Source of the DNA: a virus | Taxonomy: Duplodnaviria > Heunggongvirae > Uroviricota > Caudoviricetes | IMG/VR virus record: IMGVR_UViG_2534681697_000013 | Reading direction: 5' to 3' (one strand) | Length of the DNA stretch: 20,597 nt | Part shown: positions 1 to 20,597 of the stretch, in pieces | Layout of the letters: the number at the start of each line of letters is the position of its first letter | Position numbering within the stretch: the stretch's first letter is position 1 | Notes under the pieces: model-generated | What the model saw: the letters and a program-made list of their open reading frames with translations, nothing else | What the model was told of the DNA's origin: nothing | The model's database searches: none | Translations under genes and position numbers: made by a program

Positions 1-291
1 TCCAGCCAGGGACTATTGAGTACGAACGCCATCGACTTACGCGTGCGCAGGCCGACGCACAGGAGCTGAAAAATGCCAGAGACTCCGCTGAAGTGGTGGA
101 AACCGCATTCTGTACTTTCGTGCTGTAGCGGATCGCAGGTGAAATTGCCAGTATTCTCGACGGGATCCCCCTGTCGGTGCAGCGGCGTTTTCCGGAACTG
201 GAAAACCGACATGTTGATTTCCTGAAACGGGATATCATCAAAGCCATGAACAAAGCAGCCGCGCTGGATGAACTGATACCGGGGTTGCTGA

Positions 292-317
<26 letters not shown>
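1..317 (+). pseudogene. nu1: Terminase small subunit gpNu1, 3' portion (5' end outside window), with in-frame TAG at 126..128
   Basis: Frame ending at TAA 315..317 reads [103 protein letters not shown], recognisably the lambda Nu1 C-terminus. Its 3' end overlaps the start of A as in lambda. Confidence 0.8.
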
Positions 318-3298
<2,981 letters not shown>

Positions 3299-3374
3299 AA
3301 CCCTTGCTGCGTCTGGAATGTCGTTTTCCATGCTTTTGATGACCGTTCATCACCCTTCCAGTTTTTCGCGGTTT

Positions 3375-3428
3375 TGTGTATTGCAATGTGTATTGCAAAT
3401 TGGCGATCGGGATGGGTGTGTATTGCAA
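3375..3428 (+). repeat. Three direct copies of TGTGTATTGCAA (3375..3386, 3387..3398, 3417..3428); candidate integrase arm-type sites
   Basis: Exact 12-mers between the left junction and the int start; two more copies sit just inside the right junction. Confidence 0.55.
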
Positions 3429-3446
3429 ATCTCTTGAGGGCTTTTA

Positions 3447-4688
3447 ATGGCTATTGAAAACAAACTCAGTGACAAACTGTTAAAGAGTCTTGTCGGAAAA
3501 CGGCAGGACAAACAAAAAACAATAGCGGATGGGCGCGGGTTGTCTGTGCGTGTAAGCATGGTTGGGGGGATCAGCTTTGTTTTTTACTATCGTCTTGGTG
3601 GCAGGGAATCCCCTCCGGTATGGCTTACACTTGGTCGCTATCCTGACATGTCTCTTGCAACGGCCAGGCGCATGCGTGATCAGTGCCGTGAATGGCTGGC
3701 TGAAAATCTGGACCCCCGCAGGCAAATAAAACTTGCTGCCGAAAAAACTATGCAACCAGTGACCGTAAGGGATGCGCTGTTTTACTGGTACGACAATCAC
3801 GCCACAACAGCCAGAAAAGAGCATGAATATTTAATAAAACGATTTGAAAAGCATATCTTCCCCTATATCGGTGATATGGCTATAGAACAGTGCAAATTAC
3901 ACACATGGCTTACCGTCTTTGACAGGATCAAAAAAAATGCGCCTGTTATGTCTGGTGCAATTTTTCTTGATATCAAACAGGCGTTGCGTTTTTGTCGCGT
4001 CAGGCAATACATCGCGTGCGATCCCTTTGGAGATATTAACGTAAGTTATGTCGGGCGCTCATCCGGTATAAGGGATCGCGTTCTTAATATCAATGAAACC
4101 GCTGATGTATGGTCTTATGCTTACGGTAATAATTTGCTAACTCTGTCATCAATATATAACCGAAGAATAATGGTTATCTGCTTGGTGTTTGGTTGCCGAC
4201 AGCAGGAGGCGAGGCTATCCACCTGGGACGAATGGGATTTAAAAAACTGGGTATGGACAGTCCCAAAAGAGCACAGCAAAAACAAGGAGGCTATAGTAAG
4301 GCCTGTTCCTGACGGAATAAAACAATGGATCGTTAATCTTTACGCAGAAACAAAAAATCGCGGTTATGTTGTCGGTTGTGCTTTGCAAAGGGCGACAATA
4401 ACAGGGGCTGCAAACAGAATATGCAGGCGTCTTGGTCATGATACTAATGGCTTGTGGTGCATACATGATTTCAGGCGCACATTTTCCACTACGCTTAATG
4501 ATATGGGGGCGGATCCTTATATTGTCGAACTTCTTTTAGGTCATAAAGTGAAAGGGGTTGCTGGTGTTTACAATAAAAGCAGGCATATAAAGAAAAAACT
4601 TGAGGTGCTTAATATGTGGGTTAATTACCTTAATACGATAGCAGGATTTAACAACAACGTTATCGAGCTTAATAAAGAGGTGGTGTGA
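3447..4688 (+). CDS. int: Tyrosine recombinase / integrase (P4-type), 413 aa
   Basis: ORF with upstream GAGGG; C-terminal HDFRRTF...LLGHK...GVAGVYNKS is the tyrosine recombinase catalytic region. AT-richer than the flanking lambda genes. Confidence 0.92.
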   Translation: MAIENKLSDKLLKSLVGKRQDKQKTIADGRGLSVRVSMVGGISFVFYYRLGGRESPPVWLTLGRYPDMSLATARRMRDQCREWLAENLDPRRQIKLAAEKTMQPVTVRDALFYWYDNHATTARKEHEYLIKRFEKHIFPYIGDMAIEQCKLHTWLTVFDRIKKNAPVMSGAIFLDIKQALRFCRVRQYIACDPFGDINVSYVGRSSGIRDRVLNINETADVWSYAYGNNLLTLSSIYNRRIMVICLVFGCRQQEARLSTWDEWDLKNWVWTVPKEHSKNKEAIVRPVPDGIKQWIVNLYAETKNRGYVVGCALQRATITGAANRICRRLGHDTNGLWCIHDFRRTFSTTLNDMGADPYIVELLLGHKVKGVAGVYNKSRHIKKKLEVLNMWVNYLNTIAGFNNNVIELNKEVV

Positions 4689-4689
4689 T

Positions 4690-4947
4690 ATGGCAATTTA
4701 TTCTCTTGTTGATGAAAACGATTTGCGCACAATGAAGGACATTGATCGGTTCATTCGTGAAAAAGAGTGCATAGCACTTACCACGCTGGCAAACTCAACA
4801 CGCTGGAAAATGGAGCAGGCAGGTAAATTCCCGCGACGTATCAAGATCGGTGAACGTGCTGCAGGGTATCGACTTTCAGAGGTTCAGGCATGGATCCGTG
4901 GTGAGTGGCATCCTGGATGGAAACCTGGAAAAACAAAACAGCAATAA
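4690..4947 (+). CDS. alpA: AlpA-family wHTH regulator / excisionase-like protein, 85 aa
   Basis: Starts 2 nt after int stop; motif IALTTLANSTRWKMEQAGKFPRRIKIGERAAGYRLSEVQAWI matches the AlpA family. Confidence 0.8.
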   Translation: MAIYSLVDENDLRTMKDIDRFIREKECIALTTLANSTRWKMEQAGKFPRRIKIGERAAGYRLSEVQAWIRGEWHPGWKPGKTKQQ

Positions 4948-4960
4948 CCAGTAAATAATG

Positions 4961-4983
4961 CCCCTCATCACGAGGGGTTTTTT
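4961..4983 (+). terminator. Intrinsic terminator after alpA
   Basis: Stem CCCCTC / GAGGGG with loop ATCAC, followed by TTTTTT. Confidence 0.7.
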
Positions 4984-5003
4984 GTCTATAAGGTAAAAAC
5001 GCG

Positions 5004-5582
5004 ATGAATAAAAATATTGCCGTGACGGGCAAGGGGTACGCTCGTCCAGTGAAAAAATTCTGCGATATTCGTGATCTCGTCGTTCTGCGCTTTGATAGTG
5101 TGAACGTTCGTGTGGTGTATCTGAACGGCGATCCGTGGTTTGTTGCAAAAGATGTTTGTGCTGCGCTGGAACTAACCAATTCGCGTACGGCGTTGCAGAT
5201 GCTTGATGATGATGAAAAGGGAGTAAATTTAACTTACACCCCAGGAGGAAATCAGAATATGAGAATTATCTCTGAGTCAGGTTTCTACAAACTAATAGCC
5301 CGCAGCCGCAAAGCAACGACGCCTGGCACATTTGCTCATCGTTTCAGTAACTGGGTATTCAGAAATGTGATACCAGGTATCAGAAAAACGGGGACTTATG
5401 GTATCCCGTGGGGTGCATTACAGGATTTTTCCCGCCGTAAAGAGCAATATCAAATAAGTGCCAGCGAGAAGGGGAGGGAGCTACAGGCATGTAAGCGCAA
5501 AAAGCGTGAGCTGGAGGAAGAAGAAAAAACGCTGATACGTGAATATCAGCCTGAGTTTTACTTTGGTAACCGCATTCAGTGA
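5004..5582 (+). CDS. Bro-N domain protein (antirepressor-like), 192 aa
   Basis: N-terminus VVYLNGDPWFVAKDVCAALELTNSRTALQMLDDDEKG...GGNQNMRIISESGFYKLIARSRKA matches the Bro-N family; C-terminus is a charged coiled-coil-like tail. Confidence 0.78.
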   Translation: MNKNIAVTGKGYARPVKKFCDIRDLVVLRFDSVNVRVVYLNGDPWFVAKDVCAALELTNSRTALQMLDDDEKGVNLTYTPGGNQNMRIISESGFYKLIARSRKATTPGTFAHRFSNWVFRNVIPGIRKTGTYGIPWGALQDFSRRKEQYQISASEKGRELQACKRKKRELEEEEKTLIREYQPEFYFGNRIQ

Positions 5583-5591
5583 CAAAACAAA

Positions 5592-5612
5592 GGCGACCGC
5601 AAAAGGGTCGCC
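5592..5612. terminator. Hairpin between convergent genes (possible bidirectional terminator)
   Basis: Stem GGCGACC / GGTCGCC, loop GCAAAAG. T-rich tract only on the minus-strand side; none on the plus side. Confidence 0.5.
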
Positions 5613-5678
5613 AGTGGGAACAAGGGAAAACAAAAGCATCACCAACAATGCCACATTTGCGGCTGGTGGGCAATGTGA

Positions 5679-5858
5679 TCAGTCAGATTTGGTTCGTTCC
5701 AAGGTTTGCAACGAGAGCTTTTTCCTGTGCTCTTTAAGGAATTTCTCAAGAGCAAACGAACAAGGTGCGAATCTTTCTGATTCATGTTCATGCGCTATAT
5801 TTTTGCGTCGTCTCTTACGAGTTGGTGATGGTGTTTTGGTTGATTCTGTGTCGCTCAT
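5679..5858 (-). CDS. Small basic hypothetical protein, 59 aa (below the ORF-track size cutoff)
   Basis: Minus ATG at 5858 to TGA at 5679 encodes MSDTESTKTPSPTRKRRRKNIAHEHESERFAPCSFALEKFLKEHRKKLSLQTLERTKSD; weak AGGA upstream; directly downstream of the 101-aa minus ORF. Confidence 0.3.
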   Translation of the reverse strand: MSDTESTKTPSPTRKRRRKNIAHEHESERFAPCSFALEKFLKEHRKKLSLQTLERTKSD

Positions 5859-5915
5859 GGTGCTGTCCTGTAAAGCAATGCGCCTGCGTTCCTCAAACTA
5901 TGGCGCTGATATTGG

Positions 5916-6221
5916 CTATTCATGCTCTTTGACCTTGCGTCGCTGGAGTTCTTCACGCGCGACGGTGACGAGTTGCCCGATCTCCTCGGCTGCTTTGATG
6001 CCGATTTGTTCGACCTTAGCCAGGGCATCCAGTGACGACACAAGGGGATTTTCTCCGCTGCCTTCTGCTTGGCGGCGGGCTATTTCTCCGCGCATGGCGG
6101 TTACGATAAATCCGGCATTGCTTTCACCGTCCAGCTTAACGGATTCCATCCCTTGCATAACATCTAGTGGGACTCTGACAGTTGTCAGTTGTGATTTTGC
6201 GTTTTTGTTAGCCGTTGCCAT
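5916..6221 (-). CDS. Hypothetical protein, 101 aa; possible ribbon-helix-helix-type regulator
   Basis: AGGAG 8 nt upstream of ATG; N-terminal QLTTVRVPLDVMQGMESVK resembles a beta-strand plus helix start. Transcribed divergently from the operator region. Function is inferred. Confidence 0.5.
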   Translation of the reverse strand: MATANKNAKSQLTTVRVPLDVMQGMESVKLDGESNAGFIVTAMRGEIARRQAEGSGENPLVSSLDALAKVEQIGIKAAEEIGQLVTVAREELQRRKVKEHE

Positions 6222-6242
6222 TTCTGAAACTCCTAATCATCG

Positions 6243-6320
6243 GTGTGTTTCAGTATACACAAAAAAAGAAATACAAAAAGCCTTGACGTGTGTTTCATGC
6301 GCTCATAACATGAAACACAC
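6243..6320. promoter_or_regulatory. Divergent promoter region with operator-like repeats (candidate genetic switch)
   Basis: Plus strand: TTGACG (6283..6288), 17 bp, TAACAT (6306..6311). Perfect 12-bp inverted repeat GTGTGTTTCATG (6288..6299) / CATGAAACACAC (6309..6320), plus a third half-site GTGTGTTTCA at 6243..6252 over a minus-strand TATACT -10 candidate (6252..6257). Confidence 0.5.
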
Positions 6321-6348
6321 CGAAAGGATTGTTGAAATACAAAGAGCA

Positions 6349-6382
6349 ACGCCCCGCAGTGCTGGGAACACATACGGGGCGT
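6349..6382 (+). other. Stem-loop in the 5' leader of the rightward operon
   Basis: 8-bp stem ACGCCCCG / CGGGGCGT with an 18-nt loop, no T tract after it; lies between the promoter and the first ORF. Confidence 0.35.
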
Positions 6383-6411
6383 CTAACCAACAACGTAAAC
6401 TAGGAGCCGTT

Positions 6412-6609
6412 ATGGTTGCTGTAAATCATATACCACACCTTGTACACACACAAACGGCCTTTGTGTGGCGTTTTCTGGCACTGAGTGCCGGAGAATCTCA
6501 AATCATCCACGTAACCGCCTGGACGGAACGCGAAGCGCGTAGCCGTTGCCCGTCCGGTTGTGTTGCTGTATTCGCTGCAAAAATCCGCCAGGGAGTGAGT
6601 CATGCTTAA
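6412..6609 (+). CDS. Hypothetical small protein, 65 aa
   Basis: AGGAG 5 nt upstream of ATG 6412; stop overlaps the next ORF start at 6602. It is the C-terminal frame of the otherwise implausible track ORF 5539..6609. Confidence 0.4.
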   Translation: MVAVNHIPHLVHTQTAFVWRFLALSAGESQIIHVTAWTEREARSRCPSGCVAVFAAKIRQGVSHA

Positions 6610-6787
6610 AACCTTCCGTGTATTTGCCCGAGCTGTTAACCCAATAGGCCACACAATTGGTATCGCTCAGAATGTGAAGGCTGTTAATGTTCAGACGGCT
6701 ATTGCTGCGGTGAGAAGCGAATCATCAGAATATGGCTTATCACAAGTCATTATTTCAGCAGTGTATGAATTAAAAGAGGTGCATTAA
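6602..6787 (+). CDS. Hypothetical protein, 61 aa
   Basis: GGAGTGAG upstream of ATG; overlapping, translationally coupled operon layout. Confidence 0.45.
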   Translation: MLKTFRVFARAVNPIGHTIGIAQNVKAVNVQTAIAAVRSESSEYGLSQVIISAVYELKEVH

Positions 6788-6978
6788 TGCAGGAAATTAC
6801 ATTACACGAAGCCGCTGAACGTGCGCACCAGACAGAAATTATTTGCCGCCTTCTTGAGGTATACCCGAACAAAATTACAGATGCTGATATATCCGCACTG
6901 GCGAGCCTACTGGCGCGTCTTTCGGGAAGTGTCGCTAGTTTTTTGATTGAGGAAGAAAGTAAGCTGGTGGGGGATTAA
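6787..6978 (+). CDS. Hypothetical protein, 63 aa
   Basis: AGAGGTG upstream of ATG; start overlaps the preceding ORF end. Confidence 0.45.
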   Translation: MQEITLHEAAERAHQTEIICRLLEVYPNKITDADISALASLLARLSGSVASFLIEEESKLVGD

Positions 6979-7200
6979 ATGAATACAGAACGGGAAGTCT
7001 TTTTTAAATTGTTAGCATGTGCAGAAAGTTCATTAACTTTAAATAATTCAGCAAAAGCAATATTAAATATGTGGCTTGATTGCATAAATGACAATGAAGA
7101 TGCAAATATTGCTTATGGCCTGTTGTCACTTATTGATGAATCAGCAGAAAAACTCAATGACGCAATAAATAGTGCCCTGCTATCAAATAAGTCGAGTTAA
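6979..7200 (+). CDS. Hypothetical protein, 73 aa (AT-rich gene)
   Basis: Starts right after the previous stop with GGGGGA upstream; markedly lower GC than its neighbours. Confidence 0.5.
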   Translation: MNTEREVFFKLLACAESSLTLNNSAKAILNMWLDCINDNEDANIAYGLLSLIDESAEKLNDAINSALLSNKSS

Positions 7201-7217
7201 GTCGAGGAATAAATAAT

Positions 7218-7517
7218 ATGGAAATGAAAAATTCTGGCTTTATTGCCAGCGGCCCCGCTCGACCTGAATTTATGAACGGCGATATTTACCGCGATAAATA
7301 CGGCGGCACGGTAACGATTAAAGGCGTGGCAGAACGGCGCATCACTTACCGCCGTGAGGGGTATAGCTATGACTGCGTGATGCCTGTTTATCAGTTCCGG
7401 CGTGATTTTTCCCTGGTATATGCCGCACCCCGCAGTAAGCCCATCAGCAGGGAAAAAGCGTGGGGAAATATCCAGAAAATGAAAACCATGATTAACGGAT
7501 TCAGAGGTAAAAAATGA
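7218..7517 (+). CDS. Hypothetical protein, 99 aa
   Basis: GAGGAA upstream of ATG; stop overlaps the primase start. Confidence 0.55.
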   Translation: MEMKNSGFIASGPARPEFMNGDIYRDKYGGTVTIKGVAERRITYRREGYSYDCVMPVYQFRRDFSLVYAAPRSKPISREKAWGNIQKMKTMINGFRGKK

Positions 7518-9268
7518 AACTGGCACCGAACGTAAAACAGCAGTCACGCGGCATAAAACACAAAGGAACAGAAGTAATTATTTTTGCGGGTAGTGATGCC
7601 TGGGCACACGCGAAACAATGGCAGGAACATGATGCGCGTATGGCCGGAGATAATGAGCCTCCTGTGTGGCTTGGGGAGCAGCAGCTATCCGAACTGGATA
7701 ATCTGCAAATTGTGCCGGAAGGCCGAAAATCAGCACGCATATACAGGGCCGGATATCTTGCGCCTGTAATGATAAAGGCGATTGGTCAGAAGCTGGCGGC
7801 AGCAGGCGTACAGGATGCAAATTTTTATCCTGAGGGTATGCACGGCCAGGAGGTGCAGAACTGGCGCGAATATCTGGCCCGTGAACGCCAGAATCTTTCT
7901 GATGGTCTGGTCATTGAGCTTCCGGTAAAGCAAAAGGCGCAACTTTCGCAGATGGCGGACAGTGAGCGCGCGCAGTTGCTTGCCGATCGCTTTGATGGCG
8001 TTTGCGTACATCCTGAAAGTGAAATCGTTCACGTATGGCGCGGCGGGGTATGGTGTCCGGTCAGCACAATGGAACTTAGCCGCGAAATGGTGGCGATCTA
8101 TTCAGAGCACAGGGCCACTTTCAGCAAGCGCGTAATCAATAACGCCGTGGAAGCGTTAAAAGTTATTGCCGAACCAATGGGCGAGCCGTCTGGCGATTTG
8201 CTGCCGTTCGCCAATGGTGCGCTTGACCTGAAAACGGGGGAATTTTCCCCGCACACGCCGGAGAACTGGATCACCACGCACAACGGCATTGAGTACACGC
8301 CACCAGCACCAGGGGAGAACATCCGCGATAACGCGCCAAACTTTCATAAATGGCTTGAGCACGCAGCCGGAAAAGACCCGCGCAAGATGATGCGTATATG
8401 TGCCGCGCTGTACATGATTATGGCGAACCGGTACGACTGGCAGATGTTTATTGAGGCCACCGGAGACGGCGGGAGCGGTAAAAGTACATTCACACACATA
8501 GCCAGCCTTCTGGCAGGGAAACAGAACACGGTAAGCGCTGAAATGACATCGCTTGATGATGCTGGTGGACGTGCGCAGGTTGTCGGGAGTCGTCTTATCG
8601 TCCTGGCTGACCAGCCGAAATATACAGGCGAAGGAACGGGCATCAAGAAAATCACAGGCGGCGACCCCGTGGAAATTAACCCGAAATATGAAAAGCGTTT
8701 CACGGCGGTAATCAGGGCGGTGGTGCTGGCGACCAACAACAACCCGATGATATTCACCGAACGGGCCGGAGGTGTGGCACGTCGTCGCGTGATTTTCCGT
8801 TTCGACAATATCGTCAGTGAGGCCGAAAAAGACAGGGAGCTACCGGAAAAGATTGCGGCTGAAATCCCCGTTATTATCCGCCGATTGCTGGCGAACTTTA
8901 CCGACCCTGAGAAGGCACGGGCTTTACTACTGGAACAGCGTGACGGTGATGAAGCACTGGCAATAAAGCAACAGACGGATCCGGTTATTGAGTTTTGCCA
9001 GTTCCTGAATTTTCTGGAGGAAGCGCGCGGCCTGATGATGGGTGGCGGTGGTGATTCAGTGAAGTACACGACCAGGAACAGCCTTTACCGCGTCTATCTG
9101 GCGTTTATGGCATACGCGGGCAGGAGCAAACCGCTAAACGTGGCTGAGTTCAGCAAGGCCATGAAGCCAGCGGCGAAAGTTTACGGGCATGAATATATTA
9201 CGCGAAAAGTTAAGGGAGTAACGCAGACCAACGCAATTACAACAGACGATTGCGACGCGTTTTTATAA
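7514..9268 (+). CDS. Primase-helicase (P4 alpha-type), 584 aa
   Basis: Walker A GDGGSGKST and downstream helicase-like region; last gene of the small-ORF operon and followed directly by iterons. Confidence 0.88.
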   Translation: MKLAPNVKQQSRGIKHKGTEVIIFAGSDAWAHAKQWQEHDARMAGDNEPPVWLGEQQLSELDNLQIVPEGRKSARIYRAGYLAPVMIKAIGQKLAAAGVQDANFYPEGMHGQEVQNWREYLARERQNLSDGLVIELPVKQKAQLSQMADSERAQLLADRFDGVCVHPESEIVHVWRGGVWCPVSTMELSREMVAIYSEHRATFSKRVINNAVEALKVIAEPMGEPSGDLLPFANGALDLKTGEFSPHTPENWITTHNGIEYTPPAPGENIRDNAPNFHKWLEHAAGKDPRKMMRICAALYMIMANRYDWQMFIEATGDGGSGKSTFTHIASLLAGKQNTVSAEMTSLDDAGGRAQVVGSRLIVLADQPKYTGEGTGIKKITGGDPVEINPKYEKRFTAVIRAVVLATNNNPMIFTERAGGVARRRVIFRFDNIVSEAEKDRELPEKIAAEIPVIIRRLLANFTDPEKARALLLEQRDGDEALAIKQQTDPVIEFCQFLNFLEEARGLMMGGGGDSVKYTTRNSLYRVYLAFMAYAGRSKPLNVAEFSKAMKPAAKVYGHEYITRKVKGVTQTNAITTDDCDAFL

Positions 9269-9281
9269 TTTTTTGTAAAAG

Positions 9282-9503
9282 CCATCTACCCCATCTACCT
9301 GAACGAAATAAACGCATATTATTCAACATGATAAGTGGGTATAGGGCTAGGTAGAAGGCTAATAAAAGCTCTCTACCTCTTCTACCTGATTTTATCAGTT
9401 TCAGGTAGCAGGGTAGACGGCAGGTAGAGGAGTCAAAAAAGCTATCTACCCGCTGAAAGCGGCGCCATTACTGACATGATGAGCATTCGGGTAGATGGGT
9501 AGA
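9282..9503. repeat. Iteron cluster with AT-rich core; candidate replication origin
   Basis: (C)CATCTACC-type repeats on the plus strand at 9284, 9293, 9371, 9381, 9444 and inverted GGTAGA copies at 9350, 9404, 9412, 9423, 9490, 9498; terminal blocks CCATCTACCCCATCTACC and GGGTAGATGGGTAGAGG mirror each other; AT-rich stretch around 9300..9345. Confidence 0.6.
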
Positions 9504-9553
9504 GGGGGGGAGGCACAACTAAAAACTTTTTAAACGAGGGGGGGTGAAAATAA

Positions 9554-9868
9554 ATGCGCATACATAAAAATCACTTAACAAACATGCCAGCCGAAAACAT
9601 GAATCAGGGGCGACAAATGACCAAAATTCGCAGAGACAGAACACAGGCAAAATATAAAGCGTTAGACATGACAGAGCTTTCCTTAAAGGTGGCAATCAAA
9701 GCGATAGACCACCACACACGGGCAGGATACGCGAAGGAACATCCCGACCTGATAAGCGCATTCATGACCACAGCAGCGGCAAACTTTGCCACGCTGACAG
9801 AACGGGAGATTGCCGAAGCGGAACAGGTGACAACCATCAATGTTAAAACCGGAGAGCAGACAGCATGA
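9554..9868 (+). CDS. Hypothetical protein, 104 aa (true start may be a downstream Met)
   Basis: ORF after a G-rich Shine-Dalgarno-like tract; stop overlaps the SSB-like gene start (ATGA). Confidence 0.5.
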   Translation: MRIHKNHLTNMPAENMNQGRQMTKIRRDRTQAKYKALDMTELSLKVAIKAIDHHTRAGYAKEHPDLISAFMTTAAANFATLTEREIAEAEQVTTINVKTGEQTA

Positions 9869-10287
9869 CAGCACAGATAGCGGCTTACGGGCGGCTGGTG
9901 GCTGACCCGCAGTTAAAGACCACCAGCAAAGGGACACAAATGGCGATGGCGAGTATGGCGGTTCCCCTGCCGTGCAGCCAGGCAGATGACGGAACGGCGA
10001 CGATGTGGTTATCCGTCCTGGCGTTTGGCAGACAGGCCGACGCACTGGCAAAACACCACAAAGGCGAACTGGTGAGCGTGGCGGGTAACATGCAGGTAAG
10101 CCAGTGGACAGGCCAGAACGGCGAAACGCGGCGGGGCTGGCAGGTTATCGCAGACAGCGTAATCAGTGCGCGAACGGCGCGACCGGGCGGCAAAAAAGGC
10201 CAGCAGGGGCAGGCCACTGACGCACTGAACAGGGCAAAACAACAGTCGGGGAATGATGATCCGTACGGCGATAATATACCGTTTTAA
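9865..10287 (+). CDS. ssb: Single-stranded DNA-binding protein-like, 140 aa
   Basis: OB-fold-like core WLSVLAFGRQADALAKHHKGELVSVAGNMQVSQWTGQNGETRRGWQVIADSV, Gly/Gln-rich linker and a C-terminal ...DDPYGDNIPF tail resembling the SSB DDDIPF tip. Confidence 0.7.
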   Translation: MTAQIAAYGRLVADPQLKTTSKGTQMAMASMAVPLPCSQADDGTATMWLSVLAFGRQADALAKHHKGELVSVAGNMQVSQWTGQNGETRRGWQVIADSVISARTARPGGKKGQQGQATDALNRAKQQSGNDDPYGDNIPF

Positions 10288-10304
10288 ATTCTGCAAACAA
10301 AAAG

Positions 10305-10333
10305 ATGCCGGAAAAAAATAGATTTTCCGGCAT
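10305..10333. terminator. Strong hairpin after the SSB-like gene (putative terminator)
   Basis: Perfect 11-bp stem ATGCCGGAAAA / TTTTCCGGCAT with a 7-nt loop; no clear T tract after it, so terminator function is uncertain. Confidence 0.4.
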
Positions 10334-10498
10334 GCTACATAAATCCCGACCAAAGGAAGTAAATACATTAACACGAATTATCAGCACTGAAGTTGTTACG
10401 GCATATTTTATACAACATTGCACTTGGTTGCATGTGTTCGCATAGCAGACATCGGTAATAGAATATATTCACAATTATTTGTAATGAATGTAAAGAGG

Positions 10499-11545
10499 AT
10501 GAGTATGGTTGATTTATATTCGCCTACACAGCTTGTGCAGGTGGCTAATGCTGAAGATGTGCAAAAAAATTAAATGCGTTGTTTACCAGTTTGTTTTTCA
10601 CTCGCTCGGTAATGTTTGAATCGAGAGACATTATTCTTGATACGATCGACGATCCAAATATCCCGATCGCGGCGTTTTGCTCTCCTATGGTGGGCAGTAA
10701 AGTTTCACGAGATGAGGGATACGAATCAAAAACAATTCGTCCAGGTTATATGAAGCCGAAAAGCAGCATTGATCCAAATAAGTTAGCTGTGCAGCCCTGC
10801 TGGTGTGTCACCTGAGCAATACAATGCTTTTGGGGCGCGTAATATTAAAGTTAAACAGGCGATTGTAAATCAGGCTAAAGCTATTCGTGCACGTATTGAA
10901 TGGCTTGCTGTTCAGGCAATCACAACGGGGAAAAATATCATTGAGGGCGATGGTATTGAACGTTATGAGCTGGACTGGAATATAAAACCACAAAATATCA
11001 TCACTCAGTCTGGCGGTACTGAGTGGTCAGGTAAGGATAAAGAAACTTTTGATCCAAATGATGATATTGAGAGCTACGCAGAATTTAGTGAGGGCGTCAC
11101 TAATATCATCATTATGGGTGGTAATGTATGGAAGAAATACCGTTCATTCAGAGCGATAAAAGAGGCTTTGGATACCCGTCGTGGTTCTAATTCCGAACTG
11201 GAAACGGCCCTTAAAGACCTTGGTGATTCGGTGAGTTTTAAAGGGTATATGGGCGATGTTGCGATTGTTGTTTACAGCGGGCGTTATACCGACGAGGACG
11301 GAACAGAAAAACATTTCCTTGATCCTGATTTGATGGTGCTTGGCAATACGGCTCTTCAGGGGATTGTCGCCTATGGCGGTATTCAGGATCCGGAGCTAAT
11401 CCGAATGGGGCTGACTAAAGCCGAACTTGCACCGAAAAACTATATTGTGCCTGGTGATCCGGCTATTGAATATGTGCAGACACATTCAGCACCACAGCCA
11501 ATACCGGCCCGCATCAATCGTTTTGTTACCGTTCGCATTGGCTAA
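10499..11545 (+). pseudogene. Major capsid protein gene (lambda gpE-like), disrupted by two frameshifts
   Basis: Three consecutive frames each align with successive parts of gpE. First: MSMVDLYSPTQLVQVANAEDVQKN*, stopping at 10571. Second, to 10815: KKLNALFTSLFFTRSV...PGYMKPKSSIDPNKLAVQP. Third, 10805..11545: ...ITQSGGTEWSGKDKETFDPNDDIESY...DTRRGSNSELETALKDLG...GDVAIVVYSG.... The breaks sit in an A7 run (10563..10569) and a CCC run (10795..10797). Confidence 0.75.
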
Positions 11546-11554
11546 GGGGGAGCA

Positions 11555-11896
11555 ATGGCTACTCATTACACTGAACTCATGGCTGGCACTGAAGCACTGG
11601 TGACTACGCTGGGGATATTTTCAGCTAATAAAGGGGTAATTCCTGCATTTACGCCACTGATGCAGGAAGATGCAACAGGTGCACTGGTGGTATGGGATGG
11701 TTCGAGCGTAGGTAAAGCGGTTTATGTTTCCGCTGTACAAATCGACACCGCGAAAAAAACACAGGCTCAGGTCTATAAGACAGGTGTCTTAAATGTTGAT
11801 GCTCTGAACTGGCCTGAGTCTGTTAAAGAACTGTCAGTAAAGGTTGCAGCGTTTGTTGGCTCAGGTATTTCTGTTCAGCCGCTGGCTCGTGTGTAA
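11555..11896 (+). CDS. Head decoration protein (lambda gpD-like), 113 aa, apparently intact
   Basis: AAGGGGGA upstream of ATG. LVVWDGSSVGKAVYVSAV, VYKTGVLNVDALNWPE and AAFVGSGISV parallel the gpD motifs [34 protein letters not shown] and [10 protein letters not shown]. Confidence 0.72.
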   Translation: MATHYTELMAGTEALVTTLGIFSANKGVIPAFTPLMQEDATGALVVWDGSSVGKAVYVSAVQIDTAKKTQAQVYKTGVLNVDALNWPESVKELSVKVAAFVGSGISVQPLARV

Positions 11897-11907
11897 AGGG
11901 GGATACA

Positions 11908-12291
11908 ATGCAGAATGATTACAATGACCTTAAGCCAATTGCCGAAATGATGTACCCGAATCCAGCTGTAGAGGAATTAAAAGCTATCGCTGACAAAATG
12001 TGTTTAAGCGAGCGCCTTGTTGATATGAATCAGGTGATGGAAATTACAACCCTGAGTCGTCGTACACTGCTAAACCTTGAGGCTAGTGGAGAGTTCCCGG
12101 AGCGTGTGCAGGTTACGGAAGGGCGTAAGGCCTGGTATTTAAGTGAAGTGATCGACTGGATAAATAATATTCCTCGCGCTTCTGAATATTGCCGCGTACC
12201 TGTCCCAAAAAAGCCAGATGCGGCGCTATGCCTCAAGATTGAGCGTGTACGCCGCAATGCACGGGATGGTCGCTATAAGCTGATTGGTTGA
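11908..12291 (+). CDS. AlpA/MerR-type wHTH DNA-binding protein, 127 aa
   Basis: AGGGGGA upstream of ATG; motif MNQVMEITTLSRRTLLNLEASGEFPERVQVTEGRKAWYLSEVIDWI matches the AlpA family. Sits between the decoration gene and cos. Confidence 0.6.
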   Translation: MQNDYNDLKPIAEMMYPNPAVEELKAIADKMCLSERLVDMNQVMEITTLSRRTLLNLEASGEFPERVQVTEGRKAWYLSEVIDWINNIPRASEYCRVPVPKKPDAALCLKIERVRRNARDGRYKLIG

Positions 12292-12343
12292 TGAAATTAG
12301 GGCCCGCTCTGGCTGGCGGGTCCTTTCCGGTGATCCGGTAGGC

Positions 12344-12381
12344 TACGGGGCGGCGACCTCGCGGGTTTTCGCTATTTATGA
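12344..12381. other. cos site: lambda-type cosN (cohesive-end 12-mer GGGCGGCGACCT at 12348..12359)
   Basis: TACGGGGCGGCGACCTCGCGGGTTTTCGCTATTTATGA matches the lambda cosN region; downstream sequence up to the small terminase gene differs from lambda cosB. Confidence 0.75.
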
Positions 12382-12492
12382 GCCTTTTTCGGGTGCTGGT
12401 GGTGGTTTTGTTGTTCGCTCTATCTCTATGAATAAAAAGGAAAAGATAAAGCCAATACACCAACCTGAAACATTACTTAAGTGGGGATATTG

Positions 12493-13035
12493 ATGAAATC
12501 GCACCTGATGAACAAAAAAAACATGGCGCAAAGCTGCCGTGTAAGTGCGACAGCGTTCGACAAGTGGGGAGTGACTCCCGTTGAACGTAAAGGCCGCGAG
12601 GCGTTTTATGATGTTGCCAGCGTAATAGACAATCGGGTTAGCAATGCAATTAACCAGATTACAGACGACAAAGGCGAGATTGATGATGATGAACTCCTAC
12701 GAGTCAGGATCAGATTGCTGACAGCACAGGCAGAGGCGCAGGAGCTTAAAAACGAGCGCGAACGCGGCGACGTTATTGATACAGCGTTTTGTATATACGT
12801 GCTTTCAAAATTGGCGAGTCAGATTTCTTCAATCATGGACAGCCTGCCGCTTGCCATGACAAGGAAGTTTCCCGACATGAAGCCGTCTATGCTGGATGGA
12901 CTGAAAAAAGAAGTTATCAGAGCCTGTAACGCATGCGCAAAACTTGACGAAAACATACCGCTGATGCTGTCCGATTATCTGATGGAAACTGCCGGAAACG
13001 TACCGGATAAGTTGCAGCCGAATAAAGATAAGTAA
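12493..13035 (+). CDS. Terminase small subunit homologue (Nu1-like), about 180 aa; start could instead be 12481 (GTG) or 12508 (ATG)
   Basis: LLTAQAEAQELKNERERGDVIDTAFCIYVLSKLASQISSIMDSLPLAMTRKFPDMKPSMLDGLKKEVIRACNACAKLDENIPLMLSDYL parallels the Nu1 C-terminal half in this window; N-terminus MNKKNMAQ... parallels Nu1 MEVNKKQLA...; immediately downstream of cos. Confidence 0.8.
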   Translation: MKSHLMNKKNMAQSCRVSATAFDKWGVTPVERKGREAFYDVASVIDNRVSNAINQITDDKGEIDDDELLRVRIRLLTAQAEAQELKNERERGDVIDTAFCIYVLSKLASQISSIMDSLPLAMTRKFPDMKPSMLDGLKKEVIRACNACAKLDENIPLMLSDYLMETAGNVPDKLQPNKDK

Positions 13036-13046
13036 CGTAGTACGCT

Positions 13047-13328
13047 ATGACTGAATCCGAAATACTGCGATTAATCCGCCGTGCTTGTGGAATCAGCAAG
13101 CAGCATGACGAACAGGCCACGCAGCCGGACAGCGTGACCGCAGATAATTATGTGCGTGTAGTGGCTGAGGTGATGCGCCGTGACGGTATTGAGCTTAACG
13201 GCGTGGATATGCGCAACATACGAACAAGAGTCCTTGAGTTGCTGGCATATCGTCGCCGTTCTCAACAACGGAGGGAGAGCGCGAAAAATACTTACCAGTG
13301 GAAGAAGCCGGAACGATTGCGGCGGTAA
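13047..13328 (+). CDS. Hypothetical protein, 93 aa
   Basis: ORF 12 nt after the small terminase stop; no strong Shine-Dalgarno; function unknown. Confidence 0.45.
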   Translation: MTESEILRLIRRACGISKQHDEQATQPDSVTADNYVRVVAEVMRRDGIELNGVDMRNIRTRVLELLAYRRRSQQRRESAKNTYQWKKPERLRR

Positions 13329-13579
13329 CTTGCTGATATTCCCGATAACGCAAAATTGCGCTGGCTGACTTGTTGCATTGCAAAAAGTTAAGCAGGAAGG
13401 CACGGCCTGTAAGATGGGATGCAGTAAGTAGTTCAAGGCTACCTTGTGCTGGCACGCACAGTTAAGCCGTCGGTGCTGGATATCCCCCACTGGGGGAAAA
13501 GCTGGCTACATCCCTCACATCTGAGGACTGATAACGCGACATTGCGCTGGCTGGCAAAGTGCAAAATTGCACGATGGCC

Positions 13580-13726
13580 TAACCCATTGATTATTTCGAA
13601 AACCTGCAATGCAGGAAATCGGGGAAGTAAGCCTAAGCTATTGATTGTTTCGAAAACCCCCATTGGGGGATGTCGGGAAAGTAAGACTAACCCATTGATT
13701 CTTCCACAATCCTCAATTTGAGGAGG
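13580..13726. repeat. Tandem direct repeats of about 54 bp (2.5 copies), each with a short inverted repeat
   Basis: Units begin TAACCCATTGATTATTTCGAAAACC, TAAGCTATTGATTGTTTCGAAAACC and TAACCCATTGATTCTTCC; each contains a small palindrome (CTGCAATGCAG, CCCCCATTGGGGG, CCTCAATTTGAGG) and ends GG(G)AAGTAAG(C/A)C. Confidence 0.55.
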
Positions 13727-14041
13727 CCGGAACGTCTACATAGCTGCATCGCCGTAATGATGATTCAGCCCACCAGCCAAATCAGCACAGCAACGACAGA
13801 ATAGCCCGACACAGAAAAACCACGAATATGGGGTTTTTGTTATGACATGGTCATGATGACCACTCATACAAAACAGGTAAAGCCCACCAGCCTGATTAAA
13901 GGTTAACCGGAAAAAAGCCAGGTATCCAATCTCGATATGGGGATCCCTATATCGACATTAACGCCCACTAAAACTGTGCATATATGCATAGAAAAAGCAT
14001 CCACCAGCTTTATGACGGATGCCGCTCATCTTATAAATAAT

Positions 14042-14065
14042 CGTGTATTGCAGTGTGTATTGCGA
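14042..14065 (+). repeat. Two direct copies of (C/T)GTGTATTGC(A/G) (14042..14052, 14054..14065); candidate arm-type sites at the right end
   Basis: Same motif and orientation as the three copies upstream of int. Confidence 0.5.
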
Positions 14066-14137
14066 CTCCTTTAAACGATAGGTCTGAGCATTCGTAATGT
14101 ACTGTTTTTAAATTTTATTTTTTCCTGTCTTTTCATA

Positions 14138-14145
14138 AAGGCGAT
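14138..14145. other. Right junction core (attR-like) AAGGCGAT
   Basis: Direct repeat of 3239..3246; portal-like sequence resumes in frame immediately after. Confidence 0.6.
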
Positions 14146-14917
14146 GTATGCCGCCACCATTGAGAGTGAGCTGGATACGCAGTCAGCGATGGATTTTATT
14201 CTGGGCGCGAACAGTAAGGAGCAGCGGGACAAGCTGACCGGCTGGATTGGTGAAATTGCCGCGTATTACGCCGCAGCACCGGTCCGTCTGGGAGGCGCAA
14301 AAGTGCCGCACCTGATGCCGGGGGACTCACTGAACCTGCAGACGGCTCAGGACACGGATAACGGCTACTCCGTGTTTGAGCAGTCACTGTTGCGGTATAT
14401 CGCTGCCGGGCTGGGTGTCTCGTATGAGCAGCTTTCCCGGAATTACGCCCAGATGAGCTACTCCACGGCACGGGCCAGTGCGAACGAGTCGTGGGCGTAC
14501 TTTATGGGGCGGCGAAAATTCGTCGCATCCCGTCAGGCGAGCCAGATGTTTCTGTGCTGGCTGGAAGAGGCCATCGTTCGCCGCGTGGTGACGTTACCTT
14601 CAAAAGCGCGTTTCAGCTTTCAGGAAGCCCGCAGCGCCTGGGGGAACTGTGACTGGATAGGCTCCGGTCGTATGGCCATCGATGGTCTGAAAGAAGTACA
14701 GGAAGCGGTGATGCTGATAGAAGCCGGACTGAGTACCTACGAGAAAGAGTGCGCAAAACGCGGTGACGACTATCAGGAAATTTTTGCCCAGCAGGTCCGT
14801 GAAACGATGGAGCGCCGTGCAGCCGGTCTTAAACCGCCCGCCTGGGCGGCTGCGGCATTTGAATCCGGACTGCGACAATCAACAGAGGAGGAGAAGAGTG
14901 ACAGCAGAGCTGCGTAA
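14138..14917 (+). pseudogene. B: Portal protein gpB, C-terminal part (portal reading frame resumes at 14146)
   Basis: Translation (KA)MYAATIESELDTQSAMDFILGANSKEQRDKLTGWIGEIAAYY...GLRQSTEEEKSDSRAA* is the portal C-terminus; the last 20 nt overlap the GTG start of C. Confidence 0.9.
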
Positions 14918-16217
14918 TCTCCCGCATATTGCCAGCATGGCTTTTAATGAGCCGCTGATGCTTGAACCCGCCTATGCGCGGGTTTTCTTTTGTGCGCTTG
15001 CAGGCCAGCTTGGGATCAGCCGCCTGACGGATGCGGTGTCCGGTGACAGCCTGACTGCCGGAGAGGCACCCGCGACGCTGGCGTTATCCGTTAATGATGA
15101 CGGACCACGACAGGCCCGCAGTTATCAGGTCATGAACGGCATCGCCGTGCTGCCGGTTTCCGGCACGCTGGTCAGCCGGACGCGGGCGCTGCAGCCGTAT
15201 TCGGGGATGACCGGTTACAACGGCATTATCGCCCGTCTGCAACAGGCTGCCAGCGACCCGATGGTGGACGGCATTCTGCTGGATATGGACACGCCCGGCG
15301 GAATGGTGGCAGGGGCATTTGACTGCGCTGACATCATCGCCCGTGTGCGTGACATAAAGCCGGTATGGGCGCTGGCCAATGACATGAACTGCAGCGCAGG
15401 TCAGCTGCTTGCCAGTGCCGCCTCCCGGCGTCTGGTCACGCAGACCGCCCGGACAGGCTCCATCGGCGTCATGATGGCTCACAGTAATTACGGTGCTGCG
15501 CTGGAGAAACAGGGCGTGGAAATCACGCTGATTTACAGCGGCAGCCATAAGGTGGATGGCAACCCCTACAGCCATCTACCGGATGATGTCCGGGAAACAC
15601 TGCAGTCCCGGATGGATGCAACCCGCCGGATGTTTGCACAGAAGGTGTCGGCATATACCGGCCTGTCCGTGCAGGCTGTGCTGGATACCGAGGCTGCAGT
15701 GTACAGCGGTCAGGAGGCCATTGATGCCGGACTGGCTGATGAACTTGTTAACAGTACCGATGCGATCACCGTCATGCGTGATGCACTGGATGCACGTAAA
15801 TCCCGTCTCTCAGGAGGGCGAATGACCAAAGAGACTCAATCAACAACTGTTTCAGCCACTGCTTCGCAGGCTGACGTTACTGGCGTGGTGCAAGCGACGG
15901 AGGGCGAGAACGCCAGCGCTGCGCAGCCGGACGTGAACGCGCAGATCACCGCAGCGGTTGCGGCAGAAAACAGTCGCATTATGGGGATCCTCAACTGTGA
16001 GGAGGCTCACGGACGCGAAGAACAGGCACGCGTGCTGGCCGAAACCCCTGGTATGACCGTGGAAACGGCCCGCCGCATTCTGGCAGCTGCACCACAGAGT
16101 GCACAGGCGCGCAGTGACACTGCGCTGGATCGTCTGATGCAGGGGGCACCGGCACCGCTGGCTGCAGGTAACCCGGCATCTGATGCCGTTAACGATTTGC
16201 TGAACACACCAGTGTAA
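14898..16217 (+). CDS. C: Head protease / scaffold protein (lambda gpC-like), 439 aa, GTG start
   Basis: VTAELRNLPHIASMAFNEPLMLEPAYARVFF...NDLLNTPV*. The track ORF 14763..16217 extends upstream only because of an in-frame upstream start. Confidence 0.94.
   Translation: MTAELRNLPHIASMAFNEPLMLEPAYARVFFCALAGQLGISRLTDAVSGDSLTAGEAPATLALSVNDDGPRQARSYQVMNGIAVLPVSGTLVSRTRALQPYSGMTGYNGIIARLQQAASDPMVDGILLDMDTPGGMVAGAFDCADIIARVRDIKPVWALANDMNCSAGQLLASAASRRLVTQTARTGSIGVMMAHSNYGAALEKQGVEITLIYSGSHKVDGNPYSHLPDDVRETLQSRMDATRRMFAQKVSAYTGLSVQAVLDTEAAVYSGQEAIDAGLADELVNSTDAITVMRDALDARKSRLSGGRMTKETQSTTVSATASQADVTGVVQATEGENASAAQPDVNAQITAAVAAENSRIMGILNCEEAHGREEQARVLAETPGMTVETARRILAAAPQSAQARSDTALDRLMQGAPAPLAAGNPASDAVNDLLNTPV
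15612..16217 (+). CDS. nu3: Scaffold protein gpNu3 (in-frame internal start within C), 201 aa
   Basis: ATG at 15612 in the C frame gives a 606-nt ORF, the nested arrangement known from lambda; no independent sequence evidence beyond position. Confidence 0.7.
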   Translation: MDATRRMFAQKVSAYTGLSVQAVLDTEAAVYSGQEAIDAGLADELVNSTDAITVMRDALDARKSRLSGGRMTKETQSTTVSATASQADVTGVVQATEGENASAAQPDVNAQITAAVAAENSRIMGILNCEEAHGREEQARVLAETPGMTVETARRILAAAPQSAQARSDTALDRLMQGAPAPLAAGNPASDAVNDLLNTPV

Positions 16218-16226
16218 GGGATGTTT

Positions 16227-16471
16227 ATGACGAGCAAAGAAACCTTTACCCATTACCAGCCGCTGGGCAACAGTGACCCGGCTCATACCGCAACCGCGCC
16301 CGGCGGATTGAGTGCGAAAGCGCCTGCAATGACCCCGCTGATGCCGGACACCTCCACCCGTTCTACAAGTCCGGCACGTTCCGTTATGAGGATGTGCTCT
16401 GGCCGGAGGCTGCCAGCGATGAGACGAAAAAACGGACCGCGTTTGCCGGAACGGCAATCAGCATCCTTTAA
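16227..16471 (+). pseudogene. D: Head decoration protein gpD, frameshifted by an internal deletion
   Basis: N-terminal frame reads [43 protein letters not shown] then nonsense; the C-terminal segment [36 protein letters not shown] is in a different frame, from 16361. The locus is about 88 nt shorter than a 333-nt D gene. Confidence 0.75.
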
Positions 16472-16492
16472 CCTTACCCTTCATCACTAAAG

Positions 16493-16513
16493 GCCGCCTG
16501 TGCGGCTTTTTTT
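16493..16513 (+). terminator. Intrinsic terminator-like hairpin between D and E
   Basis: Stem GCCGC / GCGGC with loop CTGT, followed by TTTTTTT. Confidence 0.55.
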
Positions 16514-16526
16514 ACGGGATTTTTTT

Positions 16527-17552
16527 ATGTCGATGTACACAACCGCCCAGCTGCTGGCGGCAAATGAGCAGAAATTTAAGTTTGATCCGCTGTTTCTGCG
16601 TCTCTTTTTCCGTGAGAGCTATCCCTTCACCACGGAGAAAGTCTATCTCTCACAAATTCCGGGACTGGTAAACATGGCGCTGTACGTTTCGCCGATTGTT
16701 TCCGGTGAGGTTATCCGTTCCCGTGGCGGATCCACCTCTGAATTTACACCGGGATATGTCAAGCCCAAGCATGAGGTGAATCCGCAGATGACCCTGCGTC
16801 GCCTGCCGGATGAAGATCCGCAGAATCTGGCGGACCCGGCTTACCGCCGCCGTCGCATCATCCTGCAGAACATGCGAGACGAAGAGCTGGCCATTGCTCA
16901 GGTCGAAGAGATGCAGGCCGTTTCTGCCGTGCTCAAGGGCAAATACACCATGACCGGTGAAGCCTTCGATCCGGTTGAGGTGGATATGGGCCGCAGTGCG
17001 GCGAACAACATCACGCAGTCCGGCGGCACGGAGTGGAGCAAGCGTGACAAGTCCACGTATGACCCGACCGACGATATCGAAGCCTACGCGCTGAACGCCA
17101 GCGGCGTGGTGAATATCATCGTGTTTGACCCGAAAGGCTGGGCGCTGTTCCGTTCCTTCAAAGCCGTCAGGGAGAAGCTGGATACCCGTCGCGGCTCTCA
17201 TTCCGAACTGGAGACAGCGGTAAAAGACCTGGGCAAAGCGGTGTCTTATAAGGGAATGTATGGCGATGTGGCCATCGTCGTGTATTCCGGACAGTACGTG
17301 GAAAACGGCGTCAAAAAGAACTTCCTGCCGGACAACACGATGGTGCTGGGTAACACTCATGCACGCGGTCTGCGCTCCTATGGCTGTATTCAGGATGCGG
17401 ATGCATTGAGTGAGGGTATTAATGCGTCTCCCCGTTATCCGAAAAACTGGAAGACATCCGGCGATCCGGCGCGAGAGTTCACCATGATTCAGTCAGCACC
17501 GCTGATGCTGCTGGCTGATCCTGATGAGTTCGTGGCCGTTCAACTGGCGTAA
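16527..17552 (+). CDS. E: Major capsid protein (lambda gpE-like), 341 aa
   Basis: MSMYTTAQLLAANEQKFKFDPLFLRLFFRESYPFTTEKVYLSQIPGLVNMALYVSPIVSG...DPDEFVAVQLA*; the track ORF starts at an upstream in-frame codon. Confidence 0.96.
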   Translation: MSMYTTAQLLAANEQKFKFDPLFLRLFFRESYPFTTEKVYLSQIPGLVNMALYVSPIVSGEVIRSRGGSTSEFTPGYVKPKHEVNPQMTLRRLPDEDPQNLADPAYRRRRIILQNMRDEELAIAQVEEMQAVSAVLKGKYTMTGEAFDPVEVDMGRSAANNITQSGGTEWSKRDKSTYDPTDDIEAYALNASGVVNIIVFDPKGWALFRSFKAVREKLDTRRGSHSELETAVKDLGKAVSYKGMYGDVAIVVYSGQYVENGVKKNFLPDNTMVLGNTHARGLRSYGCIQDADALSEGINASPRYPKNWKTSGDPAREFTMIQSAPLMLLADPDEFVAVQLA

Positions 17553-17554
17553 TC

Positions 17555-17578
17555 ATGGCCCTTCGGGGCCATTTTCTC
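17555..17578 (+). terminator. Hairpin with T-rich tail after E
   Basis: Stem ATGGCCC / GGGCCAT with loop TTCG, followed by TTTCTCTCT. Confidence 0.5.
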
Positions 17579-17593
17579 TCTGTGGAGGAGTCC

Positions 17594-17603
17594 ATGACGA
17601 AAG
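17594..17603 (+). pseudogene. FI: Remnant of the gpFI gene: start codon plus about 3 codons, then the IS element
   Basis: GGAGGAG followed by ATGACGAAAG at the position expected for FI; the reading frame runs straight into the IS end GTAAGCGC. Confidence 0.55.
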
Positions 17604-17634
17604 TAAGCGCTCCGAGAAGTACGTAGCGTAAGGA

Positions 17635-19098
17635 TTATTTTACAGACGAGAAGTTCCAGGGCAGCAGTTCATGCACTTGGTTCGACGGCCAGTCATTGAG
17701 CTTCTCGATCACTTCGCGCAACCAGTCCTCCGGCTCCACTTCGTTCTGTTTGCAGGTGACCAGCAGACTGTAGATGATCGCCGCACTTTCTCCTCCCTTG
17801 TCTGAGCCGAAAAAGAGATAATTTTTTCTTCCAACCGCCACCGATCGTAACGCGTTTTCACCGATGTTGTTGTCTATTTCCACCCAGCCGTCACGACAGA
17901 ACTCGTTCAGCGCATTCCAGTGATTCAGGATATAGTCGAACGCCTTCGCCATCTCCGCATGTTTCGACAGCGTTTCCCTCTGCAACTGTATCCAGTCGTA
18001 CAACGACTGCATCAACTGGACGCTTCTGGCTTTTCTGACTGCAAGCCGTTCCTCTGCCGGACTGCCACGTATCTCCGCTTCTATGTCGTATAACTCTGCT
18101 ATCCGTCTGAGCGCTTCCTGAGTCATTTCTGTCGGACGGCGCACATCCTCGTCATGGATTTTTCGGCGGGCGTGGGCCAGGCACCCGGCTTCCTTCACCC
18201 GGCCCGTTTCGTACAGTACGTTATAACCTGCATAGGCATCAGCCTGCAGTACGCCCTGATACTTTGCCAGGTGGAGCTGCGGATGTTCTCCTTTGCGATC
18301 TGCCGAATACGCGAACCAGACGGCTGCCGGCAGGGATGAACCCGCATTACGATCATCCCTGACGTATACCCACAGACGACCCGTTTTCGTCTTTCCGTTC
18401 CCCGGGGCCAGTACTTTCACCGGAGTGTCATCTGCGTGCACCTTTCCTGCCTCCAGAACATAGTCATTCAGCGCTATATACAGAGGACGGAGTTTGTCTG
18501 CCATTTCTGATACCCAGCGCACCATGGTATTACGGCTCAGCTCCACGACCTGTCGCGCGTATATTTCTGACTGGCGATATAAAGGGATATGTTCCATATA
18601 TTTGCTGACCAGGATCCGTGCAAGTAACCCTGCACTGGCATAACCGCGTTCGATCGGTTTAGGGGGAAGTGGTGCCTGAACGATGACATCACACCGGCTA
18701 CAGGCCAGTTTGGGACGTATGGTTTCGATAACTTTAAAGGCGGTATTAATGATATCCAGTTGCTCTGAGATTGTTTCCCCCATTTCTTTCAGAACACCTC
18801 CACAGGCCGGGCAACTGGTTTCAGCAGGCAGAAGGCGATGTGTCTCCCGGGGAAGTTCTGCCGGCAGCGGTTTTCGTGAAGATTTTCGTCCCGGGGATTC
18901 AGGCTTACTGGCGATCGGGTTTTCTGACGGGGGACTGGTGTCAGGTGAATCTGTGACTGACGATGCATCTTCCAGAAGATTTCTGGCTGTGTTCAGCCGG
19001 TTTTCCAGTTCCGACAGTCGTTTTTCTGCCTGTCGGATCTGATTTTCAAGCTTATGACGCTTTTTCTCTGAACTCTGGCCGAACAGCATACGACGCAA
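17635..19098 (-). CDS. tnpC: IS66-family transposase TnpC, 487 aa as an uninterrupted ORF
   Basis: ...[29 protein letters not shown]..., with Cys-rich CPACGG and CSRCD motifs. The expected N-terminal about 30 codons ([31 protein letters not shown]) lie in another frame upstream. Confidence 0.88.
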
Positions 19099-19252
19099 CC
19101 TGTCGAGTTGCGCTTTCAGCCGTTCAATTTCCTGCTCATAGCCCGCGACCTGACAGCATACTGTCCAAGCCGACTCTGTTGCTTACGCACATGGCTTTAA
19201 GCAGCTCAATATCATCGGGGAGTTCATTGTTCATTCCTTGTTTTATCACGGG

Positions 19253-19600
19253 TTATATCCGGATGCCAGGCCGTTCTGTCCGTTTGGGATGTTGCCACGC
19301 GATCCCCTCCAGTAGCATGGATAACTGAGCTGGCGTCAGGTGCACTTTCCCTTCCCGGGTCACCGGCCAGACGAAGCGGCCCCGTTCCAGGCGTTTGGCG
19401 AACAGGCATAACCCGTCACGATCGGCCCACAGTATTTTCACCATTTTGCCACTACGGCCCCGGAAGACGAAGATATGCCCGGAGAACGGGTCATCTTTCA
19501 GCGTGTTCTGCACCTTCGAAGCCAGGCCATTGAAGCCACAACGCATATCTGTGATGCCAGCGATGATCCAGATTTTGGTACCGGTCGGCAGCGTTATCAT
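19253..19600 (-). CDS. tnpB: IS66-family TnpB (Orf2), 115 aa
   Basis: ...GHIFVFRGRSGKMVKILWADRDGLCLFAKRLERGRFVWP...LTPAQLSMLLEGIAWQ... is the IS66 Orf2 pattern. Confidence 0.88.
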   Translation of the reverse strand: MITLPTGTKIWIIAGITDMRCGFNGLASKVQNTLKDDPFSGHIFVFRGRSGKMVKILWADRDGLCLFAKRLERGRFVWPVTREGKVHLTPAQLSMLLEGIAWQHPKRTERPGIRI

Positions 19601-20271
19601 CGGATACCCCCTTTCATTTCGCGGATTAGCGCCCGTAACAGTTCCGGAGTGAGAGGGTCAAACAGTTTTACCACACCTGATTTAAGATGCAGCTCGCACC
19701 GTGGGACGTTTCCGGGAGCCCCCTCAGGGCGCTCATCATGCTTGTTACGCCAGAAGGGATTTGTAACTGGTCTGGTCGGCTCCGGCGTATCAGTCAGTGC
19801 CACCGGGACAGGCATGCATTCCTGTATGTCATCATCGCTCAGTAAGCCGTCCTCGTACTGGCTTTTCCATTTAAACAGCAGGTTATTATTGATATCGTGT
19901 TCTCTGGCGATCCGGGCAACAACAGCCCCAGGCTGTAACGCCTGCTTAGCCAGACGGACCTTAAATTCACGGCTATAGCTGGTTCGCCGTTCTTTTCGCC
20001 ATGAGCCTTCTCTGATTTGAGGCTCTGTTAATTCCTTCTTTCTGTTGGCATAAAGGATGGCGTCAAGTTGAGCGAATGAAACTGAATCGGGCAATGGCCA
20101 TGCGATACCGGATGCAAGAAATCGCTGAAAAAGCGTATGTATTGTGGAATGACTGAGACCCAGACGCTGAGCGATGGCCCGGATGGTCAGTTTATCTTCA
20201 AATCTTAAACGCAGGGCATCAGGCAAATAAGAACGGAAGCAGGGAATATCTTTTGTTGTCTGGGAATTCAT
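19597..20271 (-). CDS. tnpA: IS66-family TnpA-like protein (Orf1) with an N-terminal HTH-containing extension, 224 aa; true start uncertain
   Basis: ...RRTSYSREFKVRLAKQALQPGAVVARIAREHDINNNLLFKWKSQYEDG... is the IS66 Orf1 motif; the first about 90 residues (IRAIAQRLGLSHSTIHTLF...) look like an extra HTH domain. Confidence 0.75.
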   Translation of the reverse strand: MNSQTTKDIPCFRSYLPDALRLRFEDKLTIRAIAQRLGLSHSTIHTLFQRFLASGIAWPLPDSVSFAQLDAILYANRKKELTEPQIREGSWRKERRTSYSREFKVRLAKQALQPGAVVARIAREHDINNNLLFKWKSQYEDGLLSDDDIQECMPVPVALTDTPEPTRPVTNPFWRNKHDERPEGAPGNVPRCELHLKSGVVKLFDPLTPELLRALIREMKGGIR

Positions 20272-20354
20272 CGTTCGTGTCCATCAATATAGATGGGCGC
20301 GATTGTTGCCAGACAGGACAATTTTCACAAGACGTCGCTGATGGGGCGCTTACT

Positions 20355-20597
20355 TTACAGGTGTACTTCATCAATGTCTAACAATGACTTTTGAAGCACT
20401 TCAAAGACTGAACTATGGTCAAAGTCTTTGTTTTCTCGTGCAACTGAAATACCAGAGAAAGATTTACCATTCAATAAGCGTATAGTTATTTCTTGCTTGT
20501 AGTAGTCAAAAATCATCTCTTTGATAAATGACTTTATGGCAAGTTGTAGTTTGATACGTCCCTCTACAGTTTTCCGGTCACTGTCTTGGATATCATT
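20355..20597 (-). CDS. Hypothetical protein, C-terminal 80 codons (5' end outside window), low-GC DNA
   Basis: Minus-strand frame open from the window edge: ...NDIQDSDRKTVEGRIKLQLAIKSFIKEMIFDYYKQEITIRLLNGKSFSGISVARENKDFDHSSVFEVLQKSLLDIDEVHL*; stop lies 1 nt from the IS end. No start or Shine-Dalgarno is visible in the window. Confidence 0.35.
   Translation of the reverse strand, partial: NDIQDSDRKTVEGRIKLQLAIKSFIKEMIFDYYKQEITIRLLNGKSFSGISVARENKDFDHSSVFEVLQKSLLDIDEVHL

Follow-up and report, generated by a model that had tools for sequence, protein, structure and literature searches.

A lineage-private amber codon in the small terminase gene nu1 of a lambda-like prophage harboring a helper-embedded satellite

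The window (the whole 20,597-nt stretch of DNA analyzed) began inside nu1, the lambda-type small terminase (TerS) gene, of which the 3′-terminal 317 nt (codons 78 to 181) lay at 1–317 on the plus strand with 98.4% identity to lambda nu1 nt 230–546, and it continued on the same strand through a series of prophage head genes. The large terminase gene gpA (292–2217; 641 aa) was intact, as judged from its ORF and from PF05876/PF20454 matches on the identical protein; its GTG start overlapped the nu1 end by 26 nt, and it displayed 39 nucleotide but only three amino acid differences, with no internal stops, relative to the E. coli relative L001. The head-tail joining gene gpW (2214–2420) was likewise intact. 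Portal gene B was divided into two parts: a 5′ fragment (B nt 1–835; 2417–3251), delimited by alignment to the intact B of L011 and annotated as partial in L001, and a 3′ fragment (B nt 823–1602; 14138–14917). There followed the intact gpC (S49 protease/scaffold; 14898–16217), the decoration gene gpD (16227–16471) with an 88-bp frameshifting deletion at about 16358–16361, the intact major capsid gene gpE (16527–17552), and the first 10 nt of gene FI (17594–17603), all on the plus strand. Divergence of gpA, W, C, and E from L001 was mostly synonymous.

FI was cut by ISSfl3 (IS66 family; 17603–20353, minus strand), which was recognized from its Pfam IS66 domains, its 99.5% identity to annotated ISSfl3 copies, and its terminal repeats. 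The remaining 20356–20597 contained, instead of the FI continuation, part of an unrelated gene annotated as "recombinase family protein," which in 26 E. coli genomes lies elsewhere, and a rearrangement at this IS was therefore called; the arrangement indicates that this rearrangement at the right end of the window was probably IS-mediated. In the chromosome CP026875.1, the closest complete relative (99.96% identical), FI and the tail genes resumed past ISSfl3. The 88-bp gpD deletion was absent from CP026875.1 and was private to the genome of the window, or possibly an assembly artifact.

The interval between the two B fragments (3252–14137, plus strand) was occupied by a helper-embedded PICI satellite of about 10.9 kb, which was delineated by L001 annotation and Pfam matches and was bounded by a 13-bp direct repeat corresponding to B nt 823–835 at both junctions: the attL core AAGGCGATTTATG at 3239–3251 and the attR core AAGGCGATGTATG, with which the 3′ B fragment began, at 14138–14150 (12/13 bases identical). 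Its genes were arranged in the order integrase, AlpA, Bro-N, Icd-like, DUF4222, D5/DUF5906 primase, SSB, E-like capsid, D-like decoration, HTH, cos, and Nu1-like TerS. The integrase (3447–4688; PF00589, PF13356) was of the tyrosine type and stood with AlpA at the left end. The satellite was almost identical to the island of L001, and the prophage flanks were about 2% different; the satellite Bro-N gene (5004–5582; 192 aa) was intact in the window, and its L001 counterpart had a frameshift and a pseudogene annotation. The satellite major capsid gene (10505–11545, plus strand) was broken by a 1-bp deletion at about 10562 and a 1-bp insertion at about 10793, which were 231 bp apart and shifted the frame of the roughly 77 codons between them, where four internal stops arose. 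Since the same cut-short capsid ORF of 246 aa was called in CP026875.1 (L017), this lesion was inherited.

The late part of the satellite carried packaging determinants of its own: (i) the lambda-type cosN 12-mer GGGCGGCGACCT (12348–12359, plus strand), within 66 nt (12316–12381) showing 94% identity to the prophage cos region and preceded by a cosQ-like left flank, and (ii) a satellite TerS gene (12493–13035, plus strand), whose product had 38% identity to lambda Nu1 along its entire length, including the C-terminal region. The presence of cosN and an adjacent TerS suggests that the satellite may divert the gpA of its helper toward the satellite cos.

The helper-embedded PICI type has already been described, with the portal site type B:Phage_portal_2:241 among its insertion sites (PMC10111431; Tommasini, Mageeney & Williams 2023). 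When compared in architecture and in named portal site type, the satellite of the window shared with that family a left-end tyrosine integrase with AlpA, a Bro-N zone, primase/SSB, a late zone, direct-repeat att cores, and a position inside a lambda-type late gene with which it was co-oriented. It differed from the model element 11capE, which has no terS (PMC10111431), in carrying its own Nu1-like TerS plus cosN, in its frameshifted capsid gene, and in residing in a decayed helper. Other E. coli also carried related satellites, with a 411-aa integrase, a 606-aa primase, and capsid and decoration genes, immediately behind gene D (L010, 11724–13361; L014, 12126–13361); that of L010 interrupted the major capsid gene E, shortening it to 89 aa, and corresponds to the site type in E already described for the family.

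The sequence comparison of the terminase region was made with lambda nu1 (NC_001416, 191–736). Window 1–317 aligned to nu1 nt 230–546 without gaps (317/317 nt aligned) and with five differences, and the nu1/gpA layout (gpA GTG at 292, nu1 stop at 315–317) matched that of lambda (191–736/711–2636). Translation of window 3–317, the nu1 frame ending with TAA at 315–317, gave ...ETAFCTFVL, a stop, and then RIAGEIASILDG...EYIEQSG, the stop being a TAG at 126–128 (plus strand), i.e., nu1 codon 119. This codon was TCG (Ser) in lambda and in the relatives L001, L020, L022, and L018, and one transversion (C356A) accounted for the Ser119 TCG-to-TAG change. The product was thereby shortened to 118 residues with the loss of residues 119 to 181 (63 of 181), and PF07471 (Phage_Nu1) was still matched by the 118-aa product in the gene callers' record of the sibling contigs. 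The sequence-only reading had described an in-frame amber codon, derivable from TCG by a single-base change and costing about 63 codons, in the nu1 gene of a prophage, and alignment and translation bore out each of these points. The gene thus kept its homology to lambda nu1 and its position upstream of and overlapping gpA, and had no complete ORF reaching through the C-terminal TerL-binding region; going by its sequence, the window nu1 is a pseudogene of the Phage_Nu1 family rather than a working member.

Relative to lambda, the 98.4% identity held both over the 317 nt of the window and, in sibling contigs, over all 546 nt of nu1, at the same position overlapping the gpA start; apart from the amber codon, which ends the product after residue 118 of 181, the differences included Q70R and A74T in the sibling contigs and L133I in all copies including the window. 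The homologue was annotated in E. coli relatives as nohD or nohA ("DNA-packaging protein"), names given to Nu1 homologues of cryptic lambdoid prophages, and like these it belonged to a chromosomal prophage, such prophages being in varied stages of decay; the annotated noh copies were full length (181 aa), whereas the window nu1 had a lineage-private nonsense codon. A single-base TAG in a lambda morphogenesis gene also recalls the laboratory head-gene ambers propagated in suppressor hosts. An origin from a laboratory lambda amber mutant was rejected, given nine nu1 differences from lambda and a natural chromosomal context with insertion sequences and a satellite; the best phage matches were wild Stx1a and ECOR-derived phages (98.6%).

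Public assemblies were searched with the exact 641-aa gpA encoded at 292–2217, and 10 contigs carrying it were found, for which six places were listed (L002 to L007). All six had TAG at codon 119 and were otherwise identical in nu1; three came from NCBI (CP026875.1, a finished chromosome of 5.16 Mb, and two drafts), and the other three had been assembled from separate read runs (SRR4787083, DRR015921, and SRR3793777). Identity to the window was 100% over 6.2 kb in L003 and 5.4 kb in L005, and in CP026875.1 it was 100% over 1–2448 and 99.96% over about 10 kb. A wrong base at position 127 arising from sequencing or assembly, which the sequence-only reading had singled out as the finding that would undo its claim, is thereby effectively excluded: the 1-bp indels of the satellite capsid might hint at an error-prone assembly, a hint with nothing specific to position 127, but these frameshifts were also present in CP026875.1, and the TAG recurred in six independently assembled contigs, so that a base-call error carries a vanishingly small probability. 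The TAG is accordingly judged genuine and inherited within one lineage.

The distribution of the allele was surveyed with a 53-mer centered on position 127 and designed so that every 28-base seed spanned this position. None of the 5,426 complete E. coli genomes searched contained the amber 53-mer, nor did any of the 50,697 phage records, and the corresponding TCG 53-mer, which doubled as the positive control of the method, was found at 5,440 places in 3,956 complete E. coli genomes. An exact search of GTDB species-representative genomes with an amber 45-mer likewise gave no match. The exact 118-aa product was recorded on five contigs, and the full-length Ser119 version of the same haplotype in 108 blocks of the collection. 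Programmed recoding or read-through of the stop codon was rejected, because the stop was not conserved among homologues (the amber 53-mer occurred in none of these E. coli genomes or phage records, and the TCG form in 3,956 genomes). Across these collections the amber allele is, as far as the matches go, private to one lineage, and ISSfl3, the IS load, and the absence of the allele from RefSeq complete E. coli suggest that this lineage belongs to Shigella or close to it.

The nearest copies with intact nu1, namely L020 (CP026845.1) and L022/L018, had three differences from window 1–2448, one of them being position 127 itself, and nu1 downstream of the TAG had no change relative to the intact relatives; the mutation is therefore considered recent. 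The same observations bear on a suppressible or conditional amber, in which a suppressor tRNA of the host or of another prophage would allow full-length Nu1 still to be made. In its favor, the 63 codons downstream were unchanged and the base after TAG was C. A C at this position gives a weaker termination context. However, the unchanged codons are equally explained by recency (three differences in 2.4 kb), no tRNA gene was found in the window or in the sibling loci L002, L003, L004, and L017 (45 kb, nearby DNA only), the prophage was not laboratory lambda, and other lesions would block virions anyway; suppression is thus regarded as highly unlikely.

Other members of the group carried lesions of their own. 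In L020, nu1 was intact and gpA had a 1-bp deletion at about 6531 (equivalent to window position of about 1532), splitting it into products of 421 and 230 aa, and this is an independent terminase knock-out. CP026875.1 contained further insertion sequences, and its primase gene was split. An IS was present at the equivalent of window position 2448 in L020, L022, and L018, and also in L002 (6158–7448), and none was there in the window. The same IS type (ends CTGAGGGATCCCC... and CTGAGGAATCCCC...) was inserted at the same 9-bp target CCTTCTGGG (window 2440–2448, at the portal gene start) in CP026875.1, with opposite orientation, which identified independent insertions at an apparent hot spot; the objection that an IS common to CP026875.1 and the intact-nu1 relatives contradicts the lineage picture was rejected because of these opposite orientations. 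Different genes of the same prophage were thus disabled in different group members, which is the pattern expected of neutral decay.

As for function, lambda TerS binds cos DNA through its N-terminal helix-turn-helix and TerL through its C-terminal region (PMC9611059), and both terminase subunits are essential in vivo (PMC7229814). The 118-residue Nu1 fragment would keep the N-terminal DNA-binding part and lack the C-terminal gpA-binding region. By extension from the published work on lambda, such a fragment would be unable to recruit gpA, no terminase would form at the prophage's own cos, and the prophage DNA would stay uncut and unpackaged. Translation of gpA, whose overlapping start lies 165 nt downstream of the amber stop, might conceivably also be lowered by the early termination. 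For in-frame re-initiation at GTG 177 (46-aa ORF), no ribosome-binding site was evident in the sequence.

The retained N terminus raises the idea that the 118-aa fragment has a new function, for instance as a cosB-binding decoy acting against the packaging of superinfecting lambda-like phages. Residues K5 to Q23 of lambda TerS are needed for DNA binding (PMC9611059), and judged by this stretch the DNA-binding helix-turn-helix was kept, the N terminus in siblings being almost identical to that of lambda. Conservation in one lineage only, with no sign of selection, argues against a decoy, as does timing. In lambda, nu1 is a late gene, whose expression in a lysogen would not be expected. Such a new function is accordingly deemed extremely improbable.

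A selected loss of the helper TerS was also weighed, by which either the satellite would benefit (having its own cos and TerS, with gpA serving the satellite only) or the host would benefit (the prophage being disarmed). The cosN 12-mer of the satellite, its TerS with 38% identity to Nu1, and the intact gpA downstream are consistent with this. Yet the allele was restricted to one narrow lineage, and the same prophage-plus-satellite layout occurred in 48 complete E. coli genomes, none of which had the amber 53-mer, L001 (the one of the 48 examined) having an intact nu1; moreover, the satellite capsid was broken and FI was IS-cut in the same lineage, and a sister lineage had lost gpA instead, which fits random decay. 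Selected loss is therefore unlikely. It is a long shot, too, that loss of the helper TerS was non-neutral in the sense that the satellite TerS alone paired with gpA and the composite for a time packaged satellite DNA exclusively; if this were true, the helper prophage would have been turned into a dedicated satellite-transfer machine.

The preferred explanation, held with a probability of roughly 0.86, is a recent, neutral nonsense mutation, vertically inherited, within a lambda-like prophage undergoing decay in an E. coli/Shigella-type lineage rich in insertion sequences. The change in nu1 was disabling relative to intact homologues and was inherited, and independent lesions were found both in the same element and in its sister copies; the mutation would most likely be neutral, other lesions having made the prophage non-viable beforehand or soon afterward. 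Two counterpoints apply: the amber could have been the first, selectively relevant hit, and the element is not uniformly degraded, gpA, W, C, and E being intact. The sequence-only reading had left a choice between a natural nonsense mutation and a suppressible amber allele; the former was upheld by its occurrence in at least six assemblies of one lineage together with the other lesions, and the latter was not, there being no tRNA gene in the window and the 45 kb of sibling loci and no laboratory lambda origin.

The nu1 amber is thus ordinary pseudogenization and no special genetic signal. For annotation, nu1 of this lineage should carry a pseudogene label, and its prophage should be classed as defective and not inducible. 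The locus offers a small worked example of how lambda-like prophages in IS-rich Shigella-like genomes decay by differing hits in sister lineages: nu1 was hit by the amber here and gpA by a frameshift in one of the sisters, and several copies took up insertion sequences. The helper-embedded satellite, although of an element type already published, is the biologically more interesting object.

Follow-up and report, generated by a model that had tools for sequence, protein, structure and literature searches.

Around both junctions of an integrated island, the stretch of DNA studied here (the window, 20,597 nucleotides of the Caudoviricetes virus record IMGVR_UViG_2534681697_000013) carries a short word, GTGTATTGCA, repeated in one orientation, and the question is which protein reads this word and what it does there. 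A sequence-only reading had proposed that the repeats are the arm-type sites of an attP. The motif and the arm-site idea are already published, as a doubled motif tgTGTATTGCantgTGTATTGCa has been described on both attP arms of the helper-embedded PICIs (HE-PICIs) by Tommasini, Mageeney & Williams (2023, NAR Genom Bioinform 5:lqad036; PMC10111431). These authors reported four half-sites, stated that other types of island lack the motif, and left open whether it is bound by the Int arm domain, by AlpA or by some unknown protein.

The island and its attachment site

The island is a 10,899-bp helper-embedded PICI satellite of the site group B:Phage_portal_2:241, inserted co-oriented in the lambda-type portal gene of a lambdoid helper prophage. 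Its limits and its 8-bp core, AAGGCGAT, were set by comparison with an empty portal gene, and the empty site is found in other E. coli genomes. The relevant features are the following.

2417..3298, + strand: portal 5' fragment (lambda gpB family), Pfam Phage_portal_2 profile positions 2-242 of 354
3239..3246, + strand: attL core, identity block AAGGCGAT against the empty site in E. coli JS316
3447..4688, + strand: int, tyrosine integrase, 413 aa, Pfam PF13356, PF22022 and PF00589
4690..4947, + strand: alpA, AlpA/Vis-family winged-helix protein, 85 aa, Pfam PF05930
14138..14145, + strand: attR core, identity block AAGGCGAT; 14138-14152 identical to the empty site
14138..14917, + strand: portal 3' fragment, Phage_portal_2 profile positions 238-354

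Portal coding goes no further than the core, near 3246-3253, beyond which the ORF of the 5' fragment continues into island DNA. The similarity of this fragment to uninterrupted portal genes ends at ~3251, and the imperfect repeat at attL reaches 3253 (AAGGCGATtTATGtC). The 3' fragment is labelled 'phage portal protein, missing N-terminus' in an identical copy in RefSeq, and the same-strand neighbours of the split gene are terminase, gpW, protease and capsid genes. The island genes follow the order int, alpA, Bro-N, D5_N/DUF5906 primase, SSB, gpE-like capsid, gpD-like decoration, a second AlpA and a Nu1-like terS, which is the HE-PICI order of int-alpA, Bro zone, primase replication zone and captured late genes. 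As in that group, the doubled TGTATTGC motif is present on both attP arms at a fixed distance. The core, which was derived independently, is the 'aaggcgat' listed for B_Phage_portal_2_241 in the supplement of PMC10111431, and attL and attR match the E. coli elements of that supplement in the parts compared by eye. Excision after helper induction has been shown by experiment for 11capE only (PMC10111431). An Rfam scan of the island (E <= 0.1) gave no matches.

Five copies of one word in the window

Named as half-sites of the circularised attP, the copies are the following.

3376..3385, + strand: P'1, GTGTATTGCA, exact copy, invariant among relatives
3388..3397, + strand: P'2, GTGTATTGCA, exact copy, at a 12-bp period from P'1
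3418..3427, + strand: P'3 (the fifth copy), GTGTATTGCA, exact, ending 19 bp before the int ATG
14043..14052, + strand: P1, GTGTATTGCA, exact copy
14055..14064, + strand: P2, GTGTATTGCG, with one mismatch to GTGTATTGCA outside the TGTATTGC core

All five copies, four exact and one with a single mismatch, are on the + strand. For exact copies the expectation is 0.056, against the four observed, and none of 2000 first-order Markov simulations gave more than 2. When one mismatch is allowed, the five copies compare with a mean of 1.73 and are reached in 3 of 100 shuffles, a count that taken alone is only marginally unusual. P'3 starts 30 bp after P'2, leaving a gap of 18-20 bp according to the unit length taken, and the right pair (P1, P2) stops 74 bp short of the right junction core, its mid-point lying ~85 bp inside the junction. 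We also built a 14-nt weight matrix from the five copies and scored the whole 20.6-kb window with it; the copies reached 18.3-22.6 bits and the runner-up site 13.2 bits. These counts, spacings and scores, the latter from a scan that the sequence-only reading had itself suggested, bear out its description of same-orientation repeats around both junctions, with three copies upstream of int (two in tandem and one further on) and two some 85 bp inside the right junction. Three ATTGCA-containing stretches that it had put forward as possible further sites did not prove to be members of the family, as 13371-13385 scored 7.9 bits with 2 mismatches, and 13561-13571 and 10413-10424 scored below 0 bits with 4 mismatches each. 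These stretches are part of a separate array of short palindromes.

According to the matrix scan the word is found at no other place in the island, other promoters included, and this confinement to the attP arms fits a role in recombination, not one as operators for a transcription factor. Iterons of a replication origin were also considered and rejected, because the distances from the repeats to the crossover core are fixed despite different targets and the primase gene is not nearby.

Conservation of the attP geometry among relatives

Relatives were gathered through a protein database and exact-protein look-ups; an integrase-guided protein scan of genome contigs gave nothing confirmable. The attPs were reconstructed for the portal-241, portal-227, capE-80 and CLP-protease-110 elements, whose Int proteins are 51-88% identical. 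Across these four integration-site groups the core contains an invariant CAT; the P pair begins 89-92 bp to its left and the P' pair 142-143 bp to its right, and P and P' are 231-235 bp apart. Both arm distances are consistent with the published values of 81 +/- 2 and 132 +/- 2 bp, given the uncertainty in placing the centre and the edge of the motif. In the reconstructed attPs of the four groups no long block is conserved apart from the two doubled motifs. Within the portal-241 subclade, uninterrupted runs of 21 and 13 invariant columns correspond to P'1-P'2 and to P'3, the latter being confined to this subclade among the relatives compared. Furthermore, the repeats are letter-perfect across genera while their flanks diverge. 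In IMG/VR we found 45 instances of the doubled word, each 33-86 bp upstream of an int of the same clade, and in seven contigs two pairs on the same strand were separated by 9.8-11.6 kb, roughly the length of an island.

It had been stated beforehand that the attP arm-site reading would be contradicted if related elements lacked the repeats. The relatives keep them at fixed distances from the core, although their integrases are only 48-88% identical and they use other integration sites. The repeats are unlike the core, present on both arms and conserved in position, as arm sites of an attP should be.

The integrase arm domain and a variant of the word

Int begins with an arm-type DNA-binding domain (Arm-DNA-bind_3, PF13356, E = 3e-17). 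Its sequence matches 3JU0 and 3JTZ, and its model superposes on 3JTZ and 3RMP with a TM of 0.87 and an rmsd of 1.4-1.5 Å, and on 3JU0 with an rmsd of 1.8 Å. The full-length model matches the lambda Int structures. The solved P4-like arm domains (2009, cited in PMC8138268) share fold and family with Int residues ~11-103 (32-34% identity, rmsd 1.4-1.8 Å) and differ in belonging to tRNA-targeting genomic islands with other arm sequences.

As an outgroup we took the hpt-site PICIs and their relatives, leaving aside the fis-site PICIs, the other outgroup of PMC10111431. These elements, with Int proteins 41-58% identical, have the same layout, with 233 bp between the pairs, and the word GGTGTATCA. 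The contig scan for this variant returned mostly chance matches (with 16 specified bases in 596 Gb, hundreds are expected), so that only matches directly upstream of an int were counted. The word tracks the integrase lineage, as F44 together with P-x-W at 57-59 is present in 32 of 32 scorable Int N-domains with the HE word (34 distinct), and W44 together with L-E-R in seven of the eight N-domains with GGTGTATCA. In the Int model these residues, 44 and 57-59, lie in or at the edge of the beta-strands 42-48 and 58-65. The correlation is statistically weak, because it represents essentially one phylogenetic split. Both words are present in E. coli, which indicates that their reader is encoded by the element and not by the host.

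Which protein binds the repeats

The pattern of conservation and the domain content of Int suggest that the five repeats are probably arm-type sites, bound by the tyrosine integrase that the satellite itself encodes, through its N-terminal domain. In this reading of the locus the boundaries, the core, the Int N-domain and the conserved geometry have stood, the additional ATTGCA sites have fallen away, and the binder is the part that we infer. A literature search for binding or mutational work on the GTGTATTGCA motif found none.

The main competitor is AlpA, presumably an excision or regulatory factor, for which the repeats would be Vis/Xis-like sites and which would act as a recombination directionality factor, as an activator of int, or as both. 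In P4-like elements, repeats close to int are bound by proteins of the AlpA/Vis family. In addition, alpA directly follows int in every HE-PICI examined, the type of AlpA also differs between HE and hpt PICIs, and AlpA was named as a possible binder in PMC10111431. Domain-wise identity among six elements did not separate the two candidates, but a comparison of nine lineages with the common word did. In these lineages the Int arm domain has 66% identity, with 36 of 95 positions invariant, while the other Int domains have 46-48%. The putative recognition helix of AlpA, assigned by analogy with the winged-helix excisionase fold, has in the same lineages a mean identity of 32%, with none of its 8 residues invariant and at least six different helices. 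An invariant site would lead one to expect a conserved reading surface, and the putative helix of AlpA does not show one in these nine lineages. The DNA contacts of AlpA could, however, be made mainly by its C-terminal wing region (RLSEVQAWI), which is better conserved. Moreover, in an element of the L019/L036 type both AlpA paralogues lack the common helix and the word is unchanged. The position of the sites also argues against AlpA, since they are on both arms at asymmetric fixed distances and known directionality factors typically occupy one arm. The TorI sites, for example, are on attL only (PMC2951348). The word is, besides, absent from the other island promoters. Taking all this together, we consider AlpA an unlikely reader of the repeats.

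Slightly less probable still is that the repeats serve some other binder, either some further protein of the island or the helper, or a nucleoid protein of the host such as IHF or Fis, that would shape attP or regulate int. Intasomes built on attP generally need bending proteins, and 'some unknown DNA binding protein' was left possible in PMC10111431. However, the word is unlike the IHF consensus, with no match to WATCAANNNNTTR, as PMC10111431 also remarks. IHF-like matches do occur elsewhere in some attPs, ~60 bp to the right of the core, where they are degenerate in the window, and the arms of the window hold no clear IHF site. A host protein is further disfavoured because both types of word exist within E. 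coli and follow the element, and a helper protein because helper prophages vary widely among the site groups while the word is constant. As for island proteins, in Serratia remnants the P' repeats are accompanied by int, alpA and the attL half of the att site, and the island has otherwise been lost. Finally, chance or non-functional duplication (e.g., remnants of att-site duplication) could call on the 3 of 100 shuffles mentioned above, but it is effectively refuted by the excess of exact copies and, above all, by the conservation data, with copies letter-perfect across genera and a geometry fixed in four integration-site groups.

A model for the attachment site

If the Int arm domain is indeed the reader, circularisation of the island would bring the right-end pair (P1, P2) to ~90 bp to the left of the crossover core and the left-end pair (P'1, P'2) to ~142 bp to its right, with P'3 following after another 30 bp. 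If Int acts like lambda Int and KplE1 IntS, each protomer would place its core-binding and catalytic domains on a core half-site and its N-domain on an arm site, and the ~232-bp attP so folded into an intasome would recombine with the portal gene at the 8-bp core AAGGCGAT. Because they lie directly upstream of int, the P' sites, when occupied, would probably also feed back on int expression. A promoter and terminator scan of 3200-3500 found none, and no sigma-70-like promoter was predicted between the core and int, which makes this autoregulatory part speculative. Alternatively, late transcription of the helper may extend into int and provide its expression.

This arrangement resembles known systems to different degrees. 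The closest is the HE-PICI motif of PMC10111431, which is the same word in two co-oriented doubled copies, one per side of the attP centre, in the same element type (B:Phage_portal_2:241, identity block aaggcgat). Beyond it we add the fifth copy of the portal-241 subclade, the hpt-site word GGTGTATCA with identical geometry, and evidence favouring the Int arm domain. With the lambda arm sites P1, P2 and P'1, P'2, P'3 (intasome PDB 1Z1G and 5J0N) the locus shares a heterobivalent integrase with an N-terminal arm-binding domain, repeats distinct from the core on both arms and, in the portal-241 subclade, the 2 + 3 arrangement. It differs from lambda in the integrase subfamily (P4-like, Arm-DNA-bind_3/DUF4102), the word, the 12-bp tandem spacing and the distances. 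In KplE1 (CPS-53; Panis et al. 2010, PMC2951348) the P' arm sites are, as here, in the upstream region of int, because int is transcribed away from attL, and IntS and the directionality factor repress int in that region (PMC2951348), a precedent for the overlap proposed here. KplE1 has another word and the argW tRNA as its att site, and its TorI sites were mapped, whereas the sites in the window are predicted from sequence. A paper on the ICEKp1 int promoter contained nothing on arm sites.

More tentatively, but as a serious possibility, the doubled word with its 12-bp period could be one allele of an 'arm code' in the wider clade of P4-like satellite integrases. HE-PICIs would use GTGTATTGCA, and hpt-site PICIs and their relatives, as far as Photobacterium, would use GGTGTATCA, within one architecture in which the pairs lie ~90 bp to the left and ~142 bp to the right of the core CAT and ~232 bp apart. 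The word would be read by the beta-sheet residues 44 and 57-59 of the arm domain, and the portal-241 subclade would have added P'3, which may tune int expression or directionality. If this is true, the attP arms and the specificity residues of the clade would be predictable, and could be re-engineered, from sequence alone.

As the feature rediscovered here was already published, the result matters mainly as confirmation that a helper-embedded PICI, with the canonical doubled motif in its attachment site, is present in the window. The increments are small, namely a subclade-specific fifth site, a co-varying hpt-site word, and an invariant word set against variable AlpA helices, but they turn the binder question of 2023 into a simple and well-posed experiment, the Int N-domain versus AlpA. 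Knowledge of the arm sites helps the automatic delimiting of such satellites, and it also helps to understand the timing of their excision, which restores the portal gene of the helper.

Island and repeat copies

The window covers the head-gene region of a lambdoid prophage, in which a gpW-like gene, the portal gene, an S49 protease gene and a gpE-type capsid gene accompany the large terminase subunit. The portal gene is split into an N-part and a C-part (positions 2-242 and 238-354 of the Pfam profile), and an island of 10,899 bp sits between them. Alignment to the uninterrupted portal gene of E. coli JS316 gave an 8-bp junction identity block, AAGGCGAT, which is imperfectly extended to 15 bp, the attR version being the empty-site sequence. 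Besides int and alpA, the island encodes a Bro-N protein, a D5_N/DUF5906 primase, an SSB, a gpE-like capsid protein, a gpD-like decoration protein, a second AlpA-like protein and a Nu1-like small terminase, and at least 80% of it is carried by 53 complete E. coli genomes.

Features of the window (repeat copies by sequence match, given by their starts)
292-2217, terminase large subunit, helper
3239-3246, AAGGCGAT block in attL
3376, + strand, exact GTGTATTGCA copy (P'1)
3388, + strand, exact GTGTATTGCA copy (P'2)
3418, + strand, exact GTGTATTGCA copy (P'3)
3447-4688, int, island
4690-4947, alpA, island
12481-13035, Nu1-like small terminase, island
14043, + strand, exact GTGTATTGCA copy (P1)
14055, + strand, GTGTATTGCG, one mismatch to GTGTATTGCA (P2)
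14138-14145, AAGGCGAT block in attR

Satellites integrated in, and co-oriented with, late genes of their helper prophage were defined as helper-embedded PICIs (HE-PICIs), with 14 sites (Tommasini, Mageeney and Williams 2023, PMC10111431). The supplement of that paper contains E. coli elements '...11.B_Phage_portal_2_241' with identity block 'aaggcgat', and its attL and attR sequences equal the window junctions over the stretches compared by eye.

Beyond the helper major capsid gene come two minus-strand ORFs, one for an IS66-family transposase (17635-19098) and one that is HTH transposase-like (19597-20271). As normal FI, head-tail and tail genes follow instead in NZ_CP138217.1, which has an identical island, the helper prophage of the window is, to judge from these ORFs, additionally disrupted, and it may be defective.

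The sequence-only reading had claimed five same-strand repeats, and these are borne out as four exact copies and one copy with a single mismatch. It had also proposed a weight-matrix scan; in the scan that we ran, the five copies scored 18.3-22.6 bits and the best other site in the window 13.2, and no GTGTATTGCA word was found elsewhere in the island. Three further ATTGCA motifs, offered as possible additional sites, were rejected as family members on matrix scores and mismatch counts: that at 13371-13385 scored 7.9 bits with two mismatches, and those at 13561-13571 and 10413-10424 scored below zero with four mismatches each.

Conservation and geometry

Integrase relatives sampled at graded identity to the window Int
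Edwardsiella tarda, 88%, portal site
Serratia (remnant), 77%, portal site
Metagenomic element, 69%, portal site
Citrobacter, 55%, portal-227 site
E. coli, 54%, capsid E:80 site
Klebsiella, 51%, CLP-protease:110 site
E. coli, 49%, terminase site

We looked for relatives with a related integrase from which the repeats are missing, the case that would speak against the earlier reading, and every sampled relative (Int 49-88%) has the doubled word just upstream of int, with a second pair at the right end wherever that end was within reach. Over about 300 bp of the reconstructed attPs, no long block other than the two doubled motifs is conserved, the P pair starting 89-92 bp before and the P' pair 142-143 bp after the invariant core CAT, at a P-to-P' distance of 231-235 bp. 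An unbiased IMG/VR scan gave 135 instances of the doubled word; for 45 of them an int of this clade lies 33-86 bp downstream, and on seven contigs two pairs on the same strand are separated by 9.8-11.6 kb, roughly the length of one island. This comparative evidence supports the proposal that the repeats would be arm-type attP sites on both sides of the core.

The Serratia elements (L004:9780-12100 and L005; Int 77%) are remnants in which the portal 5' fragment is kept together with int, alpA and the three P' sites; unrelated genes of the chromosome (MFS transporter, type VI secretion) stand in place of the remaining island DNA, the right arm and the portal 3' fragment.

The doubled motif has been published as tgTGTATTGCantgTGTATTGCa, each attP holding two copies in the same orientation, one 81 +/- 2 bp upstream and the other 132 +/- 2 bp downstream of the attP centre (PMC10111431, 'Attachment sites'), and reported absent from other island types. 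Only four half-sites are mentioned there, whereas the portal-241 subclade has a fifth. This third left copy (3418-3427) is present, with every letter matching and the register kept, only in elements whose Int shares at least 69% identity with that of the window, namely in the window, E. tarda, Serratia, the metagenomic element and seven viral contigs. An insertion spanning 31-40 columns of the alignment (34 in the window row) contains this copy; the other site groups lack the insertion, and in them about 23 bp separate the pair from the int ATG.

A variant word and the reader of the repeats

In chromosomal hpt-site PICIs of E. coli, Salmonella and Enterobacter (Int 46-48% identical), the position of the tandem pair and its 12-bp period are unchanged, but its word is GGTGTATCA, a variant unmentioned in PMC10111431. 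The right arm of the E. coli element has cCGTATATCActcGGTGTATCAct, and the pairs are 233 bp apart, 92 and 141 bp from the aligned CAT. The doubled variant with this period and spacing is found at L012:9957-9980 and L018:13287-13310 (minus strand), and further loci are L016, L020, L149, L153, L158, L159, L179 and L220; all are hpt-site PICIs and related elements (Int 41-58% identical), their pairs placed like the HE-PICI motif relative to core and int. Related ints of Xenorhabdus, Kluyvera, Serratia, Scandinavium, Yersinia and Photobacterium also have the variant directly upstream. Since both words are present in E. coli, the reader of the word must be encoded by the element.

The N-terminus of Int matches Pfam Arm-DNA-bind_3, and an AlphaFold2 model (mean pLDDT 85.8) superimposes on the solved arm-type binding domains of the HPI/HAI7 integrases (3JTZ and 3RMP, rmsd 1.4-1.5 A; 3JU0, 1.8 A), the full-length model also matching the lambda Int complexes 1Z1G and 5J0N. 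Of 34 distinct N-domains adjoining the HE word, all 32 that could be scored show F44 together with P-[IVL]-W at 57-59, and of eight adjoining the variant word, seven show W44 and L-E-R; in the model, beta-strands 42-48 and 58-65 contain these residues or have them at their margins. That the signature tracks the word is suggestive, in what is essentially one phylogenetic split. More telling is a domain comparison among nine HE lineages sharing the invariant word.

Conservation among nine HE lineages (AlpA recognition helix putative, assigned by analogy with the fold family)
Int arm domain (1-95), mean identity 66%, invariant 36/95
Int core-binding domain, mean identity 46%, invariant 14/105
Int catalytic domain, mean identity 48%, invariant 47/208
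AlpA, whole protein, mean identity 48%, invariant 12/73
AlpA putative recognition helix, mean identity 32%, invariant 0/8

Because the arm domain is more conserved than the variable AlpA helix and the word is missing elsewhere in the island, the integrase arm domain is favoured, and on these comparisons it is probably what binds the repeats. Binding by AlpA seems unlikely: the word is invariant, whereas at least six different putative helices occur (ANSTRWKM, GRRHRALL, PKSTRAFM, GASTRHYM, GRNHRYYL and SQAGLYRA), and the absence of the word from the remainder of the island is easier to square with recombination sites than with a transcription activator's operators. We give slightly less credence still to another factor, the coexistence of both words in E. 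coli standing against a host-encoded one. Chance is a highly improbable source of the repeats; four exact copies are observed against 0.056 expected, and 2000 Markov simulations reached at most two.

Other sequence features

Inside int, 557 bp after its start, there is a reverse-strand TGTATTGC core (4004-4011, minus strand) that departs from the full 10-mer at either end. Its conservation in the 88% and 69% relatives (L003:10558; L006:10558) probably reflects coding constraint. On an unrelated, AT-rich viral contig (L072:7252-7555), two doubled TGTATTGCA pairs, 258 bp apart, and one inverted copy occupy the intergenic region beside a tyrosine integrase of another type (Phage_int_SAM_5, lacking Arm-DNA-bind_3; it matches the window Int only weakly and locally, at 26% identity across 89 residues). 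The arrangement resembles an un-integrated attP in which the same word happens to be used. Arrays in L068, L099 and L139 (at least two labelled giant-virus GVMAG bins), in which two to six units of 12 bp with the TGTATTGC core stand head to tail, were discarded as unrelated simple tandem repeats caught by the pattern scan.

Between core and P' pair, a perfect palindrome, TGATGAccgtTCATCA (3337-3352), is kept in all four portal-241 subclade members, but its conservation does not extend to other site groups; a dimeric protein, perhaps the directionality factor, is a candidate to bind it. A reverse IHF consensus, YAANNNNTTGATW, is matched perfectly about 60 bp right of the core in the portal-227 and capE-80 attPs (L008, L009); the equivalent window stretch (3297-3309, GAAACCCTTGCTG) is degenerate. 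Just upstream of the Nu1-like gene, GGGCGGCGACCTCGCGGGTTTTCGCTATTTATGA (12348-12381) is nearly identical to what we take to be the left cohesive end (cosN) of phage lambda, a likeness by which the satellite would carry its own lambda-type cos site.

The non-coding right end (13344-13738) has an array of short palindromes, with two copies of GATAACGCnAnATTGCGCTGGCTG 186 bp apart, each followed by a palindrome, and three tandem 54-nt units (13577-13738) whose central hairpins (CCTGCAaTGCAGG, CCCCCAtTGGGGG and CCTCAAtTTGAGG) differ in sequence and keep their pairing. The array has a folding z-score of -3.75 and no Rfam match, and a comparable one occurs in the hpt PICI right end. The ATTGCA motifs at 13371 and 13561 belong to it and were dismissed as arm sites.

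Proposed mechanism and significance

Upon circularisation, P1-P2 and P'1-P'2(-P'3) would come to flank the core, and integrase protomers would bridge arm and core sites, wrapping about 232 bp into an intasome, a scheme inferred here after the lambda Int paradigm. Recombination at AAGGCGAT would insert the satellite into the portal gene and excision would restore it, as experiments have shown for 11capE, a related element (PMC10111431). The P' sites border the start of int, and their occupancy may repress int; such repression by arm-site occupancy has been shown for KplE1 IntS (PMC2951348) and is proposed here by analogy. No promoter was predicted between the core and the int region of the window, and int may instead be read from the helper late transcript.

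The motif, its placement and the arm-site hypothesis were previously published, and our literature search found no later publication testing the motif's binder. The increments over the literature are modest, namely a fifth site, a variant word whose geometry is identical and the argument drawn from the AlpA helices, and they make the question of the binder directly testable.

Follow-up and report, generated by a model that had tools for sequence, protein, structure and literature searches.

Chi enrichment in a helper-embedded satellite and in the family of E. coli PICIs

The locus raises the question of why a small satellite that is nested in a lambdoid prophage carries many copies of the octamer GCTGGTGG (Chi), by which the RecBCD nuclease of the host is controlled, whereas the prophage around it carries none. 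The window, i.e. the whole stretch of 20,597 nt that was analyzed, contains a helper-embedded PICI satellite, the flanking parts of the helper prophage, and an IS66 element (Table 1).

Chi sites in the satellite and its surroundings

The satellite was annotated using two copies with 99.4% and 99.95% identity as well as Pfam matches. Alignments to intact lambdoid phages ended at its borders, and the portal reading frame breaks off at the attL core and resumes at the attR core. The gene order begins with int, alpA, BRO-N, a ylcI-like gene on the minus strand, an icd-like gene, three small ORFs, DUF4222, and a D5-type primase gene. Next come a small ORF and the genes for SSB, a lambda-E-like capsid protein, a D-like decoration protein, and an AlpA-type HTH protein, followed by cos. 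Beyond cos, an Nu1-like terS, a small ORF, and about 0.8 kb of non-coding DNA were found. Several of the small ORFs are functionally uncharacterised, and an inhibitor could be concealed among them. The configuration agrees with that of the HE-PICIs (PMC10111431). The four zones (Int-AlpA, Bro, primase-SSB, and late), the helper-resembling cos, and the captured E-like capsid, D-like decoration, and Nu1-like TerS are all shared with HE-PICIs and Gram-negative cos PICIs (Tommasini et al. 2023, PMC10111431; Fillol-Salom et al. 2018, PMC6092414; 2019, PMC6739421). However, the HE-PICI prototype 11capE lacks terS and resides in gene E, whereas the satellite studied here has its own Nu1-family TerS and resides in portal gene B.

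Table 1. Coordinates of the features in the window
Feature	Position	Strand	Remarks
Helper lambdoid prophage, left	1..3251	+	Nu1 end, A, W, portal gene B 5' part; no Chi
attL core AAGGCGATTTATG	3239..3251	+	read from sequence
Helper-embedded PICI satellite, ~10.9 kb	3252..14151	+	in lambdoid portal gene B
GTGTATTGC(A) repeats	3375..3430	+	further copies 14043-14067; repeat search; probably integrase arm-type sites
Chi	5662..5669	+	intergenic, BRO-N / ylcI-like gene; context common to L004
Chi	6963..6970	+	within small ORF 6787-6978; context found only in this element among the panel
Chi	8300..8307	-	antisense strand of primase gene; context common to L006
Chi	8561..8568	+	primase gene; context common to L006 and L008
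Opposed Chi pair, 26 bp apart	9894..9927	+/-	GCTGGTGG at 9894 (+), CCACCAGC at 9920 (-); SSB gene 5' part
cosN, exact lambda 12-mer GGGCGGCGACCT	12348..12359	+
Chi	12395..12402	+	satellite-specific cosB DNA, 36 bp right of cosN
Satellite small terminase, Nu1 family	12493..13035	+	Pfam PF07471
Three Chi (13770, 13884, 14001)	13770..14008	-	non-coding stretch before attR
attR core AAGGCGATGTATG	14139-14151		read from sequence
Helper lambdoid prophage, right	14152..17603	+	portal gene B 3' part, C/Nu3, D, E; no Chi
IS66 element	17604-20357

An exact search of both strands of the window yielded 10 Chi sites, five per strand, all of which were located inside the satellite. A previous sequence-only reading had described Chi as frequent in the element; this was borne out, and the frequency had even been underestimated, because the eight listed positions were all correct and the sites at 8300 and 8561 had been overlooked. 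Dinucleotide shuffles of the whole window predicted 0.69 +/- 0.80 sites, and none of 100 shuffles contained at least 10. For the satellite, a second-order Markov model predicted 0.51 sites, resulting in an observed/expected ratio of about 20. The genome of E. coli K-12 contains one Chi per 4.6 kb (PMC12315714), and at this density 2.4 sites would be expected per 10.9 kb, with a probability of 1.8e-4 for at least 10. Thus, the satellite was enriched in comparison with composition as well as with the host. The second most common octamer of the satellite was GCAATACA, and the arm-type repeats differed from the Chi-bearing motifs.

Chi was denser in the non-coding DNA of the satellite, with five sites in about 2.4 kb. 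The three right-end sites are within 231 bp, and a clustering at this end had been proposed before. The close spacing was verified, but three of 10 random sites would fall within 231 bp with a chance probability of about 0.13, and the cluster is therefore descriptive and alone not significant. What is notable about these three sites is the shared strand and the non-coding location, not the tightness. The exact 12-mer repeat noted earlier, AGCCCACCAGCC, was recovered at both 13770 and 13884, and the block around the latter (AAAGCCCACCAGCCTGATTAA) was kept in PICIs with four different integration sites.

No Chi was detected on either strand of the IS66 element or of the lambda-like segments, as had been noted for the latter. 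Because they are short (0.6 sites expected), their zero is uninformative alone and gains meaning only together with the whole helper prophage, which was analyzed in a 99% identical composite. This prophage encodes Gam-Bet-Exo, and its 44.5 kb contained no Chi, versus 3.05 sites expected from composition and 9.7 at host density. In the satellite, searches with Pfam and PHROGs did not reveal a homologue of Gam (PF06064), Abc2, or a recombinase. The contrast between satellite and helper is that of the published dichotomy of lambdoid phages, which are Chi-rich without and Chi-poor with a RecBCD inhibitor (Bobay 2013, PMC3784561; Zheng 2025, PMC12315714).

Chi in the PICI family

Chi was the top octamer in 8 out of 8 diverse E. 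coli PICIs, which together contained 101 sites in 90.4 kb (pooled observed/expected 18.8). The same was true of 51 out of 62 additional PICI-sized contigs from IMG/VR; the median density was 0.86 per kb. The CDSs of the panel contained 48 Chi, compared to 6.7 +/- 2.3 (maximum 17) under synonymous-codon shuffling, so that coding constraints are not the explanation. The 24 one-mismatch neighbours of Chi occurred 4.8 times on average and were thus about 20 times rarer, indicating that selection is specific to the octamer. In aligned segments of at most 97% identity, Chi was kept in 218 of 283 cases, while 133 were expected from other 8-mers. Of the opposed pair in the SSB gene, the plus site was kept in seven and the minus site in five of the eight panel elements. 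The family is strongly mosaic, with modules common at 83-96% identity; since panel elements have modules in common, z-scores overstate independence, and the panel sites represent 47 independent sequence contexts. The enrichment was common to elements whose integrases, replication proteins, and packaging modules are unrelated. Taken together, Chi enrichment is family-wide in E. coli PICIs and appears to be selected, and the Chi rule known for phages now also covers an entire satellite family of E. coli.

Chi orientation and the cos site

The cosQ/cosN region (12316-12381) shared 94% identity with the cos of the helper prophage, and the satellite TerS was 37% identical to the helper Nu1 (BLASTP). 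The distance of about 35 bp that had been estimated between cosN and the nearest Chi was accurate, as this site starts 36 bp past cosN. It lies on the plus strand on the cosB/terS side, where the packaged DNA has its left end. Its orientation is therefore the wrong one for halting RecBCD that enters there. At this position relatives read GGTGGTGG (G-GTGGTGG). What is conserved is thus the cosB motif TGGTGGTGG, of which the site represents a variant specific to this lineage, and Chi itself is not conserved. For RecBCD entering the cosB end, the first correctly oriented Chi are the three right-end sites, at a distance of 1.42-1.65 kb.

The orientation relative to cos was 5:5 in the satellite, in contrast to the bias of about 20:3 in Chi-rich lambdoid phages, and 26:21 among the independent contexts (p = 0.56). 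No polarity was found along the cos-permuted map, with 10 plus and 12 minus sites in the left quarter and seven plus and six minus sites in the right quarter. All five elements with a cos site had a correctly oriented Chi within 0.3-2.5 kb of both cos ends. This symmetry does not fit the LLS model of RecBCD entry at the free right cos end.

A proposed function of Chi and its alternatives

The best explanation, which we consider rather probable, is that satellites without Gam would use Chi to turn the RecBCD nuclease into a promoter of recombination and thereby obtain concatemers. When a double-strand end of the satellite is exposed, RecBCD would enter and would soon reach a correctly oriented Chi (mean spacing in the satellites: one per kb, either strand). 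There it would change from degradation to RecA loading, and the end would invade a sister copy. As a result, the DNA would survive and multimeric (concatemeric) DNA, the packaging substrate of lambda-type terminases, would be formed, for which Gam and Red would not be needed. The satellite could then be propagated by helpers with or without RecBCD inhibition, and it could also establish in a new cell without Gam. PICIs have been reported to package from concatemers via a lambda-type cos (PMC6092414), and for Rec-less lambdoids and P1 both the rule and the mechanism have been published, including RecBCD-enhanced growth of LLS (Zheng 2025, PMC12315714). Neither Chi or RecBCD nor a dependence on RecA is mentioned in the PICI papers PMC10111431, PMC6092414, and PMC6739421. 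We infer RecBCD as the selective agent as well as the life-cycle stage of its action; directly supported are a conserved enrichment that coding does not account for, the lack of recognisable Gam, Abc2, or recombinase genes, and the difference in Chi content from the Gam+ helper as well as from P4/P2.

The sequence-only reading had proposed that the element may rely on Chi-dependent RecBCD attenuation instead of a Gam-like inhibitor. A satellite without a Gam homologue and a Gam+ helper without Chi are in accord with this, but "attenuation" was too narrow, because in comparable replicons Chi has been documented to act in RecA-dependent recombination and in the formation of concatemers. Since the prophage around the satellite is a Gam+ helper, Gam will be supplied in trans once this helper is induced. 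Gam is also made by lambda, the helper that has been characterised for E. coli PICIs. Chi should thus be silenced by Gam while induction proceeds and must pay off elsewhere, e.g. with Gam-less helpers or upon arrival in a new cell.

About 70 phages besides LLS form the Chi-rich Rec-less lambdoid group (Zheng et al. 2025, PMC12315714; Bobay et al. 2013, PMC3784561). Like the satellite, these phages lack both a RecBCD inhibitor and a recombinase, have Chi as top octamer far over expectation, and use lambda-type cos packaging that requires concatemers; they are the opposite number of Gam+/Red+ Chi-free phages, as the satellite is to its helper. However, the satellite has only 10.9 kb and is not a phage, and it is nested in a Gam+ helper able to inhibit RecBCD in trans. 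In addition, Chi density is about 0.9-1.8 per kb in the satellites and about 0.5 per kb in LLS, and the observed/expected ratio is about 19, whereas the inhibitor-less class of Bobay has a median of 2.5. Chi orientation is symmetric, whereas it is 20:3 in lambda-active orientation in LLS, and clustering at the right cos end is absent. In P1 and its relatives, Chi is likewise the top octamer, occurs on both strands in near-random orientation, and is as dense in non-coding as in coding DNA (Subramaniam & Smith, 10.1101/2021.07.08.451572). Yet P1 needs RecBCD and RecA to circularise its terminally redundant, headful-packaged DNA, whereas the satellite has cohesive ends; P1 Chi concentrate toward the genome ends, which was not found for the satellite, and the satellite density is about twice the P1 value of one per 1.9 kb.

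According to a secondary account, rolling-circle plasmids in E. coli form high-molecular-weight linear multimers in a Chi- and RecA-dependent manner (Dabert 1992, as cited in 10.1101/2021.07.08.451572). As described there, these are small circular replicons without recombination or anti-RecBCD genes that yield concatemers in recBCD+ recA+ cells only with Chi, and this cis mechanism is the one proposed here for the satellite. The plasmids cited were engineered, with one or few Chi that acted orientation-dependently, while the satellite has about 10 natural sites in both orientations and its concatemers are only proposed.

The satellite P4 (helper P2) resembles the element in size (11.6 kb), integrase, AlpA-type regulator, Icd-like gene, D5/alpha-type primase, cos ends, and the lack of both Gam and a recombinase. 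In contrast, no Chi was present in P4 and three P4-like islands (four elements, 40.5 kb) or in P2; as composition alone predicts 0.2-1.9 sites, these zeros show no enrichment, not avoidance. The P2/P4 terminase packages monomeric circles, not concatemers.

Alternatively, Chi might be selected for establishment after injection. Sites in both orientations would limit RecBCD degradation from either end, fewer degradation fragments would reach CRISPR adaptation, and RecA-mediated recombination of incoming linear DNA with resident PICIs would lead to module exchange. This would be in line with the strand symmetry, the correctly oriented sites close to both cos ends, and the mosaic family, and it would avoid the problem that helper Gam masks Chi in the donor cell; moreover, the randomly oriented Chi of P1-type phages have been explained by RecBCD entering both injected ends (10.1101/2021.07.08.451572). 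As a whole, we nevertheless regard it as unlikely, because cos DNA circularises by cohesive ends and does not need recombination, lambda goes through the same stage without any Chi, and an inward-facing polarity is absent. In addition, it leaves unexplained why P4-like satellites lack Chi although they too arrive as naked cos DNA. It seems still more doubtful that the many copies of Chi-dense satellite DNA have an effect in trans. In this view, each encounter with Chi would inactivate one of the few RecBCD molecules of the cell, and a replicating satellite would make the cell a recD-like phenocopy. Gam would thereby be replaced without a protein and defences sensing RecBCD inhibitors would be evaded, and defence systems that react to such inhibitors exist. 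Kuzminov/Stahl and Myers et al. reportedly described that Chi can affect RecBCD in trans. The density of about twice that of P1 or LLS, the observed/expected ratio of about 19, and the sites on both strands, which directional protection does not need, would suit titration. However, the idea is purely inferential, there is no sign that linear satellite ends are plentiful enough to titrate RecBCD, and protection and recombination in cis already explain the data.

It is very improbable that the octamer is a binding site, or part of one, for a protein other than RecBCD, e.g. terminase at cosB, a replication initiator, the integrase, or a regulator. The 12-mer common to two right-end sites, the Chi in cosB, and the short conserved Chi-bearing blocks near attR could be read in this way, but the 47 flanking contexts differ and have no extended consensus, the sites are dispersed over unrelated genes on both strands, the enrichment spans elements that are unrelated in integrase, replication, and packaging, and the cosB position is not Chi in relatives. 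Furthermore, where arm-type sites (GTGTATTGC) or iterons (GGTGAACA, GCGGGTTA) can be recognised, their octamers differ from Chi. Hardly credible is an origin without selection, in which the count reflects codon usage, a composition like that of the host, or the amelioration of an island after long residence, even though Chi contains the most common Leu codon and is over-represented in E. coli (observed/expected about 2.3). This reading was refuted by the Chi density of the satellites, which is four to eight times that of the host, by the synonymous shuffles, by the non-coding DNA being the densest part of the satellite, by the zeros in the surrounding prophage and in P4-like islands of the same species, and by the rarity of the neighbouring octamers.

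Chi sites in the satellite and its helper

An exact search of both strands of the window revealed 10 copies of Chi (GCTGGTGG), the octamer that controls the host RecBCD nuclease, and all of them were located within the satellite, a helper-embedded phage-inducible chromosomal island (HE-PICI). The sequence-only reading had listed eight Chi sites and had described the octamer as frequent in the element. All eight sites were confirmed, two further sites at 8300 (minus strand) and 8561 (plus strand) had been overlooked, and the high frequency was borne out by a comparison with dinucleotide shuffling, which predicted 0.69 sites for the whole window. For the satellite alone, 0.51 sites were expected from a second-order Markov model and 0.36 from a dinucleotide model. 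At the density of E. coli, quoted as 1 per 4.6 kb in PMC12315714, the probability of 10 sites in 10.9 kb is 1.8e-4. Five of the 10 sites were found in non-coding DNA, which comprises only about 2.4 kb of the satellite. The reported clustering near the right end held insofar as three sites lie within 240 bp, but simulation showed that the cluster is not significant (P ~0.13).

Also in agreement with the earlier reading, the lambda-like segments of the window contained no exact match, but they are short and only 0.6 sites were expected, so that this result carries little weight. In the EcWJ composite (NZ_CM135127.1), a 99% identical copy of helper and satellite, the helper prophage without the satellite (44.5 kb) contained 0 Chi sites versus 3.05 expected from composition, the satellite (10.9 kb) contained 10 versus 0.51 expected, and the host flanks (23.6 kb) contained 4. 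The EcWJ helper encodes Gam, Bet and Exo.

The layout of the window was derived from megablast comparisons with E. coli genomes and phages and from the annotation of near-identical copies; the break in the portal gene was placed using these annotations and matches to intact lambdoid phages. The satellite genes begin with a tyrosine integrase, AlpA and BRO-N, followed by an antisense YlcI-like gene, an Icd-like gene and three small ORFs. Next in order are DUF4222, a D5/DUF5906 primase, another small ORF and SSB. The series ends with a lambda-E-like capsid protein, a D-like decoration protein, an AlpA-type HTH protein, a small terminase of the Nu1 family and one more small ORF. The plus strand carries int, alpA, primase and late genes alike, and the Pfam order is integrase, AlpA, Bro-N, D5_N/DUF5906, SSB, Phage_cap_E, HDPD, Phage_Nu1. 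The satellite thus has the four-zone order described for HE-PICIs (PMC10111431), namely integration (Int, AlpA), Bro, replication (primase, SSB, DUF5906) and late genes, as well as the helper-like cos site of that class. A 13-bp core borders the insert, and GTGTATTGC repeats, which look like integrase arm sites, are present at both insert ends.

Positions of features in the window and of Chi sites on the cos-permuted satellite map
Feature	Position	Strand	Remarks
Lambdoid prophage head-gene region	1-3251 and 14152-17603		End of Nu1, A, W, portal B, C/Nu3, D, E
Break in portal gene B	3250/14135		
13-bp core	3239 and 14139		AAGGCGAT(T/G)TATG
Satellite insert	3252-14151		About 10.9 kb, interrupting portal gene B
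IS66-family element	17604-20357	minus	ISSfl3-like, after gene E; tnpA, tnpB, DDE transposase on minus strand
Chi sites, window	5662, 6963, 8561, 9894, 12395	plus	
Chi sites, window	8300, 9920, 13770, 13884, 14001	minus	
Chi sites, cos-permuted map	47, 4214, 5515, 7113, 8446	plus	10,900 bp, cosN as origin
Chi sites, cos-permuted map	1422, 1536, 1653, 6852, 8472	minus	10,900 bp, cosN as origin
Opposed Chi pair	9894-9927		First 60 nt of SSB gene
Satellite capsid gene	10505-11545		
1-nt homopolymer indels	9537, 10562, 10793		G run, A run, extra A
cosN	12348-12359		Exact lambda cosN, GGGCGGCGACCT
cosB	12360-12492		Stretch in which cosB differs from that of the helper
24-nt direct repeat	13344 and 13530		GATAACGC(A/G)A(A/C)ATTGCGCTGGCTG
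Tandem 54-nt units	13577-13738		Three units, non-coding, 3' of last satellite gene
Near-perfect palindrome	13931-13952		CGATATGGGGATCCCTATATCG, between two Chi sites

In comparison with two near-identical copies, the window contains three 1-nt indels in homopolymers. Through the A run and the extra A, the satellite capsid gene loses its reading frame for about 230 nt and then regains it; the indels probably reflect errors in assembly or in homopolymers rather than a real pseudogene. In other copies of the helper prophage, gene E is followed by FI-FII-Z without an IS66 element, and the helper studied here may thus have been broken twice, once through insertion of the satellite in B and once through that of the IS66 element after E. 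Outside the window, the EcWJ helper prophage carries iss, a porin gene and, adjoining the repressor region, a SIR2-family gene, all of which are possible defence or virulence cargo.

Evidence for selection on the octamer across PICIs

Eight E. coli PICIs were assembled into a panel; they have only some modules in common with the focal element, at 83-96% identity. Besides the HE-PICI, the panel included ordinary PICIs located at cspD-clpS, at roxA-phoQ and at allE-allC, as well as a capsid-forming PICI that encodes a portal and a large terminase of its own. Each element contained 10-19 Chi sites (101 in total in 90.4 kb), and Chi was the commonest octamer in 8 of 8 elements, the focal satellite included. 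The observed/expected ratios were 11-34, with a pooled value of 18.8 (second-order Markov). By comparison, the E. coli genome has a published ratio of about 2.3, and lambdoid phages that lack an inhibitor have a median of 2.5 (PMC3784561). A maximal-order Markov (sub-word) expectation was uninformative, because 60% of all CTGGTG hexamers found in the elements belong to a Chi octamer.

Codon usage, base composition or amelioration could in principle generate such an enrichment. Synonymous codons were shuffled within each gene, which retains the protein and the codon usage; this yielded 6.7 +/- 2.3 coding Chi sites for the panel (maximum 17) versus 48 observed, and 0.35 +/- 0.57 versus 5 for the focal satellite. 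The 24 one-mismatch neighbours of Chi occurred 4.8 times on average versus 101 times for Chi. Together with the Markov expectation and the contrast to the helper, these results led us to reject all three causes. The Chi sites fell into 47 distinct sequence contexts without an extended or strong flank consensus. In alignments of segments with at most 97% identity, Chi was kept in 218 of 283 comparisons, whereas the retention of other 8-mers in those alignments predicted 133; these comparisons are not mutually independent, and the effect is large. The four tests, i.e. shuffle, neighbours, contexts and retention, agree and point to selection for the octamer itself.

The pattern extended beyond the panel. 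Among 62 additional PICI-sized contigs from viral databases with the same primase, the median density was 0.86 Chi per kb, and Chi ranked first in 51. PICI loci with 13 and 15 Chi sites were found in Shigella flexneri and E. albertii, respectively. A scan of species-representative genomes by primase alignment gave two loci only, and an integrase-based scan of such genomes for cross-species relatives gave no confirmed match. Host Chi sequences are GCTGGCGC in Pseudomonas, GNTGGTGG in Haemophilus/Pasteurella, GAAGCGG in S. aureus, and GCGCGTG in Lactococcus.

The opposed Chi pair in the SSB gene, 26 bp apart, forms an 8-bp inverted repeat and was kept in five panel elements; such a spacing is statistically ordinary at this density.

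Orientation, the cos region and the right end

RecBCD recognises Chi when it approaches from the 3' side of the octamer, and in lambda-type phages the upper-strand sites are active because the free end after the terminase cut is the right end (PMC12315714). The cos-terS orientation of the satellite is the same as that of lambda, and therefore its plus-strand sites are in the lambda-"active" orientation. Relative to cos, the two orientations were equally represented in the satellite (5:5) and nearly so among independent contexts (26:21, p = 0.56), and neither an inward-facing nor another polarity was found along the cos-permuted maps of five cos-bearing elements. This differs from LLS, a lambdoid phage without a Rec module, in which Chi is clustered at the right end with a ratio of 20:3 in favour of the lambda-active orientation (PMC12315714), whereas the satellite sites are spread over the whole map. 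In orientation the satellite is closer to phage P1, which carries Chi in abundance on both strands with nearly random orientation and needs RecBCD and RecA (bioRxiv 10.1101/2021.07.08.451572).

The cosN region of the satellite is 94% identical to the helper's own cos over 66 bp, and the cosB side is divergent. Its Nu1-family TerS is 37% identical to the helper's Nu1. The satellite thus has cosQ/cosN in common with the helper but a different cosB and its own TerS, which suggests that packaging would be redirected by a satellite-specific TerS-cosB pair, with the helper's large terminase still in use. This proposed redirection differs from the Rpp mechanism of the PICI EcCICFT073. The Chi site beside cosN might be regarded as a guard of the DNA end. 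However, it is located on the cosB side, at the left end, in an orientation that RecBCD can read only when it comes from the far end, and the same position reads GGTGGTGG in relatives, inside the conserved cosB motif TGGTGGTGG. For these two reasons no particular role was ascribed to this site.

The three minus-strand sites before attR (13770, 13884 and 14001) are the first correctly oriented Chi sites for entry from the left end. The equivalent non-coding stretch contained at least one minus-strand Chi in every panel element, and short conserved blocks form a mosaic there, with a Chi in every block. An interpretation of the three sites as integrase arm-site or iteron repeats was rejected, as the arm-type repeats are GTGTATTGC and the Chi flanks differ. 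An Rfam scan of the window, run to explain this region, yielded no family above threshold. The tandem 54-nt units each contain a short hairpin, and the other two units are 80% and 61% identical to the first; they have no Rfam match and may act as a regulatory RNA or as an array of protein-binding sites. A 24-nt direct repeat is also found at two positions, and the palindrome is conserved as GGGGATCCCC in PICIs with different integration sites.

Comparison with known replicons and a possible role of Chi

A connection between the lack of an inhibitor and a high Chi content is already established for lambdoid phages and P1 (PMC3784561, PMC12315714, bioRxiv 10.1101/2021.07.08.451572). Full-text literature searches found no report linking Chi with PICIs or phage satellites, the HE-PICI account (PMC10111431) mentions neither Chi nor RecBCD, and RecBCD is likewise unmentioned in the PICI literature examined. 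The satellite shares with the LLS-type and P1-type replicons, which lack a Rec module, a Chi density above both composition and host and an enrichment beyond amino-acid or codon usage. Our results are therefore best filed as an extension of this class to phage satellites. Distinctive are the highest Chi density seen (about twice that of P1 or LLS), the strand symmetry, and the nesting inside a Chi-free, Gam-positive helper. Two strategies are thus nested in one prophage, a Chi-free helper with Gam-Red and a Chi-saturated satellite without an inhibitor. The pattern is common to PICIs of E. coli, Shigella and E. albertii, spanning the ordinary, helper-embedded and capsid-forming types, and is not found in P4-like satellites.

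The sequence-only reading had proposed that the element may rely on RecBCD reading Chi instead of on a Gam-like inhibitor. This was supported in part: Pfam and PHROGs searches of all annotated satellite ORFs, about 8 of them small and without known function, detected no Gam, Abc2, recombinase or exonuclease module, but the Chi site at cosN is wrongly oriented. Three comparable replicons offer a precedent, one of them being P1 with its need for RecBCD and RecA. Lambdoid phages without a Rec module are rich in Chi, growth of LLS is improved by RecBCD, and Chi-stimulated, concatemer-forming recombination has been proposed as the role (PMC12315714). A rolling-circle plasmid gathers high-molecular-weight DNA in E. 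coli only with Chi and RecA (Dabert 1992, as summarised in bioRxiv 10.1101/2021.07.08.451572). PICIs themselves have been reported to be packaged from concatemers via lambda-type cos (PMC6092414). By analogy, the most economical reading is that the Chi sites of PICIs do the same job as in the Rec-less lambdoids, P1 and the plasmid. At any exposed satellite end, Chi would turn RecBCD into a RecA loader, and the satellite DNA would thereby survive and multimerise without Gam.

The difficulty is that the satellite's own helper and lambda make Gam, whose presence in the donor cell should mask Chi. Selection would therefore arise through Gam-less helpers, which make up about a fifth of lambdoids (PMC12315714), within the recipient, or by way of an effect on RecBCD in trans. 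A more far-reaching proposal, which we consider rather unlikely, is that the record Chi density of PICIs among the replicons examined (about 1 per kb, both strands) represents a protein-free handling of RecBCD. In cis, an exposed end would start recombination-dependent replication and lead to packageable concatemers; in trans, Chi might possibly exhaust the few RecBCD molecules of the cell. Either way, the satellite would be indifferent to the helper's Gam and would not trip defences that sense RecBCD inhibitors, and the absence of Chi from P4-like satellites would reflect a different packaging substrate.

If the Chi sites are functional, the spread of PICIs depends on the host RecBCD-RecA pathway, and so does the transfer of their virulence and defence cargo; this is directly testable in the existing EcCICFT073/lambda systems. 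In enterobacterial genomes, Chi density could also be a simple additional signature by which PICIs are told apart from P4-like islands and from prophage remnants.

The satellite P4 and three P4-like islands (40.5 kb in total) as well as its helper P2 (33.6 kb) contained 0 Chi sites, which was not taken as avoidance but only as a lack of enrichment, with 0.2-1.9 sites expected per genome from composition. The P2-type terminase, used by P2 and P4, acts on monomeric circles. A benefit of Chi that is linked to concatemers would be in line with the unenriched state of P4-like satellites. In two cspD-clpS PICIs with a longer primase, GGTGAACA and CTGTTCAC were the second most frequent octamers; both are type-1 ori/crr iterons of P4, which points to a P4-alpha-type origin in these two elements.

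Follow-up and report, generated by a model that had tools for sequence, protein, structure and literature searches.

Mnt of phage P22 is a small ribbon-helix-helix (RHH) repressor with a C-terminal helical extension, which is encoded by a divergently oriented gene, acts on an operator positioned over its target promoter and regulates its own expression. RHH proteins of the ParG and omega type recognise short asymmetric repeats that are arrayed in both direct and inverted orientation, and the Stl proteins of Gram-positive PICIs (SaPIs) are helix-turn-helix repressors. Stl/Rpr are derepressed by binding of a helper-phage protein (PMC6092414). For the PICIs of Gram-negative bacteria, the founding paper called the presence of a global repressor 'unclear' and spoke of 'a completely different strategy' from that of the SaPIs; induction of the prototype EcCICFT073 is driven by AlpA, overexpression of which alone triggers replication, and was explained through AlpA without the need for a repressor (PMC6092414). 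AlpA of Pseudomonas has been described as a processive antiterminator (PMC7969949, PMC9371919). In later surveys, the YlcI/YnfO gene figures as no more than an accessory 'prophage-associated protein' (PMC13612085), titles and abstracts retrieved in literature searches assign no function to YlcI or YnfO, and the satellite literature examined names no protein that would silence these elements in Gram-negative bacteria. Our analysis, in which fold, site array, promoter conservation and protein/operator co-variation were established computationally, suggests that a 101-aa member of this family is probably the repressor that keeps its satellite silent.

Genetic organization of the locus

The element studied in the window (the whole stretch of DNA analysed here, 20,597 nt) is a phage satellite, a helper-embedded PICI residing inside an E. 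coli prophage, and not a phage itself, as indicated by genome annotation and PMC10111431. As the sequence-only reading had described, a leftward two-gene unit and a rightward operon with a primase gene diverge from an intergenic region of 190 bp (6222-6411), the gap between the 101-aa ORF and the first rightward ORF. The leftward unit (minus strand) begins with the 101-aa ORF, a YlcI/YnfO-family gene (5916-6221), which is followed by a 59-aa ORF (orf59, 5679-5858). Its transcript would end at an intrinsic-terminator-like hairpin on the minus strand (5592-5612; GGCGACCC-TTTTGC-GGTCGCC, then TTTGTTTTGT), which has no T-run on the plus strand and is unidirectional, leftward only. The rightward operon (plus strand) is headed by the gene for a 65-aa Icd-like protein (6412-6609) and, by way of three small ORFs without Pfam or NCBIfam matches at significant E-values and a gene for a DUF4222 protein, reaches a D5/P4-type primase gene (7514-9268). 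Of the PHROG families that the Icd-like protein matches, two bear the label 'transcriptional repressor'; a comparison of the protein with the annotated 'cI' ORF of P4 and with the complete P4 genome revealed no similarity. Part of the module was matched in 1404 of 5426 complete E. coli genomes, i.e., in about a quarter. The comparative set consisted of 167 related loci, found in genomes and metagenomes as well as on viral contigs, plus the prototype EcCICFT073.

Promoters and repeats in the intergenic region

A promoter scan of positions 5400-7000 returned TTGACG-17-TAACAT as the only promoter-like match on the plus strand. This rightward promoter, P_R (6283-6311), consists of a -35 hexamer TTGACG (6283-6288), a 17-nt spacer and a -10 hexamer TAACAT (6306-6311), and both it and a TATACT on the opposite strand (6257-6252) had already been recognised from the sequence. 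In 11 of 12 classes of related loci as scanned, the P_R hexamers do not shift in position (the classes are described below; in the KSQVKNVRIP row the scan picked a wrong TTG), and relatives have TTGACN or TTGAAA/TTGCAA, a spacer of 16-18 nt and, usually, TAAnnT. The minus-strand TATACT (6252-6257) is a candidate leftward -10, since a TATAnT-like hexamer occurs here in most classes. It is accompanied by no recognisable -35 hexamer and was missed by the promoter scan; the leftward promoter is thus poorly defined and appears weaker than P_R.

The same region harbors a conspicuous set of repeats. GTGTGTTTCA occupies 6243-6252 and 6288-6297, with its complement at 6311-6320, resulting in a perfect 12-bp inverted repeat (arms 6288-6299 and 6309-6320, spacer 9 nt) and a further perfect inverted pair of 13 nt (6240-6252/6311-6323). 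The 20.6 kb contain no more than three exact copies of TGTGTTTCA, all inside 76 bp. In Markov-simulated windows, chance produced a mean of 0.08 perfect 12-bp inverted repeats (spacer <=40 nt) per window, and none of 200 simulations had a 10-mer three times within 100 bp. The three half-sites of the sequence-only reading, two of which form the perfect 12-bp palindrome, are therefore all there, but the array comprises five sites, S1 to S5, rather than three. They start at 6244, 6267, 6289, 6311 and 6333, and with this spacing of 23, 22, 22 and 22 bp they share the same face of the helix. S1 (6244-6252, plus strand, TGTGTTTCA) abuts the leftward -10 on its downstream side and probably serves as an autoregulatory operator. 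S2 (6267-6275, minus strand; AGAAATACA on the plus strand, i.e., TGTATTTCT inverted) is a degenerate partner of S1, and the equivalent position holds the class-specific motif in other classes. S3 (6289-6297, plus strand, TGTGTTTCA) is located in the P_R spacer as the left arm of the 12-bp inverted repeat, the right arm of which is S4 (6311-6319, minus strand, TGTGTTTCA inverted), positioned over the P_R -10/+1. S5 (6333-6341, minus strand; TGAAATACA on the plus strand) is degenerate with one mismatch, lies 22 bp past S4 and is less conserved outside E. coli. Thus, S1 and S2 flank the minus-strand TATACT, while S3 and S4 overlap core elements of P_R. Speaking against the repressor reading proposed below, the individual site is not palindromic, and the operators of Arc, MetJ and omega are spaced more tightly than 22 bp.

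The 101-aa protein and orf59

The 101-aa protein matches the NCBIfam model YlcI/YnfO NF041551 over residues 9-50 (63.3 bits versus a cutoff of 30, E=1.6e-17), and an identical protein in E. coli genomes has been given the YlcI/YnfO name by PGAP as well. The first reading had raised the possibility of an RHH-type regulator, which gains support from structure prediction. Residues ~1-55 are predicted to form an RHH DNA-binding domain: the AlphaFold model of residues 1-57 (pLDDT 82.5; monomer models only) displays a strand-helix-helix arrangement, as in the ~45-residue beta-strand/helix/helix fold of the RHH (Arc/MetJ/CopG) superfamily. In RHH proteins, helix 1 and helix 2 are joined by a G-x-S/T/N turn, and the two helices of the 101-aa protein are likewise separated by a turn, G32-E33-S34, with E33 invariant and position 34 being S or T in relatives. 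None of the Pfam RHH models reached its gathering score with the window protein (best, PSK_trans_fac with 16.1 bits versus 28.3), and a PDB profile search with the protein found no RHH chain; sub-threshold matches to PSK_trans_fac, an RHH antitoxin family, were obtained for 35 of 43 relatives (best E=1e-3). BLASTP against a manually entered P22 Mnt sequence gave no similarity. The C-terminal domain (residues ~58-100) is helical and near-invariant, either a coiled coil or HhH-like; it is a single long helix in AlphaFold and matched the Hef HhH motif in the PDB profile search at a marginal E=0.006.

The best structural matches of the RHH domain are the antitoxins Rv0298, TacA, MazE and ParD, with omega and ParG-type proteins also among the matches. 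Together with the weak Pfam matches to the antitoxin family PSK_trans_fac and a gene order of RHH gene followed by a small co-directional ORF, which resembles that of toxin-antitoxin operons, this might indicate that the two leftward genes form a type II toxin-antitoxin-like addiction module, in which the repeats serve only its own conditional autoregulation and their overlap with P_R is incidental. In that case, the 101-aa protein would be the antitoxin, with an RHH domain and a C-terminal tail for binding the toxin, orf59. The properties of orf59 fit poorly. It is a small conserved basic protein with the core ERFAPC(A/S)FALEKFLKE, which is intact with 57-71 aa in most of 24 distinct variants (one is truncated, two have longer upstream starts), matches PHROG 21027 (E=5e-15) and has an annotated homologue in CFT073; it has, however, no match to any toxin or defence family in Pfam, NCBIfam, PHROG or PADLOC, the latter giving no match for any of the four module proteins. 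Moreover, orf59 is located 42-57 bp from the RHH gene without overlap, and in one class it is missing from all but 3 of 37 loci, although the RHH protein of that class is intact. Finally, in every class two of the four strongest sites fall within the conserved P_R, one in its spacer and one over its -10/+1, a placement which autoregulation does not need. We therefore consider a toxin-antitoxin module improbable.

Since ParG and omega bind arrays of the kind introduced above, the 101-aa protein might alternatively be a centromere-binding or partition-type protein, or an activator, with the array as a parS-like or plasmid-maintenance site of the excised satellite. The satellite, however, encodes no ParA/ParM-type ATPase, the sites number only four to five and are 22 bp apart instead of forming contiguous heptads, and they overlap core promoter elements, which implies repression whatever else the sites do. 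A partition role is accordingly regarded as very improbable, and a function as repressor is the reading followed below.

Co-variation of protein and repeats

Comparison of the related loci revealed 12 classes, in which the sequence of the repeat changes along with the N-terminal arm, the beta-strand and sometimes helix 1 of the protein. Each beta-strand class has its own 9-mer, which is present in 3-6 copies at the same positions, about 25, 47, 70, 92 and 114 bp from the start codon, and motifs cross-match between classes only where they are near-identical. The window belongs to the class KSQLTTVRVP (QLTTV); other classes are KSQSLTARIP (QSLTA), with GTGTAAGAC-type operators, and KSKQISIRIP, with TGTGATTC-type operators. 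The same beta-strand is found in Xenorhabdus and Photorhabdus, and a closely similar one in Serratia, with the sites kept and the spacers diverged. Compared with other classes, the C-terminal half of the gene mostly shows 83-100% nucleotide identity, which collapses exactly over the beta-strand and the operators. As the beta-strand codons are only about 25-60 bp away from the operators, and thus physically linked to them, some co-variation of protein and operator is to be expected; what carries the argument is that block and domain boundaries recurrently coincide and that conservation extends to other genera. Taken in this way, the data support the notion that the repeats behave as operators of the 101-aa protein, and the co-variation of beta-strand and repeat lends indirect support to sequence-specific DNA binding by an RHH dimer. 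A plus-strand hairpin with a T-rich tail (6175-6188) lies within the beta-strand codons; its sequence is class-specific, and it was taken as a chance occurrence.

The repeats might also be bound by another protein of the element, with the RHH protein unrelated to them: by AlpA or integrase at regulatory or arm-type sites, by the primase at origin iterons, or by the Icd-like protein. In P4, the annotated ori and crr carry clustered octamer 'type 1' repeats, to which the alpha primase binds. AlpA, in turn, is the known regulator of Gram-negative PICIs (PMC6092414). However, which operator class a locus carries is unrelated to its alleles of AlpA, integrase, the Icd-like protein, primase or orf59. 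At loci with the window's repeat, AlpA is 100, 67, 58, 52, 48 or 46% identical to that of the window and the primase 100, 95, 80, 61 or 48%, and, conversely, the window's AlpA and primase alleles (98-100% identical) are also found with other repeat classes; likewise, the allele of the Icd-like protein does not depend on the repeat class. In addition, a distinct repeat, GTGTATTGC, of which five copies are located at the two ends of the satellite, is a better candidate for Int/AlpA arm sites than the repeats in the promoter region. A different binder is, accordingly, very improbable, and the RHH protein is retained as the likely ligand of the array.

Leader of the rightward operon

Between P_R and the icd-like gene, the leader is predicted to form a conserved hairpin (6349-6382, plus strand; ACGCCCCG ... 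CGGGGCGT, with an inner GUG/CAC stem), directly followed by a conserved CUAACCA motif (6383-6389, plus strand). The case for this hairpin rests on covariation (11 pairs, with pairing in 90.8% of cells and compensatory changes at 6 pairs; score reached by 0 of 500 shuffles) and not on the single-sequence fold, which is not significant alone (z=-1.13). A possible second small hairpin (AACG ... CGTT, 6392-6411, plus strand), noticed by inspection, would hold the icd Shine-Dalgarno sequence AGGAG (6402-6406) in its loop; its pairing is kept by at least six different stem sequences in relatives and is absent from the MFE fold of the window itself. An antisense countertranscript ending at the leader hairpin was considered and dropped because no minus-strand promoter-like site is located downstream of it. 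A C4, isrK or c4-a1b1 immunity RNA was detected neither in the whole window at the Rfam gathering score nor in 5500-7300 at E up to 10, while the P4 positive control matched strongly. C4/isrK-type RNAs occur in some PICIs and helper-embedded PICIs (PMC10111431). One relative (L161) carries the RHH/operator module and isrK plus C4 together, so that the two are not simple alternatives.

A proposed repressor module

We propose that the 101-aa protein is an autoregulated RHH repressor of a PICI-type satellite, acting through phased operators over P_R and the leftward promoter and forming part of an exchangeable cassette, and assign this reading a probability of about 0.7. DNA binding, repression and autoregulation by the protein are what we infer from these analyses. 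RHH dimers would bind the phased array of 9-10-bp sites; occupancy of S3 and S4 would block RNA polymerase and keep the icd-like/DUF4222/primase (replication) operon silent in the quiescent satellite, while S1 and S2, flanking the weak leftward -10, would confer autoregulation on the repressor/orf59 transcript, ending at the 5612-5592 terminator. N-terminal arm, beta-strand, in some cases helix 1, and operators would constitute the cassette, exchanged as one of at least 12 classes and set between a near-invariant C-terminal domain and the conserved leader. Different satellites would thus have private 'immunities'.

The sequence-only reading had gone further and regarded the region as a lysogeny/induction switch with the 101-aa protein as candidate repressor. 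Its core, namely divergent promoters bearing the operators of a candidate RHH repressor, is upheld by the fold, the repeat co-variation and the sites over the conserved P_R; the role as a switch is less likely. Like lambda cI-Cro and P22 Mnt-Arc, the locus has divergent promoters with overlapping operators, but it lacks an antagonistic second regulator, as none of Cro- or Arc-like type could be recognised among the first genes of the rightward operon with Pfam, NCBIfam or PHROG. More likely than a bistable switch is a quiescence or immunity repressor that is bypassed or overridden at induction. How this might occur is more speculative: AlpA-dependent transcription from the int-alpA-bro side could run rightward, as might helper late transcription in the helper-embedded copy, passing antisense through the repressor gene and over the operators into the replication operon. 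No obvious plus-strand terminator lies in the path of such read-through.

If the repressor role is correct, it would supply the missing quiescence function, predict immunity or incompatibility groups among co-resident satellites and provide a testable function for the uncharacterised YlcI/YnfO family. At least 12 natural orthogonal RHH/operator pairs on a common scaffold could, furthermore, serve specificity studies. EcCICFT073 shares the layout, with a 59-aa RHH-only version that lacks the C-terminal domain and two GTGGGCCACACC sites around TTGACG-18-TATAGT. A tentative and rather doubtful extension would hold that YlcI-type RHH proteins are the master repressors of enterobacterial PICIs including EcCICFT073, that the cassettes define immunity groups and that the near-invariant C-terminal domain is a common handle by which helper phages, satellite Bro/Ant-type proteins or orf59 sense or relieve repression. 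Gram-negative PICIs would then share the repressor logic of the SaPIs, with AlpA acting downstream or in parallel.

Comparison with known systems

The prophage proteins YlcI (DLP12) and YnfO (Qin) of E. coli K-12 belong to NF041551 like the 101-aa protein. The helper prophage encodes a YlcI of its own, ~24% identical to the 101-aa protein over the RHH domain; unlike the satellite gene, it is located in the late region next to cos, and no similar repeats are found upstream of it. The CI antisense RNA of P4 and C4 of P1 occupy an equivalent place at the head of the primase operon in related satellites, but these systems are RNA-based and act by premature termination, and neither C4 nor isrK was matched in the window. 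Omega of pSM19035 and ParG are RHH dimers that bind cooperatively to short non-palindromic direct and inverted repeats, as proposed here; their heptads are, however, contiguous (7-bp register), whereas the satellite sites are 22-23 bp apart, and they have a partition ATPase partner which the satellite lacks. Stl/Rpr of the Gram-positive PICIs resemble the 101-aa gene in being divergent from the replication operon and in their presumed role in quiescence (PMC6092414), but Stl is a helix-turn-helix and the 101-aa protein an RHH protein, and, in contrast to derepression by a helper-phage protein, the inducer documented for the Gram-negative elements is AlpA. The P22 immI repressor Mnt shares with it the RHH N-terminal domain, the helical C-terminal extension, a gene divergent from the target operon and an operator overlapping the target promoter, and its autoregulation corresponds to that proposed here. 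P22 has a second regulator, Arc, of which no counterpart was found here, and, whereas Mnt acts on one short symmetric operator to control an antirepressor, the satellite would use five phased 9-10-bp sites to control its replication operon.

Results

All the ORFs, hexamers and repeats on which the sequence-only reading had built its divergent promoter/operator region were found again at their coordinates. The leftward unit consists of the 101-aa ORF (5916-6221, minus strand) and a 59-aa ORF, termed orf59 (5679-5858, minus strand), while a rightward ORF series with its first start at 6412 (plus strand) leads to a D5/P4-type primase (7514-9268); the gap between the divergent genes comprises 190 bp (6222-6411). 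The rightward promoter P_R (TTGACG-17-TAACAT, 6283-6311, plus strand) was the sole plus-strand sigma-70-like match returned by the promoter scan within 5400-7000. TATACT, a leftward -10 candidate, is located at 6257-6252 on the minus strand; a workable -35 hexamer is missing, and no promoter was called there by the scan. Direct copies of GTGTGTTTCA occupy 6243-6252 and 6288-6297, an inverted copy occupies 6311-6320, and the perfect 12-bp inverted-repeat arms (6288-6299 and 6309-6320) are separated by 9 nt. The 20.6-kb window holds three exact TGTGTTTCA copies, all inside 76 bp. When the window was simulated 200 times with a first-order Markov model, perfect 12-bp inverted repeats whose spacer did not exceed 40 nt arose 0.08 times per simulated sequence on average, and none of the 200 contained a 10-mer thrice within 100 bp. 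The three half-sites originally described are real, but two degenerate copies had been overlooked, S2 (AGAAATACA, 6267-6275) and S5 (TGAAATACA, 6333-6341), giving a total of five sites, S1-S5, which start at 6244, 6267, 6289, 6311 and 6333 in a 22-23-bp register. Another perfect 12-bp inverted repeat (AATGATGATATT/AATATCATCATT, 11057-11068 and 11102-11113, 33-nt spacer) is AT-rich, resides within the satellite capsid gene and possibly occurs by chance.

The 101-aa protein matches the NCBIfam YlcI/YnfO model with 63.3 bits (cutoff 30), and 35 of 43 relatives gave sub-threshold matches to PSK_trans_fac, a ribbon-helix-helix (RHH) antitoxin family. The helices of its predicted RHH domain are parted by a G-E-S turn. 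It passes none of the curated RHH sequence models, so its assignment to the RHH superfamily, which had been put forward as possible, depends on the predicted fold. The C-terminal domain (residues ~58-100, DNA 5919-6050) is near-invariant among relatives and aligns in a PDB profile search to the helix-hairpin-helix motif of archaeal Hef (E=0.006), whereas AlphaFold models it as one long continuous helix; G73, invariant among relatives, lies mid-helix in this domain.

A total of 172 related loci were gathered from genomes, metagenomes and viral contigs, and the 167 with a complete upstream region were analysed. The homologues share a conserved scaffold with a hypervariable N-terminal arm and beta-strand (KSQLTTVRVP, as in the window, KSQMTTIRVP, KSQSLTARIP, KSKQISIRIP, RSQMKNIRFP, KSQQLNARFP). 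Each beta-strand class has its own 9-mer in 3-6 copies, located ~25, 47, 70, 92 and, in some cases, 114 bp from the start codon: TGTGTTTCA for QLTTV and QLFTV, TGTAAGAC for QSLTA, TGTGATTC for KQISI, GTGAATACC for QQLNA, TGGGATTCA for QQINA and TGTATATCA for QMTTI, with GTGTGTA-type motifs in the xKNxR classes. Cross-class matches arise only where motifs differ by one base. As scanned, the promoter position is constant in 11 of 12 classes; a -35 of TTGACN or TTGAAA/TTGCAA, a spacer of 16-18 nt and a -10 that is usually TAAnnT are kept, and the part varying between classes is the spacer sequence together with the stretch right after the -10. Within the window's class, comparison of E. coli, Xenorhabdus, Photorhabdus and Serratia revealed that S1, S2, S3, S4 and the -35 are kept while the flanks and the S3-S4 spacer have diverged. 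Against other E. coli classes, nucleotide identity is mostly 83-100% across 5952-6130, drops from ~6160 (earlier in two classes) to 6340 and partially recovers at a leader hairpin. This collapse points to an exchangeable block comprising the DNA-reading part of the RHH protein and the putative operators. The beta-strand codons are physically linked to these operators, and linkage alone could inflate the co-variation argument.

Other proteins might bind the repeats, yet the repeat class tracks no other gene compared. At loci with the window's repeat, AlpA alleles are 100, 67, 58, 52, 48 or 46% identical to that of the window, integrases 100, 54, 40, 38 or 24%, Icd-like proteins 100, 95, 54, 51 or 45%, and primases 100, 95, 80, 61 or 48%; conversely, the AlpA allele of the window recurs in the QSLTA class, and the window's primase allele (98-100%) is spread over four classes. 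Integrase or AlpA arm sites are more plausibly represented by the distinct motif GTGTATTGC, with five exact copies (0.13 expected) exclusively at the two satellite ends: 3376-3384, 3388-3396 and 3418-3426, just upstream of int, and 14043-14051 and 14055-14063 at the right end. These copies are likely arm-type att sites. A second AlpA/excisionase-like HTH gene (11908-12291, plus strand; PHROG 2790, E=1e-49) lies in the late region, flanked by the decoration and small-terminase genes. In several related satellites (L003, L064, L075, L092), the Rfam int-alpA RNA motif (RF02996) occurs between int and alpA; none was detected in the window.

Alternatively, the RHH gene and orf59 might constitute a toxin-antitoxin module. 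orf59 (PHROG 21027) proves to be a genuine, conserved small ORF with the core ERFAPC(A/S)FALEKFLKE and variable ends. Most related loci keep it intact, and the majority of the 24 distinct variants are uninterrupted at 57-71 aa; it lacks PGAP annotation in the identical APEC O2-211 sequence, and its CFT073 homologue is annotated (WP_000130015.1). However, family and PADLOC searches matched orf59 to no toxin or defence family, 42-57 bp separate it from the RHH gene, and it is missing in most loci of one class, rendering such a module improbable.

A 1.1-kb region is 100% identical in many E. coli chromosomes, and part of it is found in 1404 of 5426 complete genomes. The annotated gene order in APEC O2-211 is integrase, AlpA-type regulator, Bro-N, YlcI/YnfO (leftward), Icd-like, small ORFs, DUF4222, primase, SSB, major capsid, decoration, a second HTH protein and small terminase subunit. 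This satellite block of ~10.7 kb (3299-14143, from int at 3447-4688 through the right end) splits a lambdoid prophage's portal gene, with which it is co-oriented (N-terminal part 2417-3298, C-terminal part 14144-14917), and brings its own genes for the major capsid protein, the decoration protein and the small terminase subunit. The configuration is that of the helper-embedded PICIs of Tommasini, Mageeney and Williams, who describe zones for integration, Bro, replication and late functions as well as RNA immunity (PMC10111431). The helper prophage has its own distant YlcI/YnfO paralogue outside the window (L001 7551-7784, 77 aa), which adjoins cos and nohD and is ~24% identical to the satellite protein over the RHH domain.

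Downstream of P_R and ahead of the icd-like start codon, a leader hairpin (6349-6382, plus strand) is formed by ACGCCCCG/CGGGGCGT and an inner stem, followed by CUAACCA (to 6389). Across 24 diverse leaders its 11 pairs were 90.8% paired, versus 28-47% with partners slid; six of the 11 show compensatory changes across genera, and the covariation score was reached by none of 500 shuffles. The fold energy of the window's own leader is unremarkable (z=-1.13). By inspection, a second small stem (6392-6411) lies around or beside the icd Shine-Dalgarno, and relatives preserve its base-pairing through no fewer than six different stems (AACG/CGTT, CGTTA/TAACG, CGATA/TATCG, ATGTAA/TTACAT, CATTA/TAATG, CGTAA/TTACG); a role in translational control is possible. 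Some 35 nt into the icd-like ORF, a terminator-like hairpin (CACACAAA-CGGCC-TTTGTGTG, then GCGTTTTCTG; 6447-6467, plus strand) could be an attenuation point or an isrK-like remnant. The absence of an Rfam match and the different architecture of P4 CI ruled out the leader as a C4/CI RNA. In the relative L161, Rfam matches to isrK (80 bits) and C4 (76 bits) at 2508-2693 (locus minus strand, corresponding to window rightward) lie directly downstream of the RHH/operator module; thus, protein and antisense-RNA immunity can co-exist in one satellite.

The experimentally studied EcCICFT073 of E. coli CFT073 carries an equivalent module: int, alpA, a leftward pair (the 57-aa orf59 homologue and a 59-aa YlcI/YnfO protein) and, divergently, Icd-like, small ORFs, DUF4222, primase, SSB, PerC and capsid. 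Its 59-aa protein consists of the RHH domain and the last few residues, lacking residues ~52-93 of the window protein. The intergenic promoter is TTGACG-18-TATAGT, with GTGGGCCACACC in the spacer and a second copy after the -10; the site core GTGGgCCAC is a near-palindrome.

Discussion

The case for an RHH repressor and its operators rests as a whole on computation, which yields a predicted RHH fold, a phased site array overlapping the conserved promoter, and specificity co-variation confined to the RHH reading head. RHH dimers on S3 and S4 would block P_R, and those on S1 and S2 would autoregulate the leftward transcript, which would stop at the minus-strand terminator (5612-5592). The 22-bp register would place the dimers along one helix face; the C-terminal domain may bridge them, a role that would be dispensable in CFT073.

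Of the proposed lysogeny/induction switch, the 101-aa protein holds as a candidate repressor with putative operators; for induction, family searches of the module proteins yielded no recognisable Cro- or Arc-like partner. In EcCICFT073, overexpressing the activator AlpA is by itself enough to cause excision and pri-dependent replication (PMC6092414), and the abstracts of PMC7969949 and PMC9371919 describe Pseudomonas AlpA as a processive antiterminator. The satellite is co-oriented with the helper late genes (APEC O2-211 annotation; PMC10111431), and the terminator after bro is leftward only. Based on these points and the missing partner, it might be speculated that rightward read-through, antisense over the repressor gene and operators, enters the replication operon, bypassing P_R repression and interfering with repressor synthesis. 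Alternatively, an antirepressor might target the invariant C-terminal domain; the Bro-N protein has hits in PHROG 'anti-repressor' families.

Fillol-Salom et al. called the global repressor of Gram-negative PICIs 'unclear' (PMC6092414), and a 2026 survey lists the YlcI/YnfO gene as an accessory 'prophage-associated protein' of cf-PICIs (PMC13612085). A full-text search of literature on YlcI/YnfO, DUF3950, PICI RHH proteins and cf-PICI repressors/AlpA returned no functional study of the protein or its operators. A term search of PMC10111431 showed neither 'operator' nor 'repressor' applied to the RHH module, and its gene-content section omits the leftward gene. If borne out, the novelty would lie in the function assigned, its occurrence in Gram-negative PICIs and the cassette organisation, while an RHH repressor at divergent promoters is a classical design.

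Follow-up and report, generated by a model that had tools for sequence, protein, structure and literature searches.

A phage satellite carries a GC-rich hairpin between the promoter of its replication operon and the gene that opens this operon. What does the hairpin do, and on which strand? The hairpin in question was noticed in a 20,597-nucleotide stretch of viral DNA (Caudoviricetes; IMG/VR record IMGVR_UViG_2534681697_000013), hereafter called the window. A preliminary description made from the sequence had offered it as a possible site for attenuation, RNA processing, or antisense control of the operon, in the manner of P4-type RNA-based immunity. We conclude, with a probability of roughly three in four, that the hairpin is the intrinsic-terminator stem (SL2) of an unannotated cis-antisense RNA of ∼77 nucleotides (nt), a distant homolog of SymR, that probably blocks translation of an Icd-like gene and, with it, the operon.

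The satellite locus and the hairpin

The window is 100% identical to sequence of Escherichia coli strain CFSAN018748 and carries an integrative phage satellite of the PICI type, the features of which are collected in Table 1. The replication operon is preceded by the sole sigma-70-like promoter of the region, with a predicted +1 at about 6318. A perfect 12-bp inverted repeat, GTGTGTTTCATG (6288-6299 / 6309-6320), overlaps this promoter; it contains no LexA box and is probably an operator. The YlcI/YnfO-family gene, which probably encodes the repressor of the switch, is read in the same direction as the antisense RNA predicted below and is located downstream of that RNA's terminator. To the right, the stop codon of the Icd-like open reading frame (ORF) overlaps the start of the next ORF (6602), and four small ORFs follow with overlapping or abutting stops and starts (6602/6609, 6787, 6978/6979, and 7514/7517). 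A phage database search with the hairpin region returned no match.

Table 1. Coordinates of genes and of observed or predicted control elements in the window
Feature	Position	Strand	Evidence or remarks
Integrase	3447-4688
Bro-N protein	5004-5582
YlcI/YnfO-family gene, 101 aa	5916..6221	-	NF041551, 63.3 bits; phrog_6522
Sense promoter of replication operon	6283..6311	+	TTGACG 6283-6288, 17 nt, TAACAT 6306-6311
Sense mRNA leader	6318..6411	+	Holds full complement of predicted antisense RNA
R1 covariance-model match	6338..6420	-	77 bits, E = 1.6e-14, full length 1-82
U-rich tail GCUCUUUGUA	6338..6347	-	T-run after SL2 in 47/58 homologs
Antisense RNA, predicted, ∼77 nt	6341..6417	-	5' end A6417 by SymR homology; 3' end in tail UGCUCUUUG, about 6341
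SL2 (3' stem-loop; the hairpin first noticed is its outer 8 bp)	6349..6382	-	Fold and covariation
SL1	6385..6417	-	Stem AACCAUAACG / CGUUG-UUGGUU, including complement of AUG
Icd-like ORF, 65 aa, first cistron of operon	6412..6609	+	NF033153 phage_ICD_like, 63.7 bits; SD AGGAG 6402-6406
-10 hexamer TATGAT, predicted antisense promoter	6425..6430	-	Inside codons 5-7 of Icd-like ORF
Candidate -35 TTGTGT, weak (3/6)	6448..6453	-	17 nt upstream of -10; read from sequence
DUF4222 gene	Between small ORFs and primase-helicase
D5/P4-family primase-helicase	7514-9268
SSB, then head genes	3' of primase-helicase

The hairpin itself is just as it was first described, with an 18-nt loop (6357-6374) enclosed by the arms ACGCCCCG (6349-6356) and CGGGGCGT (6375-6382), which form eight Watson-Crick pairs, seven of them G:C. 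Its placement, about 30 nt past the predicted start of transcription and upstream of the first Shine-Dalgarno (SD) sequence, also agrees with the DNA: it starts at a distance of 31 nt from the predicted +1, and the AGGAG at 6402-6406 and the ATG at 6412 come after it. When the window copy and its homologs are folded, the nominal 18-nt loop resolves into a bulge, a further 3 to 5 bp, and an apical loop of 3 to 8 nt.

Taken on its own, the hairpin does not go beyond chance. Perfect 8-bp GC-rich stems with loops of 3 to 20 nt occur three times in the window, compared with 1.26 ± 1.36 times in first-order Markov resamples, a difference that is not significant. Folding of the leader from 6318 to 6412 had been proposed as a check, and the plus-strand leader proved no different from its shuffles (z = -0.39). 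The hairpin is nevertheless non-random, because it is conserved and because its arms covary.

Covariation and the strand that folds

Folding of each homolog and RNAalifold analysis of a plain MAFFT alignment of 29 sequences (A2) gave a picture of two hairpins, and the RNAalifold consensus had 8 of 21 pairs compensated. A covariance model, R1, was built from A2 with 82 positions and 22 pairs, and 58 distinct sequences were fitted to it as alignment A3. In A3, which leans toward structure because it was fitted to the model, 96.9% of the cells pair, versus 86.0 ± 0.5% after column shuffling and 33 to 49% with slid partners; compensatory double changes occur in 15 of the 22 pairs, and none of 500 shuffles reached any of five measures. 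The same pairing pattern is seen in the MAFFT alignment and in the raw sequences. Double compensatory changes are present in 10 of the 14 pairs of helix 3, which belongs to SL2, and all four pairs of helix 2, in SL1, covary. Indeed, some copies have wholly different stem sequences in which the pairing is kept.

The changes are also informative with respect to strand. With the homologs set side by side, the left arm is nearly invariant on the plus strand, and the right arm has A substitutions that face C; each such change makes a C·A mismatch on the plus strand but a U·G wobble on the minus strand. Over the 22 modeled pairs in 58 distinct homologs, the minus-strand reading yields 1061 Watson-Crick pairs, 172 G·U pairs, and 40 non-pairs, 26 of which are U·U at a single position, and the plus-strand reading yields 1061 Watson-Crick pairs, 3 G·U pairs, and 209 mismatches, nearly all C·A or A·C, all of these being cell counts that exceed the number of independent events because the homologs are phylogenetically related. 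The RNAalifold consensus energy from the MAFFT alignment is -24.65 kcal/mol for the minus strand versus -9.0 kcal/mol for the plus strand, and all 58 homologs fold more stably as the minus strand, the mean advantage being 12.5 kcal/mol. In the window, the minus strand from 6417 to 6338 folds with -33.5 kcal/mol (z = -4.68, with 0 of 200 shuffles as good), and the plus strand from 6338 to 6417 folds with -22.7 kcal/mol (z = -1.64). A run of at least three T's lies within 10 nt after the hairpin in 47 of the 58 homologs on the minus strand and in none on the plus strand; on the minus strand the run is at least four T's long in 34 of 58. A GC-rich stem and then a U-tract on the transcribed strand, as expected of an intrinsic terminator, are thus found on the minus strand. 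Given pairing that is selected on this strand and the T-run behind it, the hairpin is most readily interpreted as the terminator stem at the 3' end of a cis-antisense RNA.

These data bear directly on the view that the hairpin works in the rightward mRNA, as a cis-acting attenuator, an RNase processing site, or a 5' stabilizer. In the window, the plus strand forms all 8 bp of the stem without a mismatch, about 31 nt from the predicted +1, and a terminator-like hairpin with a T-run is present on the same strand at 6447-6467. As the mirror image of SL2, moreover, the stem will form in the mRNA to some degree, where it is part of the antisense target. However, the plus-strand mismatches far outnumber the wobbles across the homologs, the T-run is absent from that strand, its consensus energy is poor, neither of its two z scores stands out, and the element at 6447-6467 is not conserved in the family. 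We therefore consider a sense-leader element quite improbable, and the earlier proposals of attenuation or RNA processing in the sense leader find no support here. The proposal of antisense control stands, but the folded RNA sits on the minus strand, as the 172 versus 3 wobbles indicate, and not in the sense leader where it had been placed.

The predicted antisense RNA would consist of two stem-loops, SL1 and SL2, separated by 1 to 2 nt, and a U-rich tail. The SL1 stem starts with AGCCAU, the complement of the start codon. In the window, the 12-nt apical loop of SL1, GCUCCUAGUUUA (6407-6396), holds CUCCU (6406-6402), the complement of the SD sequence AGGAG, and a pyrimidine anti-SD-like tetramer is found in this loop in 55 of the 58 homologs. 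The minus-strand helix of SL2 reaches beyond the stem first noticed, to 6383-6348, and consists of a G·U closing pair, 11 bp, a 1-nt bulge, 3 to 5 bp, and a 3-nt apical loop, which varies from 3 to 8 nt across the homologs. The U-tract that follows in the window, UGCUCUUUG, is interrupted, so the efficiency of termination there is uncertain. A division of labor in which SL1 is a specificity allele and SL2 is constant was considered and rejected, as the mean pairwise identities are 0.67 for SL1 and 0.70 for SL2. We also rejected the idea that the hairpin is part of an N-terminally extended Icd/Ash ORF; that frame is open in the window, but the loop indels among homologs are not multiples of three.

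A candidate promoter for this RNA lies within the first codons of the Icd-like ORF. The -10 element has the form TAnn(A/C)T; none of the 58 homologs departs from its T, A, and final T or from its spacing (7 nt, then the A of AGCCAU), and a G occupies the TGn position in 54 of them. The partner of the invariant final T on the coding strand is a codon third position, and the codons differ (CAT, TCT, AGT, GAT, and others). The encoded residues thus vary while the hexamer is fixed, and the constraint is therefore on the nucleotides rather than on the protein. The -35 region is only weakly conserved in the family (T/T/G-T/A/C-A/A).

Covariation and gene-like anatomy also weigh on a reading of the hairpin as a DNA-level element, that is, a protein-bound inverted repeat or cruciform serving as operator, origin, or recombination site without any RNA function. 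As an inverted repeat it does stand between genes in a regulatory region, beside an operator repeat of proven type, and the E. coli elements have mosaic breakpoints at its two edges (about 6339-6341 and 6403). Yet a protein site would not tolerate the compensatory changes in the arms, which include complete replacement of the stem, and a strand-specific G·U pattern is meaningless for duplex DNA. The invariant -10 and the T-tail are, in addition, what one finds in a gene, and we regard a DNA-level element as highly improbable.

Relationship to SymR and to other regulatory RNAs

In E. coli K-12 MG1655, R1 has a sole match, at 4579832-4579918 (+), with 31.8 bits and a genome-wide E value of 0.004. 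The matched sequence is the annotated noncoding RNA symR (b4625, 4579835-4579911). The mapped 5' end of SymR falls at model position 4, on the same A as the predicted +1 of the satellite RNAs, which is the basis for assigning the 5' end of the window RNA to A6417. The symR loci of strains Sakai, CFT073, and EDL933 score 39.4 bits with R1 (E = 1e-4). In the reverse comparison, the Rfam symR model RF01809 matched eight satellite copies at full length (1-77), at the positions and on the strand given by R1, with 28.7 to 41.2 bits (E = 2e-4 to 0.2), scores that lie below its gathering threshold of 61 bits; the controls, K-12 symR and Sakai symR, scored 95.3 and 94.3 bits. Applied to positions 6150-6750 of the window, RF01809 gave no symR match at an E value of ≤10. 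The homology to SymR is thus distant, since the window copy is missed by RF01809 and its relatives remain below the gathering score. An alignment of SymR with a typical satellite copy has 83 positions, of which 52 are identical.

The resemblance extends from sequence to layout. SymR and the satellite RNAs share the blocks AGYCAUAACUG, UUGUGRUUAG, and GUGUU..GCAC, as well as a -10 element (TAGAAT for SymR), a 7-nt spacer, and an A at +1. SymR and the predicted window RNA are both ∼77 nt long, with two long hairpins and a joint of 1 to 2 nt, and the RF01809 consensus consists of the same two helices. Both start with AG(Y)CAU, the complement of AUG, and both are antisense to a 5' untranslated region, SD sequence, and start codon, with a predicted promoter in the first codons of the target. 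The targets differ, being the AbrB-fold protein SymE for SymR and an Icd-like small protein at the head of the primase operon in the satellite. The sense promoters differ likewise, with a LexA box at symE and a 12-bp palindromic operator beside a YlcI/YnfO-type gene in the satellite. The satellite RNAs have a clearer U-run than SymR and, unlike SymR, they occur in mobile satellites of many genera, often in multiple copies. On the basis of these comparisons, the window antisense RNA appears to be a distant homolog of SymR (RyjC), the antitoxin RNA of the type I toxin-antitoxin system symE-symR.

SymR itself has been studied experimentally; it is 77 nt long and is transcribed from a promoter located inside symE (Kawano, Aravind & Storz 2007, PMC1891008). 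When two silent changes are made in the symR -10 (CATTCT to CACTCC, symE strand), SymR disappears and SymE is derepressed, chiefly at the level of protein, and SymR is active in trans, independent of Hfq and RNase III, very stable, and present in ∼10-fold excess over the symE mRNA (PMC1891008). SymR was placed in that study only with "SymE proper" (PMC1891008), and our literature search found no paper linking SymR to satellites, PICIs, or Icd-like genes.

The comparison with SymR is relevant to a further reading, in which the minus-strand transcript is a leader or second promoter for the YlcI/YnfO-family gene and the hairpin is an attenuator that meters read-through, with transcriptional interference. 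The antisense promoter, the hairpin, and the repressor gene do lie in that order on the minus strand, read-through is plausible because the U-tract is interrupted, and convergent transcription would meet the sense promoter 30 bp further on. However, SymR is a discrete and stable RNA that acts in trans, and the conserved satellite unit stops at its tail, at about 6338-6341, the DNA leftward of it being mosaic and unrelated among homologs; the repressor gene also has a nearer promoter-like sequence, TATACT, of its own. This reading is unlikely as the explanation of the hairpin, and it may describe an added role of the minus-strand transcript.

Similar arrangements exist in other mobile elements. 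FinP, which acts on traJ in F-like plasmids, and sar, which acts on ant in P22, are cis-antisense RNAs of 70 to 80 nt with an anti-RBS sequence in a hairpin loop (SLI in the case of FinP), and both repress translation of the mobile element's first regulatory gene. In P22 immI, small ribbon-helix-helix repressors are paired with an antisense RNA. FinP requires FinO, whereas no partner protein is known for the window RNA. The Rfam FinP and sar models had no match in 6150-6750 at an E value of ≤10.

The C4 RNA of P1 and the CI RNA of P4 occupy a like niche, each a small RNA that gates translation or elongation at the head of an operon; icd is the first cistron of c4-icd-ant in P1/P7, and CI controls the satellite replication (alpha) operon of P4. 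Both C4 and CI are processed from the sense transcript and act through short complementary boxes, in contrast to the window RNA with its own predicted promoter on the opposite strand and its full complementarity to the target. The Rfam models for C4 (RF01695) and isrK (RF01394) matched nothing in the whole window at the gathering score and nothing in 6150-6750 at an E value of ≤10. Identity with P4 CI or P1 C4 was rejected on these grounds, the pairing being selected on the antisense strand in a unit with its own -10, and the P4-type immunity with which the hairpin had been compared is not what the locus contains. Other islands do use such RNAs; some PICIs carry C4/CI homologs, and the HE-PICI paper names only C4/isrK-type RNAs in the Bro zone (PMC10111431).

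Published transcript catalogs that were searched yielded no transcription start or northern result for this locus. Copies are present in EDL933 (NZ_CP008957.1 1682863-1682946), CFT073 (NC_004431.1 1380770-1380854), and Sakai. The Sakai copy (NC_002695.2 1597425-1597508, minus strand) is absent from the 63 Hfq-bound orphan EcOnc small RNAs (Tree et al. 2014), which is weak counterevidence because SymR needs no Hfq. In EDL933, the canonical Cappable-seq table of transcription start sites (TSSs), from which antisense TSSs are tabulated separately, has starts for int and alpA of the O157 island and none at 1682-1683 kb. Two other candidates were rejected. The AgvB/AsxR and Pas small RNAs, which lie in lambdoid late regions, are unrelated. 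The CA-rich plus-strand stretch AACCACAACG, which might have mimicked a GcvB target as AgvB does, is the 3' strand of SL1 on the other strand.

Distribution, predicted mechanism, and significance

An 87-nt query around the hairpin has matches in 1192 of 5426 complete E. coli genomes, almost always without an annotated feature beneath, and up to five places match per genome. The conserved core spans ∼55 to 80 nt around the hairpin (about 6341-6396 in the window) and its flanks are mosaic, many elements having only the sequence to the right of about 6340 in common and others only that to the left of about 6403. Across the family, matches to the DNA core occur in 47 of 401 genomes, representing 34 of 178 genera, and R1 matched 41 of 401 genomes of the order. 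By an exact degenerate pattern, the RNA was found in Xenorhabdus, Photorhabdus, Providencia, Yersinia, Serratia, Erwinia, Pantoea, Pectobacterium, Brenneria, Budvicia, Leminorella, Citrobacter, Enterobacter, Kluyvera, Kosakonia, and Gilliamella. A non-enterobacterial family among the R1 matches proved to be that of Gilliamella, the Orbaceae, because the matched loci are 100% identical to Gilliamella loci; a few pattern matches in unrelated metagenome-assembled genomes are probably due to chance. On ∼100 plasmids of Klebsiella, E. coli, and Salmonella, a remnant is present in which the RNA (90.4 bits) is accompanied by a small RHH-like gene and a truncated Icd-like ORF, adjoining IS903B and a Tn3-family transposase.

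The ORFs overlapped by the RNA are not all of one kind. Eight of 10 scanned match NF033153 (one of them just under the cutoff), and some belong to an unrelated family of 113 to 176 aa. At one locus (L040), the overlapped ORF runs straight on into a primase-like protein that bears a CPVCGG zinc motif. Given these varied targets, the cassette appears to travel with the head of the replication operon and not with one protein family. In this context, symE looks like another fusion of such a cassette.

The location of the antisense RNA points to how it may act. It would be transcribed leftwards from the -10 TATGAT (6430 to 6425), starting at A6417 and ending in the U-rich tail near 6341. Judged by its sequence, the sense leader is the predicted target, including the imperfect mirror image of the hairpin, and the RNA would be expected to pair with 6341-6417 of the leader because it is perfectly complementary to it. 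First contact would probably be loop to loop, between CUCCU of SL1 and the SD sequence, which the mirror-image hairpin of the mRNA displays in its loop; the plus-strand hairpin would be the target-side image of SL2. With the SD sequence and AUG covered, the Icd-like leader cistron would go untranslated, translational coupling would be lost, and Rho-dependent polarity would turn the primase off, the downstream ORFs being silenced too because they overlap or abut up to the primase-helicase. The antisense RNA would thereby add a second lock to that of the operator-bound repressor and set a threshold, in a two-layer switch that may hold the replication genes and the potentially toxic Icd-like protein off until more sense transcript is made than the antisense pool can match. 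We infer the expression of the RNA, its exact ends, translational repression, and polarity from its relationship to SymR and from its own layout.

Gram-negative PICI satellites are common, and how their replication genes are kept silent without a helper phage is poorly understood. Papers on PICIs describe activation by AlpA and, in some islands, P4-type CI RNAs (PMC10111431). What is new here is a predicted SymR-like cis-antisense RNA in a new genetic context and with a new target. Roughly one in five complete E. coli genomes, and genomes across the Enterobacterales, carry this predicted RNA over the RBS of the cistron that opens the operon. It offers a concrete, testable silencing mechanism and ties the satellite switch to a textbook type I antitoxin. 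There is a case for a broader Rfam symR model and for annotation of these RNAs. More generally, a structure that looks like a leader hairpin may in fact terminate a gene encoded on the other strand.

The link to SymR also suggests a hint at the origin of the chromosomal symE-symR locus. We tentatively propose, as a possibility that is still more doubtful than probable, that the SymR-like RNAs are a large unannotated family that forms a maintenance ("immunity") layer of Gram-negative PICI-type satellites, carried as a portable cassette of which K-12 symE-symR is a captured copy. If this is true, the cassette would comprise the sense leader, the antisense gene, and the first few codons, and would gate whichever gene heads the replication operon. 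The gated gene would usually encode a toxic Icd-like peptide, making the pair resemble a type I toxin-antitoxin module in its behavior, and would sometimes be the primase itself. The K-12 symE-symR locus would then be a satellite cassette fused to a different toxin, and, because SymR works in trans, satellites resident in the same cell, with up to 5-6 copies per genome, could cross-silence one another.

Sites at the rightward promoter and within the leader cistron

The spacer and -10 element of the rightward promoter are flanked by the two arms of a perfect 12-bp inverted repeat, which is likely the operator for the divergently encoded YlcI/YnfO-family protein. The promoter of the toxin gene symE has a LexA box, whereas the rightward promoter of the satellite is without one. 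Farther downstream, a terminator-like hairpin lies within codons 12 to 22 of the Icd-like open reading frame (ORF), overlapping the predicted antisense promoter in its -35 region. If the leader cistron is not being translated, this hairpin could stop sense transcription. It was found in the window allele and in the O157 Sakai allele but is not conserved across the antisense RNA family. Two more perfect GC-rich 8-bp stems with loops of 18 to 19 nt are present in the window, at 9894-9927, within an SSB-like ORF (9865-10287), and at 16342-16376.

Features located by sequence in the window and on a plasmid
Feature	Position	Strand	Sequence	Source
Inverted repeat, perfect, 12 bp	6288-6299 / 6309-6320		GTGTGTTTCATG / CATGAAACACAC	Window sequence
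Terminator-like hairpin and T-run	6447-6467, T-run to 6477	+	CACACAAACGGCCTTTGTGTG, then GCGTTTTCTG	Window sequence
Remnant of antisense RNA locus (L072)	2768-3431			Plasmid NZ_CP018705.1 (IncR)

The O157 island of strain EDL933 (NZ_CP008957.1) carries a copy of the antisense RNA gene. A published Cappable-seq table gives transcription start sites (TSSs), at 1680288-1681896, for two genes of this island, those encoding the integrase and AlpA. For 1682-1683 kb, the region in which the Icd-like operon begins, the same table has no canonical TSS, which is weakly consistent with a silent operon.

Copies, alleles, and plasmid remnants

Three genomes, one of them Gilliamella-like, each hold 4 to 6 copies of the RNA gene (G187, G014, and G767; loci L035, L006, and L073-L083). 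The copies are mostly distinct alleles, and in some the stem of SL2, one of the two hairpins of the RNA, differs wholly in sequence while its pairing is kept. About 100 plasmids of the resistance type, from Klebsiella, E. coli, and Salmonella, also have a remnant of the locus; it comprises a gene for an RHH-like product of 59 aa, the antisense RNA itself (90.4 bits), and an Icd-like ORF that is truncated, with IS903B on one side and a Tn3-family transposase on the other.

Mosaic breakpoints and variety of the downstream gene

Mosaic E. coli elements have breakpoints at approximately 6339-6341 and 6403 in window numbering. Many elements share the right part alone (6339-6341 onward), and others share the left part alone (to 6403). 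The first breakpoint coincides with the predicted 3' terminus of the antisense RNA and the second with the loop of its other hairpin, SL1; this suggests that the RNA gene serves as a recombination joint linking the repressor module to the replication module.

Different ORFs stand behind the cassette of sense leader, antisense RNA gene, and first few codons. At some loci it is followed by an unrelated protein of 113 to 176 aa starting MANSNDTL... or MANTNSTT.... In one genome (L040, RNA at 1501-1585), the first codons (MADTQSNQTHPKF...) form a direct fusion with a primase-like protein of 300 aa that bears a CPVCGG zinc motif, and there the primase itself would be gated by the antisense RNA.

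Follow-up and report, generated by a model that had tools for sequence, protein, structure and literature searches.

The closest described systems are the left (alpha) operon of P4, the immI regions of P1 and P22, and the PICIs of Gram-negative bacteria. The P4 left operon carries, in order, vis, eta/kil (with the CI RNA), epsilon, ORF151, ORF106 and alpha. The immI region of P1 is c4-icd-ant, with the Icd gene first, and that of P22 is mnt / arc-ant with the sar RNA; C4/CI RNAs silence icd/kil in P1 and P4. In immI of P1 and P22, a small antisense RNA acts at the ribosome-binding site (RBS) of the promoter-proximal gene and, by blocking it, also blocks the genes downstream, and P22 uses ribbon-helix-helix (RHH) repressors together with a cis-antisense RNA whose promoter lies inside its target gene. 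Gram-negative PICIs are widespread and are carriers of virulence and defence genes. In their control AlpA is known as an activator and, to our knowledge, a repressor has not been found so far. The activation of Gram-negative PICI genes by AlpA is documented (PMC6092414), and a helper-embedded kind (HE-PICI), which sits inside a lambdoid late gene and has the same orientation, has been described (Tommasini, Mageeney & Williams, 2023; PMC10111431). HE-PICIs and other Gram-negative PICIs, e.g., EcCICFT073, share a four-zone layout (int/AlpA, Bro, replication, late). In the papers on these elements, the small genes that separate the Bro zone from the primase are labelled 'hypothetical', and C4/isrK-type RNAs are the only ones named.

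One relative of these small genes is known by its effects on the host. RgdR (ECs1581), encoded in the OI-51/CP-933C island of EHEC O157:H7, activates LEE1, type III secretion (T3S) and adherence and represses motility; it binds DNA non-specifically and has been proposed to be a cofactor (PMC3378721). Residues 20-22 of RgdR form an RGD tripeptide of importance for T3S activation, and an engineered R20N substitution lowered activity (PMC3378721). Deletion of OI-51 leads to lower colonisation of sheep (PMC3378721; PMC10877973). The DUF4222/RgdR family is also present in LEE-negative commensal and uropathogenic strains (PMC3378721). In that study OI-51 was taken as a cryptic prophage, and host virulence phenotypes alone were examined.

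By its gene content and position, the element in the window (the whole stretch of DNA analyzed, 20,597 nucleotides) is an HE-PICI of the published kind, which interrupts the portal gene of a lambda-like prophage (Table 1). It has the size of such islands (~10-15 kb), carries int, alpA, a Bro-zone gene, primase/SSB and captured late genes, and is co-oriented within the lambdoid late gene, here the portal gene; after the primase come SSB, major capsid, decoration protein and TerS. The presence of int, AlpA, Bro-N, primase, SSB, capsid and TerS between lambdoid portal halves matches the HE-PICI description (PMC10111431), and the four-zone layout recurs here as well.

Table 1. Features of the island and its flanks, with positions in the window.
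Feature	Position	Strand	Details
Portal gene halves flanking the island	2417-3298 and about 14135-14917		
int	3447-4688		
AlpA	4690-4947		
Bro-N	5004-5582		
YlcI/YnfO-family gene, divergent	5916..6221	-	101 aa; NCBIfam YlcI_YnfO_N 1.6e-17, phrog_6522 1.5e-64
Operator-like repeats	6240..6323	unstranded	repeat search
Predicted sigma-70-type operon promoter	6283..6311	+	TTGACG, 17-nt spacer, TAACAT; promoter scan
Candidate cis-antisense sRNA	6338..6418	-	~80 nt; complementary to ORF1 5'UTR, SD and AUG
ORF1	6412-6609	+	65 aa, ATG start
Putative antisense promoter	6425..6453	-	within ORF1 codons 5-14
ORF2	6602-6787	+	61 aa, ATG start
ORF3	6787-6978	+	63 aa, ATG start
ORF4	6979-7200	+	73 aa, ATG start
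ORF5	7218-7517	+	99 aa, ATG start
D5_N/DUF5906 primase-helicase (P4 alpha-type)	7514..9268	+	Pfam and TIGR01613 matches
Separable N-domain of the primase	7514-7903		first ~130 aa

An earlier note on this DNA had described five small ORFs upstream of the primase, and five co-oriented ORFs of 61-99 aa do tile 6412-7517, all on the plus strand. The Shine-Dalgarno (SD) motifs that it mentioned are present before every one of them, 5-10 nt before each ATG and purine-rich (from ORF1 to ORF5: AGGAG, GGGAG, GAGGTG, GGGGG and GAGGA). Its overlapping stop and start codons hold at ORF1/ORF2 (8 nt, ATGCTTAA), ORF2/ORF3 (1 nt, TAATG) and ORF5/primase (4 nt, ATGA), but not at ORF3/ORF4, which abut (TAAATG), nor at ORF4/ORF5, which are 17 nt apart. 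The AT-rich ORF that it pointed out is ORF4, with a GC content of 0.32 vs. 0.41-0.52 in the other four. On the other hand, its statement that no ORF was recognisable has to be withdrawn, as ORF1 matches an Icd-like family and ORF5 is a DUF4222 protein and a relative of RgdR (see below). The ORFs are more than chance frames, because RefSeq has a CDS for each of them in identical loci of E. coli, the E-values of their PHROG matches range from 1e-28 to 1e-46, and pairwise dN/dS values of ORF1, ORF2, ORF3 and ORF5 against diverged homologues are 0.11-0.35, with two exceptions at ~0.63-0.64. By these measures the five ORFs are genuine genes, under purifying selection where testable.

The arrangement is common to PICIs. 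In the 10 annotated loci compared, an Icd-like gene is followed by shuffled small genes, DUF4222 and a replicase; this order recurs in elements at many integration sites, and among 121 operon chains in a census of IMG/VR contigs the commonest order was Icd-orf2-orf3-orf4-DUF4222-replicase. The loss of conservation in related elements that would have spoken against the earlier note was looked for, and the genes were found to be kept in many PICIs; its picture of a satellite operon of small coupled genes before a primase is thereby supported. The five ORFs probably form the translationally coupled, promoter-proximal half of the satellite's early (replication) operon. All-against-all BLASTP and hhalign detected no paralogy among the small ORFs, PDB sequence searches with ORF1-5 and the YlcI protein gave nothing significant, and PADLOC had no match for any ORF.

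ORF1, the gene translated first in the operon, encodes a small protein of the Icd/Kil family. It matches the NCBIfam model phage_ICD_like (NF033153) with 63.7 bits (cut-off 25; E 1.2e-17), a model that the 65-aa Kil ORF of P4 also matches (1.6e-21). The ORF1 family heads the operon in 10/10 compared loci, and ORF1 has dN/dS values of 0.12-0.29. Only the name of its family suggests that ORF1 may inhibit cell division.

The locus shares with the P4 left operon an AlpA/Vis-type gene upstream, a first small gene that encodes a Kil/Icd-family protein of 65 aa and shares 8 nt with its successor, and a series of coupled small genes ending in an alpha-type primase-helicase, of which residues 141-573 are 40% identical to P4 alpha. 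An RNA-based block at the Kil/Icd gene is known from P4 and is proposed here too, by a candidate minus-strand RNA. However, P4 has an isrK/C4 (CI) RNA, and in other loci (L004, L007, L010 and L013) isrK and/or C4 likewise lie before the Kil/Icd-like gene, whereas no Rfam match to a C4/CI-type RNA (with isrK/seqA) was found in the window before ORF1; in its place are the candidate cis-encoded RNA and the divergent YlcI/YnfO gene. None of the five ORFs matches the Pfam models of epsilon (PF25738) or ORF106 (DUF5375), which the P4 proteins match strongly. The likeness to immI of P1 and P22 lies in an RBS-blocking antisense RNA at the promoter-proximal gene, here a candidate; the candidate has no sequence or Rfam relation to C4, and in contrast to immI the operon ends in a replicase, with no Ant gene to be recognised downstream. 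On balance, these comparisons favor an operon built like the P4 left operon, with a control that resembles immI of P1 and P22.

Upstream of ORF1, the predicted operon promoter is flanked by operator-like repeats: (i) TCGGTGTGTTTCA at 6240-6252, with an inverted copy at 6311-6323; and (ii) GTGTGTTTCA at 6288-6297. A 26-nt imperfect palindrome lies across the promoter. The -35 TTGAC is invariant in five diverged elements, one of them a plasmid remnant, and related elements have other repeats in the operator interval, yet conserve the -35 and the leader. The YlcI/YnfO-family gene, which is divergent before the Icd-like gene in L008, L009, L011 and L012 too, is inferred to encode a candidate RHH repressor of the operon, from its position, its sequence pattern and a weak Pfam match to an Rv0623-like RHH factor (E 0.022). 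Counting against this repressor model, no YlcI gene lies next to the promoter and antisense module in L005 and L006, which share that module. The published regulator of Gram-negative PICI genes, moreover, is the activator AlpA.

The leader between the promoter and ORF1 folds better as the minus strand. Its folding energy on that strand is -33.6 kcal/mol (z -4.49), and the minus strand was the more stable one in 51/51 distinct homologous leaders; a plus-strand leader RNA was rejected as a candidate, as its fold is no better than those of shuffles (z -1.13). Against a covariance model of the leader, R1, the minus strand scores 83.3 bits and the plus strand 15 bits, and the covariation and G.U pairs of the leader are compatible with the minus strand only: one pair is U.G in 13/29 sequences and each of two more is G.U in 23/29, changes that become C.A mismatches on the plus strand. 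The candidate RNA has two stem-loops, SL1, with the anti-SD sequence CUCCU in its loop, and SL2, a G+C-rich hairpin that is followed by a U-rich tail and is terminator-like. The anti-SD is within the apical loop in 24/24 variants, and the U-rich tail follows the hairpin on the minus strand only, where in L005 a 15-bp terminator was called. A putative promoter for this RNA lies inside ORF1, with a -10 TATGAT (reverse complement of 6425-6430) and a -35 TTGTGT (reverse complement of 6448-6453). In 38/39 distinct variants a TAnnnT hexamer ends exactly 9 nt before CCAU, despite differing encoded residues; the putative -35 is weak (3/6 match), and a standard promoter scan reported no promoter there. 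A search of the whole window against Rfam at the gathering score returned nothing, one of 4600-6700 at E-values up to 10 returned chance eukaryotic matches only, and the literature searched yielded no paper dealing with sRNAs of CP-933C or with antisense RNAs of PICIs from E. coli; the antisense module is absent from the HE-PICI and Gram-negative PICI papers. The structured minus-strand RNA of ~80 nt is a strongly supported candidate, and this antisense RNA, not described before, appears to gate the operon.

At the other end of the operon, ORF5 matches Pfam DUF4222 (PF13973) with 83.2 bits (cut-off 27; E 9.3e-24), has a basic C-terminal tail and is translationally coupled to the primase. It is, by sequence, an RgdR-family DUF4222 protein: it shares the Pfam family, the 99-aa architecture and the conserved core (residues 20-68) with RgdR, to which it is 73% identical, and it is 73% identical to a protein of L005 that carries all six RgdR diagnostic residues (D10, R20, Q27, K35, H45 and R61). 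RgdR likewise lies immediately before a replicase, in a homologous island. In contrast to RgdR, ORF5 lacks the RGD tripeptide, its residues 20-22 being N20-G21-D22. The dN/dS of ORF5 is 0.23-0.35 in 6/7 pairs and 0.64 in one, and 47 homologues have 36 invariant columns, mostly within core residues 21-66. An AF2 model of ORF5 predicts an SH3/Tudor-like fold for core residues 21-70 (pLDDT about 90), which resembles the UvrD/PcrA Tudor domain, CarD, KOW and DUF1653. A weak blastp similarity of ORF5 to the N-terminus of P4 ORF151 (E 0.027) was not confirmed by Pfam and is a hint only.

DUF4222 travels with the separable N-domain of the replicase. This domain is 62-65% identical in the RepA- and DUF927-type replicases of L005, L006, L010 and L011 and ~42% identical in the DUF927 replicases of L007 and L012. 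Whatever the catalytic part of the replicase, DUF4222 was accompanied by the same ~130-aa N-domain (54/54, vs. 3/21 otherwise); in L003, a Serratia relative, the N-domain is present and DUF4222 was not detected. The genes being adjacent, this could be simple genetic linkage rather than interaction. RgdR, known as an EHEC T3S regulator from a 'cryptic prophage', can be re-read as a conserved PICI gene tied to the replicase, which explains the occurrence of its family in strains without LEE.

Between the two recognisable genes, ORF2-4 fall in PHROG families without assigned function. ORF2 is predicted, from a shallow alignment and with five models spanning pLDDT 44-90 (so that the model is uncertain), to be a small beta-beta-alpha-beta protein at the position of P4 epsilon, and the only counterparts of its predicted fold are generic beta-beta-alpha-beta proteins and viral proteins not yet characterised. 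Homologue searches with ORF2 and ORF4 returned near-identical sequences only. ORF3 matches phrog_1478 (2.5e-34) and has homologues of 35-73% identity in L005, L007, L009 and L013 (dN/dS 0.27-0.30). ORF4 matches phrog_2196 (1e-28) and has just 6 close clusters among 5.8 billion proteins; in 6 other loci its slot holds homologues that are ~30% identical, all of low GC (0.39-0.41), so that the family is fast-diverging and is usually directly upstream of DUF4222. ORF3 and ORF4 are acidic and probably helical, ORF3 by its sequence pattern and alignment and ORF4 by its sequence pattern. Judged by comparison of the loci, ORF2-4 are drawn from a small pool of exchangeable genes shuffled between PICIs, a defined pool of small proteins that are good candidates for host/helper target screens. 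The earlier note had suggested helper interference or derepression for this stretch, a suggestion based on position only.

These data place the small genes in a P4-like early operon, preceded by candidates for a repressor, an operator and an antisense-RNA switch. While the island is quiescent, the operon promoter would be held down via the flanking operator repeats, probably by the YlcI/YnfO RHH protein, and mRNA that escapes would be silenced by the ~80-nt cis-antisense RNA (6418 to 6338), its loop pairing with the ORF1 SD. As the genes are translationally coupled, a block of ORF1 translation would shut the whole operon. Upon induction, ORF1 would be translated and host division arrested; ORF2-4 may be accessory proteins acting on host or helper targets; ORF5 could work with the replicase N-domain or as a Tudor-like cofactor of nucleic acid or RNA polymerase; and the primase would then replicate the island. 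More broadly, it is tentatively proposed that the leader encodes an undescribed family of ~80-nt cis-antisense RNAs (with an anti-SD loop and an intrinsic terminator) that replaces C4/CI in many enterobacterial PICIs; that this RNA, the divergent RHH protein and element-specific operators may together be the repression/immunity switch of Gram-negative PICIs; and that RgdR may natively be the partner of a satellite replicase.

Other readings of the leader and of the ORFs themselves have to be weighed against this model. Rather than belonging to an antisense RNA, the leader hairpin might stabilise the 5'UTR or serve as a processing site on the plus strand, or it might be a palindrome in the DNA to which a protein binds, since its outer stem is possible on both strands, R1 does match the plus strand, though weakly, and symmetric changes are also expected in palindromic operators. 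This is very unlikely, as the z-scores differ widely between the strands, the U.G and G.U pairs would be mismatches on the plus strand, the U-rich tail with its terminator call in L005 belongs to the minus strand only, and the TAnnnT hexamer keeps a fixed distance. The same antisense RNA, together with the promoter and an AGGAG 6 nt from the ATG, indicates the start of ORF1 at 6412, which bears on whether some of the five ORFs are chance frames or decay remnants of a longer, Eta-like Bro-Icd fusion gene. A 356-aa frame (5539-6609) does enter ORF1 in frame, RefSeq has 'Icd-like' proteins of 103-216 aa in other islands, and there are partial Icd-like pseudogenes. However, the upstream part of that frame is Ser/Cys-rich junk opposite a real gene on the other strand, most comparisons of ORF1, ORF2, ORF3 and ORF5 give dN/dS values far under 1, and the ORF4 homologues hold length and position despite 30% identity, leaving this explanation hardly credible.

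What the small genes act on is a separate matter. Following the earlier note, one or more of ORF2-4 could be directed at the helper, as an epsilon-like derepressor or an interference factor, and this could be the main purpose of the stretch. ORF2 occupies the exact epsilon position after a Kil-type gene with an equal 8-nt overlap, the shuffling of the middle genes and the divergence of ORF4 at a fixed position are typical of an arms race, both ORF3 and ORF4 encode small acidic proteins, and the immI operons of P1 and P22, with the same control logic, express antirepressors. Against this, no ORF matches the Pfam Derepression model (PF25738), which P4 epsilon matches at 2.9e-50; the PADLOC and PDB searches gave no relatives, and the fold matches of ORF2 are generic or uncharacterised. 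Moreover, the Bro-N/Ant-like gene of the island is a more obvious antirepressor candidate, and an island embedded in its helper may need no derepression of that helper. A helper-directed role as the main purpose is therefore somewhat doubtful. It is less probable still that ORF5, perhaps with its neighbours, is a 'moron', a host-benefit regulator without a role in the satellite life cycle. The virulence phenotypes of RgdR and the colonisation defect of the OI-51 deletion fit such a role; on the other hand, the family occurs in LEE-negative strains, the DNA binding of RgdR is non-specific, ORF5 has the asparagine at residue 20 that reduced T3S activation when engineered into RgdR, and its position is fixed, with the 4-nt overlap of the replicase start and the constant association with one N-domain.

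In a phage collection, the ORF1 protein had one match, in a 16.5-kb 'induced prophage', and there was no match for the ORF5 protein or for the whole region as DNA. As this collection is nearly empty of matches, the genes belong to satellites and not to deposited phages. A scan of one-genome-per-species contigs with the primase returned 3 loci only.

The five small ORFs upstream of the primase (ORF1-5; 65, 61, 63, 73, and 99 aa) form a genuine, conserved operon, and the element that carries it is of a known kind. Each begins with ATG behind a purine-rich Shine-Dalgarno (SD) motif, such motifs having been described in an earlier note on this DNA, and all are CDS in the RefSeq annotation and match PHROG families (E 1e-28 to 1e-46). 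The overlapping stop/start codons of that note are present at ORF1/2 (8 nt), ORF2/3 (1 nt), and ORF5/primase (4 nt), whereas ORF3 and ORF4 abut and ORF4 and ORF5 are separated by 17 nt. ORF4 is AT-rich, as claimed (GC 0.32 vs. 0.41-0.52 in the other four). That none of the five was recognisable holds for the function of ORF2-4, which is unassigned, but not for ORF1 or ORF5, which match NCBIfam phage_ICD_like and Pfam DUF4222, respectively. In comparisons with diverged homologues, ORF1 has a dN/dS of 0.12-0.29; the values are 0.11-0.23 for ORF2 (in the diverged pairs), 0.27-0.30 for ORF3, and 0.23-0.35 for ORF5 in 6 of 7 pairs (0.64 in the seventh). ORF4 homologues, at about 30% identity too diverged for this test, keep its length, position, and low GC.

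Gene content of the window, from the RefSeq annotation of the identical locus and family scans
Feature	Coordinates	Strand	Context
Terminase large subunit	292-2217		lambdoid late gene
Head-tail joining protein			lambdoid late gene
Portal gene, N-terminal part	2417-3298		lambdoid late gene
Island (~10.7 kb)	about 3299 to 14134		interrupts lambdoid late genes
Integrase	3447-4688		island
AlpA	4690-4947		island
Bro-N/Ant-like gene	5004-5582		island
YlcI/YnfO gene	5916-6221	minus	island
ORF1	6412-6609	plus	island
ORF2	6602-6787	plus	island
ORF3	6787-6978	plus	island
ORF4	6979-7200	plus	island
ORF5	7218-7517	plus	island
D5_N/DUF5906 primase	7514-9268		island, after the five small ORFs
Primase N-terminal domain (residues 1-130)	7514-7903		separable; phrog_2850, function not assigned
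SSB, major capsid, head decoration, second HTH, small terminase			island, after primase
Portal gene, remainder	about 14135-14917		resumes beyond island

The window is E. coli chromosome, and several E. coli RefSeq genomes are 100% identical to it over 5900-7600. The satellite is co-oriented with the lambdoid prophage portal gene in which it sits, an arrangement that Tommasini, Mageeney and Williams described as the helper-embedded PICI (phage satellite island) and in which they classed the small genes as hypothetical (PMC10111431). With the island inside the portal gene, the helper portal cannot be made before the island excises. Three direct copies of TGTGTATTGCAA lie directly upstream of the integrase gene (3384-3433), and an 11-nt identical stretch, GTGTGTATTGC, occurs at 3416 and again at 14053-14063, near the right end of the island; they are possible att sites, whether arm-type or core.

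Of 5426 complete E. coli genomes, 1748 contain parts of the region 6222-7517, and 86 contain 80% or more of it. Ten annotated loci, integrated at pepT-roxA, tRNA-Gly, cspD-yljB, tRNA-Pro, and the portal gene of the window, share a common order: an Icd-like gene, one to four small genes, DUF4222, a replicase, a small ORF, and SSB. One exception is L013, in which DUF4222 is reduced to a truncated 40-aa remnant. The replicase varies between D5, DUF927, RepA-helicase, and P4-primase types. On clustering, the middle genes prove to be drawn from a limited pool, the ORF2 and ORF3 families each occurring in 5 of the 10 loci and the ORF4 family in 7, always immediately 5' of DUF4222; the slots left over are taken by two other families, one of about 70 aa and one of about 154 aa. 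The same picture emerges from 121 operon chains in a crude ORF-chain census of IMG/VR contigs, where the gene order of the window is the commonest. Lack of conservation in related elements, which by the earlier note would have refuted its reading, is therefore not seen.

A candidate cis-antisense RNA of about 80 nt is very probably encoded on the minus strand at 6338-6418, judging from sequence and predicted folding. The leader hairpin covaries. On the plus strand the fold does not stand out (z -1.13), whereas the minus strand from 6420 to 6336 folds at -33.6 kcal/mol (z -4.49) and is the more stable strand in 51 of 51 distinct leaders (means -34.2 vs. -25.9 kcal/mol). RNAalifold gives 18 minus-strand pairs: one shows CG16/UG13, another has six pair types, and a third shows GC19/CG8, and there are also G.U pairs that would become C.A if read on the plus strand. 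Only on the minus strand is the G+C-rich hairpin followed by a U-rich tail, and here a terminator scan of L005, the O157:H7 pepT-roxA island, calls a 15-bp stem. The apical loop of the 5' hairpin holds an anti-SD in all 24 distinct variants, and a TAnnnT hexamer ends exactly 9 nt upstream of CCAU in 38 of 39, despite differing encoded amino acids; the -35 of the putative antisense-RNA promoter is weak. With a covariance model (R1) the minus strand reaches 83 bits vs. 15 for the plus strand, and the model also detects the element in loci outside the model-building set, including a Serratia island. The RNA would act on ORF1 translation and, because the genes are coupled, its effect would extend to the whole operon.

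In an alignment of the control regions of five diverged elements, the first five bases of the -35 hexamer (TTGAC) are invariant and the leader is conserved, and there is a hypervariable interval with element-specific repeats, the window having three copies of GTGTGTTTCA around the -10. The divergent YlcI/YnfO protein has a ribbon-helix-helix (RHH)-like sequence pattern, with a weak RHH-type match, and is the obvious candidate to bind these repeats; L005 and L006 have no such gene at that place. This probable switch of antisense RNA and operator before ORF1 is one of the two most interesting results. C4/CI of phages P1 and P4 and sar of P22 are the RNA comparators, of which the candidate would be a functional analogue. 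C4 RNA (Rfam) lies directly 5' of the Kil/Icd-like gene in P4, L004, L007, L010, and L013, accompanied by isrK in all of these except L007; neither was found by Rfam in the window, L002, L005, L006, L008, L009, L011, or L012, the -35, repeats, and leader of the alignment above standing there instead. Both kinds of control module stand in tandem in L007 (4003-5460) and L010 (4000-4634): the cis-antisense element and an Icd-like ORF, partial or complete, are followed by C4 RNA and another Icd-like ORF. In L010 isrK precedes C4, and L007 has two C4 copies.

With a degenerate pattern, the leader was found in at least 120 IMG/VR contigs. About 99 plasmids also retain an 85-nt remnant of it, adjoining a WYL/BREX cluster. 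In plasmid pEFER (L015, 2269-2989) and these about 99 others (IncR, IncY, and other plasmids of Klebsiella, Salmonella, and E. coli), the control-module remnant is immediately followed by a WYL regulator and BREX genes (DUF1819, DUF1788). The remnant consists of a divergent RHH-like gene of 59 aa, TTGACA and repeats of its own, the antisense-RNA element (86 bits with R1), and the truncated beginning of an Icd-like ORF.

ORF1 equals P4 Kil in length and overlaps the next gene by as much as Kil overlaps epsilon, and the helicase part of P4 alpha shares 40% identity with the window primase, so that the operon has the organisation of the P4 left operon. No match to epsilon (Pfam Derepression) or ORF106 (DUF5375) was found among the five ORFs. 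The Kil ORF, which matches phage_ICD_like (1.6e-21), is the last 65 codons of the P4 ORF after vis. That ORF was formerly annotated as 'cI protein', hence the PHROG label 'transcriptional repressor' of phrog_1743 and phrog_6196, which is misleading. RefSeq also calls 'Icd-like' proteins of 103-134 aa (L008, 3882-4286; L009, 3731-4042; L011, 4026-4397; L012, 3943-4278), the N-terminal extensions of which span the region of the promoter and the antisense RNA; the starts have probably been called too far upstream, the real proteins being of about 56-69 aa. In the window, a 356-aa plus-strand open frame (5539-6609) continues in frame into ORF1. A terminator-like plus-strand hairpin, CACACAAACGGCCTTTGTGTG followed by GCGTTTTCTG, occupies ORF1 codons 12-19 (6447-6467) and is also found in L005; it could end transcription when ORF1 is untranslated. 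The conserved W-R-F codons account for its T-run, and only this leader type has the hairpin.

The other most interesting result is the tie between an RgdR-type protein and the satellite replicase. Of the DUF4222 family, only RgdR (ECs1581) of the EHEC island OI-51 has been studied (PMC10877973; PMC3378721); it is a 99-aa protein with RGD at residues 20-22 and residues D10, R20, Q27, K35, H45, and R61 (PMC3378721). The DUF4222 protein of L005 carries all of these features and is therefore RgdR. The L005 operon (Icd-ORF2-ORF3-ORF4-DUF4222-replicase) is the same as in the window, and ORF5 is 73% identical to RgdR, with N at position 20. CFT073, ED1a, IHE3034, and O42 are strains in which PICIs have been described. 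All four have an RgdR orthologue (PMC3378721). L005 (E. coli O157:H7 PA20) is the 'cryptic prophage' CP-933C/OI-51, the source of RgdR, and has a PICI gene layout (int, HTH, Icd-like, small ORFs, RgdR, DUF927 replicase, SSB, PerC); the RgdR literature does not describe CP-933C/OI-51 as a satellite (PMC3378721).

Residues 1 to ~125-230 of the window primase are 62-65% identical to RepA- and DUF927-type replicases of other islands, and the phrog_2850 N-domain is common to D5-, DUF927-, and RepA-type satellite replicases. Among 75 distinct replicases from IMG/VR loci, it is present in 54 of 54 that follow a DUF4222 gene (catalytic part D5-like in 38, of another type in 16), against only 3 of the remaining 21. 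DUF4222 and the N-domain thus travel together as one unit. The two may be physical partners, although adjacency alone could account for the linkage. P4 has a precedent: there, the small gene directly upstream of alpha encodes Cnr, an alpha binder.

For ORF2-4, no relation was found in Pfam, NCBIfam, a defence library, or the PDB. ORF3 and ORF4 are small and acidic, and probably helical from their sequence pattern. ORF4 has only six close clusters among 5.8 billion proteins, its slot elsewhere being filled by homologues about 30% identical to it. That ORF2-4 are shuffled and diverge fast is in keeping with an accessory role in which the proteins would interact with a target.

The late-zone HTH gene between the decoration protein and TerS (11908-12291) encodes a second AlpA-like protein, 33% identical to the island AlpA over 51 residues (tblastn, identical locus L001). 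The unannotated gap between the Bro-N/Ant-like and YlcI/YnfO genes (5583-5915) contains, at about 5592-5612, a G+C-rich hairpin (GGCGACC-gcaaaag-GGTCGCC) whose T-run is on the minus strand. Downstream of the YlcI/YnfO gene, the gap also has a minus-strand ORF (5679-5858) of 59 aa, which is very basic; at the equivalent place in L012 a small gene is annotated.

Follow-up and report, generated by a model that had tools for sequence, protein, structure and literature searches.

The analysed window, a stretch of 20,597 nt, includes part of a lambdoid prophage whose portal gene is split by a satellite island (Table 1). From the left, its genes encode a lambda-type terminase, the N-terminal part of the portal protein, an integrase, an HTH/AlpA-type protein, a Bro-N protein, small ORFs, a DUF4222 protein and a helicase, after which there is a gap. 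Beyond the gap are a small ORF and the genes of SSB, a capsid-E-like protein, a gpD-like protein, an AlpA-family protein, a Nu1-like protein, the remainder of the portal protein, a protease and the major capsid protein. The island genes and the portal gene all lie on the plus strand. The N-terminal portal piece ends at position 242 of the Pfam profile and the C-terminal piece starts at position 238. Strain EC93, with 99.4% identity to window positions 1..16361, has the same insert, on either side of which its annotation shows a partial portal gene. The island possesses the features by which Gram-negative PICI elements are recognized (i.e., int, AlpA and pri-rep genes running in one direction, a length of ~10.9 kb, att sites, a cos site and no tail or lysis genes). 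Helper-embedded PICIs are islands inserted in lambdoid late genes at sites that include B:Phage_portal_2:241, and they carry their own primase and origin (PMC10111431, NAR Genom Bioinform 2023). Like them, this element has its int, AlpA and primase-family genes co-oriented within a lambdoid late gene, with the portal split at ~238-242; it is a helper-embedded PICI in the portal gene of a lambdoid prophage, at or very near B:Phage_portal_2:241. The origin of such elements was not dissected in PMC10111431. The TGTGTATTGCAA(A/T) repeats near both ends of the island are probably arm-type binding sites of the integrase.

Table 1. Positions in the window of the satellite, its genes and the parts of the iteron array.
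Feature	Position	Strand	Remarks
Portal gene halves	2417..3298 and 14144..14917	+	Split at Pfam Phage_portal_2 ~238-242
Whole satellite, ~10.9 kb, helper-embedded PICI	3239..14151	+	att cores, split portal gene
attL core	3239-3252		AAGGCGAT(T/G)TATG; from comparison with the intact portal gene
Arm-type repeats TGTGTATTGCAA(A/T)	3375..3430 and ~14043..14067		Three copies upstream of int, one or two near attR
Integrase (int)	3447..4688	+	Island gene
HTH/AlpA-type gene	4690..4947	+	Island gene
Pri-Rep, SF3 (D5/P4-alpha type) helicase-initiator, 584 aa	7514..9268	+	Pfam D5_N, DUF5906, Pox_D5
Putative iteron-binding C-terminal winged-helix domain, aa 488-576	8975..9241	+	phmmer match to PDB 1KA8
Non-coding gap holding the origin, 285 nt	9269..9553		Without ORF of at least 50 aa; the EcCICFT073 gap has the same iterons
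Left terminal iteron doublet	9285..9299	+	TCTACC at 9285 and 9294, 9 bp apart; invariant in eight variants
Main AT-rich spacer, 38 nt	9300..9337		Least stable duplex of the origin; candidate melting site
Reverse iterons	9338..9355	-	Degenerate TATACC at 9338, exact TCTACC at 9350
Central forward iteron doublet	9372..9386	+	Sites 9372 and 9381
Central AT-rich spacer, 17 nt	9387..9403		Holds the dyad centre, ~9394-9395
Central reverse iterons	9404..9428	-	Degenerate GCTACC at 9404, exact sites at 9412 and 9423
Single forward iteron	9445..9450	+	Exact TCTACC
GC-rich spacer	9451..9489		Between the single forward iteron and the right doublet
Conserved non-iteron block CTGAAAGCGGCGCCATTACTGAC	9453..9477		GCGCCATTACTG invariant in eight E. 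coli/Shigella variants
Right terminal iteron doublet	9490..9503	-	Sites 9490 and 9498; mirrors the left doublet
104-aa ORF, no family	9554..9868	+	Directly after the origin gap; same order in EcCICFT073
SSB	9865..10287	+	Pfam SSB; same gene order in EcCICFT073
Capsid-E-like gene	10505..11545		Two single-base indels relative to the intact copy of EC93
AlpA-family gene	11908..12291	+	Island gene
Lambda-type cos GGGCGGCGACCTCGCGGGTTTT, exact	12348..12369		Between AlpA-family and Nu1-like genes; same as published EcCICFT073 cos.1
attR core	14138-14151		AAGGCGAT(T/G)TATG; from comparison with the intact portal gene

In the capsid-E-like gene, one base is deleted near 10562 and one is inserted at 10793, by which ~230 nt are out of frame and contain four stops; the gene is either a pseudogene or affected by two sequencing errors. 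In the last 0.8 kb of the island, a non-coding tail that precedes attR, there are three tandem 54-nt units (13579..13724), each of which ends in a short hairpin whose stem varies by paired changes (CCTGCAATGCAGG, CCCCCATTGGGGG and CCTCAATTTGAGG), as well as the repeat GATAACGCnAnATTGCGCTGGCTG at 13344 and 13530; no Rfam match was found for the repeats of this tail. Directly after the major capsid gene of the helper are an IS66-family transposase gene (17635..19098, minus strand) and an HTH transposase gene (19597..20271, minus strand), and the similarity between the window and EC93 stops at ~17603. The helper prophage may be defective in this strain.

The helicase gene that precedes the gap encodes Pri-Rep, whose helicase core (aa 190-432) matches the SaPI5 PriRep structure 7OLA (E = 4e-15) and whose residues 488-576 match the winged helix with which P4 alpha binds its origin (PDB 1KA8; phmmer, E = 8e-6). 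Over 433 aa, Pri-Rep is 40% identical to residues 324-756 of P4 alpha, and no similarity was found to P4 alpha residues 1-323. It is 97.8% identical to the Pri-Rep of EcCICFT073 and 98.1% identical to its counterpart in EcCIATCC25922, and a protein database search with it returned near-identical E. coli/Shigella sequences only. The preliminary description had called the protein a primase-helicase. No primase domain was found in it, residues 1-150 being without significant Pfam, NCBIfam or PDB match; the primase label comes from the P4-family model TIGR01613, which covers aa 229-495, i.e., the helicase part. These N-terminal 150 residues (7514..7963) are also the most variable part of the protein, with 45% identity between variants whose cores are 97% identical, and contain the conserved motifs IIFAG.DAW and PPV.L. 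Because no primase domain was found, the priming step of this Rep is unexplained.

The helicase gene stops at 9268, the first iteron begins at 9285 and the ATG of the next ORF (9554..9868) is at 9554, while the start that PGAP assigned to this ORF in strain EC93 corresponds to 9617. The array at 9285..9503 is therefore inside the gap of 9269..9553, which agrees with its earlier placement between the stop of the presumed primase gene and the next gene. It is also non-coding, whereas a position of the repeats within a coding sequence would have told against an origin: no ORF of at least 50 aa overlaps the array, in which ORFs of 30-39 aa are all that is found, and the indels of this region among relatives, like the changes of spacer length among the eight variants described below, are not multiples of three in length. 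Rfam searches of the whole window gave no family at the gathering threshold, and the gap gave only a chance match to a miRNA (E = 0.9).

The window contains 11 copies of the hexamer TCTACC, 10 of which fall within the 219 nt of 9285..9503, five on each strand. From dinucleotide shuffles ~5.1 copies are expected per window and ~0.055 per 219 nt, and the Poisson probability of at least 10 copies in 219 nt is ~1e-19 (hand calculation with lambda from the shuffles). With two further sites on the minus strand that have one mismatch each, TATACC at 9338 and GCTACC at 9404, there are 12 sites in all, in line with the at least 11 copies in both orientations that had been reported for this DNA. The core common to the sites is TCTACC followed by C or T, and all 10 exact copies of the heptamer TCTACCY in the window are confined to 9285..9503. 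The octamer CATCTACC, which the preliminary description had given as the motif, occurs just three times. Searched with up to one mismatch, the satellite shows no second cluster of TCTACC(Y).

Together the 12 sites make up an imperfect dyad with its centre at ~9394 and the pattern >> AT < | >>. << | > .. <<, in which 10 of them are matched, to within 2 nt, by a mirrored site across the centre at 9394-9395. The mirrored terminal blocks noticed earlier were recovered, given that complementarity is 100% between the terminal arms 9282-9291 and 9489-9498 and 93% between 9290-9303 and 9486-9499. AT-rich DNA was recovered as well, and in two places: the least stable 25-mers, at 9301..9340, have an instability of the 97th-99th percentile among those of the window (25-nt nearest-neighbour calculation), and AT-rich DNA of low stability also surrounds the dyad centre at 9387..9403. 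By eye, a DnaA box, AGTGGATAA, was seen in the variants of CFT073 and ATCC 25922 and is absent from the window; since the window copy is without AGTGGATAA, the box was rejected as a shared feature of these origins.

Conservation was assessed with eight E. coli/Shigella variants that have diverged flanks and whose helicase and origin regions share 81-100% nucleotide identity. Invariant columns make up 55 of the 60 iteron columns vs 48 of the 164 other columns of the origin (Fisher p = 7e-18). The number (10-11), place and orientation of the TCTACC sites are kept in all eight, while the spacers diverge in sequence and length. Among 5,426 complete E. coli genomes, 562 carry at least 80% of a query that consisted of the 3' part of the helicase gene and the origin.

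EcCICFT073 and EcCIATCC25922 are named PICIs, listed in Table S1 of Fillol-Salom et al. (2018, ISME J; PMC6092414). The EcCICFT073 island (NC_004431, 1377749-1389210), the helicase of which is annotated as a DNA primase family protein, has 11 TCTACC sites in the gap 3' of pri-rep, in the same order and orientation as those in the window. According to the 2018 report, EcCICFT073 has an iteron/AT-rich origin immediately 3' of pri-rep, and a thermosensitive plasmid with its rep and putative ori allowed colonies to form at the restrictive temperature; the delta-rep plasmid gave none, while with the delta-ori plasmid the colony numbers were "significantly reduced", not abolished (PMC6092414). The origin in the window resembles the EcCICFT073 type in its position directly 3' of pri-rep, its TCTACC word in 10-11 copies of the same order and orientation and its AT-rich spacer, and the neighbouring genes are also those of EcCICFT073 and EcCIATCC25922 (DUF4222, pri-rep, ori, small ORF, ssb and capsid-like and decoration-like genes). 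The two differ in the sequences of the spacers, in the number of exact sites (11 in EcCICFT073 and 10 here) and in integrase and att site, as EcCICFT073 is located between ycfD and phoQ, whereas the window copy lies in the portal gene of a prophage. Because the Rep is 97.8% identical and the TCTACC sites have the same layout in EcCICFT073, we propose that 9285..9503 is very probably the vegetative origin of an EcCICFT073-type Gram-negative PICI embedded in a lambdoid portal gene, and this particular copy is presumably active. The origin proposed in the preliminary description is thus supported by the near-identical Rep, the same iterons and the published replication of the rep-ori plasmid.

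Relatives were collected by BLAST against E. coli genomes and by a scan of one genome per species, the latter of which gave 80 loci. In 56 relatives from Enterobacterales and Aeromonas, found by the scan or among the loci collected earlier, a word is repeated at least six times within 330 nt after the stop of the helicase gene. The words include TCTACC, TGTTCACC, GTATACC, GTGTTCA, GTCTAC, CCCTACC, GTCACT and GGACAG. Despite these different words, the layout >> AT < >>(>) <<(<) > .. << is common to many of the mapped loci, and the equivalent of the main spacer is AT-rich in most of them, with Symbiopectobacterium, one Rosenbergiella locus and the Aeromonas loci as exceptions. About one third of the distant loci, many of them from Xenorhabdus, lack a clear word within 330 nt. 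Searches of a phage collection gave no match at the nucleotide level; in protein mode they gave P4, vB_KppS-Ant, Pasteurella Pmp7/8 and Serratia Scapp. Pasteurella Pmp7 has no iteron cluster after its helicase gene, which is followed by an integrase gene. In vB_KppS-Ant (LR881103.1, L009), the Rep of which is 41% identical to Pri-Rep, the origin at 11690..11950 shows the same layout with 9-11 copies of a TGTTCACC-type word (9 GTTCAC and 11 GGTGAA), i.e., the type-1 word of P4. This 16.5-kb satellite was deposited as a phage and, judged from its gene content, appears to be cf-PICI-like.

Comparison of the words with the proteins points to the C-terminal domain. TCTACC is kept next to proteins whose N-terminal 150 aa are just 45% identical to those of Pri-Rep, next to proteins of ~790-800 aa with unrelated long N-termini, and at core identities down to 45-68% provided that C-terminal identity is 46% or higher. 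Among loci with ~64% core identity, C-termini that are 46-53% identical go with TCTACC and those that are 33-35% identical go with GTATACC or GTGTTCA; for instance, the Pri-Rep relative of an E. coli island, with a core that is 64% and a C-terminus that is 34% identical, is followed at the same place by GTATACC-type repeats and not by TCTACC. Among 1,123 locus pairs with core identity below 70%, which are not phylogenetically independent of each other, a shared word is predicted better by C-terminal identity (AUC 0.84) than by core identity (AUC 0.72), and 1% of the pairs with 30-40% C-terminal identity share a word. Two loci, L049 and L084, are exceptions, with GTCTACC despite 34-36% C-terminal identity. 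As a correlation across these sequences, the iteron word tracks the C-terminal domain and not the N-terminus or the helicase core. Given that residues 488-576 match 1KA8 and that the word changes with this domain, it is reasonable to infer that the iterons are bound by the C-terminal winged-helix domain of Pri-Rep. The correlation agrees with the reports on P4 alpha, the C-terminal winged-helix domain of which is described as recognising iterons, and on the SaPI Reps, described as self-loading helicases whose 6-12 iterons, directly after rep, are bound by a C-terminal winged-helix domain (PMC9371898).

Several other functions of the array have to be weighed against that of an origin. It might serve mainly in transcriptional control, as a set of operators at which Rep or another protein governs read-through into the SSB, capsid and packaging genes, or by which Rep regulates its own synthesis, and replication from it would then be a minor function or none. 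Iteron-binding plasmid initiators often autoregulate, and, since the genes on both sides of the array are co-oriented and belong to one transcription unit, RNA polymerase would run into protein bound there. Moreover, the block at 9453..9477 and a second conserved stretch, which precedes the next ORF in the eight-variant comparison, suggest that the gap has further functions. However, consensus scans of 8900..10000 revealed no sigma-70 promoter or terminator consensus, and published origins are organised in the same way, as a dyad with AT-rich DNA that follows an SF3 initiator gene, an arrangement that is found here across many words. A predominantly regulatory array is very unlikely in our opinion, and a regulatory role would be compatible with origin function.

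The other functional possibility comes from P4, in which the cluster after the alpha gene (4291..4590 of X51522) carries the annotation crr, at a distance of ~4.5 kb from the annotated origin. By analogy, the array might be an accessory replication enhancer that is bound by Rep in cis, with replication starting from another origin of the element. The resemblance to P4 is considerable: the helicase and the C-terminal winged-helix domain are homologous (40% identity over the 433 aa and the 1KA8 match given above), and both elements have iterons of 6-8 bp that end in ACC, occur in both orientations, include doublets 9 bp apart, as do the type-1 repeats of crr, and are clustered directly downstream of the initiator gene. 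The differences are that the type-1 word of P4 is TGTTCACC and that of the window is TCTACC(C/T), with no GTTCAC in the gap, and that alpha, with 777 aa, has an N-terminal primase region, which the 584-aa Pri-Rep lacks. P4 also depends on two clusters at a distance from each other, ori and crr. In the window, which includes the complete element, just one cluster is present; and in the replication experiments reported for EcCICFT073, rep and the adjacent ori segment alone sustained a plasmid (PMC6092414). An enhancer with the origin elsewhere is accordingly most improbable.

The probability of the remaining explanations is negligible. Short repeats are generally frequent in intergenic DNA, which is all that speaks for a degenerate tandem repeat or a recombination remnant, whereas 10 copies are seen instead of the ~0.055 expected, they keep their positions and orientations between diverged spacers, and distant relatives have the same layout with other words. 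Satellites also hold packaging sites (cos/pac) and integrase arm sites in non-coding DNA, but the lambda-type cos GGGCGGCGACCTCGCGGGTTTT is found elsewhere, at 12348..12369, and the end repeats at 3375-3430 and ~14043-14067 use a different word, TGTGTATTGCAA. Conservation, the location of cos and the word of the end repeats thus exclude the chance, packaging-site and arm-site readings.

As an origin, the array can be compared with two other kinds. Like SaPI origins, it adjoins the gene of an SF3 initiator-helicase with a C-terminal winged helix, its iterons lie immediately downstream of that gene, and it has an AT-rich centre and opposed iterons (PMC9371898). Sequence similarity to SaPIs is seen in the helicase core only (7OLA) and not in the origin, and the sole match detected for the C-terminal domain is that of P4, 1KA8. 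The SaPI hosts are Gram-positive, and PICIs of Gram-positive and Gram-negative bacteria are described as different lineages in the 2018 report (PMC6092414). With iteron plasmids of the RepA, pi and TrfA type, the array shares repeated initiator sites that adjoin an AT-rich unwinding region. Plasmid iterons are typically ~17-22 bp long and mostly direct repeats, and the initiators that bind them are not helicases and recruit the host DnaB, usually with DnaA boxes. The origin in the window differs from them by its words of 6-7 bp, its dyad layout and its probable recognition by the helicase itself.

Based on these comparisons, we propose that after induction the Pri-Rep of the island would be made, an SF3 hexameric helicase that doubles as initiator, and that its C-terminal winged helices would recognise the TCTACC(C/T) iterons. 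On the imperfect dyad, two Rep assemblies that face in opposite directions may flank AT-rich DNA, where double hexamers would presumably be loaded; melting would most likely take place at 9301..9340 and/or in the central spacer. The helicase may be self-loading and need no other loader, which is how the SaPI Reps are described (PMC9371898), and host or other priming functions together with the island SSB, which would coat the unwound strands, would start synthesis. More speculative, and in our estimation unlikely, is that the origin is functionally asymmetric, with the GC-rich block at 9453..9477 as a dedicated signal for priming or a host factor, and that its firing amplifies the packaging genes of the helper in cis before excision. 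Such a priming signal would explain how synthesis is started by a Rep without a recognisable primase domain, and amplification in cis is conceivable because the island lies inside the late operon of the helper.

This type of origin was already published and tested in 2018, and the origin reading is thus not new; the window contains one more copy of it in a published kind of satellite, which adds little. The analysis marks the cis site that the island would need for autonomous replication and indicates that the earlier deduction of an origin, which was made from sequence alone, was sound. What is added here is the dyad of 12 sites, the least stable DNA at 9301..9340, the reuse of the layout with other words, the tracking of the word with the C-terminus and the lack of a primase domain. 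The comparative results extend the known picture and may guide swaps of specificity among initiators of the PICI/P4 family. The conserved block at 9453..9477 and the missing primase domain are the only details that might repay more work. A related block of the form AAAGCC..GCCA-N2-4-TGG(C) is found in the same spacer of several distant TCTACC-type origins from Xenorhabdus, Symbiopectobacterium and Raoultella, and the Rosenbergiella origin contains a looser AAAGCC version of it. In the classes with other iteron words, AT-rich DNA is found at the place of this block.

Follow-up and report, generated by a model that had tools for sequence, protein, structure and literature searches.

Introduction

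The helper-embedded configuration of PICIs (HE-PICIs) has been described, together with several B:Phage_portal_2 sites, one of them at profile position 241 (PMC10111431). In that work on Gram-negative PICIs 'Primase, SSB and DUF5906' form the replication category and stand beside mapped origins; the SSB itself and its tail were not analysed there. The prototype Gram-negative PICI, EcCICFT073, encodes an SSB as well (WP_000126698.1, CFT073 1384538-1384948). The satellite type, the occurrence of an SSB gene among its replication genes and the RefSeq annotation of the protein considered below as SSB are therefore already on record; our concern is with the C-terminal tip of that protein and what it might do.

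For the host protein the requirements of the tip have been dissected. Docking occurs mainly via Pro-Phe and single Asp changes have minor effects: among tip peptides the removal of all three Asp residues, and nothing less, equals the loss of Pro176 or Phe177, binding being abolished by the triple Asp-to-Ala change alone, and in the complexes with RecO and ExoI only the hydrophobic end of the tip is ordered, the Asp residues being disordered (PMC3152348). The DIPF segment has been termed essential, with Glu tolerated before Ile (PMC10143822).

We analysed a window of 20,597 nucleotides from IMG/VR virus record IMGVR_UViG_2534681697_000013. The original prediction was that positions 9865-10287 encode an SSB-like protein belonging to a mobile element, that the protein ends in GDNIPF rather than the canonical DDDIPF, and that this variant tip could bias the recruitment of replication proteins toward the element. 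A known system that works in the proposed manner is phage T7 gp2.5, whose acidic, Phe-terminated tail recruits the element's own replication proteins, as summarised in PMC13402713. However, gp2.5 belongs to another SSB family and forms dimers, and T7 encodes its own polymerase, which the satellite does not.

Results

The gene lies within a satellite that interrupts a prophage portal gene, among the following features of the window:

3239-14145, plus strand: helper-embedded PICI carrying ssb, inside a lambdoid portal gene (portal split, junction repeats, annotation of E. coli EC93)
7514-9268, plus strand: satellite primase-helicase with D5_N, DUF5906 and Pox_D5 and a P4-family primase C-terminus (profile matches)
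9276-9506, no strand assigned: iteron cluster CCATCTACC / GGTAGATGG, in both orientations, between the primase stop (9268) and ORF83
9617-9868, plus strand: ORF83 (phrog_1231), a small helical protein (open reading frame list, PHROG)
9865-10287, plus strand: satellite ssb gene, 140 codons and TAA (open reading frame list, sequence, PF00436 and TIGR00621 above cut-off)
10305-10333, no strand assigned: GC-rich hairpin, 18 nt past the ssb stop codon (scan for terminator-like structures)

The element is 10.9 kb long. The repeat AAGGCGAT is found at both of its junctions (3239-3246 and 14138-14145), the portal fragments stop and restart at position 238 of the Pfam Phage_portal_2 profile, and lambda-like head genes lie on both flanks. 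Its size and gene content are those of a PICI – an island of about 10-15 kb with int, alpA, a primase-helicase module, few packaging or capsid genes and no tail or lysis genes. Judged by these features, the element is a helper-embedded PICI in the portal gene of a lambdoid prophage, of the type already published: it shares the portal split, here at position 238, and the replication gene set with HE-PICIs of the 11capE integrase clade at site B:Phage_portal_2 (PMC10111431).

The locus also occurs in E. coli chromosomes. EC93 and other strains carry chromosomal DNA that is 100% identical to positions 9400-10500. Of 5426 complete E. coli genomes, 1666 contain DNA matching this stretch at 80% identity or more, at up to six places in one genome. 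The EC93 block, which has the halves of a lambda-family portal gene at its two ends and sits within a lambdoid head-tail operon, begins with integrase, HTH regulator, BRO-N, YlcI, Icd-like, small ORFs, DUF4222 and DNA primase family protein, and continues with a hypothetical protein, SSB, major capsid, head decoration, HTH, small terminase and a further hypothetical protein.

Comparison with EcCICFT073 is instructive. Its ssb occupies the same position in the module, the shared order being DUF4222, primase, small ORF and ssb, then capsid and decoration genes. The primases of the two elements are 98% identical, the SSB cores are homologous, and the tips share the format DDPYGDxIPF. The EcCICFT073 protein differs in being only 69% identical and 136 aa long, in having D at position x (GDDIPF) where the window protein has N, and in its linker, RRKTTGTQGNQPPAG as against KKGQQGQATDALNRAKQQSG; moreover, EcCICFT073 is inserted in a chromosomal site, whereas the window element is in a prophage portal gene.

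The primase-ssb arrangement recurs in a capsid-forming PICI in a 32.6-kb E. coli record (a plasmid according to PLSDB) and in a satellite type with a DUF927 primase (together with ProQ, PerC and antiterminator Q). At most of 33 loci in other Enterobacterales species the homologue follows a D5_N/DUF5906 or a DUF927 primase at a distance of no more than about 1 kb. IMG/VR holds 413 close relatives, many of them on satellite-sized contigs of 9-13 kb; the best match to the satellite SSB in a search of 50,697 phage genomes is only 30% identical. Given the weakness of that best phage match and the satellite-type loci in which the relatives reside, this SSB lineage is, on sequence comparison, one of satellites and not of sequenced phages.

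Within the element ssb forms part of a replication module that comprises the putative origin iterons, the primase-helicase, ORF83 and ssb. Seven of the 11 iteron matches in the window (up to one mismatch) fall within 225 bp, and none of 100 shuffles gave 11; the cluster is the probable replication origin of the satellite. The ATG of ssb overlaps the TGA stop of ORF83 (ATGA at 9865-9868), an arrangement that is the usual sign of translational coupling between the two genes, and of the 78 IMG/VR loci in which ssb was matched over its full length, at least 70 also have ORF83. ORF83 itself is modelled by AlphaFold2 (AF2) as a helical hairpin. It was considered as a known SSB partner, but neither Pfam nor NCBIfam gave a family for it and its model matched no fold in the PDB. 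Downstream, the hairpin at 10305-10333 is the probable end of the replication operon. Its T-run is on the minus-strand side, which leaves the terminated strand uncertain. A scan of the whole window against Rfam returned no RNA family.

The predicted reading frame is present exactly at 9865-10287, with an ATG start and 140 aa. Minus-strand frames of 110-122 aa that cover the gene were set aside as spurious: they have no homology support and run antisense to a strongly conserved frame. The product matches the Pfam SSB family PF00436 over residues 5-99 (E=5.5e-16, 58.9 bits against a cut-off of 26), TIGR00621 of NCBIfam (59.8 bits against 53.95) and phrog_44 (PHROG 44, 'single strand DNA binding protein'; 1e-39), but reaches none of the narrow equivalog models (PRK09010, for example, 25 versus 260). 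A PDB sequence search returned 26 chains, all of them SSBs, and an identical protein in E. coli EC93 (WP_000126640.1) is annotated in RefSeq as SSB. The protein divides into three parts:

9865-10167, plus strand: predicted OB-fold ssDNA-binding core, residues 1-101 (AF2, Foldseek)
10168-10254, plus strand: short basic linker, residues 102-130, with the conserved segment QATDALNRAKQQ (pLDDT, charge, pN/pS)
10255-10284, plus strand: acidic C-terminal tip DDPYGDNIPF, residues 131-140 (sequence, family column statistics)

The fold of the core was assessed from a single-chain AF2 model that drew on 35 family members. In this model pLDDT is 80-90 for residues 1-101, which form a beta-barrel of six strands (2-11, 16-19, 25-36, 44-54, 69-82, 88-101) and one helix (55-62), while residues 104-140 fall below 50 and are probably disordered. 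The best 50 Foldseek matches in the PDB were all bacterial SSBs, with target-normalised TM scores of 0.63-0.81; the first was S. aureus SsbA (7ym1, E 1.3e-9, TM 0.79), and the E. coli SSB-ssDNA structure 1eqq was also among the top matches. The OB fold on which the original prediction depended is thus supported by the model and by the structural comparison. With a profile match, a predicted OB fold, a probably disordered linker and an acidic tip, though without the exact DDDIPF, 9865-10287 is by family, predicted fold and tail architecture a genuine bacterial-type SSB gene. The idea of an SSB-like protein encoded by the element is supported, the gene being placed inside the replication module of a helper-embedded PICI.

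The relationship to the host protein is nonetheless distant. Alignment with a host-type SSB, taken from the nearest genome (G001) and not from the window's own assembly, gave 26% identity. Three of the four aromatic residues by which E. coli SSB stacks on ssDNA (W40, W54, F60, W88) are kept in the satellite protein, W48, F54 and W81 aligning with W54, F60 and W88. The fourth, W40, is aligned with Cys37, which is near-invariant in the family; H55 of the E. coli tetramer interface is replaced by Leu49, the L23 loop is three residues shorter than in the host-type protein, and the pI is 9.25 as against 5.44. Given 26% core identity, the W40 to Cys and H55 to Leu replacements and the basic character of the protein, its oligomeric state and binding mode may differ from those of host SSB. 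What the satellite protein and E. coli chromosomal SSB (PF00436; tip MDFDDDIPF) share is the OB fold, the equivalents of W54, F60 and W88, the disordered linker and an acidic tip that ends in Ile-Pro-Phe, with an aromatic residue at -7 and Asp at -5. The satellite tip has GDN in place of DDD, and its linker is basic and of 30 aa against 56.

That linker is about half the length of its host counterpart and carries a net charge of +5; in the AF2 model it has pLDDT values below 50, with a low-confidence helix at 117-127. A linker was expected and is present, although its supposed richness in Gly and Gln proved only moderate: each makes up 17% of residues 101-130, compared with 30% and 20% in the host linker.

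The 3' end of ssb reads CAG TCG GGG AAT GAT GAT CCG TAC GGC GAT AAT ATA CCG TTT TAA, that is ...QSGNDDPYGDNIPF*, and the protein accordingly ends ...SGNDDPYGDNIPF, with N137 encoded by AAT at 10273-10275. The predicted DDPYGDNIPF ending in place of canonical DDDIPF can be read directly from these codons. The last six residues keep one of the three Asp of the host motif; this one is at -5, and the tip also retains Pro-Phe-COOH, Ile and an aromatic residue at -7 (Phe in the host), and has two more Asp, at -9 and -10.

Whether this ending is unusual is a matter of its family, which we examined by clustering at 90% identity and comparing 97 full-length sequences that represent the clusters. All 97 have D136, P139 and F140, 94 have I138, and position 134 is aromatic throughout (Y82, F9, W6); position 135 is mostly Gly. 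Position 137 has N in 48 representatives, D in 19, G in 18, E in 11 and S in one; at 1.84 bits, only one other column in the entire protein varies more. Weighting by cluster size, over the 20 clusters tallied, assigns N to about 4057 of 5056 members. The family motif is DDP[Y/F]GDxIPF, with x the single variable site of the tip, and by these column statistics GDNIPF is the family norm and the commonest allele rather than an oddity. A tail-less allele that ends ...GKKGQQ is also common (249 cluster members).

Beyond the family the tips diverge. Among 50%-identity representatives of the wider clade ending [ILV]PF the position equivalent to 137 has D in 13, E in 12, A in five, P in four, S in two and N in one, besides others, while Asp at -5 is kept in 37 of 41. 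Tails in other genera include PPFDDETPF, PYDDDF, PPFDDEAPF, YPFNDEPEF and DDDPPF, whose only constant features are the terminal Phe and nearby acidic residues. The host motif shows no such latitude: of 201 genomes drawn from across the GTDB order, 160 contain exact DDDIPF followed by a stop, encoded by many different synonymous codons, and these 160 take in all 11 genomes of the same family. The reversed pattern, which served as a control, gave one hit. Tips this diverse across genera, set against DDDIPF in 160 of 201 genomes, are hard to square with service to all host partners. An F-like plasmid SSB, encoded on a plasmid of the nearest genome, offers a further comparison: it too is a mobile-element SSB whose tip (DDYGFSDDIPF) differs from DDDIPF at -6, and its DDIPF is preceded, as in the satellite protein, by an acidic, aromatic and Gly-containing stretch. 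However, the cores of plasmid SSBs are near-copies of host SSB, whereas the satellite SSB is an old, separate lineage.

Evidence on selection came from 78 full-length genes, obtained from the 80 closest IMG/VR loci, which resolve into 55 distinct nucleotide alleles. Among these 88 codons vary, 57 of them purely synonymously. At codon 137, 17 alleles have AAT, 37 have AAC and one has GGG; with both AAT and AAC in use, Asn has been retained while its codon changed synonymously. For the 54 alleles that lack a premature stop, Nei-Gojobori counts summed over every pair gave, for the whole gene, pS 0.149, pN 0.010 and pN/pS 0.067, and pN/pS values of 0.083 for the core, 0.045 for the linker and 0.058 for the tip, all of these ratios being biased downward by the ranking of loci on protein identity. 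Despite that bias, alleles that have diverged by 15-20% at synonymous and by about 1% at non-synonymous sites require purifying selection: on the allele data ssb is under constraint, linker and tip included, and is a functional gene.

On a tree of the core, position 137 requires 31 changes, compared with 44 when labels are shuffled, and the tail positions -11 and -12 behave likewise (36 versus 49 and 29 versus 36). The likeness of the three counts suggests that cores and tails have been reshuffled by recombination. We make no claim of diversifying selection at codon 137, since recombination between tail and core explains the counts at least as well and N is retained in the closest class.

If the tip served to steer proteins toward the element, the natural recipient would be the primase, the only replication protein that the element encodes, and tip and primase would be expected to vary together. 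They do not. SSBs at least 96% identical to the window protein carry N137 in 54 of 55 alleles and yet lie behind three kinds of primase: D5_N-type enzymes 85-100% identical to that of the window (about 20 loci), D5_N-type enzymes only 25-50% identical to it (about 27 loci) and DUF927-type enzymes (about eight loci). The converse is also seen. The cf-PICI L011 has a primase 98% identical to the window's and yet a 69%-identical SSB ending GDDIPF, as does EcCICFT073, and in other genera the tip PPFDDEDPF is found with both primase families. The same SSB with different primases, and the same primase with different SSBs, lead us to reject, on these co-variation tests, a tip tuned to the satellite primase; the factor that is constant across the combinations is the host.

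Discussion

The analysis separates two parts of the original prediction. Its proposal that proteins are steered to the element by the variant tip finds no support: GDNIPF is the commonest allele, the docking residues are invariant, and the tip does not co-vary with the only replication protein of the element. Asn137 is best described, from the alignments, as the commonest allele at the sole tolerant position of the tip; as a device for redirecting partners it is not supported. A quantitative shift in preference among host partners may nonetheless be effected through the tip. With Pro-Phe-COOH, Ile, Asp at -5 and the aromatic residue at -7 all conserved, docking of host partners is expected to be retained, though perhaps more weakly for those that depend on the Asp run; in particular GDNIPF, with one Asp of three, could bind partners that have a strong 'basic ridge' with noticeably lower affinity.

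We think it probable that the gene provides an extra supply of SSB for satellite replication, in a form that still docks host partners through its IPF end. After induction, the satellite's SF3 primase-helicase would open the iteron origin, and satellite SSB – predicted to be made at that time, from the same operon – would coat the single strands thus exposed, increasing the SSB available for the simultaneous replication of helper phage and satellite. The invariant ...D-x-I-P-F-COOH end would then dock onto host proteins that normally read the tail of host SSB. The satellite has no polymerase gene and so must use the host polymerase.

The tip might instead act by selecting among partners: the Asp-poor GDN ending would keep the Pro-Phe anchor while weakening the binding of host partners that depend on Asp, such that a subset (replication factors, or a satellite protein such as the primase or ORF83) is preferentially recruited and satellite replication is favoured over repair or degradation. 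We regard this as unlikely. In its favour, the tip departs from a host hub motif that is near-invariant across the order (160 of 201 genomes); it is under purifying selection in the closest allele class (pN/pS 0.058) and strongly different between allele classes and genera; and T7 gp2.5, whose acidic Phe-terminated tail binds the phage polymerase and helicase-primase, supplies a precedent (summarised in PMC13402713). Against this stand the occurrence of GDNIPF proteins with unrelated primase families, and of one and the same primase with GDDIPF proteins, and the standing of position 137 as the second most variable column (1.84 bits), which is unexpected of a contact that determines specificity. 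Single Asp changes are, moreover, of minor effect (PMC3152348). The tight linkage of ORF83 to ssb, with the apparent translational coupling of the two, would fit a role for ORF83 as the favoured partner, but could also be no more than physical adjacency.

A related conjecture extends to satellite tails at large, in which the Pro/Phe-COOH anchor would borrow the host polymerase while the run of Asp residues, to which nucleases and recombination mediators are recruited, has been shed, or a satellite factor (ORF83) is bound. The grounds for such 'partner filters' are an old lineage with no close phage relative, tails that are constant within a class and divergent between classes and genera, and a host DDDIPF that is fixed. 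We hold it to be decidedly unlikely; were it true, satellite ssDNA would be replicated rather than processed.

That PICIs interfere with their helpers is known in general, and the satellite SSB could act mainly against helper phage or host rather than for the satellite, outcompeting host SSB on ssDNA, recruiting partners poorly and so slowing the replication or recombination of the helper. The high pI (9.25 against 5.44 in the host), the short basic linker, the reduced number of Asp residues in the tip and the frequency of the tail-less ...GKKGQQ allele (249 cluster members) would all suit such a protein. The gene is, however, always in the replication module beside origin and primase and not among genes for interference or packaging, and the conserved IPF end argues for retained docking of partners, which together render interference improbable. 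A defence-related role, in which tail and surface have diversified so as to escape or to set off bacterial systems that detect foreign SSBs, is highly improbable and pure speculation: phage SSBs are reported to activate the defence systems Retron-Eco8, AbpAB, Hna, DARNA and DRT10, but Retron-Eco8 can be activated by T7 SSB that lacks its acidic C-tail (PMC13402713) and nothing at the locus ties ssb to a defence gene.

The provision of extra SSB with its host docking end intact remains our preferred reading, and the useful outcome of the work is in one sense negative: the 'variant tip' is the norm of its family and does not track the primase, and a retargeting reading should not be adopted without biochemistry. 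Two matters of wider bearing follow. The satellite ssb raises the question of why PICIs carry an SSB of their own. And the invariant tip of the host protein, set beside the diverse tips of satellites, constitutes a natural series that bears on which residues each host partner needs.

The neighbourhood of ssb

[quoted passage not shown]

9276-9506, copies of CCATCTACC in both orientations: iteron cluster, spacing ~70-90 bp
9617-9868, + strand: ORF83 (phrog_1231), translationally coupled to ssb
10505-11545, + strand: lambda-E-type capsid gene of the satellite, broken

The iterons lie immediately 3′ of the primase gene and are the probable origin of the satellite. Of the 78 IMG/VR loci in which ssb is matched over its full length, at least 70 also have ORF83, irrespective of the primase type. 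Its C-terminal half is near-invariant (GYAKxHPxLISAFMTTAAANFATLTEREIAEAEQVTTINVKTGEQTA), the N-terminal third being variable; an AF2 model (pLDDT 72) predicts a helical hairpin, and comparison with Pfam, NCBIfam and PDB folds returned no match in any of the three.

The capsid gene is now two ORFs in different frames (10579-10815 and 10805-11545), whereas in the otherwise near-identical element of E. coli strain EC93 it is intact and encodes 346 aa.

Variation among SSBs

Within the SSB itself, Cys37 (9973-9975) aligns with Trp40 of E. coli SSB, a residue that stacks against ssDNA; the cysteine is near-invariant in the satellite SSB family. Tail-less alleles are common: a single cluster of 249 member sequences comprises proteins of 114 aa ending in ...GKKGQQ, and one IMG/VR allele carries a CAG to TAG change at codon 114 (10204-10206 in the window). 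Such proteins would be missing both the linker helix and the entire tip.

Two further SSB copies, both outside the window, deserve mention. A second chromosomal paralogue in G001, the nearest genome available (L005; contig 1, region 3070390-3070689), continues from a canonical ...PPMDFDDDIPF into 15 additional residues (APVTLPFPRHAIHAI); because these extend past DDDIPF, the hub motif is no longer C-terminal and would lack its carboxylate anchor. A copy 63% identical to the SSB in the window (L039) lies alongside PerC, ProQ and a fragment of an integrase on a 5.7-kb contig that was binned into a MAG labelled Candidatus Paceibacterota; the presence of an enterobacterial satellite SSB in such a MAG is most likely a binning artefact.

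A conserved segment in the linker

The linker, nominally 'disordered', contains a conserved stretch:

10210-10245, SSB residues 116-127: linker segment QATDALNRAKQQ

Relatives from other genera carry it in the form QATDALRRA, and DUF927-type satellites, which have a primase of another family, carry it as KATEALERAKRQ; the linker of EcCICFT073-type SSBs, unlike that of the SSB in the window, is without it. The segment is predicted, with low confidence, to be helical, and pN/pS for the entire linker is 0.045. The segment may constitute a second interaction motif of the satellite SSB.

Follow-up and report, generated by a model that had tools for sequence, protein, structure and literature searches.

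The capsid and decoration genes of a satellite nested in a Shigella prophage very probably belong to a known PICI module, carried here by a helper-embedded PICI, with the capsid gene inactivated and with a shell role in intact relatives that would be conditional. The pair lies in a 20,597-nt stretch of DNA (hereafter the window; IMG/VR record IMGVR_UViG_2534681697_000013), which is contig AERN01000048.1 of assembly GCA_000193915.2, the genome of Shigella boydii ATCC 9905 (PMC6397287). As a broken copy in Shigella, the capsid gene represents expected genome decay and matters little as a discovery. The remaining interest is in the pair itself, a selected and cognate capsid-then-decoration unit beside cos, in a clade distinct from sequenced phage capsids, whose laboratory deletions are silent.

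Host element and helper prophage

On sequence grounds, the element that carries the pair is a helper-embedded Gram-negative PICI of about 10.9 kb (roughly 3247-14146). It interrupts portal gene B of a lambdoid prophage and has the same orientation as that gene, and all genes of the window are on the + strand. The N-terminal portal fragment ends at position 242 of the Pfam Phage_portal_2 profile and the C-terminal fragment starts at 238; an HE-PICI site group named B:Phage_portal_2:241 has been described (PMC10111431). The doubled motif TGTATTGC is present at both ends. On the attL side the two copies start at 3377 and 3389, 132 bp downstream of the core centre, and on the attR side they occupy 14044-14063 (starts at 14044 and 14056) and end about 81 bp upstream of the core centre. 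The diagnostic doubled motif of the published group, tgTGTATTGCantgTGTATTGCa, lies at distances from the att centre that are matched in the window (PMC10111431). The features of the element and its helper are as follows:

292..3246, + strand: helper late genes, comprising terminase gpA (292-2217), gpW (2214-2420) and the N-terminal part of portal gpB (from 2417)
3239..3251, + strand: attL core AAGGCGATtTATG in helper portal gene B
3447..4688, + strand: PICI tyrosine integrase
4690..4947, + strand: alpA regulator/excisionase gene
7218..7517, + strand: DUF4222 gene, upstream of the primase gene
7514..9268, + strand: D5_N/DUF5906 primase-replicase gene
9865..10287, + strand: SSB gene, downstream of the primase gene
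11908..12291, + strand: second AlpA-family HTH gene, kept directly 3' of the decoration gene in related PICIs
12343..12379, + strand: cos site
12493..13035, + strand: Nu1-like small terminase or packaging-redirection gene, of which the C-terminal half alone matches Pfam Phage_Nu1
13047..13328, + strand: conserved 93-aa PICI late-zone ORF (phrog_1561)
14138..14150, + strand: attR core AAGGCGATgTATG; excision would restore ...KAMYAAT... of gpB
14144..17552, + strand: rest of the helper head module, comprising the C-terminal part of the portal (14144-14917), S49 protease gpC (14898-16217), a gpD remnant with an 88-bp deletion (16227-16490) and intact gpE (16527-17552)

This gene content is that of Gram-negative PICIs of the EcCICFT073 type: int, alpA and pri-rep genes in a mostly unidirectional arrangement within 10-20 kb, together with capsid-morphogenesis and small-terminase-like genes and with no tail, lysis, portal or large terminase genes. 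A Bro-N protein and several small ORFs are also encoded. In pairwise comparisons, the integrase shows 88% identity to that of an Edwardsiella portal-embedded PICI, 54% to that of a gene E-embedded PICI, 45% to those of fis PICIs and 38-41% to others. The absence of portal, protease and large terminase genes, already claimed in the initial annotation, was borne out, as none was found among the annotated and profiled genes of the element by annotation, Pfam or phrog comparisons. What that annotation left out was the context: the helper's own terminase, portal, protease, D and E genes are directly alongside the element.

An exact lambda cosN (GGGCGGCGACCT) occurs at 12348-12359 within the stretch ACGGGGCGGCGACCTCGCGGGTTTTCGCTATTTATGA, which we take to match lambda, with the sequence after it, on the cosB side, diverging. 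By sequence search, the Nu1-like protein has no homologue in the PDB. In contrast to the capsid gene discussed below, the integrase, the primase, the second alpA gene, the decoration gene, the Nu1-like gene and cos have all stayed intact.

Scans of the window with Rfam gathering thresholds and for tRNAs gave no matches, and a promoter and terminator scan of 10200-12600 gave hits no more numerous than in shuffled sequence. Within that region, a weak TTCGCA-16-TAGAAT arrangement is seen at 10437-10464 and a hairpin at 10305-10333.

The helper is also damaged. In addition to the 88-bp deletion in gpD, an IS66 element is found at the start of the helper FI gene, and as such the whole nest appears to be a relic of the kind typical of Shigella.

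The capsid gene and its two indels

The initial annotation had reported a diverged capsid homologue readable across three frames from 10499, followed by an intact decoration gene. The homologue itself is confirmed. The intact orthologue of the window gene, a 346-aa protein (WP_000228106.1) encoded in E. coli CFSAN018748, matches Pfam Phage_cap_E with 142 bits against a cut-off of 22.9, and the E-like protein matches PDB entries 7VI9 and 3BQW (the latter at E=1e-121). When helper gpE was searched against the window with tblastn, its residues 18-86 aligned to 10567-10776 and residues 105-340 to 10826-11539, so that the segments are colinear with a known capsid protein, and the failure of alignment that would have spoken against the initial annotation was not seen. 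The E-like protein is 41% identical to helper gpE in the same window over 346 aa. The favoured start is the ATG at 10505, which has AAGAGG 6 bases upstream and is also the start given in RefSeq for relatives; another ATG is present upstream at 10499. The features of the pair are as follows:

10505..11545, + strand: PICI-encoded major capsid gene of the lambda gpE family, a pseudogene (from Pfam, tblastn and frame translation)
10563..10569, + strand: A7 run, A8 in intact relatives, a -1 frameshift (from alignment to relatives)
10793, + strand: inserted A in GTGC[A]GCCC, a +1 frameshift outside any homopolymer (from alignment to relatives)
11555..11896, + strand: intact head decoration gene of the gpD/SHP family, 113 aa (from Pfam HDPD, phrog_49 and PDB)

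The number of frames has to be corrected, as translation shows that two are used rather than three. The first segment (the first 22-24 codons) and the third (10805-11545, the last 246 codons) share the frame of the ATG, and the middle segment alone, at about 10566-10792, is shifted. The window therefore offers no uninterrupted frame for a full-length Phage_cap_E protein, the -1 shift being followed by a +1 shift. Loss of one A at 10563-10569 brings a TAA into frame at 10571-10573, leaving a product of 22 aa from the ATG at 10505, and the insertion at 10793 returns reading to the frame of the start codon. Both breaks had been placed in homopolymers. This is right for the first (A7 against A8 in intact relatives) and wrong for the second, since the CCC at 10795-10797 is the same in relatives and the real change is the extra A at 10793. 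Since no full-length capsid protein can be made from the window, the module is non-functional there.

A survey for an uninterrupted version, as proposed with the initial annotation, was successful: the intact 346-aa gene is found in the same element and at the same place in E. coli CFSAN018748 (locus L001). This is the closest complete E. coli locus; its alignment with the window runs over 14,961 bases and has just two gaps, both in the capsid gene. If the indels are set aside, the capsid sequence is that of the intact E. coli allele, and the decoration gene likewise has the CFSAN018748 allele, which indicates that the inactivation is recent.

It had been suggested that the breaks may be a sequencing artefact, in which case the capsid gene of the organism would be intact. 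The window is a draft contig of the 2011 era and its first break lies in an A-run, a classic site of error. However, the second break lies outside any homopolymer, so the two cannot both be homopolymer errors, and the lack of any other gap against the closest E. coli locus makes a general assembly error unlikely. Furthermore, the exact ORF for the 246-aa C-terminal fragment, which requires the +1 insertion and hence marks that indel, was found in three sources: AERN01000048.1, CP026875.1 and a Logan assembly of SRR1811688. CP026875.1 is a complete 5.16-Mb chromosome and the Logan contig occurs in 9 samples. When the assemblies were compared, both proved to carry the capsid gene of the window at 100% identity, the two indels included. 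Elsewhere CP026875.1 is unlike the window, with an IS in the element, further single-base gaps that frameshift the integrase and primase genes and an intact helper gpD, and as such it represents a separate genome.

The indels were also sought in E. coli with 81-nt queries centred on each of them, at which a level of at least 99% identity corresponds to an exact match. Among the complete E. coli genomes that carry the gene (353 and 356 for the two queries), none has the window allele at either indel, the best matches having 98.8% identity, equivalent to one gap. For these approximately 355 genomes, the integrity of the gene was judged from five annotated loci and, otherwise, from the positions of the two indels. 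Given their recurrence in independent assemblies and their absence from the E. coli copies, the indels are, at the level of assemblies, real, lineage-specific mutations, and an artefact is highly improbable. The capsid component had alternatively been described as decaying, and this was the better description: with two 1-nt indels, a stop after codon 22 and the same allele in three assemblies, the capsid gene is, by comparison of these sequences, a genuine and very recent pseudogene whose indels are fixed in a Shigella lineage.

Expression by recoding or phase variation, with slippage on the A-run restoring the frame and making the gene switchable, is not credible on the same comparisons: the A7 followed by TAA (A_AAA_AAT, then the stop) does resemble a -1 slippery site, and A-runs do vary by slipped-strand mispairing, but such expression would take a second, independent +1 event within 10793-10815, a stretch that lacks a slippery motif. 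In addition, several stops occur in the shifted frames, and all of the approximately 355 E. coli copies have an in-frame A8 and so need no recoding. The idea that the frameshifts compensate each other to give a variant protein was likewise rejected, because the ATG frame meets the TAA at once and four more stops before 10793.

The capsid and decoration pair in intact relatives

The decoration gene is whole, as the initial annotation had it. Its product matches Pfam HDPD with 56.3 bits (cut-off 29.1) and phrog_49 at 1e-25, and in the PDB it matches phage 21 SHP (1TD0, E=5e-16) and lambda gpD (7VII and 1C5E, at 1e-11). The E-then-D order was also correctly reported and is the opposite of that in the helper of the same window, where the D remnant precedes E. 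The possibility that this order is peculiar to the window copy was rejected, as all the PICI contexts that were examined (E. coli, Serratia, Edwardsiella and Lelliottia) keep both order and adjacency. The pair is also always kept next to cos.

Capsid homologues fall into two groups, with a bimodal distribution of identity to the E-like protein. Those with at least 50% identity come from E. coli, Cedecea, Scandinavium, Serratia, Edwardsiella, Salmonella and Lelliottia, and the sampled Serratia, Edwardsiella and Lelliottia members lie in int-alpA-primase elements with the E-then-D order and without portal or large terminase genes. Those with at most 44% identity are of the ordinary phage type, 341-344 aa in length, and a Salmonella protein at 43% identity lies in a canonical Nu1-A-W-B-C-D-E-FI operon. 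Some truncated clusters of capsid homologues also exist in this search. After one chimeric sequence was taken out, satellite and phage gpE clades were separated in 20 of 20 neighbour-joining bootstraps, with identity between the groups of at most 48%. Similarly, none of 50,697 phage records is more than 42% identical to the E-like protein, the best being lambda at 42%, and the best decoration match among these records is 40%.

The N-terminal 160 alignment columns of the capsid protein are the most divergent, with 26-30% identity to lambda-type gpE. This region would presumably hold the N-arm and the E-loop, which we take to be the docking place of gpD in lambda. Divergence of the capsid N-terminus might be the reason that capsid and cognate decoration genes are kept together.

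Judging by dN/dS, the pair is under strong purifying selection in intact relatives. For close pairs, values are 0.05-0.10 for the E-like and 0.05-0.15 for the D-like protein; between PICI types, where dS is saturated, they are below 0.3 and 0.25, respectively.

For these intact elements, a shell-plus-cement mechanism is proposed tentatively, as a possibility with clearly less than an even chance. The pair would be transcribed late, either from a PICI promoter or because the helper late transcript continues into the element, and would encode a cognate shell protein and cementing trimer. These may assemble on the helper portal and protease/scaffold, alone or mixed with helper gpE and gpD. The heads so formed would receive DNA from the PICI cos through helper gpA, which the PICI Nu1-like protein would steer. 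The contribution of the pair would be conditional, and not required with the helpers used in laboratory tests. In the E. coli model element EcCICFT073, with lambda as helper, all packaged DNA is phage-sized, and deletion of the capsid gene c1499 or the decoration gene c1500 leaves both transfer and lambda interference unchanged (PMC6092414). These observations also weigh against the shell mechanism. A literature search on the PICI capsid pair, partly limited to 2019/2020 onwards, returned nothing past these 2018 deletions. The size-redirection, back-up and anti-phage roles considered below are less likely than shell-plus-cement.

The initial annotation had proposed that the module alters the size or composition of the helper capsid. 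As a Ccm-like module, the pair would co-assemble with helper proteins and force small heads that exclude the phage genome, as a satellite capsid homologue does in SaPIbov5, and PmCI172 combines small capsids with a capsid homologue (PMC6092414; bioRxiv 10.1101/2022.09.08.507074). The size of the element, just 10.9 kb, would suit such heads, and SatelliteFinder, in which 'capsid morphogenesis' is a core component of PICIs (bioRxiv 10.1101/2022.09.14.508007), gives the genes this label. However, the phage-sized DNA and silent deletions of EcCICFT073 do not support size redirection, and a full-length capsid protein with its own decoration protein suggests a shell with its own threefold sites rather than a minority modifier. 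As such, size redirection by the pair is considered unlikely.

It has also been proposed that PICIs capture late genes and that these serve as a back-up, and gene E is the commonest site of embedded PICIs (PMC10111431). Applied to the pair, the genes would be recently captured helper late genes that stand in for the helper gene interrupted by the embedded satellite. This is improbable, because the E-like protein is 41% identical to helper gpE and the D-like protein 37% identical to gpD from the helper of the near-identical E. coli locus L001 (gpD of the window helper carrying the deletion), no phage record comes closer than lambda, and the satellite proteins form a separate clade. Moreover, the gene interrupted here is B rather than E, and the same module also occurs in PICIs at chromosomal sites.

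A role directed at host defences or at phages other than the helper, with the proteins serving, for instance, as poison subunits or as decoys for capsid-sensing immunity, would account for strong purifying selection despite a silent transfer phenotype, and PICI late zones can hold defence-like genes (HEPN and DUF262 in locus L003), but the unchanged lambda interference after c1499/c1500 deletion makes it quite improbable.

The shell-plus-cement proposal can be extended to a broader reading, which we regard as doubtful. Classical PICIs steal whole capsids. The pair may be an old, satellite-specific and co-evolving shell module that builds all or part of the satellite heads on the helper portal and scaffold, an intermediate between classical and capsid-forming PICIs with a benefit limited to certain helpers or conditions. 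If this is true, the conditional benefit would explain both the silent laboratory deletions and the loss of the gene in a dead-end Shigella lineage. The role of the pair, once shown, would shed light on the use that E. coli satellites make of lambdoid helpers.

Comparison with known systems

The closest characterised counterpart of the module is in EcCICFT073, where c1499 (putative capsid) and c1500 (head decoration) are 55% and 54% identical to the window proteins. Both elements have the order capsid, decoration, small ORF and cos/packaging gene, and both are without portal, protease and large terminase genes. PDB entry 3BQW is the crystal structure of c1499 and aligns with the CFT073 capsid protein from end to end (801 bits); with this 55%-identical protein and the gpE cryo-EM structures, the fold is already covered. 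The two elements differ in integration site, EcCICFT073 being at chromosomal roxA/phoQ with another integrase (its E-then-D pair adjoins phoQ in the CFT073 genome), whereas the window element is in the helper portal gene. They also differ in that the window capsid gene is frameshifted, and in that the packaging position is annotated as a Nu1-like small terminase in the window and is an unannotated 145-aa ORF in CFT073. The O157/O145 relatives have another replication protein. More widely, a capsid gene is found in 21 of 29 reference elements and is the commonest late gene of Gram-negative PICIs (PMC10111431).

Lambda gpE and gpD and phage 21 SHP belong to the same Pfam families as the window pair and align with it colinearly over the full length (PDB 7VI9, 1TD0 and 1C5E). 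The identities to lambda are 41-42% for the capsid and 37-40% for the decoration protein, the gene order is reversed, and the window pair, unlike lambda E and D, has no adjoining portal, protease or scaffold genes within its element.

Among satellites that encode capsid proteins, SaPIbov5 is likewise a cos-packaging element with a homologue of the helper major capsid protein, Ccm. Ccm redirects capsid size and shape, whereas no size redirection has been seen in the E. coli model PICI, and it comes without a cognate decoration protein. The cf-PICIs, such as EcCIEDL933, share with the window element an int, alpA and rep backbone and a satellite-encoded capsid protein. They also encode protease, portal, head-tail connectors, HNH and both terminase subunits, whereas the window element has a small-terminase-like gene only, with its own portal, protease, connectors, HNH and large terminase all absent.

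The integration of the window element is matched by the HE-PICI site group B:Phage_portal_2:241, which likewise has the portal split at about 240 and the doubled tgTGTATTGCantgTGTATTGCa; the window integrase is 88% identical to that of another portal-embedded PICI. The HE-PICI prototype 11capE also has its own capsid gene and is found in gene E. In the window copy, the helper has decayed and the capsid gene is dead. Module, element type and nested site have thus all been published before, and the window holds an ordinary, decaying copy of them.

Insertion in portal gene B and the cos site

The helper portal gene B is interrupted by the 10.9-kb satellite, which lies in the same orientation as the late operon. 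The following features of the window mark the insertion and the packaging end of the satellite.

3239-3251: attL core
14138-14150: attR core
3377-3396 and 14044-14063: doubled TGTATTGC motif of the HE-PICI type
12343-12379: cos stretch, just 5' of the satellite Nu1-like gene

The spacing of the doubled motif from the att centre equals the distances published for helper-embedded PICIs (PMC10111431), and a third copy of TGTATTGC occurs at 3419. Within the cos stretch, which takes in its flanking bases, the lambda cosN dodecamer is present exactly at 12348-12359. Past this stretch, the cosB side departs from the lambda sequence. The Pfam Phage_Nu1 match of the adjacent gene product is confined to its C-terminal half, and a PDB sequence search found no homologue of the protein; it could be a genuine small terminase or, instead, a redirector of the Rpp type. 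An 11-bp-stem hairpin (ATGCCGGAAAA...TTTTCCGGCAT) was also observed at 10305-10333, between ssb and the capsid gene, and a terminator scan gave it a terminator-like score on the minus strand only.

Decay of the satellite and its helper

The satellite copy in the complete chromosome CP026875.1 is more decayed than that in the window, with its integrase in two pieces (93 and 338 aa), its primase in two pieces (398 and 199 aa) and an inserted IS (DDE_Tnp_1) in its early region.

Locus 1728-2968, 5072-5587 and 6712-8465 (CP026875.1): decay sites, comprising the split integrase, the split primase and the IS

The helper prophage in the window is damaged as well.

16227-16490: helper gpD remnant, with 88 bp missing at 16358/16359
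17603-20597, minus strand: IS66-family element, interrupting helper gene FI roughly 10 nt from its start
17635-19098, 19253-19600 and 19597-20271, minus strand: IS66 genes tnpC, tnpB and tnpA

The missing 88 bp, which are retained in CP026875.1 and in E. coli CFSAN018748, cause a frameshift in gpD, and their loss could reflect either a real deletion or a draft-assembly collapse. The contig ends shortly past the IS66 element. In CP026875.1 the IS66 genes occupy the matching relative position, directly after gpE; in CFSAN018748 IS66 is located after FI and in the opposite orientation to that in the window.

Chimeric and fused capsid proteins

Among homologues of the satellite capsid protein, P0043 (from a 4.4-kb ENA contig) is chimeric: approximately its first two thirds are almost identical to the lambda-type gpE P0096 (95-100% per 40-column block) and its last third the satellite capsid protein (97-100%), with the switch point located in the most conserved block. 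It may have arisen by recombination between helper and satellite, or else as a chimera of metagenome assembly. Two further homologues, P0005 (463 aa) and P0077 (470 aa), carry Phage_cap_E and HDPD domains within one protein; these are capsid-decoration fusions in E-then-D order, found in Logan assemblies only.

The capsid-decoration pair in other PICIs

E. coli CREC-629 holds a tandem pair of related satellites adjoining clpS, the upstream copy having a frameshifted head decoration gene; six places match in this record in total. In E. coli HCM-28C-2 (locus 11297-13013), a PICI with the same capsid-decoration pair lies inside helper gene E; its Nu1-like gene is replaced by oppositely oriented HEPN and DUF262 genes, possibly defence cargo. 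The PICI adjoining fis in Lelliottia sp. SL45 has a Phage_HCP gene close to alpA and encodes capsid, decoration and then S49 peptidase (locus 9001-11752), a complete reversal of the lambda order C-D-E.

Follow-up and report, generated by a model that had tools for sequence, protein, structure and literature searches.

The satellite described here carries two genes of the AlpA family, one beside its integrase gene and one at the end of its capsid genes, close to the cos site. What is the second gene, referred to below as alpA2, for? The sequence-only reading of the window (the whole stretch of 20,597 nucleotides analysed) offered two answers, a packaging-related role at cos or the regulation of late genes. 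We conclude that AlpA2 is most likely a regulator of its own capsid operon rather than a packaging factor.

Positions 1-16361 of the window match the chromosome of Escherichia coli EC93 with 99.4% nucleotide identity. The layout given below is based on the RefSeq annotation of the EC93 region, on Pfam and PHROG scans, and on a comparison of att sites. The element is a PICI of the helper-embedded type (HE-PICI), of approximately 10.9 kb, which lies inside a lambdoid prophage's portal gene. Its orientation is that of the helper late gene it interrupts, and its int-alpA, Bro, replication and late zones follow the published order. An identity block, AAGGCGAT, found in two copies at 3239-3246 and 14138-14145, marks the point at which the portal gene is split. 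A further mark of HE-PICIs is a doubled TGTATTGC motif on either side of the attP centre, at about 81 bp upstream and about 132 bp downstream. Here the doubled motif is found at 3377-3396 and 14044-14063, and its distances to the crossover equal the published spacings. The features, from left to right, are as follows.

292-2217: terL of the lambdoid prophage, left part
2214-2420: W of the prophage, left part
from 2417: N-terminal part of the prophage portal gene, left part
about 3247-14145: the inserted satellite
3447-4688: int of the satellite
4690-4947: int-adjacent alpA of the satellite
5004-5582: satellite gene for a Bro-N protein
between the Bro-N and DUF4222 genes: ylcI-like and icd-like genes and small ORFs of the satellite
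7218-7517: DUF4222 gene of the satellite
7514-9268: primase gene of the satellite
9276-9510: iteron ori of the satellite, with at least 12 copies of TCTACC/GGTAGA iterons right behind the primase gene
9865-10287: ssb of the satellite
10305-10333: perfect 11-bp inverted repeat ATGCCGGAAAA/TTTTCCGGCAT right after ssb, a hairpin or terminator
10408-10443, + strand: direct-repeat array with a 10-bp period, TTATAC-N4-TTGCAC-N4-TTGCAT-N3-TTCGCAT, the candidate AlpA2 operator
10437-10464, + strand: promoter-like site TTCGCA-16-TAGAAT, the sole promoter-like match on the + strand in 9200-13500
10505-11545, + strand: major capsid gene, lambda E-like (Phage_cap_E)
11555-11896, + strand: head decoration gene, lambda D-like (Pfam HDPD)
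11908-12291, + strand: alpA2, the last gene of the capsid cassette
12299-12324, + strand: GC-rich hairpin with a 10-bp stem (-24 kcal/mol), directly after alpA2 and running into cosQ (GGGTCCT)
12348-12359, + strand: cosN, GGGCGGCGACCT, of lambda type
12395-12468, + strand: satellite-specific cosB-like region, with GCTGGTGGTGGTTTTGTTGTTCG at the R3 position (12395-12417) and its inverted partner CAATACACCAACCTGA at 12453-12468
12493-13035, + strand: terS, Nu1-like, full length at 180 residues (Pfam Phage_Nu1, 3e-24)
13047-13328: conserved 93-residue ORF of the satellite
14144-14917: C-terminal part of the prophage portal gene, right part
between the portal C-terminal part and E: the prophage protease gene and then D
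16500-17552: E of the prophage, right part
about 17.6-20.3 kb: IS66-family element

Compared with EC93, the satellite's major capsid gene is broken in the window by frameshifts of -1 at 10570 and +1 at 10793; the EC93 and LH09-a copies of the satellite are intact. The alpA2 reading frame is intact. It runs from an ATG through 127 codons to a TGA, begins 11 nt past the stop codon of the decoration gene, and has a Shine-Dalgarno sequence (AGGGGGA) 4 nt before its start. We confirm that it is real and coding.

The sequence-only reading described a 127-residue protein with a central AlpA-like wHTH, and this description is borne out. The Pfam domain Phage_AlpA (PF05930) is recognised over residues 36-85 (profile positions 2-51 of 51) with an E value of 7.6e-9 and 35.8 bits, against a cutoff of 21. 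The AlphaFold model, built from 17 sequences, predicts a wHTH and wing at residues 36-86 with pLDDT values of 86-93, together with a pair of helices at the N-terminus (8-30) and, after a linker, a C-terminal helix (105-119). The predicted three-helix wHTH with its β-hairpin wing is superimposable on the solved members of PF05930. The only PHROG label obtained was PHROG 2790, 'excisionase and transcriptional regulator' (1e-49), and the sequence search of solved structures gave a single significant match, the AlpA-family excisionase 8c3t (2e-9). RefSeq labels the protein 'helix-turn-helix transcriptional regulator' or 'AlpA family transcriptional regulator'. In a BFVD fold search the matches were all generic AlpA, excisionase and PrtN-like wHTH proteins, and none fitted the full-length architecture. 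Searches of Rfam (at gathering thresholds) and NCBIfam with the window and the AlpA2 protein gave no match.

The nearest family is thus the MerR-like wHTH of PF05930, which includes the GIsul2 excisionase (PDB 8c3t), P4 Vis, CP4-57 AlpA and the int-adjacent AlpA of PICIs. These proteins are of about 65-85 residues, whereas AlpA2 is longer, having a conserved two-helix N-terminal extension, a Pro-rich linker and a basic C-terminal helix. It also differs from them in its location, about 7 kb from int and last in the capsid operon, independent of the type of integrase. The proposal that it is separate from the int-adjacent alpA is likewise correct, the product of the 4690-4947 gene being only 26% identical to it. 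That gene fills the role of the Gram-negative PICI master regulator AlpA, which is encoded directly downstream of int in essentially all E. coli PICIs and is a positive autoregulator (PMC6092414). The AlpA of Pseudomonas aeruginosa might suggest a Q-like antiterminator. It has eight helices, with an N-terminal ring in the RNA exit channel and a C-terminal HTH, and uses a single element between -35 and -10 (PMC9371919). We rejected this analogy: AlpA2 is predicted to have a central wHTH with a β wing in its 127 residues, the fold is unrelated, the P. aeruginosa protein does not belong to Pfam Phage_AlpA, and the shared name is coincidental.

AlpA2 proteins form a subfamily of 112-127 residues found in at least 13 enterobacterial genera: Escherichia, Enterobacter, Citrobacter, Klebsiella, Salmonella, Pluralibacter, Trabulsiella, Buttiauxella, Scandinavium, Kosakonia, Kluyvera, Superficieibacter and Cedecea. 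Among 5426 complete E. coli genomes, 408 carry alpA2, and the capsid promoter region is found in 366, a number close to this. A scan of genome contigs for AlpA2 loci added four further loci. The PF05930 domain is present in all of the homologues. Truncated forms also exist, among them the 73-77-residue fragments P0094 and P0095. The gene is under selection: in homologues that are 50-87% identical there are 42 invariant columns, which take in the entire recognition helix (T47-E58) as well as the wing and portions of the two extensions.

The order Phage_cap_E, HDPD, AlpA2 is found in all the loci retrieved (L002-L011, L013-L018 and five IMG/VR contigs). The rest of the satellite is far less constant. 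The integrases of these loci are 24% identical or have no significant match to each other, and the att sites differ, some being chromosomal and some helper-embedded. The int-adjacent regulators are of three unrelated types, and wherever the integrase end was retrieved, an RDF-type gene other than alpA2 lies beside int. The packaging genes also vary, as described below. The capsid cassette and AlpA2 are therefore co-inherited independently of the integrase, the int-adjacent alpA and the packaging module.

A comparison with EcCICFT073 shows where the modules begin and end. The two satellites have 87% nucleotide identity over the stretch from DUF4222 through primase and ori to ssb (7207-10193), the primase proteins being 98% identical. 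The similarity stops at 10193, restarts at cosQ-cosN (12318-12390), stops again where TerS replaces Rpp, and restarts at the 93-residue ORF (13047-13340). By these breakpoints AlpA2 belongs to the capsid module (10193-12318), with the cosB-TerS/Rpp module separate from it. EcCICFT073 has homologues of the capsid and decoration proteins (55% and 54% identity), but at the position of AlpA2 it has c1501, an acidic protein of 137 residues. AlpA2 is absent. The published c1501::tetA island (PMC6092414) was considered as a proxy for an alpA2 knock-out and rejected: c1501 is unrelated to AlpA2, and those data therefore say nothing about it.

If AlpA2 is inherited with the capsid genes, what might it bind? 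Upstream of the capsid gene there is an array that reads TTATAC AACA TTGCAC TTGG TTGCAT GTG TTCGCAT in the window. It consists of three to four direct TTRYAY repeats, with the consensus TTATAC-N4-TTGCAC-N4-TTGCAC-N4-TTGCAY across loci. It is present in all 10 distinct AlpA2 loci compared, once in each and only upstream of the capsid gene, and it likewise occurs once in the window. The ten loci are from Escherichia (two types), Salmonella, Pluralibacter, Buttiauxella, Kosakonia, Kluyvera, Superficieibacter, Cedecea and one metagenomic contig, and the intergenic sequence around the array has diverged between them. The expected count of the triple-repeat pattern in a shuffled window is 0.01. No such array was found in 49 kb of CFT073 including EcCICFT073, so that both AlpA2 and the array are absent from that satellite. 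An IMG/VR scan for the triple repeat identified capsid-decoration-AlpA2 modules in 5 of the 120 matches listed, most of the others being unrelated contigs; the pattern is too short for a collection of this size, and the scan is uninformative on exclusivity. The possibility that the array is a replication origin was rejected, the iterons of the ori being the TCTACC/GGTAGA repeats at 9276-9510.

The array is closely associated with a promoter-like site and is bounded by hairpins. In the window the -35 element of the promoter-like site overlaps the fourth, degenerate repeat. Most other AlpA2 loci, although not all, have instead an extended -10 (TGnTAnnAT). Each locus has a hairpin or terminator ahead of the array. 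The inverted repeat after ssb has equivalents at the same place in five other loci (L005, L006, L009, L016 and L017). In the window it scores as a terminator on the minus strand only, with no T-run on the + strand. This hairpin insulates the capsid cassette from the replication module. At the place of the hairpin that follows alpA2, L017 and EcCICFT073 have canonical intrinsic terminators. Together, the flanking hairpins, the array and the promoter outline a self-contained capsid cassette, in the order hairpin, array and promoter, major capsid gene, decoration gene, alpA2, hairpin, cosQ.

On the basis of these observations, we hypothesise that AlpA2 binds the array and autoregulates the satellite capsid cassette, and we put the probability of this at roughly 0.5. 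For proteins of the excisionase fold, the signature operator is a set of direct repeats that follow one another at one helical turn. Given that the synteny is constant while the integrase, the int-adjacent regulator and the packaging genes vary, AlpA2 is the only protein having a recognised DNA-binding domain that is co-conserved with the array, and this is why we propose it as the binder. The invariant recognition helix is paralleled by an invariant putative DNA target. AlpA2 monomers would bind the three to four TTRYAY repeats head-to-tail and cooperatively through the invariant wHTH, the repeats following at intervals of one helical turn and either overlapping the -35 of the capsid promoter or lying just upstream of it. 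The circuit would be autoregulatory because alpA2 is the last gene of the operon that it would control. The comparison establishes the gene, its fold, the cassette, the array and the way in which these are inherited together, whereas we infer both the binder and the sign of the regulation. Positive autoregulation is favoured, and would provide a cooperative late switch, sensitive to gene dosage, for the capsid and decoration proteins after the satellite has replicated. The reasons for leaning this way are that the -35 is weak or absent, that most loci have an extended -10, and that the cassette is insulated upstream. Negative autoregulation would be nearly as compatible, with repression by occlusion of the -35. 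The late-gene regulator of the sequence-only reading is therefore the better fit of its two proposals, given the constant last place of AlpA2 in the capsid cassette and the conserved array with its 10-bp period; the part concerning DNA binding is best regarded as putative.

Several observations weigh against an autoregulator. The array is co-inherited not only with AlpA2 but also with the capsid and decoration genes, and a helper or host factor could bind it. The distance from array to -10 varies by about 10 bp, between the E. coli-type loci (the window and L002) and most others. The upstream hairpin has no canonical T-run after it on the + strand of the window, and the folding energy of the hairpin after alpA2 is not clearly better than that of shuffled sequences in the window (z -1.4). 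Simple operator binding leaves the conserved N- and C-terminal extensions unexplained. In the related EcCICFT073, deleting the capsid and decoration genes had no effect on transfer or on interference (PMC6092414). Covariation between protein and DNA was considered for Buttiauxella and Cedecea and rejected: no convincing covariation of AlpA2 with the repeats was found, since the TTATAC and TTGTAC variants are also seen inside the arrays of loci with a standard wHTH, and TTATAC also in the 50%-identical L017.

The position of AlpA2 between the capsid genes and cos, which was also noted earlier, is correct: it follows the E-like and D-like genes and ends 57 bp before cosN. It was from this adjacency that a packaging role was suggested. 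AlpA2 would in that case bind the cos region (12292-12492) and help or redirect terminase, by analogy with the wHTH of Nu1 or Rpp, and it is true that Rpp and TerS read cosB using the same MerR-like fold (PMC6739421). The cosN of the satellite is an exact match to the cos of the EC93 helper prophage, and the similarity to it remains close from cosQ to about 34 bp past the start of cosN, with a few differences in the cosQ flank. Beyond this, the cos regions of AlpA2 loci differ. AlpA2 orthologues with a near-identical wHTH are found with three packaging set-ups: a satellite Nu1-like TerS with GGTGGTGG-type cosB, Rpp with CCACCACC-type cosB, and cosB of the helper (lambda) type with neither TerS nor Rpp. 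The first is seen in the window, L002, L005 and L009, where TerS has 168-180 residues and cosB has GCTGGTGGTGGTTTTGTTGTTCG at R3 (assigned following Murialdo & Feiss, PMC9026076) and an inverted CAATACACCAACC; the cosB-like region at 12395-12468 is kept only in loci with a Nu1-like TerS. The second is seen in Pluralibacter, where AlpA2 is followed by an extra gene for 131 residues, a cos with an EcCICFT073-like CCACCACCAC cosB, and then an Rpp that is 70% identical to RppA. The third is seen in L003 and L004. These varied partners argue against a role at cos, as does the gene between AlpA2 and cos in Pluralibacter, and satellites of the TerS and Rpp types already encode their own cosB reader. 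The mosaic boundaries likewise part AlpA2 from the cosB-TerS module. Within 12292-12492 no motif or repeat was found that tracks AlpA2; cosQ-cosN is the only part common to all loci, and it is present also in helpers and in EcCICFT073, which has no AlpA2. Nor was any sequence similarity found between AlpA2 and Rpp or Nu1. In those proteins the wHTH is N-terminal and precedes a coiled-coil dimerisation domain, and their genes lie downstream of cosN; AlpA2 shows no homology to RppA, RppB or RppC, is encoded upstream of cosQ, and coexists with Rpp (in Pluralibacter) or with a Nu1-like TerS (in the window). The Phage_Nu1 match belongs to the 12493-13035 gene, and AlpA2 has none. We therefore regard a packaging accessory as improbable.

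The family of the protein raises a different possibility, that AlpA2 is a directionality factor, which would time the late excision of the satellite from the portal gene or aid excision of the helper. The PHROG label and the best structural match, 8c3t, both point to an excisionase, and the doubled attP arm motif TGTATTGCA (3377-3396 and 14044-14063) has a TATTGCA core in common with many of the promoter repeats. The HE-PICI satellite excises late, after composite replication (PMC10111431), and a second, non-essential alpA that supports helper excision is known, alpA_1 of EcCIMP1 (PMC11773190). This reading does not fit well with the same AlpA2 being found with unrelated or 24%-identical integrases and with different att sites. 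RDFs normally co-evolve with the integrase and the att arms, and AlpA2 shows neither linkage to nor co-variation with a cognate integrase or att site: it is linked in all cases to the capsid genes, some 7 kb away from int, and another RDF-type gene lies beside int in every locus whose integrase end was retrieved. Moreover, the doubled motif of attP is confined to helper-embedded loci and remains TGTATTGC in L005 and L016, whose promoter repeats are different; this implies that it tracks the integrase clade and not AlpA2. We consider a directionality factor quite unlikely. A protein of dual function, like Cox or Vis, which would switch on the capsid operon through the TTRYAY array and in helper-embedded satellites also bind the TGTATTGCA arm repeats as a late directionality factor, is improbable, although if true it would couple excision of the satellite, and with it restoration of the helper portal/capsid gene, to the onset of satellite capsid synthesis. 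AlpA2 might alternatively act in trans, repressing or activating helper or host genes as a form of interference in the manner of PLE CapR or P4 delta, while another factor binds the array. Regulators aimed at the helper are common in satellites, such as PLE CapR (cited in PMC10111431); the conserved N- and C-terminal extensions hint at contact with another protein, and it seems extravagant to devote a regulator to two genes that lack a known phenotype. However, no TTRYAY array was found in the helper DNA of the window (9.7 kb) or of the EC93 locus L001 (16.7 kb). Lambdoid late genes have one Q-antiterminated promoter and offer no obvious target for an activator. When the post-ori genes of EcCICFT073 were overexpressed, Rpp was the only inhibitor identified, a result that is uninformative here since EcCICFT073 has no AlpA2. 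An action in trans seems unlikely, and autoregulation of the capsid cassette remains the preferred reading.

The proposed autoregulatory circuit resembles some known systems. P2 Cox, 186 Apl and Pf4 XisF4 have an excisionase-type wHTH, as does AlpA2. The operators of such dual-purpose RDFs are tandem direct repeats 10-11 bp apart that are bound cooperatively and head-to-tail, and Apl and Cox also regulate transcription (PMC7498355), Cox being an activator of the satellite P4 (Saha et al. 1989, cited in PMC7498355). XisF4 activates its own expression and switches on other operons and the replication initiator gene (PMC7379572). The array at 10408-10443 has the same architecture as these operators. 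Cox, Apl and XisF4 function in a lysis-lysogeny switch beside int or the repressor and have a proven function at att; AlpA2, unlike them, is in an operon of structural genes and has no linkage to any integrase.

With regard to the operon, the closest likeness is to the late operon of P4, Psid-sid-delta-psu, which is a capsid-morphogenesis operon of a satellite that encodes its own activator and forms a positive autoregulatory late circuit. P4 delta, an Ogr-type zinc finger, has as its binding site a dyad at about -55, and the late promoters of the helper are likewise activated by it. The two operons have in common a (putative) transcription factor of their own and a capsid-decoration-type protein. 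They differ in that AlpA2 is a wHTH protein with a direct-repeat array, and in that lambdoid helpers have no activator-dependent late promoters.

The element type, the protein family and the gene call (as a RefSeq label) were already known. In the literature searched we found no description of a capsid-linked AlpA2 subfamily with extensions, of the direct-repeat array, or of a modular capsid cassette. The only published 'second alpA' in a PICI is alpA_1 of EcCIMP1, which differs in position and context. Like alpA2, it is an additional gene of the AlpA family carried by an E. coli PICI and lies far from int, and it is dispensable for the satellite's own excision and transfer (PMC11773190). It is, however, at the end of the island on the opposite strand, in a satellite that has no structural genes, and it resembles the helper Xis, which it can replace. 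On this comparison, which is one of position and context, AlpA2 is distinguished by being inside the capsid operon and co-oriented with it. AlpA2 is itself not universal in PICIs, as EcCICFT073 illustrates.

A capsid gene is found in most Gram-negative PICIs and a decoration gene in many. A cassette with its own regulator and operator would imply that the capsid genes are more than passive cargo transcribed by read-through from the early operon. It would also be a testable handle, which could be switched on or off in order to ask what the capsid proteins made by the satellite do. More generally, the late regions of PICIs are assembled from interchangeable modules, with a capsid cassette and a cosB-TerS/Rpp cassette meeting at a conserved cosQ-cosN. 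In satellites, the label 'AlpA family' would take in two or more paralogues of separate function, a point of importance to tools that find satellites with AlpA as a marker. It is worth adding that some members of the subfamily carry substitutions: the Buttiauxella protein has N56D, L57M, E71P and K74T, and its locus has TTATAC repeats, while the Cedecea protein has R52G and its locus TTGTAC repeats.

The helper prophage is lambdoid, and its portal (lambda B-like) gene holds the entire satellite, being cut into two parts at 2417-3298 and 14144-14917. This arrangement is that of a PICI of the helper-embedded type (HE-PICI).

Features of the satellite and its helper prophage (window coordinates)
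3239-3246 and 14138-14145: att identity block
about 3247-14145: satellite
3377-3396 and 14044-14063: doubled motif TGTATTGCA-N3-TGTATTGC, one in each att arm
3415-3428: third copy of the motif, single, near int
9276-9510: probable satellite origin of replication, with iterons and an AT-rich stretch
12395-12468: satellite cosB, with GGTGGTGG at the R3 position and an inverted CAATACACCAACC
12493-13035: satellite TerS, Nu1-like, full-length, 180 aa
13047-13328: 93-aa ORF, PHROG 1561
about 17603-20300, minus strand: IS66-family element
17635-19098, minus strand: DDE_Tnp_IS66 transposase, within the element
19597-20271, minus strand: HTH_Tnp_1 protein, within the element

The spacings of the doubled motif match those published for HE-PICIs, and among the loci compared this motif is confined to those that are helper-embedded. 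Its TATTGCA core is similar to the TTGCAC repeats found 5' of the satellite capsid gene, which are a candidate operator for the AlpA-type protein AlpA2.

For packaging, the satellite carries the Nu1-like TerS in place of Rpp (redirecting phage packaging). With its GGTGGTGG and inverted CAATACACCAACC, the satellite cosB is unlike that of the helper prophage of the comparison strain, E. coli EC93. The same type of cosB is kept together with the same TerS in the Salmonella and Buttiauxella PICIs; in EcCICFT073 (a related E. coli PICI) and the Pluralibacter PICIs, a reverse-complement-like CCACCACCAC is found, paired with Rpp. One Pluralibacter locus (L008) has a 131-aa ORF at 1848-2243, between AlpA2 and cos. 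Its similarity is to Rpp's C-terminal half (35% identical to residues 49-126 of the family member RppA), and it has no winged HTH. It may be an Rpp-derived paralogue.

The probable origin contains at least 12 TCTACC/GGTAGA iterons, which are present in both orientations and on either side of the AT-rich stretch, with the primase gene immediately upstream. At the right end, the 93-aa ORF is shared with EcCICFT073 at 80% nucleotide identity. In the following ~700 bp (13330-14040), which extend up to the att arm, the RefSeq annotation of EC93 places no gene and Rfam gives no match.

Compared with EC93, the satellite has only about 5 differing positions, against a difference of about 1% in the helper flanks. 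Two single-nucleotide changes relative to EC93 shift the reading frame of the satellite major capsid gene: a deletion within an A-run (10570) and an insertion (10793). About 75 codons are thereby read in the wrong frame, which contains stops. Among complete E. coli genomes, the best match to 10290-10620, which spans the deletion, is 99.7%, and none reaches 100%. The frameshifted gene could be a strain-specific pseudogene or else a sequencing error.

Similarity to EC93 stops directly downstream of the helper major capsid gene, where the IS66-family element adjoins it. Together with the satellite insertion, the helper prophage of this strain therefore carries two disruptions.
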